The notes under the pieces were generated by a model. It ran no database searches. It worked only from the letters and a program-made list of their open reading frames with translations, and had not been told where the DNA came from. From positions 3,534,001-3,598,000 of the forward strand of contig CM030338.1 in the NCBI GenBank assembly GCA_017654855.1: a DNA stretch of 64,000 nt. Direction: 5' to 3'. This document shows positions 1-64,000 of this stretch, piece after piece. The position numbers and the translations under genes are program-made. How positions within the stretch are numbered: the first letter of the stretch is position 1; each line of letters begins with the position of its first letter. The stretch is from Podospora anserina (taxonomy: Eukaryota).

Positions 1-150
1 TTCACCGAAAATTAATTATCGAACCCCTCCAACCCGTCAGACTTTTGCTGTGCATCGCCGGCAACCCACGATCGCCCTTGCGCAAAGTTATTCTTGATCT
101 CCGATCTCACCACCCCCGAAGGATAACTTTTTTGACGACTAACCGCAACC

Positions 151-2856
151 ATGTCTCGCTTCTTCCGCGGCGGTGACGACAGCTCGAGCGAGAGCAGCTC
201 TGAGGAGGAGGAGCTGTACTCCACTTCCGAGGACGAGGAGGAGCAGGAGGAGCAGGAGGAGTCTTCTGAGGAGGAGGAGGAGGAGGATGAGGAGTCCTCC
301 AGCGACGATGAGGCCGGTCCTGCCAAGAAGGGTCTGTCTCGCTTCTTGCTTGACCAAGCATCCTCCGACAGCGAAGAGAGCGAGGAGGAGGGGACAACAA
401 AGGTCAAGAGCGCCAAGGACAAGAGACATGACGAACTCGAGGCGACCATCTCCCTTATTCAGAACGGCCAGAAGATCAATGACTGGGGCTCTATTGCGAA
501 TGGTTTGTGGTTGCTTGCCCATCTTGTCGCTCGTCTGCTAACATGTAGCCAGAATTCGACAAGCTCAACCGTCAAGTCGTCAAGCTCCAGGATGGCGGCA
601 AGGCGCCGAAGAGCTACATTAAGTGCATTGCGGAGTTGGAGGACTTTATGAATGAGACCCTTGCCAAGCAGAAGGTCACCCCCAAGAAGATGAACGCCAC
701 CAACGCCCGTGGTCTCAACGCCGTGAAGCAACGCGTCAAGAAGAACAACAAGGATTACCAGAGCCAGATCGATGCTTTCCGAAAAGACAGCGATGCATTC
801 ATGGAATCCGATGACGAGGTCGCCCCCCCACCCAAACCATCCGCCGACAAGCTGCGTGTCAAGGAAACTTATATTCCCGAGGCGGCTGATGAGGATGAAG
901 ACAAGGGTTTTGCCCGGGTCGACAAGCGTGGAAAGGCCATGCCCTTCTCTCCAGAGAGCATCCTCAAGCATCTCCGCGCCATTCTGGAGTCAAGAGGCAG
1001 GAAGAACACCGATCGTATCGAGCAAATCAAGATCATGGAGGAGCTCAGCAAGGTGGCCAACACCCCCTACCTCAAGATCAGAGTTCTCCAGGCTCTTGTA
1101 TCTGCCCGGTATGATCTCGGTGCTGGTGCCGGAAATGTGATGCCCCTTGAGCACTGGAAGGCGGCTGAGAAGGAGCTGTCTGCCTTGCTCAAGATTCTCG
1201 AGACCGAGAAGGATCACGTTGTGATTGAGAATGCTGAGGAGTGGGATGATGATGACAAGCAACCAACCCTTGCCGCTGGTGAGAGCTATATCAAGATCCC
1301 CGGCAGCATCGTGTCGTATATCGAGCGTCTTGATGATGAGCTCACCCGCTCCCTTCAGGCCATCGACCCTCACACGTCTGAATACATTGAGCGGTTGACC
1401 GACGAGGGTTCTCTGTACAACATTGTTCTGCAAGGTCTCCTGTACTACGAGACCATCCGCAAAGACACCTCGCTCGAAGTTCCCCAGGAGAGTCTCAACA
1501 GAATCATGCAAAGACGCCTGGATCATGTGTACTTCAAGGTATGGACCTTTCAGGCCCCGTCCAGTGTAATGCCTATTTGCTAACGAAAAATAGCCAGCTC
1601 AAGTCATCAAAATCTTGGAAGAGAACGCCTGGAAGCAGGTCTCTGCGGGCGTCGACTCCGCCATTACGCCCCGTAATAAGTCAGAGGATGCCAGCCAACT
1701 CGTCAACGTCCTTTGCAACTACCTTTTCGAGCACAGCGAAGGCATTATCCGTGCCCGCGCCATGCTCTGCCAGGTCTACTTCTTGGCGTTGCACGATGAG
1801 TACTACAAGGCCCGTGACATGATGCTCACATCTCACTTGCAGGAGAGCATTTCCAACTTCGACATTGCCACCCAAATTCTCTACAACCGTACCCTTGTTC
1901 AAGTTGGTCTCTGCGCCTTCCGCAAGGGTCTCGTGTATGACGCCCAAAACACTCTCCAAGAGATTTGCGGCAGCGGGCGCCAAAAGGAGCTTCTTGCCCA
2001 GGGTGTCATGATTCAGCGCTTCAACCAAGTTTCTCCCGAGCAAGAGCGCCTTGAGAAACAACGGCAGCTACCCTTCCACATGCACATCAACCTTGAGCTC
2101 TTGGAGTGTGTGTACTTGACCTGCAGCATGCTTCTTGAGATCCCGCTGTTGGCTCAGACTGGTTCGTCTCCCGATATCAAGAAGCGCGTCATCAGCAAGA
2201 CATATCGCCGTATGCTCGAGTACCATGAGCGCCAAATCTTTACCGGCCCTCCCGAGAACACCCGCGACCACGTCATGCAGGCGTCCAAGGCCCTCGCGGC
2301 TGGTGAGTGGAAGAAGGCTACGCACTTCATCCACAGCATCAAGATCTGGGAGCTCATGCCAAGCGCCGAGGACATCAAGACGATGCTCGCTAAGCAGATT
2401 CAGGAGGAGGGTCTGCGCACTTACCTGTTCACATATGCGCCCTTCTACGACACACTGGCCATCTCCACATTGAGCGCCATGTTTGAGCTCGACTCCAGGA
2501 AGGTGGCTGCCGTTGTCAGCAAGATGATCAGCCACGAGGAGCTCGCGGCTGCCCTCGATCAGGTCACCGAGACCGTCATCTTCCGCAAGGGCGTGGAGCT
2601 CAGCCGTCTGCAGAGCTTGGCCCTGGCTCTCTCAGACAAGGCGAGCTCGCTCATCGAGACCAACGAGCGCACACTGGAGCAGCGGACACAAGGATCGGCC
2701 AATGCCTTCAGCAGGAAGGATGGTCAACGAGGTGGTCAGCGGGGCGGTGGCCAACGGGGTGGCAGAGGCGGGGCGCGGACTGGAGGAAACTCTCAGCGAC
2801 AGGCTGGTGGCACCCAGTTTACGGGTGGTGCTCTGGGTGCTGCGGTCCGCGGTTAA
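151..2856 (+). CDS. NIP1: Eukaryotic translation initiation factor 3 subunit C (PCI domain)
   Basis: MSRFF start with acidic Ser-rich N-terminus, [21 protein letters not shown] and GPPEN motifs, RGG tail. Exons 151-502, 553-1538, 1594-2856 with GT..AG introns and CTAAC branch sites restore one frame. Confidence 0.96.
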
Positions 2857-3593
2857 GGTTGTCACGATGGGTATACATGGTTTTCGTTGCGCTATTGCAT
2901 TGGGCTTGGCATGTTACGTATCAAAAATGGTCCCGGGGTGCGTTTAGGTGTTGCACCACGTTTAGATCATAGGCAGGCAGTCAAGAATCGTGGGGCTTTT
3001 AATATTTGATTCAATGTCTTTTCTTGTGACTTGTTTACAATTGTATGGTGGTATTGTTTTTTAGTGTTTGCCGGCATGGATGTCTCACTCAAAAACGATG
3101 TCGAGGACGGCAAGCAATAGGAAGTTGAGTAATTGGCTGATGCCTTGTCTGGCATTTACCAAGTAATCAGATACGGATTCATGACCTTAGTGTAGTCTTG
3201 CGAGGGTATAAAGGGCACGCTGCTGTCTCCTCCTGAAATACCCTCACAACAACATATTACCAACTACTACCGTAAAGGTACACGGGGTCTATTCAAAGCA
3301 CCGAGGGCAAAGAAAATGATGAAATAGGGGTAGAGGCTTGGAGAAATCAGCAAGGCAAACAGAAGGTCACAATCAAGATGACACGGGCTTTTTGGGTGGC
3401 TACTTCAGTAGCACCTTCTTTTGATTCTTTCTTTCATCAACTGCAGTCGTGCCAAAGGCAACATGTGACAAACGCAAGAATATGGAGACCAGGCAATCCC
3501 ACGCCGTTCCCCTCGTAGTTGTCAACGCCACAGTGAAACCCAGATATGAACCAAGTCCAGCCCGAAAAATGCAACCACCGCTGTCCCAATAAC

Positions 3594-4296
<703 letters not shown>

Positions 4297-4451
4297 TTTG
4301 ACTGGTGATCCGGAAACTTGACCTGGGAATTTGCGGTTGTAGTTTCGAAGTGGACAATCCCCAGATATTCGGAATTTTTGGCAGGCAGTGGTGTGGTGAA
4401 GAGTCGCCGTGTGGAGTTTGGCGGTGTGGGAATGCAGAAAAGAGAGGTGCG

Positions 4452-4507
4452 GGGCCACAAATAATTTGCGAGTGGAAAGCCCTAAGTAACTTCGTACCGA
4501 CCGCCCC
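4452..4507. promoter_or_regulatory. Bidirectional ribosomal-protein promoter motifs (GGGCCACA, AGCCCTAA, ACCGCCCC)
   Basis: Lies between the divergent RPS14 and RPL7 start codons. The same three 8-mers recur upstream of RPS19 (11241-11275). Confidence 0.6.
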
Positions 4508-4618
4508 ACCCAAGCTCCCAATTCGCCAACCCTTTTTCTCGCGACCACCGCTGAAAATTCTTTCTCGCTGCTTCTTTGCAACGCACGACAACCTCCGCCG
4601 ACGTCGACAACCGGAACA

Positions 4619-6155
4619 ATGGCCGCTACGTATGCCTCACCCCCGATGTTTTCCTTCAGCCCTTGAATGGTATCGTCGTGTATCGCTCGACGAGATTCTG
4701 CAGATTGGCGTGGTCCTCTCACTGGACGCTTTTCTCGATTCTGCCCTCGCAGACCGGGCATCGCTCCAGCTCGATCCCTCCCATGGTTCTCCCTCTTTCT
4801 TGCAAGCCTGGTGGTGTGTGGCCTGCGGACTGAGAGACGTCTCATGGGGTGTTGGGGATGAAGACTTGTCTCCTCCCTTAAAAACATTTGCCGTTTGGTG
4901 ATGTGGTCCAAGCAAGCCTCATTGAGGCCTGTCAGGACCATAATCCTGCGCTCGCAAGCTCTTATTTGGACTTCGGTTCAGATTGTCGACAGATGGGGTT
5001 CTCTACACTGTGTACGGCTTGCACGGTTACTTCACACTCGAGCTCGCCCATCGACTGACATAAAACATCGAGTCAGCCACGAGAGAATGCCGCACTGAGG
5101 CAGCAGTTCTCCAACGGCGCTCTACCGCATACCTCGTGTATGTCCGGACCTCGTACTGATCTGTTGACTTTAGTTCCGTCCCCACCCAGAACGACATTCT
5201 CGTTCCCGAGACTCTCCTGAAGAAGCGTAAGTCGCAGGAGAAGGCCCGCGCTGAGCGCGCTGCCGAGCTCGAGAAGGCCAAGGCTGTAAGTTTTTATCTC
5301 TTTGTTTTGAGTCTGGAGGGGCGATATGATGCACAACAAACCTAGCGACTAGATACGTCAATGCTGTTGCTAAATTAACCATCTTTCGGGTCTGATCGAA
5401 CCAATGGATGATGACATTTGTACTTTGGAGGCACACGGCGTGGACATTGTGCTAACTCATCTCTACAGGCCCGCAAGGAGAAGCGTGGTGTCATCTTCAA
5501 GCGTGCCGAGAAGTACGTTAAGGAGTACCGCGACACCGAGCGCGAGAAGATTCGCCTCCAGCGTGCTGCGAAGCAGGATGGTGCCTTCCACATCCCCGCT
5601 GAGGCCAAGTTGATCTTCATTGTCCGCATCAAGGGGTATGTTTCCACAGTGAAAATTATAGTCATCTCAGAGTCATTACTGACACGTCCACACAGTATCA
5701 ACAAGATTGCCCCCAAGCCCCGCAAGATCCTTCAGCTTCTCCGTCTCCTCCAGATCAACAACGGTGTCTTCGTCCGCGTCACCAAGGCCACCGCTGAGAT
5801 GATCAAGGTTGTCGAGCCGTGGGTTGCCTACGGTTACCCCAACCTCAAGAGCGTCAAGGAGCTCATCTACAAGCGCGGATATGGCAAGGTCAACGGCCAG
5901 CGCATTGCCCTCACCGACAACAGCATCGTCGAGGAGAACCTTGGCAAGTACGGCATCATCTGTATCGAGGATCTCATTCACGAGATCGTCACCGTCGGCC
6001 CCAACTTCAAGCAGGCTGCCAACTTCCTCTGGCCCTTCAAGCTCAGCAACCCCAACGGTGGCTTCCGTCCCCGCAAGTTCAAGCACTTCATCGAGGGTGG
6101 TGACCTTGGCAACCGTGAGGAGCACATCAACGCTCTCATCCGCCAGATGAACTAA
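4619..6155 (+). CDS. RPL7: 60S ribosomal protein L7 (uL30)
   Basis: [53 protein letters not shown]. Exons 4619-4629, 5174-5285, 5469-5635, 5696-6155. Confidence 0.96.
5322..5398 (+). ncRNA. Intronic box C/D snoRNA, snR39/snR39b/snR59-like, guiding 25S rRNA 2'-O-methylation
   Basis: In RPL7 intron 2: C-box-like ATGATGC (5326-5332), D box CTGA (5392-5395), terminal CGA/TCG stem. The guide ACCATCTTTCGGGT is complementary to the conserved LSU sequence ACCCGAAAGAUGGU. Confidence 0.85.
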
Positions 6156-6493
6156 GTTGGGTGACTTTGATGGTTTTGCGGTTTTGTCTTTGGTCATGGG
6201 AATTGGCATGGGTGCATGGCGTTAAATGGAAGCCGGCTTGGGTGGCTCCGGGGAATCAATACCACAACACGAAGTCGTTCTTGCACACCACTCTTCCCAC
6301 AGTTGATGAAGTAGATTGCCCCCTTACTGGCCAGGACGCAGCCCAATTCTATGAAGCTGTTGCTCAATGTGTTTCCGCCCCCTGATATGAAGTGATTTGA
6401 ACAACGTCCAGGCATTGATGTCTATTATTACATAGGTCTTCCCCAAATAAGTAGCCCTACATGCTTATCATTGCGCAATGCTCCCTGAGGCTA

Positions 6494-7357
6494 TCATATC
6501 TTTATGTCAAAGCTTGTGCCACACCCACAACTACTTGTAGCGAGAGGATTGTCCACGATTTTAAACTGCGATCCAATAAGTTCCATCGTAAAGTCCACCT
6601 TACTCCCCTTTAAAAGCTCAAGAGAAGGAGTGTCAAGAATGATTTTTGGAGCTGTCAAATCAGTTGGGGCACTCGAACCATCGGCTGCAAAGGTAAAGAT
6701 AGTATCATCTTCTCCGATGGCGGATGTACTCTCTGCTGCCCCGTCGGTTGCCGAGGAGGAAGGCAGTGAAGGAGGAAGAGTGACCAGCTTCATCAGATAT
6801 TGAAACCCATGACAGCCACCGGACTCTACTTGAATACGAAGGGCGAGGTATGGGTTTGAGTCCTTGGCCATAATCTCGGAGAGACGCTGTAAAATACCTC
6901 GTCAGAGGGAAGCTCAACGAGCCGGACTTGAATAGCAGGGACGAACCTTGGCTGCGCGCGGAGTGATCTCCAACATCATTTCCTGGCCATCATCGTCCGT
7001 TTGGGGATTGAAGAGTGCACGGGTGGTACCGCTTGGGGGAGCGGTGGTGGCGGCAGACCGCGGCATCGTGGTTGTGAAGCTCCGTCTTGTGAGATTACCT
7101 CGGGGAGAGCAAGGACGCCATGATGATCTAGGACTCCTCGCGGCAATTTGGCTGGGGCCCGATTGGTGAGCTATTTTGCGAGTGCGTGCAGTAGACACAG
7201 AGTGATGCGCCCGAGTTGGCCCAGAGGCGCTCCGCACTGGCAGAGGGAGGAGAAGATCGAGGATGGAGGGGGAGGTCGCGATGGCCCGGCGGCACATGCT
7301 GAGCTGGATAAAGAGACTCGCGGTGGCGGGAGGGTTGACACAGTGCAGTGGTGGCAT
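6494..7357 (-). CDS. ISA2: Mitochondrial iron-sulfur cluster assembly protein, IscA/HesB family (ISA2-like)
   Basis: ESGGCHGFQY and SSCGCGTSFD motifs; Arg/Ser-rich presequence-like N-terminus; intron 6946-6887. Start codon uncertain (a downstream ATG is possible). Confidence 0.88.
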
Positions 7358-7948
7358 TCTTGACTCTTAAGACGGCTTTAGGAACAGTTGTATTCAGGGG
7401 ATGGATGCTCAGCGCCGTTGACGAGGTGCTGTTAGGTAGGGTTGGTCTGTCGGTGAAATGCCGGTGCCGTTCTGCAAGCGATGGCGGGAGGTTTGCAAAA
7501 TTTCCGGTGATGTCAAGGCCGAGACCCGGGAAGCTGCAAAGCGCTGACCAATCATGGTGGGGTGGCTTTGGTCTTAATTCACCAGCGCTTACAACCGGCG
7601 GCGACAACTGAGTTACACAACAACCACCTTGAAGCCGAATGCAATGAAAAGACTGAAGCAGGATCTCGTTGCTCTTGTTGATCTCATGTGTGTCAAGTGA
7701 TTCCAGTAATCCCAAAGATCCAGAATGCCCGAGTCTTCAAGTCTACGATATCCAGAACGCCTTCCCAGTCCCAAAATAATACCCTATAATACAGATAGTC
7801 AAGAATCGAAGAAAAGGGGGGTTAAAACAGAAGTGAAAAAGAAGCCAATTTCTAGCCAAAGTCCATCACCATCCTCCGCGGTACCAAGTAATCGACGGTC
7901 CGAAATCATAGATCCGGATCGCACCCTTTGACACCTTCAGTGTTGCGT

Positions 7949-9649
7949 TTACTCGAAGATCGAGAACAATTCAGATCCATCAGTAGCGCATGGTCCGGTT
8001 TCGAGTCTCTCGTTTCCAGGCACGACGCAAGTCTGATTCCTTTCGTTTTGTGGTGCCAAGGCAAAGCTTGTCTGCCCAAGGAAAGGAAACAACTGAGCAC
8101 CATCGGTTTCTCCCTCTGAAAAAAGGTCTGTTAGCTTGGTGCGCTATATCCTGGACGAAGGGGGGGAAAGCATAGATGGACCTACCACCATCAGCACGTC
8201 CGCCGCATGAGAACAGAGTGACGGTGTCCCCTGGCTGGCGTCTGAGATCAACACTGATACAGCCCTGGGTCTATCAAAGCAGTTGTCTTAGTAACATTCT
8301 CCAAAAGCAAGCTAGTGGTGATGGCAATGGTTAGGGATCACTTACCAGAGTGCTCACGATCAAAGCAGCAAGTTCCCGGTTGTTGTTATGTTTACCAGCG
8401 GTAATAACATCAAACTTCTCGTTCGGGCTACCTGTACAGTCCACAAGCGAGACAGGAATCAAATTCTGTCGAAAGTCGCCAGCGGTCGGGTCGATAAAGA
8501 GACACTTGTTGTTTGGTGCCCTGATGGTGACATCGGAAAAGGCCCGGGTAGCGCCTTCGTCCCGCTGATGAGACTGAGCTGCAGCAGTGGGCTGGAGAGT
8601 ACCGCCGGCACGAGACACGGGCACAGGTTCGGTAGGGTTGACCGAGGGGATGCTCCCACCGCCATTGTTATTGCCATTATCATTGTTGTTGTTGCCGCCG
8701 TTGTTGTTGTTGTTGCCGCCGTTGTCGTTGTTCCCGCCGTTGTTGTTGCCATCGTTGTTGTTACCGTTCCCGGCACCAGGGGCAGTGGTGGTTGACTGGG
8801 CAGGGGCAGCTGAAGGTGCGGTCGTAGGAGTAACAGTCACTGTTCGAGTACTTTTAGTACAGCTCGAGGTGGAGGTACCGCTAGGATTACCAGAACTACC
8901 ATTTCCGCCATTTCCACCGTTGCCAGCATTTTCATCGCCTCCGTTGTTCCCACCGTTGTTGTCATCATTGTTACCGCCGTTACCACCGTTGTTGCCGCTA
9001 GCCGGGGCACCACCACCAATGGTGAAGGTCTGGCTGGCGTCTCCATTCTGACAGTTCGCAATGTCAAGAGTGTTCCCCCTTGCGGTTGCGCAAAAGTTTC
9101 CTCCTTCGTTTTGAGGGCTCAGTGAAAGCGGGCCGGCACCGCCGTCAAAGTCAAACAGCTGAGAGTCAGTCACATCACCCCCTGAAAATATCAGCATACA
9201 TTCTCTTATTCAATCAGTCCAATAATCTTACCTCCATCCGCTCGACCGCCGCATGAGAAGAGCAGAAGCTGATTCCCGGCTTGTCGGCGCGAATCAAAGT
9301 TCAGGCAAGCATTGGTCAAGGATGACACGATGAGGGCCACGCCATCGCCTCTGATATGAGCGCCGGCAGTGATGACGTCCCAGCCCTGCCCATCAGTAGA
9401 ACCGCAGTCCGCAATCTGAACGGGAGTAAGGTTGGCTCGGAAATCTCCAGACAGCTCGTCAACAAAAAGGCATTTCCCGTCTGATGTTCGGATCTCAACG
9501 TTGGAGAAAGCCCGGGTAGCACCATTGTCCCTCTGATGGGCTTCGGCCGTGGCCTCTTCATTGAGGGAGTCAACTGCCCGATGTCGTACAAGCGGGGAGG
9601 CTCCCACGACAGCAGCCCAGGCCAGCAAAGAAGTGAGTGAAGACACCAT
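7949..9649 (-). CDS. Secreted protein with two ricin-B/CBM13-like domains and a Gly/Asn/Thr-rich linker
   Basis: Signal peptide MVSSLTSLLAWAAVVGA. Duplicated module (HQRDxGATRAFSxVxIR..KCLF..GDFR.NL.PV..DC..DVITAG..LFSCGGRADG). Exons 9649-9232, 9181-8346, 8270-8186, 8115-7949. Confidence 0.8.
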
Positions 9650-11211
9650 GATTGTAGATGAAAATGAATGAGAGACGGCAGAAAACAGCCGATCAACCTG
9701 CTCGAAGAAAGGAATGGATGTCCGCGCAGCAGACTGGAAAAGAAGGACAAGAAAGAAATGAAGAAAGAACGTGAGAAATGGATGATATTCACAACACCCC
9801 GCTGAGAGTTGAGTGAAGGGGATAGATATATCAGACGAAGTGGACGGCCCTGCCTGGCTACTTATCCCTGTTCATGGGCTTCCACAAGAAGGCCCTATCA
9901 CCCCCTACACGGGCATTTGGGGTAAAAGGGACTTCATGATGGGGTTTCATGGTCTCTCATGTGTGTACACCTAGGCTCACTTGGAGGGCTGTTTCGTGCC
10001 AAAGTTGAAAGCGACCAAGGCGATGGCCTGCAAAATCCAGGATGGCGGTTCAGGGGCCGATCAGTTGATCCTTGATCAGAGTCTGGGATGGTGGTGATGA
10101 CAGGATAACGCAGGGGTCAGGGCCAAATGTTTCCTGTTGAAAGACGCGCGGAAAAGGCCATCGGAGAGCGAAGCGCTGTCTGTTGACGCTGGGAGAGACC
10201 GATGGCAGGGCAGCTTGGTTCCACGGCTTACACCCCTGCCAAAAGATGGGATGTGTTTGGCCCAAAAAGGAGGGCTGACCCCTGTAGCACATCCCGGACA
10301 CACTCGCCAGCGGGTGACCTGCACAGTCGCTGAATTTTGAGCTGGGGTTTGGAGATCACGGCCTGGGCTGTGAAACGGTACCTGTCAGAGATGGCGCCAA
10401 GATCGGGGGTCGTCCACCACACAATACCCTCGCAACAGCGGCACAGAACGCAGGATATGGAGAAGGGTCCATCATCTCAACGAAAGTTCCTCGAAGAAAA
10501 GGGCTGCAGAAAGAGAGGAAGAGGGATTTTGTGACCCTGGCATCCATGCTGTTGTCCTTCGTGTTTGCAGCGATCAAAGAAAATCCCCCGCTGAAGGCCC
10601 CACCTTGAACCAGTGGGCTGGGATGACGTCGAGCAGTATCGACCCACCGTTGTGGCCTCTCCTGTGAGTGTTGTTCCCATTTAATACATAGGTAAAAGGC
10701 TGTCATGTTCTCGGAGGTAGACGAGAACTGTATATAACGGTGTCTGGGAATCTCATCTCAAGTACTCACATTGTTGATGGTTAAATGTTGTTGCAAATCC
10801 CTGCTGCCTACACCACCTCATACAGAAGAGAAAGTACAGGGGACTTCGAGCGCGCAGAATTACTACTACTCGAATGCATGAAGTCCGTCTCCCCTGCAGT
10901 CCTGCGTATTCTAGTATATCTCCACTACTACATCTTCAGATGGTTCCCCCGGGTCTCAGACCCTCAAGCTCGGTGCAACTGAGACTCGCCGGGAACCCAT
11001 TCTTGAGGCCGACCATGTGGGAAGCTTGGTGCTGGGTGTCTGGCAGATGGGATCCGGTAGATAAGAGAAGACTACGGCGGTTGTGTGCTCTGGCCTGGGG
11101 TCGGTCACCGCGTGAAGATGTTCAGATGAATCATGGACGTAAGGTTGCATACACGGCTCCAACTGCCTGCGTGATGGGCCATGTGGAGATGAATTGTCGA
11201 CACACCAAGGG

Positions 11212-11275
11212 TTAGGGTCAAAGACTTGATTCACTCCCAAACCGCCCCGCTTCTTTGCCAGGGCCACAGCCCTAA
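11212..11275 (+). promoter_or_regulatory. RPS19 promoter motifs (TTAGGG, ACCGCCCC, GGGCCACAGCCCTAA)
   Basis: About 150-220 bp upstream of the ATG; shares three 8-mers with the RPS14/RPL7 intergenic region. Confidence 0.55.
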
Positions 11276-11428
11276 TCAGCGTTTCTCTGCCAAGACGTCC
11301 ACTCCGCAAAATTTCCAGATACCAAACCTCAATTGCGATTGCGCCTTGTCCGACTCCGAACGACAGCTTCCGACACGAACGATCAACCTCACCCATCTCC
11401 GCCAAATCACCCCATACACACCGCCAAA

Positions 11429-12244
11429 ATGCCTGGAGGAGTCACCGTTCGCGATGTCGATGTAAGTTTTGGGAGCCCTTCGCCATGACGGCCTTTGCGA
11501 CCGAGACCCGAACACTCTCTTTCGCCGTCCGAGTCGCTGCCAGCTTCCTCAAACGAGGCTCGGGTTGGCCGACGACGATGGACCGCTGGTCAAGACAGCA
11601 ACATGGAAGATGATGGGAGCAGGCGTGAGGGGGTCGAAAGATCTCTGAAGACGGAATTGTGCTAATCATATTGTGTTGCTTGGTTCAAGGCCCACAAGTT
11701 CGTCGGTAAGTCTTGCTTTGCTTCGTTTTGCCTCGATATGTCTGGTGCGCAGTGCGGCAAATGGCTGACTCTGAATAGGCGCCTACGCCGCTTTCTTGAA
11801 GCGTCAGGGCAAGCTCCCCGTCCCCGGTTGGGTTGACACCGTCAAGACCGGCCCCGCCAAGGAGATGCCTCCCCAGGACATCGACTGGTTCTACGTCCGT
11901 GCCGCTGCCGTCGCTCGTCACGTCTACCTCCGCAAGACCGTTGGTGTCGGCCGCCTCCGCCGCGTTCATGGCAGCGCCAAGAACCGTGGCTCGCGCCCCT
12001 CCCACCACGTCGAGGCCTCCGGCAGCGTTGATCGCAAGATCATGCAGGCTCTTGAGAAGATCCAGGTCCTTGAGCAGGATGAGGAGAAGGGTGGCCGCCG
12101 CATCACGCAACAGGGTCAGCGTGATCTTGACCGTGAGTTTACTTGATCTCTCGAGCCGTTTGCACTTTGCTAACGTACGTAAACGTAGGTATTGCCCAGA
12201 CCGTTGCTGAGGCTGAGGGTGAGGAGGATGAGGATGACGAGTAA
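11429..12244 (+). CDS. RPS19: 40S ribosomal protein S19 (eS19)
   Basis: [65 protein letters not shown]. Exons 11429-11461, 11690-11705 (16 nt), 11779-12132, 12189-12244. Confidence 0.97.
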
Positions 12245-13206
12245 ATGTCGTCTTTTCCAACAGTCGCTTTACACACCAGGCTCTTTGCTGAGTACGCAAA
12301 GATGTGAAACGGAAGGGTCGGCATGGCATGGATTTCCGGTAGCATATGGGTTAGGCGTCAAAAAGGATTTAATGGCTTGCTTGATCATGCCTTTCCTCGC
12401 TCACCTAGGCGACCAAGCTGGCTTTATATGTGCTAGCTTTTAAAGCATATCTGCCATAAGACGGTGTTTTCTCCAGCTTTCCTGCGCGTAGAGCGTAAAT
12501 CAATACCCAACAAACCAAGTCAAACAAACAATAGTACCATCTTCTCCGTGACTGACACGTAGGCCACGTTTCCACTGCTCAGCACACCCAGTTACCTCGT
12601 CAAATGCCAACGTCGGCCTCCAGACAACATTCTCCTGCTGTGTCCTTAACCACTTATGACCCAAGCAAGCTGCCAGTCTCAACATCTAGCCTACCATTTT
12701 GTTTCTCACAAGCGTATATTTAGATAAGTAGTCAACCACTTCTGTCTCCTGGCTGGGAAGGTACCCGATCGCTTCTTTGTGAAAGGCACTCTCCGAGAAG
12801 CATCTCTCACTCGCTACTTCGAGTCATTACATGGTTAGACACCTGCCATTCCCTCTAGTTCGTCATGGTTGTCGACGTAATCCAACCACACTGCGCTCTC
12901 TCCCCTGTTCCAAAGTAACTCCTTGGTCACCACTACCCACCACCTCCTTGTTTACTGTTGCCTAGGTGGCTAGCTATCAAGGTAAGCTTCAACCTTTCAG
13001 CTTCTTCGAGACCGCGACTTCCTTCTAATGCTCTTTCCAAGTGCCCCAGCTATTAGGCATCCGACCTAAGGTCGTCGTCGTCCAGGACCGAGAGCCTCAG
13101 CCTAGATTTCCTTGGTCGCCCGATCCATCAATCTTTCCTCCAAGCTTCTCTCGCTATTCTCATTTTCTTGACCTCAACCCACGCATTTCATGACGCCGTC
13201 GAAAAA

Positions 13207-15342
13207 ATGGAGACGTTCTCTTCGACTTCGATTAAGCTTACTCGGGAGGCGTTGATGCTCTCAGAACTCCATATTGCGACTCTCAATGGCGACCTTCAAC
13301 ATGTGAGAGAGCTCCTGAAGAGCACCTCCACGTCACCTGGCGGTACAAGAAAAGTTATCGAAGCGCGCGACCGACATGGGACAACACCCCTCATGATAGC
13401 CGTTCTCTATGGTCATCTCGCTATTGCGAAACTCCTGTTGAGATATGGCGCTTCGAGGAAAGCACGAGACCTTCAAGGCCGTGTCACCTGGGAGTACTCG
13501 CGCGCTTCATTGTTCGACCGAAAGCCAAAGATGTACCAACACCTGGGCTTTCCCCCAATCGCCCGAAGTCGGCAACGTGAGAGAAGGAGAATTGCCATAA
13601 TTCTGAAATATCCCGCCGCTTTGCGATCTTGGTAAGCATTCTGGTCCACCCCTACAATATGTGTTCCTTTCACAGATCCCTAACAGAATGCAGTCGTCGA
13701 ATTGGCAATCACCACTACTCGCGCAGCCGACTGCACAAGCGTGCCAAGGACCTGGTCATTCTCAAGCCTGTAGGTGGCTTCGAGACATTCAAGCCAGGCA
13801 AAGAGGGCAATGAGCTTCTTAGTGCAACCGCGGGCTTCATAGCCTCTGCTACCACTTCTCCCAAAGATGTGAAGGTTGAGCAGTTTGCAGTCAGCGGTTG
13901 GAAGCCAAATCCAGGCCGTGGTCCTCGGGTTCTTGATAATGTTGTCTTGACAGAACGGGTTAGGGATGTTATTCACCTTCATGGCCTCAAGGTTCGTGCG
14001 TCCCAGCGGGACAACGGCAACAAGACTGCTTTGCCCGAGCACAAGGGCCGATTTGCGGCATGCCATGTTGAGAAAAAGCTCGCCGTCTGGTGGGTAATGA
14101 AGGCCCTAAAGGAAGTCTTCAACACGTCAGATATTGAGCGCCTGAGGGAGCTGCGAGGGGCATATGTCCCCAACTACTACCGGGAGGCTATGCTCTTTCT
14201 TGACCACGGGCCGTGCCAAGATGTAAGTAATCCCCAGCTGGCCTCGAGTATGAGGATGTTTGCTAATGCCAAAGGACTCAGTGCTGGGACTTTTTGCACC
14301 AGCTGAAGCGGATCACTGGGATCCTAATATGTGTCGAGTCGATATCATTTTGCGTCACGGGCAATCGGGCATCTGGACCACAGGGGTGTCCAAACTGTAC
14401 ATGCCAGAAATGTACCAGCCAAAAGGAAGCACAGATGAGTCGCCCATCTTCCGACTCGGCAATCCAACAAGACGACGAAGACAGCGATGATACAGAGATT
14501 GGACCATCAGAGGATGACATGCAACTGCCGCTCATTCAATTCGAGACAGAGCTAAAGGGGACTGGAGACAAAGGTGTTCGCCAACCTCATTCTCGTAGCA
14601 ATGGTGGGATTTACAATGGGACTGCAGCCCCTGATACTGTATGCTCCGTGTCTCCTTGAATTATAAACTTTGCTGACCATCTTAGTGGACTGTGTTCCCA
14701 TCCACAGATCTTAGACCAGTGGCAAAGCCACTGAACAGAATCCAGAAGAACATCGAGGCCTCTTCTAGACGGATCTGTGATGCAGCTGATCCTAGTAATG
14801 GAGCAATCCTTACCTTCTCGCTTCCACACCGACCTGCTTTCAAAAGCCCTGTGTCATCTCCTGGCTCTGAAGTCACTGGCCGAACGCAGAGTGTTGACCC
14901 CGTGTCAACTATGGGCGGGCATTCAGCCTACTTTGAAGATGACGGGCATGAACCCCATACCAAGTCTCCCCTCGCCCATACGAGCCCACCCCAAGCCTCT
15001 CGACAGCCACTGCTTCACCCCATTTACCGCTCCCAAATCTCCCTCAATCTTGAGCGGTTTACATATGCTGGAGCCGCTACTTCAGAGGCGCCGGGATCCT
15101 TGCTTTCCGCACGGTTGAAGAAGGGCCGCGTTGGCACCATCAAGGACAACGACGTTGACGTCGTGGGCGGAACCAACGACAATGGAAGTAAGCCTGACGT
15201 CCGCACGACCCGTGGCAAGCCCAAGACGTCTATAGGTCGAAGGGGGAAATCCAACCCTAGAAATAGAGGGGAAGTTCGGCGGGAATCGAGCTTCAGGTCT
15301 AGGAGCACATTCACAAGAGCAGTTGCTTCTCGGTTTGACTGA
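13207..15342 (+). CDS. Ankyrin-repeat protein with a zinc-dependent deaminase-like domain (HVE..PCxxC) and a disordered C-terminus
   Basis: Ankyrin motifs (LHIATLNGD, GTTPLMIAVLYGHLAIAKLLL). RFAACHVEKKL followed by LDHGPCQD|CWDFL across intron 14223-14281. Other introns 13632-13693 and 14639-14685 keep the frame. Start codon uncertain. Confidence 0.75.
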
Positions 15343-15989
15343 CTGTTTTGCTTTGTCTTGTTTGTGTGTTTTTTCCATTTCCTTTGCTTCGTTGTGTACT
15401 CTACCTTTTGTCGAGACTATTACGGCAAGTTGGTGGGCTTTTTGCGCCGGTGCTCAGCGATGGGCTTTTTGCCGTAAACTCCAATCCCACGATTCCAATG
15501 TAATTTACTGTTGTTGTTTTCAGTCCATAAAAGGAGAACCAGGAACAGGAAGTCAGAAGGTCTGTTGCAGGGCGGAAGATATTGCCCATGGTGTTGGTCG
15601 TGGCCTCGATCACGAATGTTATGTCAAGATATATATGTACCTATTCAATTTCAGCTCTGTGATGAGCAACCCGAGTACTCATAAAACAATACCAACAATG
15701 GTCCTGTTTACGTGAACATCATGATGAGAGTCCATGGCGCGTAAGCCATGCCTGTCTAAGGTACCATCATATCTTTTGTTTTTTGGGCATTTTTCATGCC
15801 CCCGCTCTTCGTTTGTCCCCTGATCAAACGGACCGATCATTACTCTAATGCTCTATTGCTCTTTCCATATACCATTCATCCGTCATAAACATGACCCAGC
15901 ATGATGCACGCTTCACCCTGTACCCGATTCAACTCCGACGCCATGCCAAAATCGAAAATCGACCTTTTGATACTGGAGGTACCTGCCAA

Positions 15990-17198
15990 TCAAGCCCATT
16001 TTGCCAGGAGAGCCATGACGAAAACGCCCACAAACACACAACCATACGCGCACAATTGCATTTGCAAACCGGCCTTGCGCATCTCGGGGTTGAACATGAA
16101 TTCGTGAGCCAGTAGCTCGACGAGGCCAGTGTACAGAAGGATGCCGCCACTGATTGCATCAAACACACCATTGACAATCTTGCTGGTGGTAGCTTCCAGT
16201 GACATCGACCTGCTCGCTATAAGCCCGATACCGATGGCCAGAGGGGTGCTAAGAGCGTAAACAGTCCCGAGAACATATGGCGTCCATCTTCTAGCGTCCG
16301 GAGGCCATGTTGCCGTTGCAAGGCGGGCACCCAAACCAAGACCCTCAAAGGTCTGGTGGAATACCAGCACAACAAAAAGCAGAGTAAAGTTTTCTGTGAC
16401 GGCGAGGGTCAAACCAATGAAGATGGAATGAAATATGACACCAAACTCGAGGATAAACAGGGCCGTCATCTGCCCCGCAAAGTTGGGATGCTCGTCGCCC
16501 TCGATATGATCTCGCAAATGGCCCAGGTGGTTCTCACCCCCAGGCGGGTAACTGACTTCGTGGCGCAACACTGGGATTTGGTGTTTACCACACATTCCAC
16601 CTTCGATGCTGCTGGCCACTGGCGAGGGGCTTCCGCTTGGGCTGCTGGATGGGACAAGTTCTCGGCCGTGCATTCGCAAGCGGCTGCTGACCGGGCGCAG
16701 TGCAGCACTATCCACCATGAGTGTCTCGGGGGGTTCCTGGTGCCCATGTGAAGAGTGAAAGCCGAAATCGAAGCGTGAAACGAGTATTTCGAGGAGAAAC
16801 ATGACCATCACGGTTGCTAGACCGATCCCCATAGCCCAATCATACTCTGGAAGAATGTGCTCAAGACATTCATCCCGGAAGTTGTCGGACGCTGGCGAGA
16901 GGAGATGCATGAAAGCGGTTGCAATGATGACTCCTGTACCAAAATACTTGGCGACGAAGAAGCAAAGCTTGGGTACGCGCAGTTTGGAGCTCCTCGCCAA
17001 CCATACTGGCAAAAGCGCACCGACGGCAGAGCCAAGTAGAATGATAAAGACGGAGGCGATACGCAATCCCAGATCATCTCTGCTCGACAGTGTGCCTACA
17101 CAGCTAGGCGCTGGCGCTTCATCTCTGAGTAACAGCTCCGAGCGCTGCATTATGTGATTTGACCAGCCTTCTCTTTCGAGGTTTACCGACGGGCACAT
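15990..17198 (-). CDS. ZIP-family zinc/iron transporter (Zrt-like)
   Basis: KYFGTGVIIATAFMHLL, His-rich loop, LEFGVIFHSIFIG and FHQTFEGLGLG signatures. N-terminus uncertain. Confidence 0.93.
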   Translation of the reverse strand: MCPSVNLEREGWSNHIMQRSELLLRDEAPAPSCVGTLSSRDDLGLRIASVFIILLGSAVGALLPVWLARSSKLRVPKLCFFVAKYFGTGVIIATAFMHLLSPASDNFRDECLEHILPEYDWAMGIGLATVMVMFLLEILVSRFDFGFHSSHGHQEPPETLMVDSAALRPVSSRLRMHGRELVPSSSPSGSPSPVASSIEGGMCGKHQIPVLRHEVSYPPGGENHLGHLRDHIEGDEHPNFAGQMTALFILEFGVIFHSIFIGLTLAVTENFTLLFVVLVFHQTFEGLGLGARLATATWPPDARRWTPYVLGTVYALSTPLAIGIGLIASRSMSLEATTSKIVNGVFDAISGGILLYTGLVELLAHEFMFNPEMRKAGLQMQLCAYGCVFVGVFVMALLAKWA

Positions 17199-17552
17199 GG
17201 GGGGGGGAAGGTTTGGTGCGGGCGGTACGGCCCTTGAGAAGGAGGATCGGCCGGGCCGGAAAGCTGTGGGCGCAAAGATTGTAAGATTCCGTACCAAATG
17301 AAGTCTGAACCCGTCGATATGGACTTGATATATAATGGTGTTCTTGGTCGGAAGACTGGATCGTTTGCGCTTCGCAGTTCAGTAGCCCGCAATTTTCTGG
17401 CGACAACTATCTCGGGCCACCACGACTACAGAGTAATCATGGGCACCAAAACGACAGATTCGATATGTACGAGAGACTGAGTGAAGATGAGGGGTGGGCA
17501 GCGAGGGCGCAACTCAAAGGCGAGATGGGAGGCGGGAGGCGGGAGTTCGACC

Positions 17553-17567
17553 GAGAACCTTGATGGC
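17553..17567 (-). promoter_or_regulatory. Putative ZafA/Zap1-type zinc-response element
   Basis: GCCATCAAGGTTCTC upstream of the ZIP gene, with CAAGGT core; shares CCATCAAGGT with a second site at 18257-18266. Confidence 0.5.
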
Positions 17568-18255
17568 TAAGCTCCAGTCAGCAACCAGCTCGTCATCTAG
17601 CGCACGTCTCAAACAGCAAGCGCAACTACCACTACTGCAGAGGTTTTTGGTACGTGCGGAAAAAACACGCACCGGCAAATCCCAATGGCCCTCCTTGGAC
17701 AAACAACCGCAGTGCTATGCTTGAGTAAAGATTCTTGATCGAGAGATGATGCTTCGGACGCAGACGGATGAGATAAGAAGCTTGCAGGATCGAGAGTCCA
17801 GAAGACAGACAATGCTTAGGTAAGGGAGCAGGAGAGGTTTAGAGTATGTGAATGGAAGACGGCCGTGGCGTGGAAAACAGCGTAGGTGCTCATACGCCGC
17901 AAGGAGACCGCAAGGAAACCGCATCGCCGGGAGAACGGTGCGCCAAAACAAAAAAGGGGAGATTCCAGTCCCGGAGAAGGGGCCCGGACCTGTGTTTTAA
18001 GGCTTTTGGAAGGCACTCCCCGAAGACTCTGGAGACACCAAGCCGATGACCGCCAACCAGTAGAGAAGTAGCCACCATAAACATTTGCAAAATCCCATTG
18101 CGCCGGACCTGTCAACCTGACGGTGTCCGCTGACACCCGGCCATTAGCTTACCATCGGGATTGATGGCTGGTACTGCACCAGCACCGGTGTAATCTCAAT
18201 GATTTGATGTCATTGGTGGTGTGGCGACCGATGTCAGAACAAATGCATGTTTGGG

Positions 18256-18270
18256 ACCATCAAGGTACTC
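18256..18270 (+). promoter_or_regulatory. Putative ZafA/Zap1-type zinc-response element
   Basis: ACCATCAAGGTACTC about 1 kb upstream of the ZIP gene, with CAAGGT core. Confidence 0.5.
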
Positions 18271-18405
18271 CGGAGTCCAAATAGCGCCCAGTTAACCTTT
18301 CTTGCCTCCAACCCCCCCCCGCCGCTCTTGCCGAACAGTCGAAATCGCGGTCATGCTAGTTAGCCCTTCAAGAGACATTCCTCGTGGGCATTAACAGCCG
18401 TCTTC

Positions 18406-19814
18406 TCAAGAAGAGTATTGCACTTCCAATCCCAAGCTTCGGAACGGCTCGCCTAACCTTTGCAAATCCACACCAGTACCGAGGCTGAAGATCAGTGATT
18501 TGGCCCGACCCTCCCAGACCAAGCCCAGATCGAGATTGGAACTGAGCCGGGCCTTGAACACGCCCAGGTATTCCTCTTTACCCTCTGTTGGTTTCTCGGC
18601 AATCTTGACGGGTTCGGGTTCGGGTTCAGGGTCGTCTAGCCGCCATTCCATCTTTGCCTGGAAACTTCTCTCCTTTTTGCTCGGAAGTTCGGGCTGGTCG
18701 GATTCAAGATCAAGGCTGGGCTCGGCACCAAGCAGGAAACCGGCTGGTCGTCGGTTGCTCCATAACTCTAAGCCGACAGCCCAATCACTCTCGTAGCTAT
18801 ACGCATTAAACTCCATCCGTGTCGCCATGGCAAGAAAGTCCTTCGCCAGCACGGCATATGTGGTGTTGATGTTTCCCATGAGCGGGTTGATAGTAAGTGT
18901 CGCTGTGAGCGGCGTCCCTTTGTGCGTGGGTAGAGTTGCGAAACGTGCACCCAAGGACATGCCTCCAGACTTGTTCAAGGTCCCATAGTACATTTCTCCT
19001 CCAGCGCTGAAACGGCCATAAATTCGTTCCTTCTCCGTGGATTCTGGACTGCCCGTCCCATTTTGGGAACTCATCACAGCTACGGAAGCATCCCCACCGA
19101 AATTATACAGTCCTCTCAGGCCAAGAAGCCCTCCATCGGTCGAGTAAAGCCCCTCGACTCCGTATTTCCCCCGGTCGTATTGAACGACGCTCAGCATTGT
19201 ACCTCCGTTCCGCAAAGACTGTTCACTGACAGCCGATATCTGAACCTGCAGCGCCGGACTGAACCGCTTGATTACCATGGCCTCAAGCAGCGACTGTGGG
19301 AGATACAGCCGACCATACAACAGCGAGCTCTTGTCCTTATTCGGGATTTGACCCATATCCGCAACAGCAGGTACCTGGGGGATTGTCCCTATCTGAGGAC
19401 CAGTTTCCCACGACCATGGTGTTCCTCCTCGTGAGCCGAGCTGATGCAGCCCGCGATAGGATCTCATAAGAGCCCCTAGCGGTATTTTGTTGGACTGGGC
19501 AGGAACGACAGCCAGGGGGACCGAGCTGTGGAGGTAAGATATCGAGCCGTCGACGACGCCTACATTGCAGAGTTGATAGCTGGTTGCGAAGTGTGGCGTG
19601 GCAAGGGAAGAAAGGCTCAAGCGAATTCCTCGAGGCAGCGGGAAGTCAATCAGTTCTGTCGAACACACATCGTCAGCTACGAAACCAGTGAGAGGGGCAT
19701 GGCATAAACATGAGTACCTCTTGCTGTCACGTTCAAGTCCTTGTAGGAGTTATCCTCGCTCCATCCTGTAGCACCGTAGAAGGCATTTCTGACATACTGC
19801 ATAAACTCCCGCAT
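18406..19814 (-). CDS. MDM10: Mitochondrial distribution and morphology protein 10 (ERMES/SAM beta-barrel)
   Basis: MREFMQYVRNAFYGATGWSEDNSY..LIDFPLPRG..LLYGRLYLP..SLGLEVQYSS; intron 19717-19656. Confidence 0.95.
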
Positions 19815-20273
19815 CGTCGTGCGGACGGGAATACAGTCCCTCCTCAATGCAGACCTGCAACCGGGTTTTGCTTCTTCCTTGTCATTGACAAGTTTCGCGG
19901 GAAATAGGGAAGTTGTCTTCGGATGTTACAGAAGTGTCGGACGCCACGGTCAAGTAAAGCCAAGGTTTTGAGGCCGGGCCCATTGAATGTTTTGTGCTCC
20001 AATCATGTGCTGCATGGGCTGGCATGGGGAGCTTGACCCCACCATCCCGTCATCAGTGCAAGGGTCCCCCTCCGCAACCTCACAACCTGGGGAGACACTC
20101 CATTTGCATAAAGTGCGAAATGGCCTTGTGTATTCAGGTGTCCAAGGCGCTTCAAAGCTCCTGGCTCTATGGAACTACTACCCAAGTCTCGACCAAACAT
20201 CACCCACCAAATTCCGCCACCCGACTCCAGGTCCCGTAACTCTCCCTGCACCTGATCTCTTCTACTCTCTAAC

Positions 20274-20911
20274 TCAGTGCTCACCAAAGTTGTCGCGACC
20301 ACTTGCAAACACCTTGTCAAAGTCATACTCGAACCACCGGATGTTGGGGTTCAGCCCGGCAAACTTCCACACGCCATTGACCTTCTTGTAGTAATGAGTG
20401 TTGTGGCTGTGGGCGTGGCCCTTGACCTCCACCTTGGATAGGGACGAGTCTGTGTAGACTTGGTGCGGCACGCGGAGCTGATGGTAACCAATAATCTCGT
20501 CGTCGGACACTTTCTCCCACTTGCTGGCACCGCCAATGAAGTGCTGCGTGCGCAGAAGGGGGTTGCCCAACACTGACTTGTCCGAAATCATGCTGATGAA
20601 CTCCTCGGCCGGCATGGCCTCCCAGATCTTGTCGAGGAACGACCGGTAGTCAATCTACGTCTTCAGTATCAGCCATTTTGCCCTGTCTGACTAGGCAGTT
20701 CTTCGTTGTGGATAGCCCATCAACATACCCGCAGGGTGGGAGCAATGCATCTTCGCAGACGGTCCCAGTCCTTGGAGTCGTAGCTGTCAGCCCACTCAAA
20801 CGCAGCCTCAGTCACACCGAGGTAATCTATAAAACTTGATTAGACAGCTTTCCAGAGCGATGGTTAGGACATACCCTCAAAGGTGATCTGCTGCTTCTTC
20901 TGTTGGGCCAT
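20274..20911 (-). CDS. SCD1: Scytalone dehydratase (DHN-melanin pathway)
   Basis: [61 protein letters not shown]. Exons 20911-20875, 20826-20729, 20654-20274. Confidence 0.96.
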
Positions 20912-21541
20912 GTTTGCGAAATCGGCTGTTTATTCTGTGTCGGCCCTCGTGTTCATCAAATTTGACCAAACCATCCATTCGACCTGGGACTTTCCTAGGT
21001 TTATGTACCCCCGCGGAAGCCGTCTAAGAATTACCAGCGCTGTGAATGAATTGGCCAATAATGCAAACAACAGCGCCGAAATCCCCAAGGCGGAGTCCGG
21101 ATGTTGGTGGGGATGTGCGGACGGGATGTGGACTCAGCACCGTCGGACGGCGGGCTCGTGCCTCCTTGTTCTTCAAAAGGCTGGAAAGGAAACCCTTACC
21201 GACCAGTACCCCCAGTCAAAGACTGGTATGACAGTTTCACGGATGGACCATTTCCCCTCTGATTAGCCGATGAACCGACTCTCCGGAACGAATTGTTGGC
21301 CAACGTCAAGCCAACTGTCAAGTCTAGAACGCGAACTACTGGAAACCGGATGAAGCATGCCTCATGACCGCGCCGCCCGATATCTGGGCCCGGTCCCGAA
21401 TTACCCTCGCTTGATGAACGACATGCCGAGGCCTTTTGGACAACTCCGCTCTGGCCCCGTCTCTCAGAATTCAGTCTGTGCAACAGTTTTTAGTCACAAC
21501 GGTATACCAGCATTGCCATCTAACAGCCTTCAACCTAGCCT

Positions 21542-22633
21542 TCAAGACTTCCCACTCCAGCCACTGTCATCGCTCTCATAGTCATTGTCGCTTGTGTCTT
21601 CATCGACAGAGAAAACAGCCAAAGCTTCCTCGTCGTCGTTATCAACGATGAAGACCTTAATGGGGTCGTCTTCCAAAACATCGCCATCCTCGTCGCCATC
21701 CTCGTCCGAAAAGATTTCTATAACCTCGACTCCATCGTTTGCTTCCGCGCTGGACTTTTCCAAGGACTGTCTCGTCATTCGCCGTGTAACGCGCACCCTG
21801 TCTGGTGAAATCGCCATAACACCGCCCCTCGCCTTCCTTTCCAGGAACCGGGTGTATCTCCCCCTCCGCTTCTTTTGCTTCCTTCCTGGTGGCTCTGTCG
21901 CACTCTGGTCTAGTGGCGAGGCTGTTTCCGGGGCAGTGACCTGTACCCTCTTTGTCATGACTGGGCGATGTAGCCTCTTCTTCCCCATATCTGGTGCTGC
22001 TCCAGTCGGCCTATCCCTACTCACCGTTTTGCCCCTTGCGCTATCTGCCCCCTTTCGGAAGAGGCTTCCCGTGGTAGCCCCCCACTCCCTTGCGACCTCA
22101 TTGACTCTCTCCCAAACCCTTTGCCTGGCCTCCTCCCTGTTCACGCCTTTTCTCAACAACATTTCGTAGTCTGTGTGAACATGCCTGATATGTGCTCGCA
22201 CGGCCAGCATGACCTTGTCCTCCAACTCTCCTATCTTTGTGCTCCTACCTACCCTCCCGCTTCTCTTCTTGACGGCATGCTTGACGATGACCGGGATCGA
22301 CTCTTTTGGTGTCTTGGGGAATAATTTGAGGATGATAGCCTCGAACTTATCCTCGATCAGCGCGTCCCGCTTCTGTACCGCCTGGGCTCGCTTGGGTGCG
22401 GTTTCGTGATAGGAGGAGAGCACTTGGCGGTAAATGCGATCTGGACAGCGAATTCCGAGGGTTCGATTGCGCTTATCAACAACGACATACAAAGGTTGTT
22501 TGGCGGCATGGGTAAGTAACCGGCAGTTTTTTGTAATGTAGATGTTGCCTTTTGGGACGTGGCGATACCCAGGTGGAACAGGGGTAAAGTGTAAAACTTT
22601 CGGCTCGTGGGCGCTACTTGAGGAAGAAGGCAT
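21542..22633 (-). CDS. DUF2293-domain protein
   Basis: FPKTP..KRSGRVGR..LAVRAHIRHVHTDYEMLL..REEAR motif; intronless 363-aa ORF with acidic tail. Confidence 0.8.
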   Translation of the reverse strand: MPSSSSSAHEPKVLHFTPVPPGYRHVPKGNIYITKNCRLLTHAAKQPLYVVVDKRNRTLGIRCPDRIYRQVLSSYHETAPKRAQAVQKRDALIEDKFEAIILKLFPKTPKESIPVIVKHAVKKRSGRVGRSTKIGELEDKVMLAVRAHIRHVHTDYEMLLRKGVNREEARQRVWERVNEVAREWGATTGSLFRKGADSARGKTVSRDRPTGAAPDMGKKRLHRPVMTKRVQVTAPETASPLDQSATEPPGRKQKKRRGRYTRFLERKARGGVMAISPDRVRVTRRMTRQSLEKSSAEANDGVEVIEIFSDEDGDEDGDVLEDDPIKVFIVDNDDEEALAVFSVDEDTSDNDYESDDSGWSGKS

Positions 22634-25372
22634 CGTATCGTGGCTTGCGTCAAGACACTGAGAAAGCTAGGAAAACGAACAGACAAATTCCCAAATGGAC
22701 CCGTTGATGGCAGCCGAATCCGAGTCCCGGGGCTTGCTGGCAGGCGAAAACGGGGCGGTTTCTTCCCAAAATGCAATGTGCAAAAGGCAGCAACCAACTT
22801 ATGACGAGTGAAAGGAGGTGACCTGTGAAGTTTACTATAGCAGGCCAGAAAGGCATTGACACATAGATATCCTTGAAATGAAAAAAGGGAAACCCAGCTA
22901 TAGGGCTGCAGTCGCTCTTTGTTGATGTTGGACGCCGTTCTCTCATTGGCTTTATTGATTTGCAGTCTGCTCCACGCCAAGGACGCACAGACCATTGCAT
23001 CCAAATGTGTTTCCAGTTGGCAGCGTGGCAGCCAGCAACAACCTTTCATGCTCTCTTGCAACCTCAAAACAGAGACTTAAGAAAAGAATAGGGGCCCCAC
23101 GATTTGCCTGAACAAATTCCTGACCACCGGACTCAACCCAACATTTAGAAGCTCCACTCCCCTTGTTTCCCAACGCTATGCCACAGGCTGAGACGTTGGA
23201 ATGATCAATCCACAAGCACTCGCGATGACCCCACCGTAATGAAGAACAAGACTTTCAGGCACATAACGTATGCCTGTGACAGGATGAAGTTTGAGGAAGA
23301 ACAAGAGTGGAAGAGGCGAGAGATTGGCCGGGAAAATGGTTTTCAATCATATAACCTGCGCACCTGCCCTGCCTCTCTTATTCACCATGATATTTCTCTC
23401 CAGTATGCTGGACTGCACGTGCCCCACAAACTGTTATTGGTGTTGAGGCTGAAATTAAGCTTTGATAAAGGTGAGGGTCACAGCGGCTCTTCCCGCTTTC
23501 TTGAGTTGCACCAAAAATATTGTGGTGCGACCGTCTCAGCCATCAGCAGCAGCCATGATTAACCATAAAATGCGGTGGTTGATTCCAATGACAGAGATAG
23601 CCACAAGATTTGAATAGTACCTATTAAGTATATCGGGTTGGGGAATTGTTTGGTACTTCGTACCCGTAGTGGGGCATGAAGCCGAACTCCTATCCTTGTC
23701 CCTTGTTGAATGCCAAGACATCCCCCTGTCTTTGCTTCAAGCCACCATCACACAGACCTCCGTGAAGTCGAAAACAGCACATGGCATAGATGGCCAACTG
23801 AGAATGGAAGTTGTTTGAGATCATGTTAAGTTTAAACTGAATTTGCTTAAAATTACAGAGTCTTTTCCCCTCATCCTGTCTGTTTCACTGCATCCCAGCG
23901 GAAGCAGAACGCTCCTTCTGCGGAGTACTCGCTAGTCGGAATGCCCAGCTCCATCCCAGTGCCATCAAAAAGAACGCATCGCTTACAGAACCGGCATATC
24001 AAACCAGAGTTATTCCGTTGCGTTACAAATCTACAGTTCCGGATCATCACCTCGGATCGTAAACAGAATTTCTCGAATTTAACTTGGTTCAAGAACATTG
24101 CCTCTTTTATTTTCTGCGCACGGCTAACTCGGCTTCTTGCAGGATTGTATCGTCAGCTTCTATCAAACCCATCTTCTTCCAGCCCAGACTTCAACCCCAC
24201 AGCAACGCAAGAACTCTATCTCACAATATCTGGGATAGTGCGTTGGCTTTGGGTTGAATAGAAGCACCTTCGTTCGGACCGTTACAAATTGACCGAGATT
24301 GCGCTCGTCTCATTTTACCCGCCTGAGAGCGTCGCCAGCTCGTCAGCTTTCATTTCCCACTCATTGGTTGTGTATATCACACGATTATATGAAATGGCCG
24401 GTTTTCATCGGTGGAGCACAAGACATAAGATGGTTGCCATCTCACTTTTCTTCCCAGGACAGTCGCTCTACATCTTTGGCCACGTCCGTGGGAGCGTCCA
24501 GATATTGCCATCAATTTGGATCTGCTCCTCAGCTCTGTAACCTCGATCACCGTCAGGAACAGCCGTTGGGCGGGTGGTTTATTCGGGCTGCACCTTCAGG
24601 CGCGGAGCCGCTTTAGCCTATAATCCGTCAGATTCCTGCCCCGGGCCAATATCTGTCCTCGCGCAATCTTCTGGAACTAGAATCGAGGCCTTGGTGGTTC
24701 TTTCGAGTGCGATAACGGGTTAGTGGTCCTCTTAATTCCCCCAATAACCCGACTCGAGACCGGGGTATCATCGCCAAGTACGATGAACCCGCAAACCGCA
24801 CCAACCACCAGCCTTCCAAGCCTTGCTGCGGTTGCATTTGGAGGTCTTCGGTATATTGTTATCCCATCACACACAATCTGGTACCCGGCTCTTGGCGGGC
24901 TCTTGCTGGGTCTGGGGAAAAGGAGTGACTGGTCAGACCCAGCATAAGTACATATACATCGAAGTTGTGCTTTAGGCTAACTGTGCCGCCACAGCTAACA
25001 TCACACCCGGTACTCTCGGTGGTATTGCGCCGATCTCTTATCCGCATTCCGGGAGTTTGGGCAATCCTCCCGTCGTCTCCGTCCTGCAGGCTGCTAGTGG
25101 TAATCCCGGGACCATGATGCCGAGTCTCCATGTCCACGAGCCCGCCAACGTGGTGGGTCGGAATAGAACTCGGCTCCTTTGCTACTCAGTTCCCTGAAAG
25201 GACACTCTACGGTAGCGGGACTCTATGATCGCATCATGCCCCTTGCCTGTGCGGGGTTTATAGATGTATATCAAGGGCTGGTGCCATACGTTGGCCCTCG
25301 TTCAAGCTTGATATCTGTTCGAATCGAAGAAAAGCTTTTCATTAGGGCAGGCGGCGCAGTCCGAAGCTGAAA

Positions 25373-27006
25373 ATGCATCTCTCGTTTGCTACATCGATCA
25401 CCTTGGTGAGCTTGGCTGCTGCCAACCCCCTATCGAACCGCTTGGCCAAGCGAGCAGCTATCGATGATTGTCTGCGAACTGCCAATGTGCCTGTTGACGC
25501 ACCCAACTCGAACGACTGGAGGGCCGATTCCAACCCCTTCAACCAAAGACTCAAATATACACCAGTTGCCATCGCAGTCCCGACCACGGTTGCGCAGGTG
25601 CAGGCTGCTGTTTCATGTGCTGCCAAGGTTAAGGTCAAGGTCAACCCCAAGTCTGGTGGACATAGCTATGCATCCTTTGGGCTTGGTGGTGAAGATGGCC
25701 ACTTCGTGGTGCAGCTGGATCGTATGAACGCTGTCACGTATGACTCGGCAACGGAGATCGCAACCGTCCAAGCCGGTGCTCGTCTTGGCCGCGTCGCGAC
25801 AGCTCTCTATAACAACGGCAAAAGAGCGTTCAGTCACGGAACATGTCCAGGGTATGTTGCCAATACATCCGCCTTCTGGCATGGTTGGAGTCAGTCACTC
25901 TCCTTTCTATTTGACTACTAACCGTTTTCGTTAACTTTAGTGTTGGGGTTGCTGGGCACTCTCTGCATGGAGGTTTTGGATTCAGCTCTCACACCTACGG
26001 CTTGGCCGTCGACGCCATTGTTGGAGCAACCGTGGTGCTCGCGGACTCCAGCGTGGTCGAAACATCCCAAACTGAAAATCCTCACATCTTCTGGGCGCTG
26101 CGTGGTGCGGGGTCCAATTTTGGAATCGTGACGAGTCTCAAGTTCAAAACATTTGCCGCCCCTTCGCAGGTGACGGTTTTTGCCATCAACCTGCCATGGA
26201 CTAATGCGAGTGCTATTGTACAAGGCTGGTCCACCATTCAAGACTGGCTCAAGGCCGAGATGCCCAAGGAGATGAACGGTCGTATCCTTGGAAACCGCAT
26301 GCAGACACAGATCCAGGGCCTTTACCACGGTACCCAGGCTCAACTCCGGACGGCGATTCAACCCCTTCTCACCAAGCTCAATGCACAGATCTCTCAGCAA
26401 CAGCAGTATGATTGGATGGGCGCATTCTCCTACTACACCTATGGTCAGCAGGTGGATGTTTCGCGTCCTTACAACTTGGTGCGTTCGAAGGACTCCAACC
26501 CATGACCACAAGACTAACCGTCATCTCAGGTCGAAACATTCTACAGCAAGAGTCTAGTCACGCCCGCCTTACCCAGTAATGTACTGCAAAACGTTGCCAA
26601 CTACTGGATCCAAAAAGCCATGTCCAACAATCGTAACTGGTTCATCATCATCGATCTATATGGCGGTGCCAACTCGGCCATCACAAAGGTGGCCAGCAAT
26701 GCAACGGCCTATGCGTTTCGCGACCCCAACAATCACCTCTTCCTTTACGAGTTTTACGACCGTGTAAACTTCGGCTCCTACCCATCAAATGGGTTTGAAT
26801 TCCTAGACGGCTGGGTCAAGAGTTTCACCGATGGGCTCGCCACAGACCAATGGGGAATGTACATCAACTATGCCGACCCGACTATGAATCGAACCATGGC
26901 GCAGGATGTCTACTACAGAAAGAACCTGCCGAAGCTGAGAGCGCTCAAGACAGAGCTTGATCCCACCGAGCTCTTTTACTACCCACAGGCTATTCAGCCC
27001 GTTTGA
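25373..27006 (+). CDS. Secreted FAD-linked oxidase, berberine-bridge-like (CAZy AA7, glucooligosaccharide-oxidase-like)
   Basis: Signal peptide and KR site; KSGGHSY, HGTCPGVG, FWALRGAGSNFGIVT and C-terminal YINYAD..DP motifs. Exons 25373-25851, 25941-26478, 26530-27006. Confidence 0.93.
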
Positions 27007-27166
27007 TTGTGGAGGATCAGGGCTTGTGGCACAATGAAACGAGGGTCTTTGATCTGCACGGGGTATTTAGATATTTGTACAAGAAAGCTGAACAGGCATC
27101 ATACCAGAGAAAGCTGGCACCAAGCGAAAGAAGCAGAGTATCAACCCTTGTTTTATCCGGAATAGG

Positions 27167-28463
27167 TCAAAGCTCTTGTCGAGTGAGTACTTGGTCTCTC
27201 TGGGTAGACCATGCTGCCTGAAGCAGTCTCCTGTCCACTTCAGCACCGGCCTCGTGTTCAGACACCTTGAGTCTCAAAAAGCGCTGACCAGTGACCCCCT
27301 TGTCATAAACCCACTTGTTTGATCCATTTTGTTCAACGTGATTGTATCCATACTCTACTCCGAATTCAAAGAGATCACCCAACCCCTCCATTGCATACAG
27401 CACCGTCAGAGGATCGAAGGACGGACGGGCTGTGGTGTACCCGTAATAGACATACGCAGCCTTGACCGGGTCATCCCGCGGGCCTTCGTTGATCAGACGA
27501 AGGCCAGACGTTACATTTTGCCCTATCTCGAACCCGGAAAAGGTGATTGGGCTGCCCTTCCAAGTATTGACAACATGAGCGGTGATAGATGGGTTGCTCT
27601 GGCAATGTTCGTTAGTATGCTTGCCTCTGCTTGCCTCAGGCTACCCACACTGGCAGGGGTAGGAGACAGATGAAAAGACCATGTGGCTTTGGTAACTCAC
27701 GCCCCAGAAGTTGTATTCGTAGCCGGAGGGATATTCACCACCCATGATTACCAGTTCCGAGACTTTGGCGGCGATAAGATCGGGACCTGAAAGCGGTGAA
27801 TAGATATCTGACGAGGAATTAAGAAGCCCAGACAACTGTGTTCAACAGCACGATGATAGTTAGCGTCTGAACAAGGAAGCATGGCAGAAGCTAGAAATAG
27901 ACCGGTAGGGGAGGCAAATATATCAAACATTATCAAAGAATCCAATGGAAGTGATAGTGACGCTTTGATCAGGGGCGTCGGAGAGGATTTTTCGATACAG
28001 CGCGACTGGATCCCAGGCATCCTCGGCATGGCCCCAGGGCAACGAACCTCCAGACCAGTGATAAGCCACTTTGCTTGTGTATTCGCCTAATTCAAAAAAC
28101 CAAGAGTCGAAGAACGTGACATTGGTCAGTGGACGCCGGATCCCGATGGGAGTATTACTGCCATAATGGGCCAGAATGGCAGATGCTGCCAGGGCCGAGT
28201 AGGTGGAGGGGAAATTGATATTGACGGCGAGAAGGTCGGCGGAAGATGATGTGGCTGCGAGCAGCAGGGCTCCGGCGTCGCTGAAGTCGGACATTGCGCA
28301 ATGAGTCAGGAGAGAATAAGGCACAATTCTGAGGCAGATCGACTCACTCAACATCACTGAATAGATCAGTGTCTATGATGAGGCGTTTTGCTGTCGTTGG
28401 AGAGGCGGCGTGTGCTTGTATTATGCCGGCGAAAGCCAGGAGAAAAACAAGGCGATGAATCAT
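27167..28463 (-). CDS. Secreted inosine/uridine-preferring nucleoside hydrolase family protein
   Basis: Signal peptide, then LIIDTDLFSDVDDAGAL (DxDxxxDD-type), SIGFFDNL, LVIMGG..EYNF, SFDPLTVL. Introns 28347-28281, 27928-27836, 27700-27599. Confidence 0.85.
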
Positions 28464-29236
28464 AATGTTCGATGTTGTTGTATGATGTCGTGAGGTTGTT
28501 GGCAAATGATGTTTAAGAGTGACATCAAGGTCTTGGCTTGTAATGTTGGTGTAGGGTGTTACTCATGGCCAATGGCATGGTGGGTACCCTTCCGCCTACC
28601 ATATTCTGTCACGGGTACACGAGGCTTGCACAGTACACTCAAGGTGGCACGAAAGCAGTTGGCGGAAAACATACCGGCTGGCACCCTGGATACAGGTATA
28701 TATATATATACATATATACATACAAACTTGGGTTCGGCGCAGGGCAGAGGTGGCTGCCCAAAACGAGATCCCTTCTAGTGACATTGAACCCCTGAAACAC
28801 CCTTTTCCTTTGTCACGTAACGCATTGGTTGATTGTAGTTGACTTATCCTTGTAGCGTCGTGCTCCAAGAGAACGCCAGTCAACAATGCTTGCCCAAGAA
28901 AGTTAACTAAGGCAATTCGAAGCCAGTGATGCACAATTGGCTAAAGCTTACGGTTCCCAATGGCACCTATGACATACAGAGTTGCCCCCTCACTTCTCTT
29001 ATATCAGAGAGCCCCAATGACTCCAAAGAGAGGGAGTAGATCGTAATCGGAGGCCATGAACAACTCTGCTACGTCAAATAAACCTTGTGGAGTTGGCAGC
29101 GCCAACTGCACCAGAGGCTTTACAACGAACCCCTTCCCGCCGCCCCCAAACGCCATCTATGCTATTCTATGGTCTATACAATTCGATTCCCACTTTCCGG
29201 CCACCCGTATCTACCGCCCTGTTCTCGGACTTTGGC

Positions 29237-30364
29237 TTATGAGTCTCGGCCAAGGCGCTCCTCGTCATCGTCCCGAAGTTCATACGCTGGCCGGAATTTA
29301 GATGCGCCTTCGCCTACAGCCAAGGCGGGATTCGGACGGGTATCAGTGACGCCGCCAAGGGACGTGAAGCCACGGTTGTAAAGATCGCAAAATGGGATAT
29401 CAAGATGCCGGATAAACTTGATCAATGGTTGTTAGCGTCACTCGTCTGGTGTGCAGGTGACGACGTGCTGAACTTACTGCCCAGATTTCAACATAATGCC
29501 AGTCGATCACAGGATGAATGCGCATAAACTGCGGCCAGCCCGCATCAGTGGGGTTGAAGTGCGAGAGAAACTCCCCATGGGGATCGGTCCGTCTTGTCCC
29601 GAGAAATATGGCTCTGATCGCGGGACGGTCCAGCAAATATGCCTCGAGCGCGGGCCGCATTGGTAGCGCATACCGTTTCAGGTCGAGATTGTACTCCTGC
29701 GCCGTTCTCTCCACAAACTCCTCGACCTCGGTAAACGGATGACGAGAAACAATGTATATCGACTGGAGGGACTTGTTTGTGTGGAAGCTGTGAGCCGATT
29801 CAACGGGTTCCGACGTCGGCGGTTGTGATGGCGGAGTCGGAATCTCGGACGGGGCTGCGACAACACTCCCAGAGGAAGTCGGCGGGCTGATGCAAGTTGG
29901 CAAGCAAGCCAAGATTAAAATCAGAAGCACGAGACAGTCCTTGCCGCCGTTGTACGAGAGAGAGAGGTGATCGAGCCTACACGGTTGCATCCAAAGACAG
30001 GTCAGCGTCATGTCGCAAAGGCAGCACATCACAAACGGCACGGCCCCCGCCTCACCCCGGGCAAGAAATGACGCAGCACCTACCCATATTGGCGCAGCGC
30101 CTCCTCGATCACGCCAATGGACACCCGAATCTGGCTCTGCACATTGCGCAAGACATTGTCGTTGGTGATGTCCTCGGTAAGGAAGGCATCGATCTTGCCC
30201 CGCAGCTCGTAGCATATATCTGGCAGGGTGCGCTGCGGCGGTTGCGCGACGGGCGCGGGTTCACCTTGCTTCGCAACTCCGTTGGTTCTCGGGATGGTCT
30301 GGGAAGCGACGGCGTTGTCGTGTATCATGGCGGTGGTGTTGTTGCTGGCGAATGAGCAAGACAT
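29237..30364 (-). CDS. FAD1: FAD synthetase (PAPS-reductase family)
   Basis: SLSYNGGKDCLVL, GTRRTDPHG, WPQFMRIHPVIDWHY, YNRGFTSLGG, ERLGR. Two introns near 30082-29977 and 29477-29418 (approximate). Start codon uncertain. Confidence 0.9.
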
Positions 30365-30733
30365 GGCTGGTAAAGTGAAAGTTGGCCCCTGCCAACCTCT
30401 GTCAGATGCCAGACCCGACTTCGATGGCCGCGCCCCCCAGCCCAGACATCATGGCAATCTAGGGTAGGTTGGTGGACAGGGGTAAGCGCGGGGCGGCAGA
30501 CCGAAGTTGGCCCGACCGCCCGTTCTCCGTCAGCCGCCCTAACCGTAATTACACGCGCTGTTACGGATTGCTCATTTGGCTGCCGATGCACTAACAGAAG
30601 CTGCCGCGGCATCGCAGCAAGGTCAGGGGCCACTAACAAAAACATTTCCACCCACTCGACTGGTCAAGCTCCAGCGAAGAGTTCCACATGAGATGGCTCC
30701 AAAACGTCGAGCTGGACACGCATTCATGCCACC

Positions 30734-32240
30734 ATGACCACGACGGCCAAGGACAAACGCATTGCCAGCAGACTCGAATGCCTTCCCTCGGAACTCATCG
30801 AGCCTATCCTGGCCAACCTGACATTCCGAAATATCATTGCACTGTCGATATGTGCCGAAGACAACTGCCAACGGGCCAACGCTCTCGTCATCAGCCCAGC
30901 ATGGAAGGACATCTGGCCTGTGTATGTGGCTCGGAAATCCGAGTTTCAGACAATCATGTCTAATAGTACCCTTGGGCGGCGGGAGCTGGTTAGCTTGATT
31001 TCCATTTCTCTCTGCTGTTATTGTTCCACTGTTGCTGATGGAAAATAGGCATGATCCTACAGATGGCGAGCTAGATCTGACTCCGGATATGTTTCGTCGA
31101 AGAATGGCACGCGGAAATGAACTCTATGGAAACGGTTATGAGTTCTTTCAACATACACATACCATCGTGTTTGAGAAGTTTCTGGAAATCACGGCCAGGG
31201 TCGGTCTTGTGACATTGTCATTCTTGTGCCAGGAACTTTCACTGAAAGAAATAGCGGCAATAGTACCTTGGCTTACCAGTGAACCATTCCCGGATGCCGA
31301 TGAACTGCGCCGCGAGCTCTACAGAGAGATGAAAATGCTGAGATGCGCCTGTAGAGTGGACCCTGGGTCATATTCAACACCACTCGCAACCAAAGGCCAG
31401 CAACGTGTTTTTACACGGCCCGGGTGCCGCCATAAGCATACCAACCGACCGACACCGGGAAGATCGCTCCCACAAATAAAGGCCTTCATGGATGGATATT
31501 CGGCTGCACAAACACGGCTCAACGCAGTTAAGGTCCAGCAACTCGTGGCATTGGCCGCTCAATACTCTCGCCACTACACCCCACTCAGGATGTCATTGGC
31601 ACCGCAATCTCCACGCCAGAACATTAGCCACATTCCACAGCAGCTGCGAGTGGTTGCCGAGTTCATACCTAGGATTCTAGATCTTGATCGTCGCCGTGAG
31701 CCAAAAACATCCAAACATGGCCACTGTCGGTTTCGTTACCCGCATGCTTGTCTCATACCCTATGACTGGTGTCTCCGCCTCTGGACCAGTGTTGTAGAAG
31801 CCTACCCTTCCTTGCTGGACATCACAGAAACCAAGCCCCATCGTTCTTACAATCCAACCTCCACCCGTCCACATCTCTCAGTGTCTTCAGATTGCTTTGC
31901 AAGGGCTCGACAGGTGCTACGAAAAGCCTACAGTGATGAACAGTAGACCGTTCACGATGGGAGTCCCAGTCTCACGAACCGAACTAAACGATGGTGCGTT
32001 TGTTCATTTCGCAAGGTCTTGTGGCCTCTCCGAAGGAGATAAGCTGACTGTTTCACAGGTGTTCCAATATTTTCGATGCACGAAAAGCCGCTTGATTTAC
32101 ATCTTTGTGGGAATGCCCGCTCCATGATCGATAGCCGGGAAATTGAGTGGCTGGATGCGTTCCTCCAAGCAGTTGAGTGGATGGAAGATACGTTCCCGGA
32201 GCTTGTTGTGGAGATCATGTGGGACGAGGCTGAGGCATGA
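30734..32240 (+). pseudogene. F-box-like protein gene, apparently frameshifted
   Basis: N-terminal RLECLPSELIEPILANLTF (F-box-like), 304-codon middle ORF and REIEWLDAFLQAVEWME tail. The natural intron 30989-31048 joins the frames only if a frameshift lies near 30960; another frame break lies near 32125. Confidence 0.45.
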
Positions 32241-34422
32241 TGGGCCGTGGCAAAAAAGGAACTGGTTGATGATATTTGGAGTGATCGTCCCGTTTCGCCA
32301 TGTCAAATCATCTGTCCCCGTGTGGCTAAGTTGTGATGCGGGCTTCAATGGACTGTCAACTACGCCTTCTTTGCTGTGCGTGTGTATCTTGGCTTGGCCT
32401 TGAGCCATGACTTGCACGTGGTGAACAGGTAAGGTATCTAGCCCTGATATGGTCTATCGAAAATTACAGGGCTTCATAAAGCAAGAGAGGACTGTTTTGG
32501 CGCCACTTATATGTTTAACTACAGTTCAAGAGTTGAGCCATATTCAAGGGCCAGTCACTATGTTGCGTAACCTGTTGACGATCCTCAAAAACTCGTTGCC
32601 TGTGTTTCAAGGCCTATTCAAGAGGTCCAAGTAGAAAGGCATATATTGGATAGCTGTTTGGAGTTGGGTGGAGAGCACCAAGAAGACTAAAATAATAGCC
32701 TACATAGGTACCTGTGTACATTGAATGGCCCTTTTCACTTTGTACCGCGGAGGGTATTGTTTCAGGGGATTATCCAAACAAAGTTTAATTATACAGAAGG
32801 GCATGCAAGCTTCTTTTTCCAAATTCATCCTTCACCTTTGTGTGTCAACATCGACCTCCACTGCGCCATAATGTTTCAGAAATCACTTCCAGACAGGCGT
32901 CCCTTCCACTCCCCGATTGCAACTGGCCACAACACCTTCCCGGCGCCATCCTCCACGCCGTCCATCTCAGGCGCAGCAGACATGTCCCCTGGATCTGTAT
33001 TCACCACCAGGCCTTGTCTTCCACACGATAGAAGCTTCTGGTTGGGCGATCATGTTGATGGCAGCTTTCGTTATGTTGGTATGAACGTATGCCCCATTTT
33101 TAGCTGCATGTTTGGTTTCATTTTCAAAGACTCCCTCCAGGGATGAGACGGTGATAGTGTATCCAAGCGGTCTGAGGTCCTTGCCTCCTTGCGTACTCTT
33201 GTCAACGCCAGCTCGCGTTGGCTGCCCTAGCCTTTCCCGTTTGCTTTGACCTGGCGCTGGACCACATTTAGCGTCTCCGTGAGCTTCAGTGGAGGGTCGC
33301 GGGGATAAATCAAGATGCATGGTAGATCCCATCACAGGAAATAACTCCCTGTAGAGGATAAGGAGCACAAAAGCGTTGACCTAGTGCAACGACACCATGT
33401 CTTTATATAGTATTTCGGAGAGAGTCTGGACAGAGGACGATTCAAAGTAAGGATGTCCCAACTCTATACGACGATCAGCCTTAACACCATCAAAGAGGAC
33501 CACGTTGTATTGCTGAGAAGAGGCCTCATACAGGCCGGAATCAGGGTCGACAATCATAAGACGATATAGCCACTACTCGAATCTGGTTCTTAAGAGTATC
33601 GCAACGGTGCATGGTTGTGGTATCTTGTGGTAGTTAGCCTAGATTAACACGAGCACGGGTGCCAAGGGCGGTTTTTCCGCTCAGTTGGAGTGACCCGGGA
33701 AGTGAGTGAGCTGAGTCGGCATAGCTGAAGACACCGCATGGTCGACACATTAATTTGTATACCAACTTGGAAGTGAGGGTCGTGGAGTAAGTATTTGCAT
33801 ACATAACAGAGACGAGAGCGGCTTGGCAGTCAGCAGCTGATATGCCACTGGACCTCATCCCGCCAGTTACAAGGTGACAGTTCGGCAGGTCTCGATCCAT
33901 CAGCTTGGAGACTCAACTAATGAAATGGCAACTTCATGACTAATTGTCAGTTTAAGGGGCTTCGAAGAACGATAATATAGGAGCCTAGTACAGAAGAGGG
34001 TGTGTAAATAGTAATGATGAACTAAAAAGAATCACTGTAAAGTAGAAACTGTATATGGACACATTCTTTATCAGTATTCGCATATTACACTTTATAGGTG
34101 TTAGGGTAATATATAGCTTTTATTACCTAAATTCCCTACTACATTACTATTTCTATATTTAAAATCAAGGCCCTGGTCGTTAAAACCCAAATTATTAACC
34201 TTCTAATATTTAAATTTTTAATAATCTCTTAATAATAATAACTAGATAAAAAAGGAAGGCTAGCGCGTAACGTAAAATAAGTAAATAATAGCCTTACTTA
34301 ATATTAAAGCAGTAACGTTAATATATATATTAAGGGACTAAAATAACTCTACACCTCCATTTGTAGGGACTTAGCTAGCTAAGTGTTACAGACCAACCAT
34401 ATAGCAAGGCAGAGTGGAGACT

Positions 34423-34820
34423 TGTGACGAACCTCTATACAGAACCTCTGAAAGGGATACGGGTTGAAGGTAACTTCTGACAATTGGTTCGGTGCAGCTA
34501 AACAGTATACAATAAGATGTCTCAATGTAAACACAAGGTACCGTAAATACAATTGTGAATTGCATACTGCGGAACTATTTGCAAGCTATCTAGTTCCTCC
34601 GTATATATAGACCTAATGCTAAGCCTAGATTATTCTATTTCTCCCCGGATCATAACCGACTCCTAAGGATCATAAGTGATTTCTGGAAATCGCTTATAAT
34701 TCCTTCATGTCCCGGATGATCCACCTCTTACTGGTCCATCCTCCTTTCTCTTGATTAGCTGCCGTGCCTCCTCTTCCCTATTGGTTGTTCTTTGCGGGTG
34801 TCCACATTATATTCGTGATA
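34423..34820 (-). mobile_element. Gypsy solo LTR (shared R-U5, distinct U3), no TSD
   Basis: TGTGACGAACC..GAACCTCTGAAAGGGATAC..TTCCTCCGTATATATAGACC block shared with the other LTRs; ends GTGATA (RIP of GTGACA); flanks AGACT/AGGTT differ. Confidence 0.8.
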
Positions 34821-35527
34821 AGGTTTAGAAAAATATTTGGGATGCTTTTAATTTTTGAAGGTTTTTTCGCTGGATTGAGTCTCCCAAAAAGGAAATTTTC
34901 TTCGTTTGTTTCGCGCTTATAGAGATAAAGAATGCTGTAGGTTTAACTCTCTATACGCCCTTGATTTTTTTAAAAAAACATTTTAGTAGTAAGCTTAGCT
35001 GCATAAAGCTTACTATATAGCTTTTTAATTTATTTTTTTATATAAAAATATATCTAAATAGCTCTTAATATAGTTTTATTCTTATATAAAACTTTTTTAA
35101 AAATACATATAAAAAATAAATTAAAAATCCGAGAAAAAAAATTGAATAAATTTTTAAAAAATTTTAAAATTAAAAGGTTATAAAAAAATATAAACCTTTT
35201 TTCTTTTAAAAAAAGAAAGAAAAGATTAAAAAAAAAGATTTTTAAAAAAGATTAAAAAAATCAAAGATTTGTAGGTGCCTTAAATGCGGAGCGGAGCGGA
35301 GTTTCCCATATAACTTTAATCTTTGTAGGAGGTAGTGCGTAGATATTAAAAAAAGTAATGCAGAAAGATAAAATCATTAGAATTTTTGCAAGAGGTAAGC
35401 TTACCTAAGTATTTACTATAAATAGCTAGAAATAACGTAAACTATTTAAATCTAATTATACCTGCATGTTAGTCTCTATAAAGGTTGAAGTTTGTTAAAA
35501 TTAGTTTCCGTGAGGCTTATTTTACAG

Positions 35528-35673
35528 TGAAATGGTGAGAAAACACACAAAACAACCACAACACCACAAATATACCCTCAACAGGTCTCAGAATGAACAC
35601 ACCTGCGTGACAGTGACTCGCTCGCAGGCCGCACTACACGTAGGTCAAAGAAAAGACACTATGGGCTCGCAGG
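35528..35673 (-). repeat. Truncated inverted copy of the 361-bp LTR-like element at 40806-41166
   Basis: Reverse complement of about 41020-41166; cut at the LTR starting 35674. Confidence 0.85.
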
Positions 35674-36013
35674 TGTTACGGTTCTGGAAGACAGTGGGGC
35701 CACGACGGACCAATCAGGACTGGACCGCGCAATCGAGCGGGGCTCACGGTCCAGGTGGGCAAACGGACCAATCAGATGGGGACCGGGGACCGTCTGTAAG
35801 TCAACGGTCCACGGTCCCAAGGTCTATATATACGGAGGAACTGGCTGGTGTAGATAGACAGTTCCGCAGTATGCAATTCACAATTGTATTCACGGTATCT
35901 TGTGTTTACATTGAGACATCTTGTTGTGCACTGTTTAGCTGCACCGAACCCATTGTCAGAAGTTACCTTCAACCCGTATCCCTTTCAGAGGTTCTGTACA
36001 GGAGTTCGTCACA
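35674..36013 (+). mobile_element. Gypsy solo LTR, no TSD
   Basis: TGTTAC..GGTCTATATATACGGAGGAACT..TTCGTCACA; flanks GCAGG/CGTTT differ. Confidence 0.85.
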
Positions 36014-36144
36014 CGTTTCTTTCGATCCTAATATAGCCGGTCCTTCCTTTTTAATTCCGTAGGGTACTGCCAGTAACGCGCCTTTTATTTCCTAGAGTAA
36101 TTAAAGTATAATACTAATTATACTTAAGTCCCTTTATACTTTTT

Positions 36145-36214
36145 AACCTCGTAGTATAATATATAGTACGTTAGTTACTACAGTAAAGGTGCGGGTTCGA
36201 TTTCCGTCGAGGTT
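36145..36214 (+). ncRNA. tRNA-like module inside the Gypsy 3' region (antisense to pol)
   Basis: 7-bp acceptor-like stem AACCTCG/CGAGGTT, A-box-like TAGTATAAT, T-arm GCGGG-TTCGATT-TCCGT; 70 nt long. Confidence 0.7.
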
Positions 36215-39200
36215 CTATATTTAAGTTATAAATACCGTCCGTAAACTTAAATGTTTACCTTTTTAGTTATTACCGTTAATAGTATATTTTCGACTTTCTT
36301 TCATCGTAATTAAGGCATATAATATTAAATAGTGCTAAATTCTTTTATATTTATTAGTTTTATAATATAATATGTAGTATATTGATTATTATATTAAATG
36401 TATAAAATCGATTTTTTTTAAAGTTCTTTATATTTTAAGTTTAAAAATCTTTTTATCATTTAAATACGTTTTATTTATTTATTTAGATTTTAATCGGTTT
36501 AAGTATTGTTAGTATAACTTTGTTTATTTATTTAAGTAACTAAGATTTACTTTTAGCTTTTACGAGTCATTTATAGCAGAATATCTTAATTAATTAATTA
36601 AAGACTTTAATTAATTTACATTAAACTATAAATGTAAATATTTCTTTTATATCGTATTTTTTCTTTATCCTCCGCTACTTCCTATGTATTAGCTTTATTT
36701 ACCAGTAACATAGGTTTTAAAAGTAATATATAAAAATATATAACTTTAAATGTATTATATTAGGTAACTTTAATTCAAATACCGTTTCCGATATTTTCTT
36801 CTAGCCATAAATAAGCCTACTCTCCTATAGTCCAGCTTCTTATTAAGTCTCTTAGTACGTAAATTACGTGTGGAAAGGAATCTTATATTTTCCTGTTTAA
36901 AGCGAGGTCCTTTAAGCCGTTTAATATTATAATATTTCCGTATCTTTTGCCTTATAAACTTTTCTTTTATATTTACTGTAAAATATATATAGTTTATTTA
37001 CCTTAACCCTAACCCTAAGTACTTTAATGCTAGGTCTTTACTATAGCTTTATTTTATATTTAAAGTTTGTTAAAAATAGAGTAACTTTAATTATTTATAT
37101 TAATAATATATATATGTTAATTATAATATAGATAATCATTTAATTTAATCGTTTTAGTCGGGATTAATATAATTCTATAAATATTTGTTTTACGATTTAA
37201 TCAAGCCGTTCCGTTCCATTATTTATTTAAGGGTAGTAGACCAAATATATTTTATTTATTATCCTTAATCTTATTATTAATACTCTTGAAAATCTTACTA
37301 CGAATTTAATATAACGGTCTGTAATAAATTGTTTTAACTATATAAATATTATTATAATATACTATTATACTATATCTGGTAATTACTTTACCGACTAAGT
37401 CTCCTTATAAGGTAAAAAGTACGTTTACTTAGTGAGCTTATGGATTACCGCTAATATATCATTATATTTAACGCCGGTTATTACACTTTTAGATTTTAGT
37501 AATTTAGTAAAAAAGCTTATAGTAATTAAATTCTACAATCGTTCCGCTATTAATAGTGATTCTAAAAACCCGTAAAATTTATATTTTCTAACTTTTAATG
37601 CTTTTATATATAGTGTAATTAAATAACTTCCTTAATATTGTCTTCAATTTTTAATTAGTTAAAATAATATTTAATTTTCCCTATAGTTTTTACAATACCT
37701 ACATATTTTCGGAGCTTCGATCTCTATACTTTTATTACTAATATTATCCTATTACCTAACTTTATATAGACTCGATTTTTATATTCTAGTCTTTCCTAAT
37801 TATCTTTTTAAATAATTTATAGCTTTAATTCTTTTTATTCGTATTACTTTTTGATATTATTACTTCATTTCCTTTAATATTTATTTGAAATAGTTTATTT
37901 ATAATATATTACGTAATACTTTATTTACGGCTAAAGTAAATACTTAAAAGTACCTTTTAACGTCTCCTTAAATAGTAGTAGTAACCCCCTGGGTATATCC
38001 TTATAATAGTTAGCTTACCTGCTAAATGCGTATACCTTAGCGTTTTCCGAACCTTTTTTATAATTGATTTAAAAATTAAACTCCGAAAGAAACTTTAACT
38101 ATAGTATTTATTATATAATAAGGACTTTGATAGTAATAAAATATCGGAAATTCTTGTAATCTATATAGACTTATATCTTGTAATTATTATTATTAAAATA
38201 TAGCTTCTACTCTTTGAACGCTTCGATAATAATAAGTAAGTCTTTATTATAAATTAAAGTTCTAACATACCCCTTTTGAAGTTTTCGAAAAATAGGCTAC
38301 CGGGTATAGCTTTCCGTTATCGTTTCGCTAGCTTAATTATTGACTAATCGTATAGTTTAATATCTTGGCCTTGACCTTATATAATCAATTATGGTTTTAT
38401 AATTTAGATACCGGGTCCTTTAAAATAACTTCTTTTAGCTCTTAAAAGGCTTACTTTTCTTCCTACCTCCACCGGAATTCTATATCTTTCTTAACTAAAT
38501 AATTAAATAATTGCATAATCCTTATATACCCCTAGATAAATATCCAATAAAAATTTATAAACGTTAAAATTTCCTAATATATATTTATAACTATAGCGTA
38601 AACTAATCCTTAATTACTATAATTTTCCTAAGTTCTATACGAACCTCTCTTAACGATATTAAATATTGGAAATGTACTATCTTTTATACATAAAACTCGT
38701 TTTTCTTTTTATTAATCAAGAGTCCGGCTCTATATAGCGCGTTAAATATCTTTCGTATATATCGCTTATACTTCTCTAAAATACATAAATAAATAAAAAT
38801 ATTATTGAGATAGTATATTATTATTTTATCGAAGTACTTCCGGATTATATATTTAACACGAGATAGAACGTTATAAGTATATTAATTAGCCCAAATAGTA
38901 TTATAAAATACTCGAATTAATTATAAAGACTATAAAATATTATTTTCTATTTATTTCTTTCTTTAATGCGTATATAAACGTACCCGATAAGTATATCTAA
39001 AGGTATAAAGTATTGCGCTCTAACTAATAAACTTTATAATTTAAATATTAATAGTCATAAGTAATTATTTCTATTATTTCGTTATTTAATTAATAATAAT
39101 TAGTATATAGTTATGAATTACTGTGCTTCTTTAATATGAAAATATAGAGTATTTTACTAGAAATATAAACTCCCCCATATTTCTTTTTAAAAAGAAATTG

Positions 39201-40029
39201 GCTTATTTAAATACTTCCGGAATTTTTTATTTGGATTATCGTTAATATAATAGACCTTAAATAACTATATTTTAATTACTTTTTTTAGCTTAATTTCGTA
39301 GTGCTACGGTCCTCGCTCTAGAAGTCCCTCTAAATACTTAGCCGTAAAAGTTAGGTATCCTCGATATTTTACCGCTACTATTCTTTTTTACTTTTTCTAT
39401 ATTATTGTAGTAAGCGTACTTATTAACCTCCGATATTTCTACTAATATCGTTAACCTTATTTTTTTAAATTTTATTAGTTTTATTAATAAACTATATCAT
39501 TATTTTTCAATTCTCTTACCGTAATACCGCAAAAGGTATTTATCCTATACTTTACTTTATATATACTTTTAACTTTCCATCGTTAATTAAGTTTTTTTAA
39601 AGTCTTTTTAGTCGTAGGTAACTACTATCCCGTTAATCAATATCTAAGTTATAACCTTTATATTATAGTTACCCTAGAATTATATCCTTCGAGGGTTCTA
39701 CATTTATAATATCGAATATAATTAAAATTATTTTCTTTTCGATTATAATATTAGGAGGTAGTATTTCTCTATGGATTTTTCACGTCGGAAATAATCCTTA
39801 TATAACGATTTATTCCTTCTTTTTATTATAGTATTTTAATTTAGTATATAAATTATAACTAAATTAAGCTTATGTTTATACTTTTATTTATTAATACTAT
39901 TACCTAAATATTCTTTTAGTATACTATAACCTAAAAGCATTTTGTTTTACTTCTTCCCTATATAGTAGTGACTTTACTAATAAATATCGTGTTATTATCC
40001 TAAACTTTCGTTTTATACCGATACTTCCG

Positions 40030-40471
40030 TGTGACGAACCCCTGTACAGAACCTCTGAAAGGGATACGGGTTGAAGATAACTTCTGACAATTGGTTCGGT
40101 GCAGCTAGACAGTGCACAACAAGATGTCTCAATGTAAACACAAGATACCGTGAATACAACTGTGGATTGCATACTGCGGAACTGTCTATCTATACCAGCC
40201 AGTTCCTCCGTATATATAGATCCTGGGGCCCTGAGGTGCTCGCCCTGCTACGGCCCCGATTACCCATAGCACATTGCATCCTGCGATGTGCTCGTCGTGC
40301 TATGCCTCTGATCACTCGTAGCATCTTGCATCCTGCAGAGTGCTCGTGTGTATTGGCGCCATAGCACTTTCGTCCAGCTCTGATTGGCTGTCTCCTGACT
40401 TCTCTAATGATTGGCTAGGGACGTCCTGCGCCCCACATGTGGCGCGGCCTGCTGTTCGGTTAACTGTGACA
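40030..40471 (-). mobile_element. Gypsy solo LTR with 5-bp TSD
   Basis: TGTGAC..GTGACA, 442 bp, TSD TTCCG on both sides; little RIP damage. Confidence 0.95.
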
Positions 40472-40805
40472 TTCCGATACTATTATTCGTAATCAGCTAC
40501 AGGTTATTAATCCCTATAAAGGGCCGCGAGTTATTTCTTAAATAATTATATTATTTTAAAAATATCCTTTTACTTTATGTTATTTAATAATATAAAATCT
40601 TTTAATTATTTTCGCTTAACTTCCTTTTATTTTCCGTCTTTAATTTCCTTAATATTTTATTATATTTATATCCGATAGTAAATCCTTTACTTATTATTTC
40701 TTTAGGCCTTTTTATTTAATAATATTACTTAACTTTTCCTCGTAAATATAACTCGTAGTCCGGGCTTGGGTACTATTTCAATATTGTTTCTTCCTAAAAA
40801 ACTAT

Positions 40806-41166
40806 TGGTTTGGGGTGCGGCCACAGGCCTAAGAGTATAAGTAAGGAAGCGGGGCTCTCGGAAGACTCAGGGGTTCAGGGGTCATGTATATAAGCGGTCT
40901 GCTTCGGACATTCTATTTTAGACAAATCATCGACTTTTATTTTTCTTCGTATTTTGTGCCTTGCACGCGTGCAGGCAATTCTGGCCCTCTGATCAGGCCA
41001 ATCCGGTGCTTATTATGTGGCCTGCGAGCCCATAGTGTCTTTTCTTTGTCTTGAGTGAAGTGCGGCCTGCGAGCGAGTCACTGTCACGCAGGCGTGTCCA
41101 TTCAGGGACCTGTTGAGGGTATATTTGCGGTGTTGTGGTTGGTTTGTGTGTTTTTTCACCATTTCA
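40806..41166 (+). mobile_element. 361-bp LTR-like insertion with 4-bp TSD
   Basis: TG..CA ends, internal GTATATAAG, CTAT on both sides; the Gypsy sequence resumes collinearly after it. Confidence 0.7.
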
Positions 41167-41608
41167 CTATATTATCATTTATATTCCTACCATTTATATA
41201 TTCGAAGTAATATCTTGTATACTTTAAAGCGAATTATATTATATAAAGGATATCCTTTAATTTAACCGTGTCCTAAACCCTTTATAGGAAATAATCGTTT
41301 AGTTCCTCACAGGCTCTTTTTAATGCAACTATAGTCCTCTTAATTAACTCTAGCTTACTTTCCTTATTTACTTTACGTACCGGCTAATAGCCGTACAGTA
41401 ACTTACTTTAATATTACTTTACATACTTATATATAATATATTTAAACTAAAGTACCCTCTAGTACTCTAAATCTTTAAATATAACGTTATACCGTATTTC
41501 CTTTATAAGGTATATAATATATAAGGATAGATATATTTCTTAGTATTATCGCCATTTCAATTCTTTTAGTTTTTTTACTTTTTTAATATTCTTCTTAACT
41601 TTTATATA

Positions 41609-43463
41609 ACGTGCATAATAAGCGAGCGCCGTAGATAAGCGAGCGCCGTACTTTTTACCACCCTACCACAGCTATCTTTAATTATATAACTATAATATTA
41701 GGAAATAACGATAATTGAACTAGAAATAGATGAATCAGATGATTCTGTAGCCTCCTGGTATGTACGTGCATTATAGTTAGGCTTACCGCATACGCTACAG
41801 TACCGAATCTTCGTACGAGACTCCCCTACACTATCACTACTTTATTGTATTTCCTAGGTTACTTACTTACCTATAGCCTTTTAATTTAGTAAATTCTGTG
41901 CCTTTTATATAGTAAGTAACCTTTTAAGCCGCACACGTGTTTTTTTGGTTCTCTGTCTTTTACTAAGCTCCTTATTAGCCTTACGTAGCGAAGAGACCTC
42001 TATATGGAAAAGAGCTACCTCGTATATTATACTTATTACTTCTTTAGTAAATTAGTTTATAGCGGCTAGTATTAAAGTTAAAGAGCTATCTTAATAATTA
42101 GAAATTCGAGTTTTAATAAGTATTAATTATAAAGTAACCTTTCGAAGGTTATATAGTATTTAAGAGACTTAAGGTAATACCGTAATTAAGTTTAAGGCTA
42201 AAGGTATTAGGGTCTAAATATATATATTTAATTTAAATATTATCCTTTTTAAATTATATAATATAACATTAAGTTTAATAAAATCTTTTTAAATATTTTT
42301 TTTTATAATCGAAATAAAAAATATTTTTTAAATATATAAAAAAACTTTAATTTATTAATATATATAATATTTATTTATATTAATTATTTAATTTAATAGC
42401 TATATTTTTTTTAATAATATAAAATAATTAATATTTAATAATTAATGTATATAGTAAAAGTACGGAAGTATATATAATATAATAATATTATATTTTAATA
42501 ATAAATCTCGAATTTTTTAGAGTAATAGCTTTTATAACCGTTAAGGATTAATAACCGATATTTATTTTTCGTATAAAATACTATATAAAAATTAAAGTAC
42601 CGAATTTAATTTATATTTTTTTATAAAGAATTTAATTATTATTAATTATTATAATATATTAAGTAATTAAAAAATTATATTTTTAATATTAATTAGTAAA
42701 ATAATATTATTCAATTAAAATATTAAATAATAAAATAATTTAATTTAAAATATTTACTTTTTAAATAATTATAATTTATTTATAATTATTCAACTAAATT
42801 TATTTAATTTCATTACGGTTATCCGAAGTTATAATTATTATATTTATAAAAATAATATTTATTATAAACCTAATTTCGTCGAAATTATAAATAATATTAT
42901 TTATAATACTATATTTAACTTTAATATTCTGTATAAAGGTAAATTATTCGCTAAAAACCTTTAAATTCTTATATTTAACCATTTAATAATTATATTTATA
43001 TGTAAAACACGTCCGAAGTTCTAATTAATATTTAATAAAGTTATAAGCCTATCGTACGTTAATAAGAAGCGCGTCGCGTTTATATAATAATCGATTAACT
43101 ATATCTTTTATATACGAAAGTCGGGGATAAAATATACGTATAGATAACTTAATTATATATGAAATAATTAATTTTTTTTTAATTTTATAAATTTACGCGA
43201 ATTAACTAAAGTATTGCGTCGTATAAGTATACCGGTAAATCGATAATAAATAGTTCTATCGTTAACTTTATAGATCTTTACTGCGGCTCGTTTACTTAGA
43301 CTTTTATTGTTTTTTATAGCTTTAGCGGCCAGAATTACTCTAGTTTCGTTAAAGGTAAAAAACATGGTTTTTGGTTCAGAAATGGAATATTAAAGGTAGA
43401 GGGTTAGGTCGCGTGGAAAAGTGCGGCGCTCGCTTATCTGCGGCGCTCGCTTATCATACACGT
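41609..43463 (-). mobile_element. Fot1/Pot2 (pogo-like) DNA transposon, RIP-inactivated
   Basis: TA-flanked ~45-bp TIRs ACGTG..(ATAAGCGAGCGCCG)x2; 1855 bp; transposase ATG at 43365 with HTH N-terminus and a C-terminal CCHC remnant. Confidence 0.93.
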
Positions 43464-44897
43464 TACAATGTTTAACAAGTTAACTTCGTAAATATTTTTC
43501 AAAATTTTAAAGTTAATTTTAATACTTTTAAAACTATAATACTAAAATAAAGAATTAATTACAACCTATTAATGGTTAGGTTATTCTTCTGTAAAAGAAC
43601 GCTCTTAATAGTTTAAAGTAAGCTTCTTAGTCCTCATAATGAGAGGTTTCAGTAATATTTAAAGCCTTAGGTTTGATGTTTGTATTTTTAATATAGTTAT
43701 TTATTTTTACCCGAAAAATAAAATTATTATTATTAACTACCTTGAAAATTATTTATTTGCCGACCTTAATTCATTTACATATATATCATGGGCTTTGAAC
43801 AAAACTATAAGAAAATATAATAATAATGTGGAAACCTAGGTATTATTTACTATTAGCATAATACCAATCTAAATTATAATCATTTTTAATATCATATCAA
43901 GATTAACGGAAAGGATTATGGTACCCAAAAAGATATCCAAGTGTATTTATATAGTACTAATTTATATATTAAAATATAAAATTAACAAAGTAATTCAAAA
44001 TACCCAACCCCCCTTATTAAACTATATTGACTCTTATCATGAAGTATAAATAAATTAATAAATCAAGTAACAAAAATTCAACAATTAATATTAATATAAA
44101 TTATATAAATTGAAGCTTTACTTTAAACTTATTTTATATTAAGAGCAAAAATAACAATAAATCAAAATAAATAAATACAATAAAAGATATCTTTGCATAT
44201 ATTAAGAATATCAATAAAGAGTTTAAAAGAAATTGAATTAAAAGAAAGGTGAAAGTGGTTAAAGGAAGAGTTAAAGGAATAAACAAAAGTTAAAGGAATA
44301 GAAAAAGTAAATAAATGAAAAACTTAGCTTTTTAATAAAGTGATAATAAAGAATTGTGTAAATAAGTGAATATATTTTTTATATTATATCATTATTACTT
44401 TATAAAGCATGGAATACAATAAATAATATATTGTTAATAGCACATATAAGATTATAAAAAGAACTGTATTAAACAGGTTAATATATTAAATGTGAGGTAG
44501 TTTTTTTAATACATTTCATAGTATCTACGAGTCGTTATTTTATAAAGTATAGTTAGGGATATTAATAGGCTCTAATAATATCTAACATAATGGGCAGTAT
44601 ATTGGGCGACGGGTTAAACTATTTATCATTATACTATATACACTGTTCCTGTAGGAGTCTCTTTTTTTTTAATTAATAACTTTACTAATATTATATGTTA
44701 GCCTCTTCTCTTTATTGCCACACTACCTATTAAAGGTTATATTTCATTATTATAAAGATATTAGAAAGAAAATATTATTTATGAAGAAAGTATAAACAAA
44801 GTAAAGTTTAAAAAATCTAATAGTTTAAAAGAGAGAGTTCAAGATTAGTAACTTAATTAAAAAGATTAGAAAAGTAAATGATAATAGTATTTATGGG

Positions 44898-45343
44898 TGT
44901 GACGAACCCCTACCCAGAACCTCTGAAAGCGATACTAGTCGAAGGCGCTTCTGAACAACCTTGATTCGGTACAGCTAAACAATGTACAACAATGGCTTGT
45001 CTCAATCACAATAGTCTTAATACCAACGAATGTGACTTGAATTGCATACTGCGGAACTATCAACTACCCATCTAGTTCCGCCGTATATATAGACCTCGGG
45101 ACCCAGAGGTGCTCGCCCTGCTATGGCCCCGATTACCCCGAGCATATTGCATCCTGTAGAGTGCTCGTCGTGCTATGCCTTCGATCAGCCCAAGCATGTT
45201 GCATCCTGCAGACTGCTCGTGCTTCTTGGCACCATAGCACTTCTGGCTAGCCTTGATTGGCTGCCTCCTGACTAGTCTAACGATTGGCTAGGGACGTCCC
45301 GCGCCCCTCATACTGCTGACCTGCCGTTGGCTTAACTGTGACA
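44898..45343 (-). mobile_element. Gypsy solo LTR, no TSD
   Basis: Close relative of 40030-40471 and 60422-60873; flanks ATGGG/CAATG differ. Confidence 0.9.
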
Positions 45344-46279
45344 CAATGGCAGCAGTCGCGCTCTGTTAGTAGTAATCCGCTTATTACTTAGGCACGTTCT
45401 AACCTTTTCCTCGTCTGGTAGCGGCAAGCTTTCTTAGTAAACTTAAACTTATATTTCTCGCCTCTCCGACGTATATATATCTATACCTTAACATTATAAG
45501 TCTGATGGATATTAAGGTTATTTTTTTTAAGAGTACTTCATTTTCTTTTAAATTTCTAATTACTTCGGTCTCTTCTAGCCCCTTAGATATACTTATTAAC
45601 TGCTATTATGAAACATCAACGAGGTAAGGATTATATTATGGCCTTAGAGTAGGGTATAAATTACTAGTTTCTTTTATCATCGCTAATTTTTGTTGATATC
45701 ATATTAGTAGTATTCGTAGTTTATAGATTATATATTCGAAGACTTACTTTAGTTCTCTATTAAGCTGCACTTAGCTAGTCGAGTGGACTAGGATTATATA
45801 GCATTCCTCCCCCCTGTAAAAACATCGCATATGAAGCACCTCACTTAATGGTAGGATGTCACGGTTTAGAAGAAGCGGGGTCGCTAGGACCAGTGAGAAC
45901 GAGCGACGGATAAGTGGGGCCTGTGGAGCAGGGAATAACACGGGCTAAGGGATCTAGGAATTGGAAGATAGATCCGGGGATCTAGAGTTTGGAAGCTAGA
46001 TCCAAGGTATCTAGGAAATAATAAATAGTTCTACATACGGAAGTACTTAGAAGTTTAGGTCTATATACGGAGGAACTAAATAATATAAATAAATAGTTCC
46101 GTAATATATAATTTAAATTATAATCGTTAGTATTTAAATTATTACAATTAAAATAAGTTATTTATTATATACTATTTAACTATACCAAATTAGAATTATT
46201 TAGAAGTACCTTTAATTAATATCCCTTTTAGAGGTTGTAGATAAAGGTTCGTTATACGCTATATTTTTACTTTAATTCT

Positions 46280-46911
46280 TGTTAATGTGTGGGTACTACT
46301 AAGTGCCCTACTTACTGCCCTACAGATTGATATTACAGTGGGCAGTACTGCTATAAGCAGTAATGGAACTTCCCGGCTTGGATCCCTTTAGAATATTCTT
46401 TACAAGGGACCCTTAAAGGCTTACAGGGCTACTGTGGCCTGAGGCTTAGTCAATGGATACTAGAACCTTCCAAAGTGGCTACAGGCTTACGTAGTAAGTT
46501 GCCACAATAGTGTGATTTACAAGGCACCTCTGCTGCCGAAGGTTCTATGGATTTCCGTGAGTCTACACTAGACCCACCTAAGCCCACCAAATACCCCAAA
46601 GTGGTATAGGGGCTTCCAGGGCCTACAGGACCCACAGTAGGCCTACGAAGGCCTATATATAGACCTCTCCTCTCTCCTGTAGAATAGTTCTCTTTCTTTC
46701 CTTAAGGGCAAAAGCTTAAGGCTAAGGCTTAAGGCCAAGGCCAAGGGTAATAAAGGCAATTCTTATTCTTTATACCTCACTGTATTACAGTGCTTTACCT
46801 TCCTTCGGCACTGCCGTGGTATCCTCCCGCTTCCGCTTGCGCACTGCTGTATTTTACAGCAACCCTGTATAGGTTCTATATTATAGGCCTATCAGGGCTT
46901 ACCAGCTAACA
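46280..46911 (+). mobile_element. Solo LTR of an unrelated family with 5-bp TSD
   Basis: TGTTA..TAACA, 632 bp, TSD ATTCT, internal CTATATATAG; inserted just after the host 5' LTR. Strand tentative. Confidence 0.88.
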
Positions 46912-49900
46912 ATTCTATTACGGATAAATATAAGCGTTTTTTTATTACTATAGCCGGACCCAAAAACGTTTAGATAAAAAGCGTTCCGCTTAGCCTAGGC
47001 AGTAAAGGACCTTCTATTAATATTACACTTATATCCTTTACTGTAAAATAGGTTATTAAGCGTTTTGAGGAATTCGAGGATGAGGCTTAGTAAACCCGGG
47101 AGTAGATTATTACTATATCAATTACGCTTAGGATAATACCGAAATTCCCGGTACCGGAATATTATAGAGAAGGAAAGATAAAGCTTAGAGAGTTTTTAAT
47201 TTAATTTAAAATCTATTTTCGTTAGTACTTAAATTAATTTAGTAACGAAGAGTCGAAAGTAATCTTCGCGACTACTAAGCTTAAAGATAAGGCTCTTATA
47301 TAGTTCGAACTTATTTTCGATAATTACTATAAAATAGAGCCGGAGGACTAAAAAAAGATTACTATAAAATACTTCAAAAACTATCGTATTTTCGAGAGTA
47401 AGCTTAAGGAAGTATTTAGAGAGTACGACGAAGTAAAGTATATGTAAAAGAGGCTTATAAACTTACGTTAAACACGCTTAACGGTTAATTACGTGACTGT
47501 ATTTAAAATCGATAGTTTACGTAATACTATTAATAATAAAGGATTAATATGACTCTTTTATAATAGCCTTAAGGAAAAAATAAAAGATAAATTATATAAA
47601 GAGTCGAGGATTAATATTATAGGTAAGTATATCGCCACAGCTATACTAATCGATAATTAATAATTCTAACCTTATACGGGGAAAAAAAGTAATAACCGGG
47701 GTTATTATAGTAATAAGGAATACTTTAGTAATAACCGCCCTAACAATAAATATAAACGGAAATGCTTTAATATTAATTACTTTAATTTTACGTACTTGGG
47801 ACCGATAAACGTTAATATTATTTAATAGTAAAGGCCGTAAGGCCGGCACTAGGGTAGAAATAAGCTTAAATACTTTGATTATAATAAAGTAAAATACTTC
47901 AAGAAGAACTGTAAAGTATTTAAATTACTTGGATAAAAAAAGAAGATTATAGTAATTACTATATCGAGGGGACCGAGGGTTATAAATGTCGTAACTATTG
48001 AGTATTAATAAAGCGAAGCGGTAAGCGTCGAGAAGGACTTTAATTAGTACGCTAGATAAAAGGAAGCAGAATTCTAGGAGCTGCGGAAAGTAGTGGAAAG
48101 GCTAAAGGCAGCGTACGAAGAAAAAGATCTTTAAATATAGGTATTATAGGATTAGTTAATATAAGTTACTATAGAAATCGCTACGGAGGTCGTTAAGGAC
48201 GATAACTCTATATAGTAGGAAGGACTTACTAGGTAAACGATACTGGAAAAGTAATATAGCAAATACGGAATTACTATTTCGTAAAAAATATTATAGCCTA
48301 TAAAGTTTATATATAAAAGCTAAAAACAAATATTAAAAAAGTAAGAAAGTCATTAATATTAAGATCGTAAAGTTACTAAAAATATATTTAGCCTTATATA
48401 ATATATACCCTATAAAGGAAATATAGTATAGTTTTATTTTAAGTATCCGGAATATCGGAAAGTACCTTAGTCCTAGTATATTATATATAAATATAAAAAT
48501 TACTATTAGAGTAAGTCGCTATATAGTTACTAGCCGGTACGTAAAGTAAGTAAAAAAAGTAAGCTATAGTTAATTAAAAGGACTATAGTTAGATAGAAGA
48601 GAGCCTAGGAGGGCCTAAATGATCACGTTTTATAGAAGGTTTAAAACCCGGTTAAATTAAAGGATAGCTTTAAATAATACAAATCGTACTAAAGTATATA
48701 AAATACTATACTAAATACACGGACGGTTAAAATGAAAATAATAATATATATTTTTAGGAAAAAGGGATATTAGGATAGTACTTAAGCCTAAATTACGTAC
48801 TATATTTATAGGAGAAAGTTAAGTAATACTATTATATAAAAGCGCTTAAGTAAATAATTAAGTAAAAGAACCGCTATCGGATAAGGATATAAAAAAATAT
48901 TAAGGAAATAAGAAACGGAAAATAAAAGTAAACTAGGCGGGTATAGTTAAAAGACTTTATATTATTAGATAACCCGGAGTGGGAGGACGCTTTTAAATAA
49001 TATAACTGTTCAAGGAACGACTCGCGGCCCTTTGCGAGGGCCAGTAACCTTTAACGGACTACGAATAGTATTATCGGAAGTATCGGTATAAGGTAATGGT
49101 ATAGAATAACGATCCGATTCTAGTTAATAAAGTCGTTACGGTATAAAGAGGAGGTATAAACGATCAACGCTTTTAGATTATAGCGTACTAAGAGGATATT
49201 TAAGGGATAGTATTAGTAAATAAAAGTATAAAAACGAATTAATTTCTCTATAGTTCGTATACTAGATTAAATACTATAAAAGAAAAAGAAGAAATAGATC
49301 GTTATATAAAGATTATTTTTAACGTAAAAGGTCTATAGAGAAATAGTACTTTTAGATATTATAATCGAAAGGAAAATAATGGTAATTATGTTCGATATTA
49401 TAAATATAGGACCCTCGAAGGATATAATCCTAGGGTAATTATAATATAAAAACTATAATTTAAATATCGATTAGAATGATAGTAGCTACTTACGATTAAA
49501 GGAACTTTAAAAGTATTTAATTAGTAATAGGAGATTAGGAGTATATATAGAATAAAATGTAAAATAAGTACCCTTTAGGGTATTACCGTAAAGAGCTTAA
49601 AAAGTGATAATATACTTTATCGATATAAGTAATAAGATCGAAGAAGTAAGGTTAACGATATTAGTAAAGATATCAGAAATTAATAAATATATTTACTATA
49701 ATAGTATAAATAGTATAAAGAAAGGCGAGAAAAAGGTAATACCGGTAAAATATCGAGAATACCTAGCCTTTACGGCTAAGTATTTAGAGGGACTTTTAGA
49801 GCAAGGACCGTAGGACTATAAAATTAAGTTAAAAGAAGGAGCCACACTACGGTTATTTATGGTCTGGTATATTAACGATAGATAGAGTAAAGAATTACGG

Positions 49901-52681
49901 AAGTATTTAGACGAGAATTTAAAGAGAGGATATATTAGGGAGTTTATATTATTAATAAAATATTTTATATTCTTTATACTGAAGAAAGATAGTAACTTAC
50001 GATTGTATATAAATTACCGTTAAATAAATAATAATATAGTAAAAAATAACTACCTGCAACCGTTAATAATTAGGTTCGGAGTTAATTAATTAAAGCGTAA
50101 TATTTTATACGCTTAAATATACTTATTAAGTACGTCTATATACGGATCAAGGAAGGAAATAAATAAAAAATAGCGTTTCGTATACCCTATAATGATTTTA
50201 AGTATTTCGTAGTACTATTGAGGTTAATTAACACGCTTACGACGTCTTAATCTCTCATTAACTACACAATCCGGAAGTATCTTGATAAAATAGAAATATA
50301 TTATTAAAATAATATTTTTATCTATTTACATACTTTAAAGGAATATAAGCGATATATACAAAAAATATTTAACGTACTATACGGAGCCAAACTTTTAATT
50401 AATAAAGAAAAGAGCGAGTTTTATATATAAAAATAGTATATTTAAATATATAGTATTATGAAATAAAATTCGTGTAGAAATTAGGAAAATTACGGTCGTT
50501 AAGGTTTCATTTATATAATATTTTATATATATAAATTAAGGAATTTTTAATGTTTATGAATTTCTATTGGAGATTTTTCCGGAAGTATATAGGTATTACA
50601 TAATTTCCTAACTACTTAATTAAAAAAAATATAAAGTTCCAGTAAGGGTAAGAAGAAAAATAAGCTTTTTGAAAATAAAATAAAACCTATTTTAAAGGAC
50701 CTGGTACCTAAATTATGAAACTCTAATCGACCGTCTGAGGTCGAGGTTAATATATTAGATTATACGATCGGTAAATAAATGGGTTAGCGAATCGACGACG
50801 GAAAGCTATACTCGGTAACCTTTGTTTCGAAAAAGCTGAAGGGAGCTAGTTAAAACTAGCTAATTTATAATAAGGAATTTTGCCATTATCAAAGTATTCG
50901 AAAAGTACAGACCATATTTTCAAAATATTAATTATAAAATATACATTTATATAGACTATAAAAATCTATAATATTTTGCTATTATACAGTTTTCTTAACG
51001 TATAGTAAACTTAATAATTAGAAATTTTTCGGAATTTAATTTCTGAATTAACTATAAAAAAGGTTCAAAAACTTGAAAGTAAATATATTTAACCGGGCAG
51101 TTGATTATTATGATAGTGAATTTAAAGAGTTATTATTATTACTTAAGAAAATACCGCAGGATACTTTAAAGTATTTCCTTTATTTACAAATAAAGTATTA
51201 TGGAATATATTATATATAAATTACTTTTAAGAAATATTAACGAAAATGAAATACTAATACTACGGAATAATATTAATAGGAAAAGTCGAAGCCGTAGTAT
51301 TTAGAAAGATAATTAAGGATGATTATAATATAAGAATAAGGCCTACGTAAAGCTAATACTAAATTAATATTAATAATAAAAATCTATAGACTAAAGCTTG
51401 GAAAATGTATAGATATTATTAAAGTTATAGAAAAGACTAAGTAGTACTTTAATTAACCTAAAATTAAAAATAATACTAAGCAAGTTATTTATTTATATTC
51501 TACGTACGAAAAAACAAGAATTATACAGTATAAGCTTTATGATCTTGAAAGCTGTTATTAATAGTCAAATAGTTGTAAAGTTTAGTTACGATAGATTTTA
51601 TGACTAAATTATTGAAATCTAAAAGTACAGTAACTGCCGTTAAATATAACAGTATATTAACGGTAATTAATAGGCTTAATAAATAAATATAATTTTTACC
51701 CTATAAAAAAACTTAATCGTCAAAGTCATTAATATATATAGTACTATAGTATATTATATTAATATAATTATAATTAAAAGAATTTATAATAGACTATAAT
51801 ACTAAGTTCGTGTTAAAGTTTTAAAAAGCGTTAAAAAAATGAAGTGAAGGGTAATAAGTAAAGCGTTCTCGGCCTACTACCCTCAAATAAACGGTTAAGC
51901 GGAATAACAAAATTAAATCATAGAATAGTACTTATAAACCCATATTAATTTTTAATAAAACGACTAAGTTAAACTACTACTTATAGTACAGTTAGCATAA
52001 TATATCGCTAATTAAAATAACAAAGTTACGCTCTTTTTCCCGAATTATAAATATAAAGTCTACATTTATTAGGGACCTAATATAGAGCTACGTAAGGCTA
52101 CGGTTAAAGTAAATAAACTATATATATATTACAGTAAATTTATGGAAGAATTAGAGTTTATAAGGGAAAAAATATACAAATATTAAAAGGCTCGAGGGAC
52201 CTTATTTTAAGAGGGAGAATATAATATTTCTTTCTATACGTAATTTACGTACTAAAAGACTTAGTAAGAAGCTAGACTATAGGAGAGTGGGCTACTTTTA
52301 AATTAAAAGGAAGACAGCGGAGGCGGTATTAAGTTAGAGCAACTTAGTACGATGTATCTATAATTACATACTTTATATATTTTACTCTTAAAATCTGTAC
52401 TACCGGTAAATAAAGTTAATACCGAAAAAGTACCGGCGAATAAAAAAATATAACAGAGAAAATATTACATTTATAGTTTAATAAAGGTTAATTAAAATAC
52501 TTAGTTCATTATTTAAATTTTTTAAGTATAAATGATTTATAGGAAATAGCGGTAAACCGAAAGTACTTAAACAAATTAAAAGATTTTCACCGGTAGTATT
52601 TGGACTGACCTAAATTATTTCAATAATTTAAAAAATTAGTATTTAAAATTATGGGTAATATATATAAAGTTAAATATAAAG

Positions 52682-52751
52682 AACTTCGACGGCAGTCGAA
52701 CCCGCACTTCCGAGGTAGCAATTAACGTACCATATACTATACTAGATAATT
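52682..52751 (-). ncRNA. tRNA-like module inside the Gypsy 3' region (antisense to pol)
   Basis: Reverse complement reads TAGTATAGTATATGGTAC..TTGCTAC..GCGGGTTCGACTGCCGTCGAAGTT; homologous to 36145-36214. Confidence 0.65.
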
Positions 52752-54784
52752 AATAAATATTTAGGGACCTACCTATGATTAACGCTATATACCTTAACTA
52801 TTTTAAGAAGTTAGAGGCGTATTACCGGTAATACTTTAGCCCGATAGGAAGGAAGGACCTGCTATATTAGGAAATAAAGAAAGGTCGGAAGGCTAATCGA
52901 GGCATAAAAGAGAATCCAGAAAAGAGAAGTTAGAAAGAATTACAGCGGAGGTCTTCCCTATGAAACGGTCCCAAGGAGAAGCGGAATGAGTAAATTATTC
53001 TTTATATCTAACTATTGCTAACTCCTCTGTACTATCGAAACTACGGAAAACGACCCGTAATATTAGTTCTAACTAAGCTTTCTTTTAGTAATAAAAACGG
53101 CGGATGTTAGCGTAGATTAGTTTTATAATTTTCTCGGCTTACTTTGATTTAGCTTTTATAGCGTCGTAGTAAAAAGAATTCCAAGAAAACTATAGAAAGA
53201 ATACGTTTAAAGCGTGATAACGAAAAAAGATACAGTAATTATATATATAATAGCGTAAAAAATCAGAAAAGGAAAGAACGTAAGAAAAATCATAGCAAGT
53301 ATACGCGGAATAGAACGAGGATATTATAATCGAATTACTGAAGACTCTTTTCGTAAAGCTTTACCGGTACAATATTTTAAAATATCTTGATTTATTTATA
53401 TAGTTAAAATATCGCGAAAAAGGGAAATAACTAAGAGGAGAGATTTATAGGTAGAAGAAAAGGCGATAAACGGTTATTTTAAGAATTAAGTCGACGGAAT
53501 TTCGACCTAGAAGTAAGGGTATTATATTATAGTCAAACTAATTAGTAGGGCGAACCGTATACGGGGTATAAAACGTATAGCTAATCGTTAGTAAAACTAA
53601 TTGTAGTAAAAAATAGCCTCGCTTAACGGATTATTATTAAAAATAATAACCCAGGAGATGATTATTATTAAAAAATAATAATCTAGGAAAGGATTATTAC
53701 CAAAGGAGAATAATCTAGGGAATCCTAAGATCTATATATACGGAGGAACCTAACGGTTAACGGAAGATTCTATAGTATATAATATAAGGTATAATCGTTA
53801 TTATCTTAACTATTGTAATTAGGGTAAGCTATTTGTTCTATACAATATAGCTGTAGCGAATTAGGATTGTTTAGTGCCTTCGATTAATATTCCTTTCGGA
53901 GGTTCCGGATAGGGGTTCGTTATAGTTGTAAATTAATTTTTAATGTAAAACCCGACGATTATAAAGATATTCTAAGTAAGGAAATTATTAAAGGTTGGAT
54001 ATTAAAAACCTTTTTATAATAAAAAATATAATATATTTAAAAGCGTTTAATAGGAGGATAATAAATACGTTTCTTAATTAATTACTTTTTTTATTTAACT
54101 TTAATGATTTATATAATAAGATTAACGATAAACAGTTAATATAGTTGTTTTATAGTATCTCTTAGGAAAATATAAAAAGATTTAAATATCTAAAAAGAAA
54201 GATGTTATTTTATAAATAAATATATTAATATAATTATCTAGATTAACAATTAAGAGTTTTAATATTGTAAAGAAAAAAAAGAGTTCGGGAATTATAGGAA
54301 GCTGATTGCTTAAATAACAATAAATAATAATAATGTTTTAATATTAATTACTCCGAAATTATTTATATAGAGCCTATGACAATTATACGGTTTAATAGTA
54401 AAGTTTGTAAGCCTAAAGAAAAACTAACTTTAAGTTTTTAATTTCTAGAAAAGTAAATTACTTTAAAGAAAATTCTAAAATATTTAAATAGTTTATAGAA
54501 ATCAGAAATCGGAATAATGGTTAGATTAAAAAGTATAAAGCTTATTAAAAACAATACAATTATTTATTATAGAAATACTCTAGGAAATTATGAAGAGAAA
54601 GAGTAATAGTTCCCTATTTTTGGCATTGAGAAAAGGAATAATTTATAATTATATACAAAATATCGGTAATTGAATATTAAAATTGTAAAGGCATAATTAC
54701 TTACTATTATAAAAGTCAAGGCTCCGGATTTAATTAATGAAAGTATAATGACTTATATATTTAAATATATTATTGGGATACACC

Positions 54785-54815
<31 letters not shown>

Positions 54816-55279
54816 CTATATAAAAGAAATCAATAAAAATAGCGTTTCCTTCACATTATAACTATCTTAACTATTGCGTTATATTGTTTAAATTAATCAA
54901 TATACCCGTAAAGTTTTGATCTTTCGTCGATTATATTATCTGAAAATATATCGATAAAAAAAGTTTAATATTCTAATAACGTTTTCATTTACTTGTATAC
55001 TTAAATGGAATATGGACACTACATAGAGGAGATACTTAATGCGCTACATAGAGCCTGACTTAAAATAAATAATTAAAACAGCGAGTTTTATATTTGAAAA
55101 GTAAGGTAGTCAAAAAAATTTATATTCATAGGTAAGGTATATATAGATTTTAAAGCATTAAAATTATTCAAAATTAGTTACAATATAATTATAAATATAC
55201 GATAGTGAATTCTAGAATTGATTAATTTTTGTCAAGTATTTATTTGGAATTACGTAAAAATTAAACGTTTATTTAACTA

Positions 55280-57140
55280 ACGTATTTGATAAGCGAGCGG
55301 ATCGGACAAGCGAGTGGATCGATTTCGTACGCGATATAGCTCTCTACCTGCAACATCGATTTCCTCCACCATACCAAAATATCTTCGATTCTAGTTAAAG
55401 CAAAAGTTATTCTTGCACTCGAAGCTCTTAAAAATAACCCTAAGCTAAGGCTCAAAGCTGTAGCGAGGCTCTATTCTGTACCTTATACTACCCTCCATCG
55501 CCGGCGCGCTAGTAAGCCTGCACGACGCGATATTCTAGCCAACTCACGTAATTTAACGGATCTGGAGGAGAAGACGATAGTTTAGTACGTTCTTAAGCTA
55601 TCTGCACGCGCATTCCCACCTAGATTAAGTGGCGTAGAAGATATGGCCAACCAACTGCTACGCGTACGCGACGCGCCCCCTATTGGTCAACGCTGGGCAT
55701 ATAACTTCGTTAAACGCTAGCTATAGCTCCGTACGCGTTTTACGTGTAAATACGACTACTAGAGGGCTAAATGTAAGGATCCAAAGGTTATTACCGAGTG
55801 GTTTACGTTCGTACGGAATATTAAAATAAAATATAGTATTATAAATAACGATATTTATAATTTTAATGAAATTAGGTTTATAATAAGTATTATTTTTATA
55901 AGTATAGTAATTATAATTTCGGACGGTTTTAATAAAGTAAAAGTAATTTAGTTTAGTAACCGCGAGTAAATAACGGTAATCCAGGGAGTTAATGCCCTTA
56001 GTTAAGCTATCCCGCCTTTTATTATTTTAGCCGTATAGTATTACTTTATTAATTAATATACCGAATATAATTTATTATTTATTTAATATATTATAATTAC
56101 CGATAATAGTTAAACTATTAATCCGGTAAATTTAAATTAAATTAAATATTTCGATTATTATATAGTATTCCGTACGAAAAGTAAACACCGATTATTAATC
56201 TTCGATAACTACAAAAACTATTACTTAATTAAATTCGAACGTTATTACTAATAAAATAATATTATTACGCTCTATATACCTCTACACTCCTCCTACCTCC
56301 TCCAACTACTCAATATTAATTACTTTAGGCCACTAAAATAAGCGTACGGCCGCCAGATCGAGGGCTTAATACGCATATATATTAACCACGTAAGTAAACT
56401 CGAGTTTCTCTGTGCCTTCCGCGAAGCTTTTTTCACCTCTATAACGGAGAAGAATATATACGGTAGCTTTGCGGGTACTAGCTTTATACTATACGATCTA
56501 GAGAAGGTACTTTCTAAACTAAATATAAAGCTTTGTACGCTTATACCCCTATCCTTAAGGCCGGGCACGGTACTACCTTAGGTATTCCAGATACTATAAA
56601 ACCCCCGAGAAACTAATTTATAGTTAACGCTTATTAAGACTCGCATTACTAACTATTAAAATAGCTCCCCGACTTTAATGTTAGCTGCGGTAGACTAGCT
56701 TACTAAAGGTATAATAGCTGTAATACATTAAGTGGCTCCCCTTCAGTTAGAGGTATCTTCGCTCCGTAAGGCGAACGAAGCACTAAGTAAGCGCCGGAGA
56801 GCAAAAAAAACACGCGTATAGCTTGAGGATCACTTACTGTGTAAGATGCACAGGATCTACTGGACCAGAAGGCTGTGGGTGGAGAGGTGGCGCAAGGAAA
56901 GGAGCAGGGTGGTGGTAGTATAGGGGGAGGGCGTACGAAGGTTCAGTGCTGTGGTGTGTGCGGCAAGCCTGGCCATAATATCCGTACGTACCAGGAGGTT
57001 ACAGAAGAGTCTGATTCAGCTGTTTCTGATGTAATTGTAGTAGGTTAATAGTGTTGTTGTTTTGCAATTGAGGATGGTTGTAATAGGGTAGTGGAAATCG
57101 ATCCACTCGCTTGTCCGATCCGCTCGCTTATCAAATACGT
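55280..57140 (+). mobile_element. Fot1/Pot2 (pogo-like) DNA transposon, RIP-inactivated
   Basis: TA-flanked TIRs ACGTATTTGATAAGCGAGCGGATCGGACAAGCGAGTGGATCG; 1861 bp; remnants VPYTTLHRRR, YNFNEIRF, HSSYLLQLLN, CGVCGKPGHN. Confidence 0.94.
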
Positions 57141-60100
57141 TATTTGTTTAAAAAACATATAGAGTTTGAATTAAAATTAGAAAAGAAAATATTACGGGAC
57201 TTAAAACAGACTTTAAAATACCTATGATAGCCGTGATAAAGTATTACGTTATATATTATAAACATATTATTGTTAATGCATTTTCTTGATAAGTAAGAAA
57301 CGGCATTACTGAATAATGTTAATAGAACTAGTAATAATAATAAAGTATTCAGAAAAACAGTAAAGAATAATTATAATACAAAACCGGATTTACATAAATT
57401 TAAGTAATAGGAGGGTACTAATAAAAAAGATTTAAAAATCTTAATTCGGAGGAGTTATAGGTATTATTAGAACTAAAAAAAATAAGTAATACTTTTACGA
57501 ACCAAAATCTAAAGAGAACGTTAAAGATATTAAAATTGTAAACCAAAAATCTTATGGATCGTAAAGCTATTATTAATAACCCAATACCTCTAATGTTTGA
57601 TTATAATAGACATTATTATTAAGTCATCAAAATCTAAAAATCTAAAAATTAATTAATATCATGTTCCGGTATATTATAGTAATATATACAATTGAAGAAA
57701 TTTATTATAAATCGTAACAATAAATCCGCATTAAATGATTAAAAAAGTATTAGTAAAAAACCTAAAAGTTAAAAGTAAAATATTTTGAACTTATTATTTT
57801 TAAACTTATAAGTAAACGGAATAGCCTAGGTAAATTATAAATTACATTTTACAGAAGTTCCCTAGTTTTTAATAATAGCATTAGCTTCAATTATTATTTA
57901 TAATATAAAAGGTATATAATGCATTAATAATAGAAATGATAAAATATTGACTTGTCTTTACAAAATATAAATACGAGGTAAACCTTTAGTTAAAATCTAA
58001 TATAGAAGCACTAGGATAACTGTTGAAGTATATAAGCTTTTTATACCTTAGCATAAGTTTAAAAAACAACTAGAGCTTATGCAGAGAAGAATATATTGCT
58101 GTCATAACTTTTTAAGCGTTAAACATTACTGGTTAAAATAGAAAATAAATCTTTTATATATAACTTAGATATTAAAAAACTAAATAAAATAATACGCTAT
58201 AAGATAATGAAACTATACAAAGTTAAAAGAAACTTCTGAAAACAATATATAAATTTCAGTTACTCAATATAATTTATTTACGGTTATATATTTTTTATAT
58301 TTTGCTTTTAAAACTTATAGGTCCGGTAGATATAATAAATTATTTTAAAAAATAAAAAACGTATAGTATGAAAGAAATACTAAATTTCCTCGATTTAGGG
58401 AAGCCAATTGAAATATCAAATAAATTAATCAAATTATTTAACTAGAAAGAGATTGTAGGAATTTATAGGATATTTTCATGATTATAAAAAGCCAAAGGAG
58501 GTTTATTAAAAGAATTTAGGGTGGCTTAAATTTTGAAAAAAATAGGAGAGGATTAACTGGAGAAAATTTATTTAATATAGTATTTTAATTGATTATACCG
58601 AGGGTATTGCAAACTTAAAGATTTATGATGGTCTCTAATTTATAATAATTTATTTCTTTAAGTTTATTTAAAGAAGTAAGTTTACGTTACACGATTTTGG
58701 TATTCTGAAACGTTAAGAATTAATATTAATAATAAAACCAAAGTAAAGTAACCAGAGTCTCAGAACCCTCCCGCTATATCTTATAAGCGTTATTTACTTA
58801 CGTTAAGAACGTTATTTAATACATTTCTTTTTATAGGTTAGACTTTTAGACTTAATGATTATACGGTTAATGAAAGATAAAAGTTAAGTAGGGATCAAAA
58901 GAAGAATATACATATATATACATTTATATATTTATACGTTAAAACCGAAACTTCAAACCCATTATAAATATCCTTAGGCTACGCTCGCTATAATGCAAAA
59001 AGCGTTCTTATAAAAGAAATATAATATAATTTGGTATTTCAATAGAAAAATAGTACCTATATGAAATATATGTTAAAAGGATTTAGAATTAAAAGTTTTA
59101 AAAATATAGTCAGACATAGTTATAGCTTAAGGAAAGAAAATATAAAAAGGAAACTTATTATGAAAGTATGATAAAAAAATGAAAAATAATGGTTATTTTA
59201 GAAGTTAATCGCCAAGGCGTCGATTTCAAAAGAGAAATATTATACCAATATTAAGTTAGTAGTCAGTGGGATAGTATGCGGGCCGTAAGCCAACTTTAGA
59301 TAATTGTTAATAAAGTAAAAAAATGTAAAGCGACGGGATTACAGTTAAGCCGATGGGGTTACGGTAATTTAAATAATTTAAAAGAAAGAGTGGTAATCCG
59401 GATTACTGTGACGAACCCCTATCCAGAACCTCTGAAAGGGATACTAATCGAAGCCACCTCTGAACAATTCTGGTCCGGCACAGCCTAATATTGTATAATA
59501 AAAGGCTTATCTTAATTATAATAGTTAAGATATTAACGATTATAATTTTACATTATATACTACGGAACTATCTATCTATACTAGCTAGTTCCTCCGTATA
59601 TATAGACCAGTGGATTACCTGAATCACTATACTAAGTGTAATCCTAACTTACTTTTCCTAGTATTAAATCAATATAGATTACAGTACTAAAAGTAATTAT
59701 AAATTACTCTCGTTACTTTAGGATACTTTAGATTACCGCGCTTCTGGCGCTTCTAGGCGCTCTACTTCCTATTAGTTCCCGTAACGATTAGTTAAGCACA
59801 CCCCGTACCCTATATAGTATTTAACTTACCTATTAGCTAATTATAATATAATACCCTCCTCCTAGGTCGACGCCTCAGTAACTAAGTCCCTAAAATAATT
59901 ACGGTTTCTTTCTCCGCTTGATATCCGCTAGTAAAACTTTTTCCTTTACTTTTTTTTCTAAAGCCTTTAATTATATTACACTATATTTTGAAAACTTCTA
60001 ACTTGAAGCTTTTCTAATATACACTTTTCGTAATTACTATCTTTTATTTAAAGTATAAAACTATACTGCATTCCTACTACTTCTCGAAAAGCTTAACGCA

Positions 60101-60421
60101 TAAAATACTAAAATACTTTCTTTTATTATAGTAAATATGCTTACCGCGGGCGTATATATAATAATTCGAATATCCTAACTTCGGTGCGTACGTCCTCCAA
60201 CCTATATTTTATTTTATTTCTTTATTTTTCCCAGCTTATATATATATAGTCGACCGTATAGTAGCCGAAATTCAACGATTAACTCGCGAGGAGGAATTTA
60301 CTAAAAAGCGCCTCTAACATACCCAACGTAAGGTCTAAAAAACTTAACGCGCGACTTGAGAAATTTTTACGATCCTTACTCGCTTTCGTCGCTAACGCCG
60401 CTACCTTTTGTTACGTAGTAC

Positions 60422-60873
60422 TGTGACGAACCCCTATCCAGAACCTCTGAAAGGGATACTGGTTGAAGGTAACTTCTGAATAATCCTGGTTCGGTGCAGC
60501 TAAATAGTGCACAACAAATGGCTTGTCTCGATCAAAATAGCTAAGATACCACGATTGTGACTTGTCATTGCATACTGCGGAACTGTCTATCTACACCAGC
60601 CAGTTCCTCCGTATATATAGACCTTGGGATCGTGAGGTGCTCACCCTGCTATGGCCCCGATCACCCCTAGCACATTGCATCCTGCAACGTGCTCGTCGTG
60701 CTATGCCTCTGATCACCCTTAGCATCTTGCATCCTGCAGACTGCTCGTGAGCCTTGGCGCCATAGCACTTTTGTCCTGGCCTGATTGGCTTGTTCCCTGG
60801 CTTCCTTAATGATTGGCTAGGGGCGACCTGCGCCCCACATGTGGCGCGACTTGCCGTTGGGTTAACTGTGACA
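60422..60873 (-). mobile_element. Gypsy solo LTR with 5-bp TSD
   Basis: TGTGAC..GTGACA, 452 bp, TSD AGTAC; nearly unmutated; nested in the Gypsy 3' region. Confidence 0.95.
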
Positions 60874-61128
60874 AGTACCGAAATAGCCGGGCGTAGCCTT
60901 ACTTCCCTAAACGAGTTCGAAGCGCTAGATCGTCGCGAGTTCAAGGCCGCTATGGCTATATAGGCCCCAGGTATTTTTAACTCGAACGTTTAGAACGCCA
61001 TACTAAGCGGCGTCCCCTTAATTAACCCTCTCCTTTCGCCTCTGGCCTAGGCCCCTCTAAATTCCTCCGGCGGATTTCCTTTAACTTCTTGGGCTAGCTA
61101 GTAGCACACCGGTCGCTTGGTACTTACT

Positions 61129-61198
61129 AACCTTATAATATAGTATATAGTACGTCGACTATTACGTCGGAGGCGCGGGTTCGATTCCTGTCGAGGTT
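61129..61198 (+). ncRNA. tRNA-like module inside the Gypsy 3' region (antisense to pol)
   Basis: AACCTTA..TAGTATATAGTAC G TCGAC-TATTAC-GTCGG AGGC GCGGG-TTCGATT-CCTGT CGAGGTT; third homologous copy. Confidence 0.7.
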
Positions 61199-64000
61199 TT
61201 ATATTTAACTTTATAAGTATAACTAATAAGTTTAAATACTTATTTTTTTTCTACTTAAATCGATTAATATATTACCGGCAAAATCTTTATTTTTATTAAG
61301 TAATTTAAATTTATTAATTGCTTTTACGATTTATCTATAGCCGAGTTATCTAACTTATTAACTAAGTATTTTAATTAACCTTTACTAAACTATAAATTTA
61401 ATATTTCCTTTACATTATGCTCCTCTTCTTTATCCTCCGCTACCTCCTAAATATTAGCGTTACTTATCGGTAGTACGAGTTTCAGAAGTAAGATATTAAA
61501 AGTATATAGTTATAAATATATCGTACTAAGTAACTCTAGCTCGAATATTGTTTCCGATATTTTCCTCTTAATTTTTCATAGGCCTACTTTCCTAAAGTCT
61601 AACTTTTTATTAGGTCTCTTAGTACGTAAATTACGTATAGAAATAAATACTATATCCCCCCCTTAAAGGCGAGGTCCTTCGAGTTTTTTAGAGTTATAAT
61701 ATTTCCGTATCCTCTTCTTTATAAACTCTAGTTTTTCGTTAAGTTTACCGTAGAATATATATAGCCTACTTACTTTAACCGTAACTTGGGAACCTTTATA
61801 TCCGATCCCTGGTATAGGTTTACCTTATATCCAATATTTACGAAAAAGAGTATAACTTTTATCGTTTTTATTAGCGATATACTATGTATTAACTATACCG
61901 TAAGTAATAGTTTAACCTCATTATTTTATTCAAAGTTAATATAATTCTATAAATACTAATTTTACGATTTATTTATTCCGTTCCGTTTAATTATTTATAA
62001 GGGTAATAAGTTAAAGACACTTTATTTATTATCGCTAACTTCGTTATCAACAGTTCTTAAAGCTTTGATACGAATTTGATATTACGGTCCCTAATAAACC
62101 TTTTTATTTATATATATATATTTATAATATACTATAATGATATAATCTTTGATTACTTTACCAATTATGTTTCTTTATAGGGTGAAAAATACGTTTATTT
62201 AATAAACCTATTAACTATCGTTAATATACTATCGTACCTAATACCGGTCATTATATTTTTTGGACTTTAGTAATTTCATAATAAAGTTACTTATAATCAA
62301 ATTCTATAGCCGTTCGGCTATTAATAATAATTCTATAAATCTATAAGGTTTATACTTTTTAATCTTTTTTAATACATATAGTATAGTTAAATAATTTTCT
62401 TAACCTTCTTTTTAATGTTTAATTAGTTAAAGTACTACTTAATTTTTTCTATAGTTTTTATAATACTTATATATCCTCAAAAATTCGACGTATAGATTTC
62501 TATCATTAGTACTGTTCTAATATCTAGCTTTACGTAGGCTCGGTTCTTTACTATAGTCATCCCCAATTATCCTTCTTAATATTTTACGGTTTTAGTTTAT
62601 CCTATTAGTATTATGTAATAATATTATTATTTAACTTCCTTAAACATTTATTAAAAGTAGATCATTTCGAATGTACTATATAATATTTCACTTACGGTTA
62701 AAATAAATATTTAAATGTACTATTTAACACCTCTTTGAATAATAATAATAATTCCCTAAATATATTTTTATAATAGTCGATTTGCCGGCTAAGTGCGCTT
62801 ACCCTGGCATTTTTCGAACCCTTTTTATAATTAATCTCGAAATTAAATTCCGAGAGAAACTCTAAAGTATCGGGTTTACCGTGCGTGAAAGACTTTTATA
62901 ATAGTAAAATATCGTAAGTTCTTATAATTTACATAGATTTATATTTTATAATTAAAGTATAACCTGTTTTTTTCGAACATTTTAGTAGTAGTAAATAGCT
63001 CCTTATTATAAGTTAGGTAATTTTAACGTACCTGCTCTAGTTTCTTCCGGAAAAAAATAACCGTGTATAAGTTTCCGTCGTTGTTTTACTAGCCTAATTA
63101 TCCACCGATCGTTTAATCTAATATATTAACTTTAACCTTGAACGGCCAACTAGGGCTTAGTAACTTAGATATCAGGTCCTTTAAAATATACTTAATTCCA
63201 AAAGGCCTACTTTTTTTCCTACCCTTACCGGAACTCTAAATCTTTTTAATTAAATAATGAAACAGGCGTACAGTCCCCGCGTATTTCTAGATAAATATCT
63301 AATAGAAATTTATAAATCCTAAAGATTCCCTAATATATATTTATAATTGCGACGTAGGTTGGTGTTCAATTGCAATAAGCTTTCTAAATTCTATACGAGC
63401 TTTACTTAATAATATCAAATATCCTAAATATATCATCTTCTATATATAAAACTCTTTTTTTTCCTTTTTAATTAAAAATCCGGCTCCGTATAATACCCTA
63501 AATATGTTTTGTATTTAGGATTTATATTTCTAAAGTACGTAAGTAAATAAGAATATCGTCGAGATAGTATATTATTATTTTATCCAAATATTTCCGGATT
63601 ATACCATTAAGAAAAGATTAGAACGTTATTAGTATAATACATAATCCGCATAATATTACGGAACATTTAAGATAACTATAAGGTATATAAAATATTTTCT
63701 TTTATTTATCCTATTTTTTTGTTTATATATAGACGGATCCGATAAATATATTTAAATGTATAAAGTATCGCGTTCAAATTAACTATTTCTATAACCTAGA
63801 TATTAATAGTATTAAGTTACTATCCTTGTACCGTCTCGTTATTTCATTAACCGTAAATTATGTATAGTCGCAAACCACCGTCCTTTTTGGGTATAAAAAA
63901 ACAAAAAGTATCTTACTAATAATAGAAAACTCTTTAATATCTTTTTAAATTTTTATTTTCATATTTTTAAAATTCTTTACATTACTTATCGTTAATATAA

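Follow-up and report, generated by a model that had tools for sequence, protein, structure and literature searches.

What is a tRNA-sized sequence doing behind the pol gene of a retrotransposon, and how did it get there? The question is raised by a 64,000-nt stretch of Podospora DNA (the window in what follows), in which Gypsy elements carry such a sequence in the orientation opposite to pol. The host is a member of the Podospora anserina complex, with an MDM10 open reading frame 99% identical to a protein named for Podospora anserina. The left 34 kb of the window is genic and GC-rich, with eIF3c, a ZIP transporter, MDM10, and DUF2293, and the region from ~34.4 kb to the window end is a nest of RIP-mutated, AT-rich transposons. 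Because RIP makes C>T and G>A changes only, the copies in this nest were compared by self-BLAST in purine/pyrimidine code.

We distinguished four Gypsy copies, designated c1 to c4 (Table 1). The identity of c4 to the other three ranges from 81 to 90% by segment in purine/pyrimidine code. Between pol and the 3' LTR lie ~770-950 nt of non-pol sequence. The LTRs have TG...CA ends and a TATA box, measure 403-452 bp when full, and consist of a variable 5' part and a conserved 3' part of ~200 nt, the latter common to eight LTR pieces in the window. The sequences following the two candidate 5' LTR ends differ, and a PBS was not readable at either junction. Pfam matched a chromodomain in none of the three RIP-mutated fragments searched, and a pattern of the type ..YLV.K...WEP-like..NL.. 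is visible by eye.

The carrier looks like a crapaud-like Ty3/Gypsy chromovirus, an assignment drawn from LTR architecture, domain order, and host rather than from alignment to a published reference. In the accessible part of its description, crapaud has LTRs of ~400 bp whose 3' half is conserved and whose 5' half varies, encodes GAG and RT-RNase H-IN-chromodomain, is heavily affected by RIP, and comprises internal-region variants and recombining subfamilies (PMC10787394). Compared with that description, the carrier shows the same LTR size and layout, and it agrees with crapaud as well in domain order, in being heavily affected by RIP, in having internal-region variants, and in the recombination of its subfamilies (PMC10787394).

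Table 1. Retrotransposon copies, protein domains, LTRs, tRNA-like modules, and repeats in the window.
Feature	Position	Strand	Remarks
Gypsy copy c1	36271-41608	minus = sense strand	nested solo LTR 40030-40471, TSD TTCCG
Gypsy copy c2	48310-53926	plus = sense strand	reverse complement of c1
Gypsy copy c3	64000 down to 59405	minus = sense strand	nested solo LTR 60422-60873, TSD GTACT
Gypsy copy c4	54609-59316	plus = sense strand	more diverged than c1-c3
RNase H of c1	38268..38471	(-)	Pfam PF17919 RT_RNaseH_2, 1.6e-7
RNase H of c3	62867..63154	(-)	Pfam PF17917 RT_RNaseH, 2.7e-8
Integrase C-terminal SH3 (Tf2-1 type) of c3	61480..61659	(-)	Pfam PF24626 SH3_Tf2-1, 7.5e-7
3' LTR of c3	59405..59849	(-)	~940 nt non-pol between pol and LTR, nested solo LTR removed
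3' LTR of c2	53525..53926	(+)	
Module c1a	36145..36215	(+)	distal of tandem pair in c1; Rfam RF00005 37.4 bits; found by ARAGORN; own model 94.2 bits
Module c1b	36356..36426	(+)	pol-proximal, GC 0.13, heavy RIP; own model 64.9 bits (training sequence)
Module c2	52681..52751	(-)	own model 79.9 bits; Rfam: not listed at E<=10
Module c3	61129..61199	(+)	least RIP-mutated; Rfam 27.2 bits; own model 88.4 bits
Tandem duplication in c1	36065..36427	(+)	36065-36216 = 36271-36427, offset 206 nt, one tRNA-like per half
S1 of c3	61239..61316	(-)	pol end / chromodomain-like coding, upstream of module in element sense
S2 of c3	61033..61111	(-)	~60-80 nt of S1 repeated on the downstream side of the module
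S1 of c2	52549..52609	(+)	RIP-aware local alignment to S2, z 5.2, 0/200 shuffles as high
S2 of c2	52784..52845	(+)	RIP-aware local alignment
Single S of c4	58466..58546	(+)	module-less site

The module is a tRNA-derived sequence. The four copies in the window align without gaps across 71 columns, and a hand-written cloverleaf (acceptor 7, D 4, anticodon 5, and T 5 bp) pairs in 89.3% of 84 cells; in a control with the 3' partners slid by 1-3 columns, 42-50% of cells paired. A search with Rfam cmscan over positions 33000-64000 (E<=10) detected two of the four modules, all of which are RIP-mutated. The score of c1a exceeds the gathering score of 29 for the tRNA family RF00005 (E 1.5e-4), and that of the c3 module lies under it (E 0.092). 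ARAGORN detected one of the four, c1a, as 'tRNA-Stop(tta)'; we rejected this label as a mis-fold, since the fold depends on a D stem of 3 bp plus a long extra arm. A covariance model trained on the four window modules found exactly these four in 64 kb, the next match scoring 16.9 bits (E 0.26). It gave no match in the LTR copies of the window, where the best score was 13.6 bits (E 1.5, at 59426-59507).

The sequence-only reading of this DNA had placed three tRNA-sized modules here. All three can be aligned, at 71 nt each, two of them with the Rfam scores just described, and every motif that it named (AACCTCG/CGAGGTT, GCGGG, GGTTCGA(T/C)T, TTGCTAC, TTACTAC, and CTATTAC) is present. It had also attributed one module to each of three Gypsy copies, taken to be all of them, which is incorrect on two counts: a fourth copy, c4, lacks a module, and c1b had been missed. 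Nor do the modules all occupy the same position, as it had stated, since the one at 36145 belongs to a 206-nt tandem duplication, of which it is the distal copy. Its antisense orientation stands: the Pfam pol domains lie on the minus strand in c1 and c3, opposite to the module, and c2 is the reverse complement of c1. The module lies just past the integrase SH3 and the chromodomain-like end, so that a location 'just downstream of the chromodomain' is correct with respect to the end of pol and SH3, but the chromodomain itself is seen by eye and has no Pfam match in three fragments.

The copy that lacks the module reveals the extent of the unit. To the left and right of it, c4 and c3 are collinear (c4 57662-58462 corresponds to c3 62139-61320, and c4 58485-58705 to c3 61091-60873, by purine/pyrimidine self-BLAST), with 22 nt in c4 versus 228 nt in c3 in between. 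The block absent from c4 thus comprises ~206 nt and contains the module, and c4 has no match to the covariance model (best 10.8 bits, E 6.2). The two halves of the c1 tandem duplication match at 89% over 157 (E 5e-42, purine/pyrimidine self-BLAST). Module dosage is therefore zero in c4, one in each of c2 and c3, and two in c1. In its own orientation, the tRNA-like sequence is preceded by a leader of 10-32 nt depending on the copy, ~18 nt of which are common, and followed by a trailer of ~39 nt; both flanks are common to all modules.

Beyond leader and trailer, 60-80 nt from the pol 3' end seem to occur twice, once on each side of the block (S1-module-S2), in place of a short TSD. With RIP-aware scoring, three of four S1-by-S2 comparisons exceeded all 200 shuffles (z 5.2, 6.2, and 5.9), and in the fourth 3/200 shuffles were as high (z 2.6). 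With purine/pyrimidine-only scoring, the same comparisons were indistinct from shuffles (z 0.1-1.6). Such alignment is too permissive for the pyrimidine-rich S region. The single S of c4 matches S2 of c3 strongly (z 11.6, RIP-aware); under the same scoring it does not match S1 of c3 (z -0.6, 141/200) and matches S1 of c2 weakly (z 2.3, 4/200). A plain insertion of ~207 nt with a short duplication may be the case instead of the S duplication.

The S repeats also bear on the age and history of the block. S1 and S2 differ by 12-18% transversions, compared with ~8% for orthologous pol among c1-c3, which places the duplication event before the split of these copies. S2 of c3 and S of c4 differ by one transversion in 48, and the 220 nt of c3 beyond S2 are c4-like as well (90% identity); c1 and c2 share another type of S2 (1 in 51). 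c3 is thus a recombinant of module-bearing and module-less relatives. Except for the pair formed by c3 S2 and c4, the S1, S2, and c4 S sequences are about equidistant, a pattern that does not polarize gain versus loss in c4.

The c3 stretch was found in 20 public sequencing runs of the same organism. We matched contigs from three DNA runs (X1, X19, and X13) and one run guessed to be RNA (X20) to positions 60880-61700 at 80% likeness. Relative to the single-copy flank, the summed contig depth over the tRNA-like sequence, the chromodomain-like piece, and the SH3 piece was 22x, 47x, and 42x in X1; 13x, 7x, and 19x in X19; and 33x, 34x, and 32x in X13. These sums are not copy numbers, and they show that there are many further matching contigs; the values for the tRNA-like sequence are comparable to those for the other two pieces, which are the best conserved of pol. 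Contigs starting at the tRNA-like sequence numbered at least 10 in X1, at least 9 in X19, and at least 13 in X13, and the consensus of their left flank matches the leader of the c1/c2 type. Among the contigs listed, the tRNA-like sequence is joined to the chromodomain-like piece in 3 (X1), 2 (X19), and 4 (X13), and one contig each from X1 and X13 'go back 48', as expected of a tandem pair. The shared flanks in the window and the repeated occurrence of this left flank among many further contigs bear out the earlier view that the module is part of the element and not the result of three independent insertions.

A 772-nt contig of X20, with a depth of 210, contains an apparently unmutated module with the same leader and trailer, which are converted to the c1 and c2 versions through C>T and G>A changes alone. 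It differs from c3 at 8 of 58 nt, where the deRIP consensus had predicted 9 differences. Together with the Rfam score, this contig rules out that the module is a product of chance or a RIP artefact. In a separate contig of X19 and X20, only positions 1-59 match and the flanks are unrelated; this contig probably represents a true tRNA gene. As a side observation, no other contig matches the c3-specific segment 60880-61103, and the same holds for parts of 61216-61355, neither of which is informative on the module. The lack of matching contigs for 60880-61103 fits its higher GC, since it would have had few RIP partners.

Judged by its ends and its loop, the module is not a functional tRNA: it starts with AA, lacks a canonical 7-nt anticodon loop, and lacks CCA. 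The 5' end in the unmutated X20 contig reads AACCTCGTAGTG, which indicates that the AA start is original. After the discriminator follows TAT or TTTAT, neither of which is derivable from CCA. With a 5-bp anticodon stem, the loop of c3 has 6 nt in the Rfam alignment. The sequence-only reading had traced the loop variants to a Gly-GCC-like ancestor. The strings are indeed RIP-compatible with YTGCYAC, but the 7-nt loop of Gly-GCC is not canonical here, the loop having 6 or 8 nt; the isotype is a guess because the first base of these 7-mers is needed for the stem. The deRIP consensus proposed as a check gave a divided answer: from three copies, ARAGORN folds it into a cloverleaf of 71 nt whose loop has 8 nt and whose 'anticodon' has four bases, but in the four-copy consensus it found nothing.

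Folding energy does not favor the cloverleaf in these modules (z -0.8 to +0.4), and for the deRIP consensus the cloverleaf has -11.5 kcal/mol versus -21.6 kcal/mol for the MFE structure. In metagenome contigs, no stretch matched a RIP-degenerate pattern that spans almost all of the tRNA-like sequence. A pattern for its 3' half gave four matches there: one is not a tRNA, and three are genes for tRNA-Glu(CTC) that lie within tRNA clusters on bacterial-looking contigs. The 5' halves of these tRNA-Glu(CTC) genes resemble the module too, which does not fix its isotype. No retrotransposon-embedded relative of the module was found in the metagenome contigs scanned. As had been noted from the sequence, the module is also not the PBS: it lies after pol, ~900 nt before the 3' LTR, and the TGG complement is absent.

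Compared pairwise, the four modules differ by 118 transitions and 24 transversions. Going by this excess, the differences are mostly the work of RIP acting on one ancestral sequence, and every module in the window has been destroyed by it. The transversion load of the module is 0.197 per column over three pairs, compared with 0.233 on average in 2580 pol windows, of which 41% are as low or lower; in four sequences, a sample of low power, no extra constraint on the 71 nt was detected. Nine stem pairs have changed on both sides, versus none in 500 shuffles, and all nine are changes from C-G to U-A. We rejected this covariation as evidence, because RIP on both strands leads from CG through UG to UA without selection. 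The earlier suggestion to look for compensatory stem changes thus found the double changes in the window copies, but they are of a type that needs no selection.

How these observations are best explained has to be decided with several facts in hand, namely the tRNA derivation of the module, its position and orientation, its shared flanks, its variable dosage, and its spread through the genome. We think it probable that a tRNA-derived sequence was captured once and has since been inherited as a passenger in one crapaud lineage, the mode of capture, the single origin, and the passenger status being what we infer. Among the options raised by the sequence-only reading, a captured tRNA fits best, the module being tRNA-derived and its flanks common to all copies. 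The captured pseudogene would comprise a leader of ~10-32 nt, the 71-nt cloverleaf, and a trailer of ~39 nt, and would now form part of the 3' UTR of one lineage. Its single acquisition would have occurred through non-homologous recombination that also doubled ~60-80 nt of the pol 3' end. The likeliest mechanisms would be a template switch in reverse transcription or repair with filler DNA, which are not distinguishable here.

After capture, the module would have been copied as ordinary cargo at each retrotransposition. Recombination between S repeats would then change its dosage, giving none in c4 (which either never gained the module or lost it), one in c2 and c3, and two in c1. Module-less relatives also exchange sequence with module-bearing elements, as the c4-like 3' part of c3 indicates. 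Since c4 is without a module, the latter is dispensable at least for the c4 lineage. It is also not the promoter of the element, because it is internal, antisense, and outside the LTRs. In intact copies, binding of TFIIIC/Pol III to its perfect B box and A-box-like stretch is plausible and could yield a short antisense RNA. Passenger status rests on the lack of detectable constraint across four sequences, and a useful module, too, would be found in many copies, with an apparently intact one among them.

The alternative that survives best, though we regard it as unlikely, is that the element has kept the module as a functional Pol III/TFIIIC unit, yielding an antisense RNA of ~110-120 nt or serving as a TFIIIC chromatin boundary that aids the element or the host. 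The B-box consensus is GGTTCGANTCC; the B box of c3 fits it, as do those of the other copies after deRIP, and the acceptor, D, and T arms are retained. The module persists in many genomic copies, and the unmutated contig has a summed depth of 210 in X20, a run guessed to be RNA; contigs show neither strand nor ends, and this depth does not establish expression. Helenus and Cassandra show, in the accessible part of their description, that LTR elements can retain Pol III promoters (PMC10886601). Against retention for function, the 71 nt are not conserved beyond pol windows, c4 manages without a module, and the changes in stem pairs are of the RIP type, for which selection is unnecessary.

Each of the four modules is followed, at about +40, by 5-8 consecutive T, which would supply such a unit with a terminator. 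However, the run sits in S, is present in c4 as well, and corresponds to a tract of mixed C and T in S2 of c3, the S copy with the fewest mutations. As a terminator, it may be largely a RIP product. Its interpretation as either a Pol III terminator or a junction microhomology is therefore doubtful, as it belongs to S and is found in c4. If the run were genuine, the Pol III transcript would end ~40 nt past the tRNA-like sequence and hardly enter pol. That the end of pol in intact crapaud elements holds a working tDNA-like site for TFIIIC/Pol III, producing a short antisense RNA or a chromatin boundary, strikes us as quite improbable.

Similarly improbable is an origin as an independent tRNA-derived SINE: LINE-mediated retroposition would have placed it in an ancestral element, and the nested pair would then have spread. 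In favor of a SINE, copies either have or lack the ~206-nt block in its entirety, its tRNA-like head contains A-box and B-box motifs, and a possible direct repeat of ~12 nt (CTTT..TT) can be seen by eye at both block ends in c3 and once in c4; tRNA-related SINEs with TSDs of 4-14 bp are described from filamentous ascomycetes (PMC5063351, accessible part). A SINE would not, however, explain a flanking repeat of apparently 60-80 nt or the 10-32 nt that precede the tRNA-like sequence within the block, and neither in the 39-nt trailer nor beyond it was an A-rich or LINE-like tail seen. Moreover, among the contigs listed, the other copies carry the crapaud-type leader and not unrelated flanks, the one exception being the contig that resembles a tRNA gene.

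Two further origins were rejected on specific features. A remnant of the tRNA that primes the element, left by read-through or ectopic priming in reverse transcription, would agree with the polarity of the module, the sense strand of the element being the complement of the tRNA as at the PBS, but it is very unlikely: TAT or TTTAT takes the place of a CCA complement beside the acceptor, leader and trailer exceed a mature tRNA, and the module lies ~7 kb from the 5' LTR and adjoins no LTR. A nested solo LTR of a Helenus-like TRIM is barely credible, for although tRNA-like sequences are found within the LTRs of Helenus, which is present in fungi and often leaves solo LTRs (PMC10886601, accessible part), and the block has a suitable size of ~200 nt, it lacks the TG...CA ends and the 5-bp TSD that both genuine solo LTRs of the window possess (TTCCG and GTACT), and fungal Helenus, as far as the accessible part of its description goes, belongs to Pucciniales and a few Agaricomycetes and is Copia-linked (PMC10886601).

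The consequences depend on which reading is correct. As mere cargo captured once, the module would offer a clean natural case of host-sequence capture by a fungal LTR element and, through its presence or absence and its dosage, a marker for crapaud lineages and recombination. If it were bound by TFIIIC/Pol III, a centromere-enriched retrotransposon would be linked to tDNA-type chromatin functions, and a working tDNA-like module would mean that an autonomous LTR retrotransposon spreads Pol III-type boundary elements, seeding TFIIIC sites. In yeasts, a B box can suffice to bind TFIIIC and to mark boundaries of chromatin, as in tDNA and TFIIIC boundary elements; the likeness of the module to these lies in the sequence of its B box alone. 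In practical terms, the module is a warning for tRNA gene prediction in RIP-rich genomes.

The word tRNA does not occur in the main text, supplements aside, of either the crapaud paper (PMC10787394) or a preprint on Podospora centromeres (10.64898/2025.12.02.690432), and our literature search, supplements likewise aside, turned up no report of a fungal Gypsy element containing a tRNA-like unit. The closest known parallel is Helenus (TRIMp3; Kojima 2024), a non-autonomous TRIM of 311-1263 bp with a tRNA-like sequence in its LTRs as presumed promoter, for whose origin the insertion of a SINE or a small RNA has been proposed (PMC10886601, accessible part). Like the carrier, Helenus is an LTR element with tRNA-derived Pol III motifs that are unlikely to form a working tRNA, and it occurs in fungi among others (PMC10886601). 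Unlike Helenus, which is short and without pol, the carrier is an autonomous chromovirus of ~7-8 kb with RNase H and integrase SH3; its module is internal, in the 3' UTR, antisense, and absent from the LTRs, whereas the tRNA-like sequence of Helenus is inside them. Cassandra TRIMs, going by the accessible parts of their descriptions, likewise carry a module derived from a Pol III gene through many rounds of copying, but theirs comes from 5S rRNA, sits in the LTRs, and belongs to non-autonomous elements of plants (10.1101/2023.07.14.548913, PMC7215508). Ascomycete SINEs such as AfuSINE2, as far as their accessible description extends, share with the module a tRNA-like head with A and B box and measure 100-300 nt; they are dispersed and flanked by TSDs of 4-14 bp, whereas the module was seen only in the retrotransposon, seemingly within a long flanking duplication, and has no recognizable tail (PMC5063351).

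Helenus, Ajax, and Cassandra are all miniature non-autonomous LTR elements with a tRNA- or 5S-derived piece in the LTR (PMC10886601, accessible part). In the literature available to that extent, pieces of small-RNA genes are known so far only from miniature, non-autonomous LTR elements of this kind, and there only inside the LTRs. Here the carrier is an abundant autonomous chromovirus of a model fungus, with a tRNA-derived unit that is internal, antisense, and present in many copies.

The sequence between pol and the 3′ LTR in the crapaud-like Gypsy copies occurs in two types, which align poorly with each other. Downstream of the tRNA-like module (the 71-nt tRNA-derived sequence antisense to pol), the minus-sense copy c3 (60880-61130) was compared with 58485-58705 of c4, the copy lacking a module, and was found to be of the c4 type rather than the type present in c1 and c2. 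From this affinity, we infer that c3 is a recombinant. RIP mutation is much lighter in c3 60880-61130, and no further contigs matching this segment at a likeness of at least 80% were found in three DNA assemblies of the same organism (X1, X19, and X13).

Matches related to the tRNA-like sequence were also observed outside the window. One contig, from assembly X19 and from X20, a run tentatively taken to be RNA, aligned to 61128-61187, with the match limited to positions 1-59 of the tRNA-like sequence, 10 differences, and unrelated sequence on both flanks. This contig probably represents a genuine host tRNA gene, and is a candidate relative of the donor of the module. Another match, in a metagenome contig (L003:11300-11375), fits the pattern of the T arm and 3′ acceptor; ARAGORN called no tRNA in this interval, which may be the tRNA-like 3′ end of another RNA.

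The two nested solo LTRs belong to one LTR family. The inverted duplication, comprising the 3′ half of an LTR and ~30 nt from the Gypsy 3′ region, lies where the genic region gives way to the repeat nest, and it breaks the 3′ region of c1 at 36015. The sequences immediately internal to the two candidate 5′ LTRs, at 44879-44896 (-) and 46257-46275 (+), are unlike each other, and neither looks like a tRNA primer-binding site.

Coordinates of the repeat features, with their location and character
Feature	Coordinates	Location	Remarks
Solo LTR	40030-40471	Nested in c1 pol	Clean 5-bp target-site duplication, TTCCG
Solo LTR	60422-60873	Nested in c3 3′ UTR	Clean 5-bp target-site duplication, GTACT
Tandem repeats, ~52 nt	40236-40347, 45106-45220, 60630-60748	Variable 5′ part of the LTR	
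Pol-to-3′ LTR stretch, ~700-950 nt	52846-53524, 58547-59242, 61032-59850		No coding capacity recognised
Inverted duplication	34390-34614 and 35820-36043		95.6% identity in purine/pyrimidine code
DNA transposon	55279-57143	Inside c4	RIP-mutated
DNA transposon	41606-43465	Broken 5′ side of c1	RIP-mutated

Pfam searches with the DNA transposon returned DDE_1 (2.5e-6), along with a match to HTH_Tnp_Tc5 (0.0075) that fell below the cut-off. These domain matches suggest that the copies in c4 and beside c1 represent a pogo/Fot1-like element.
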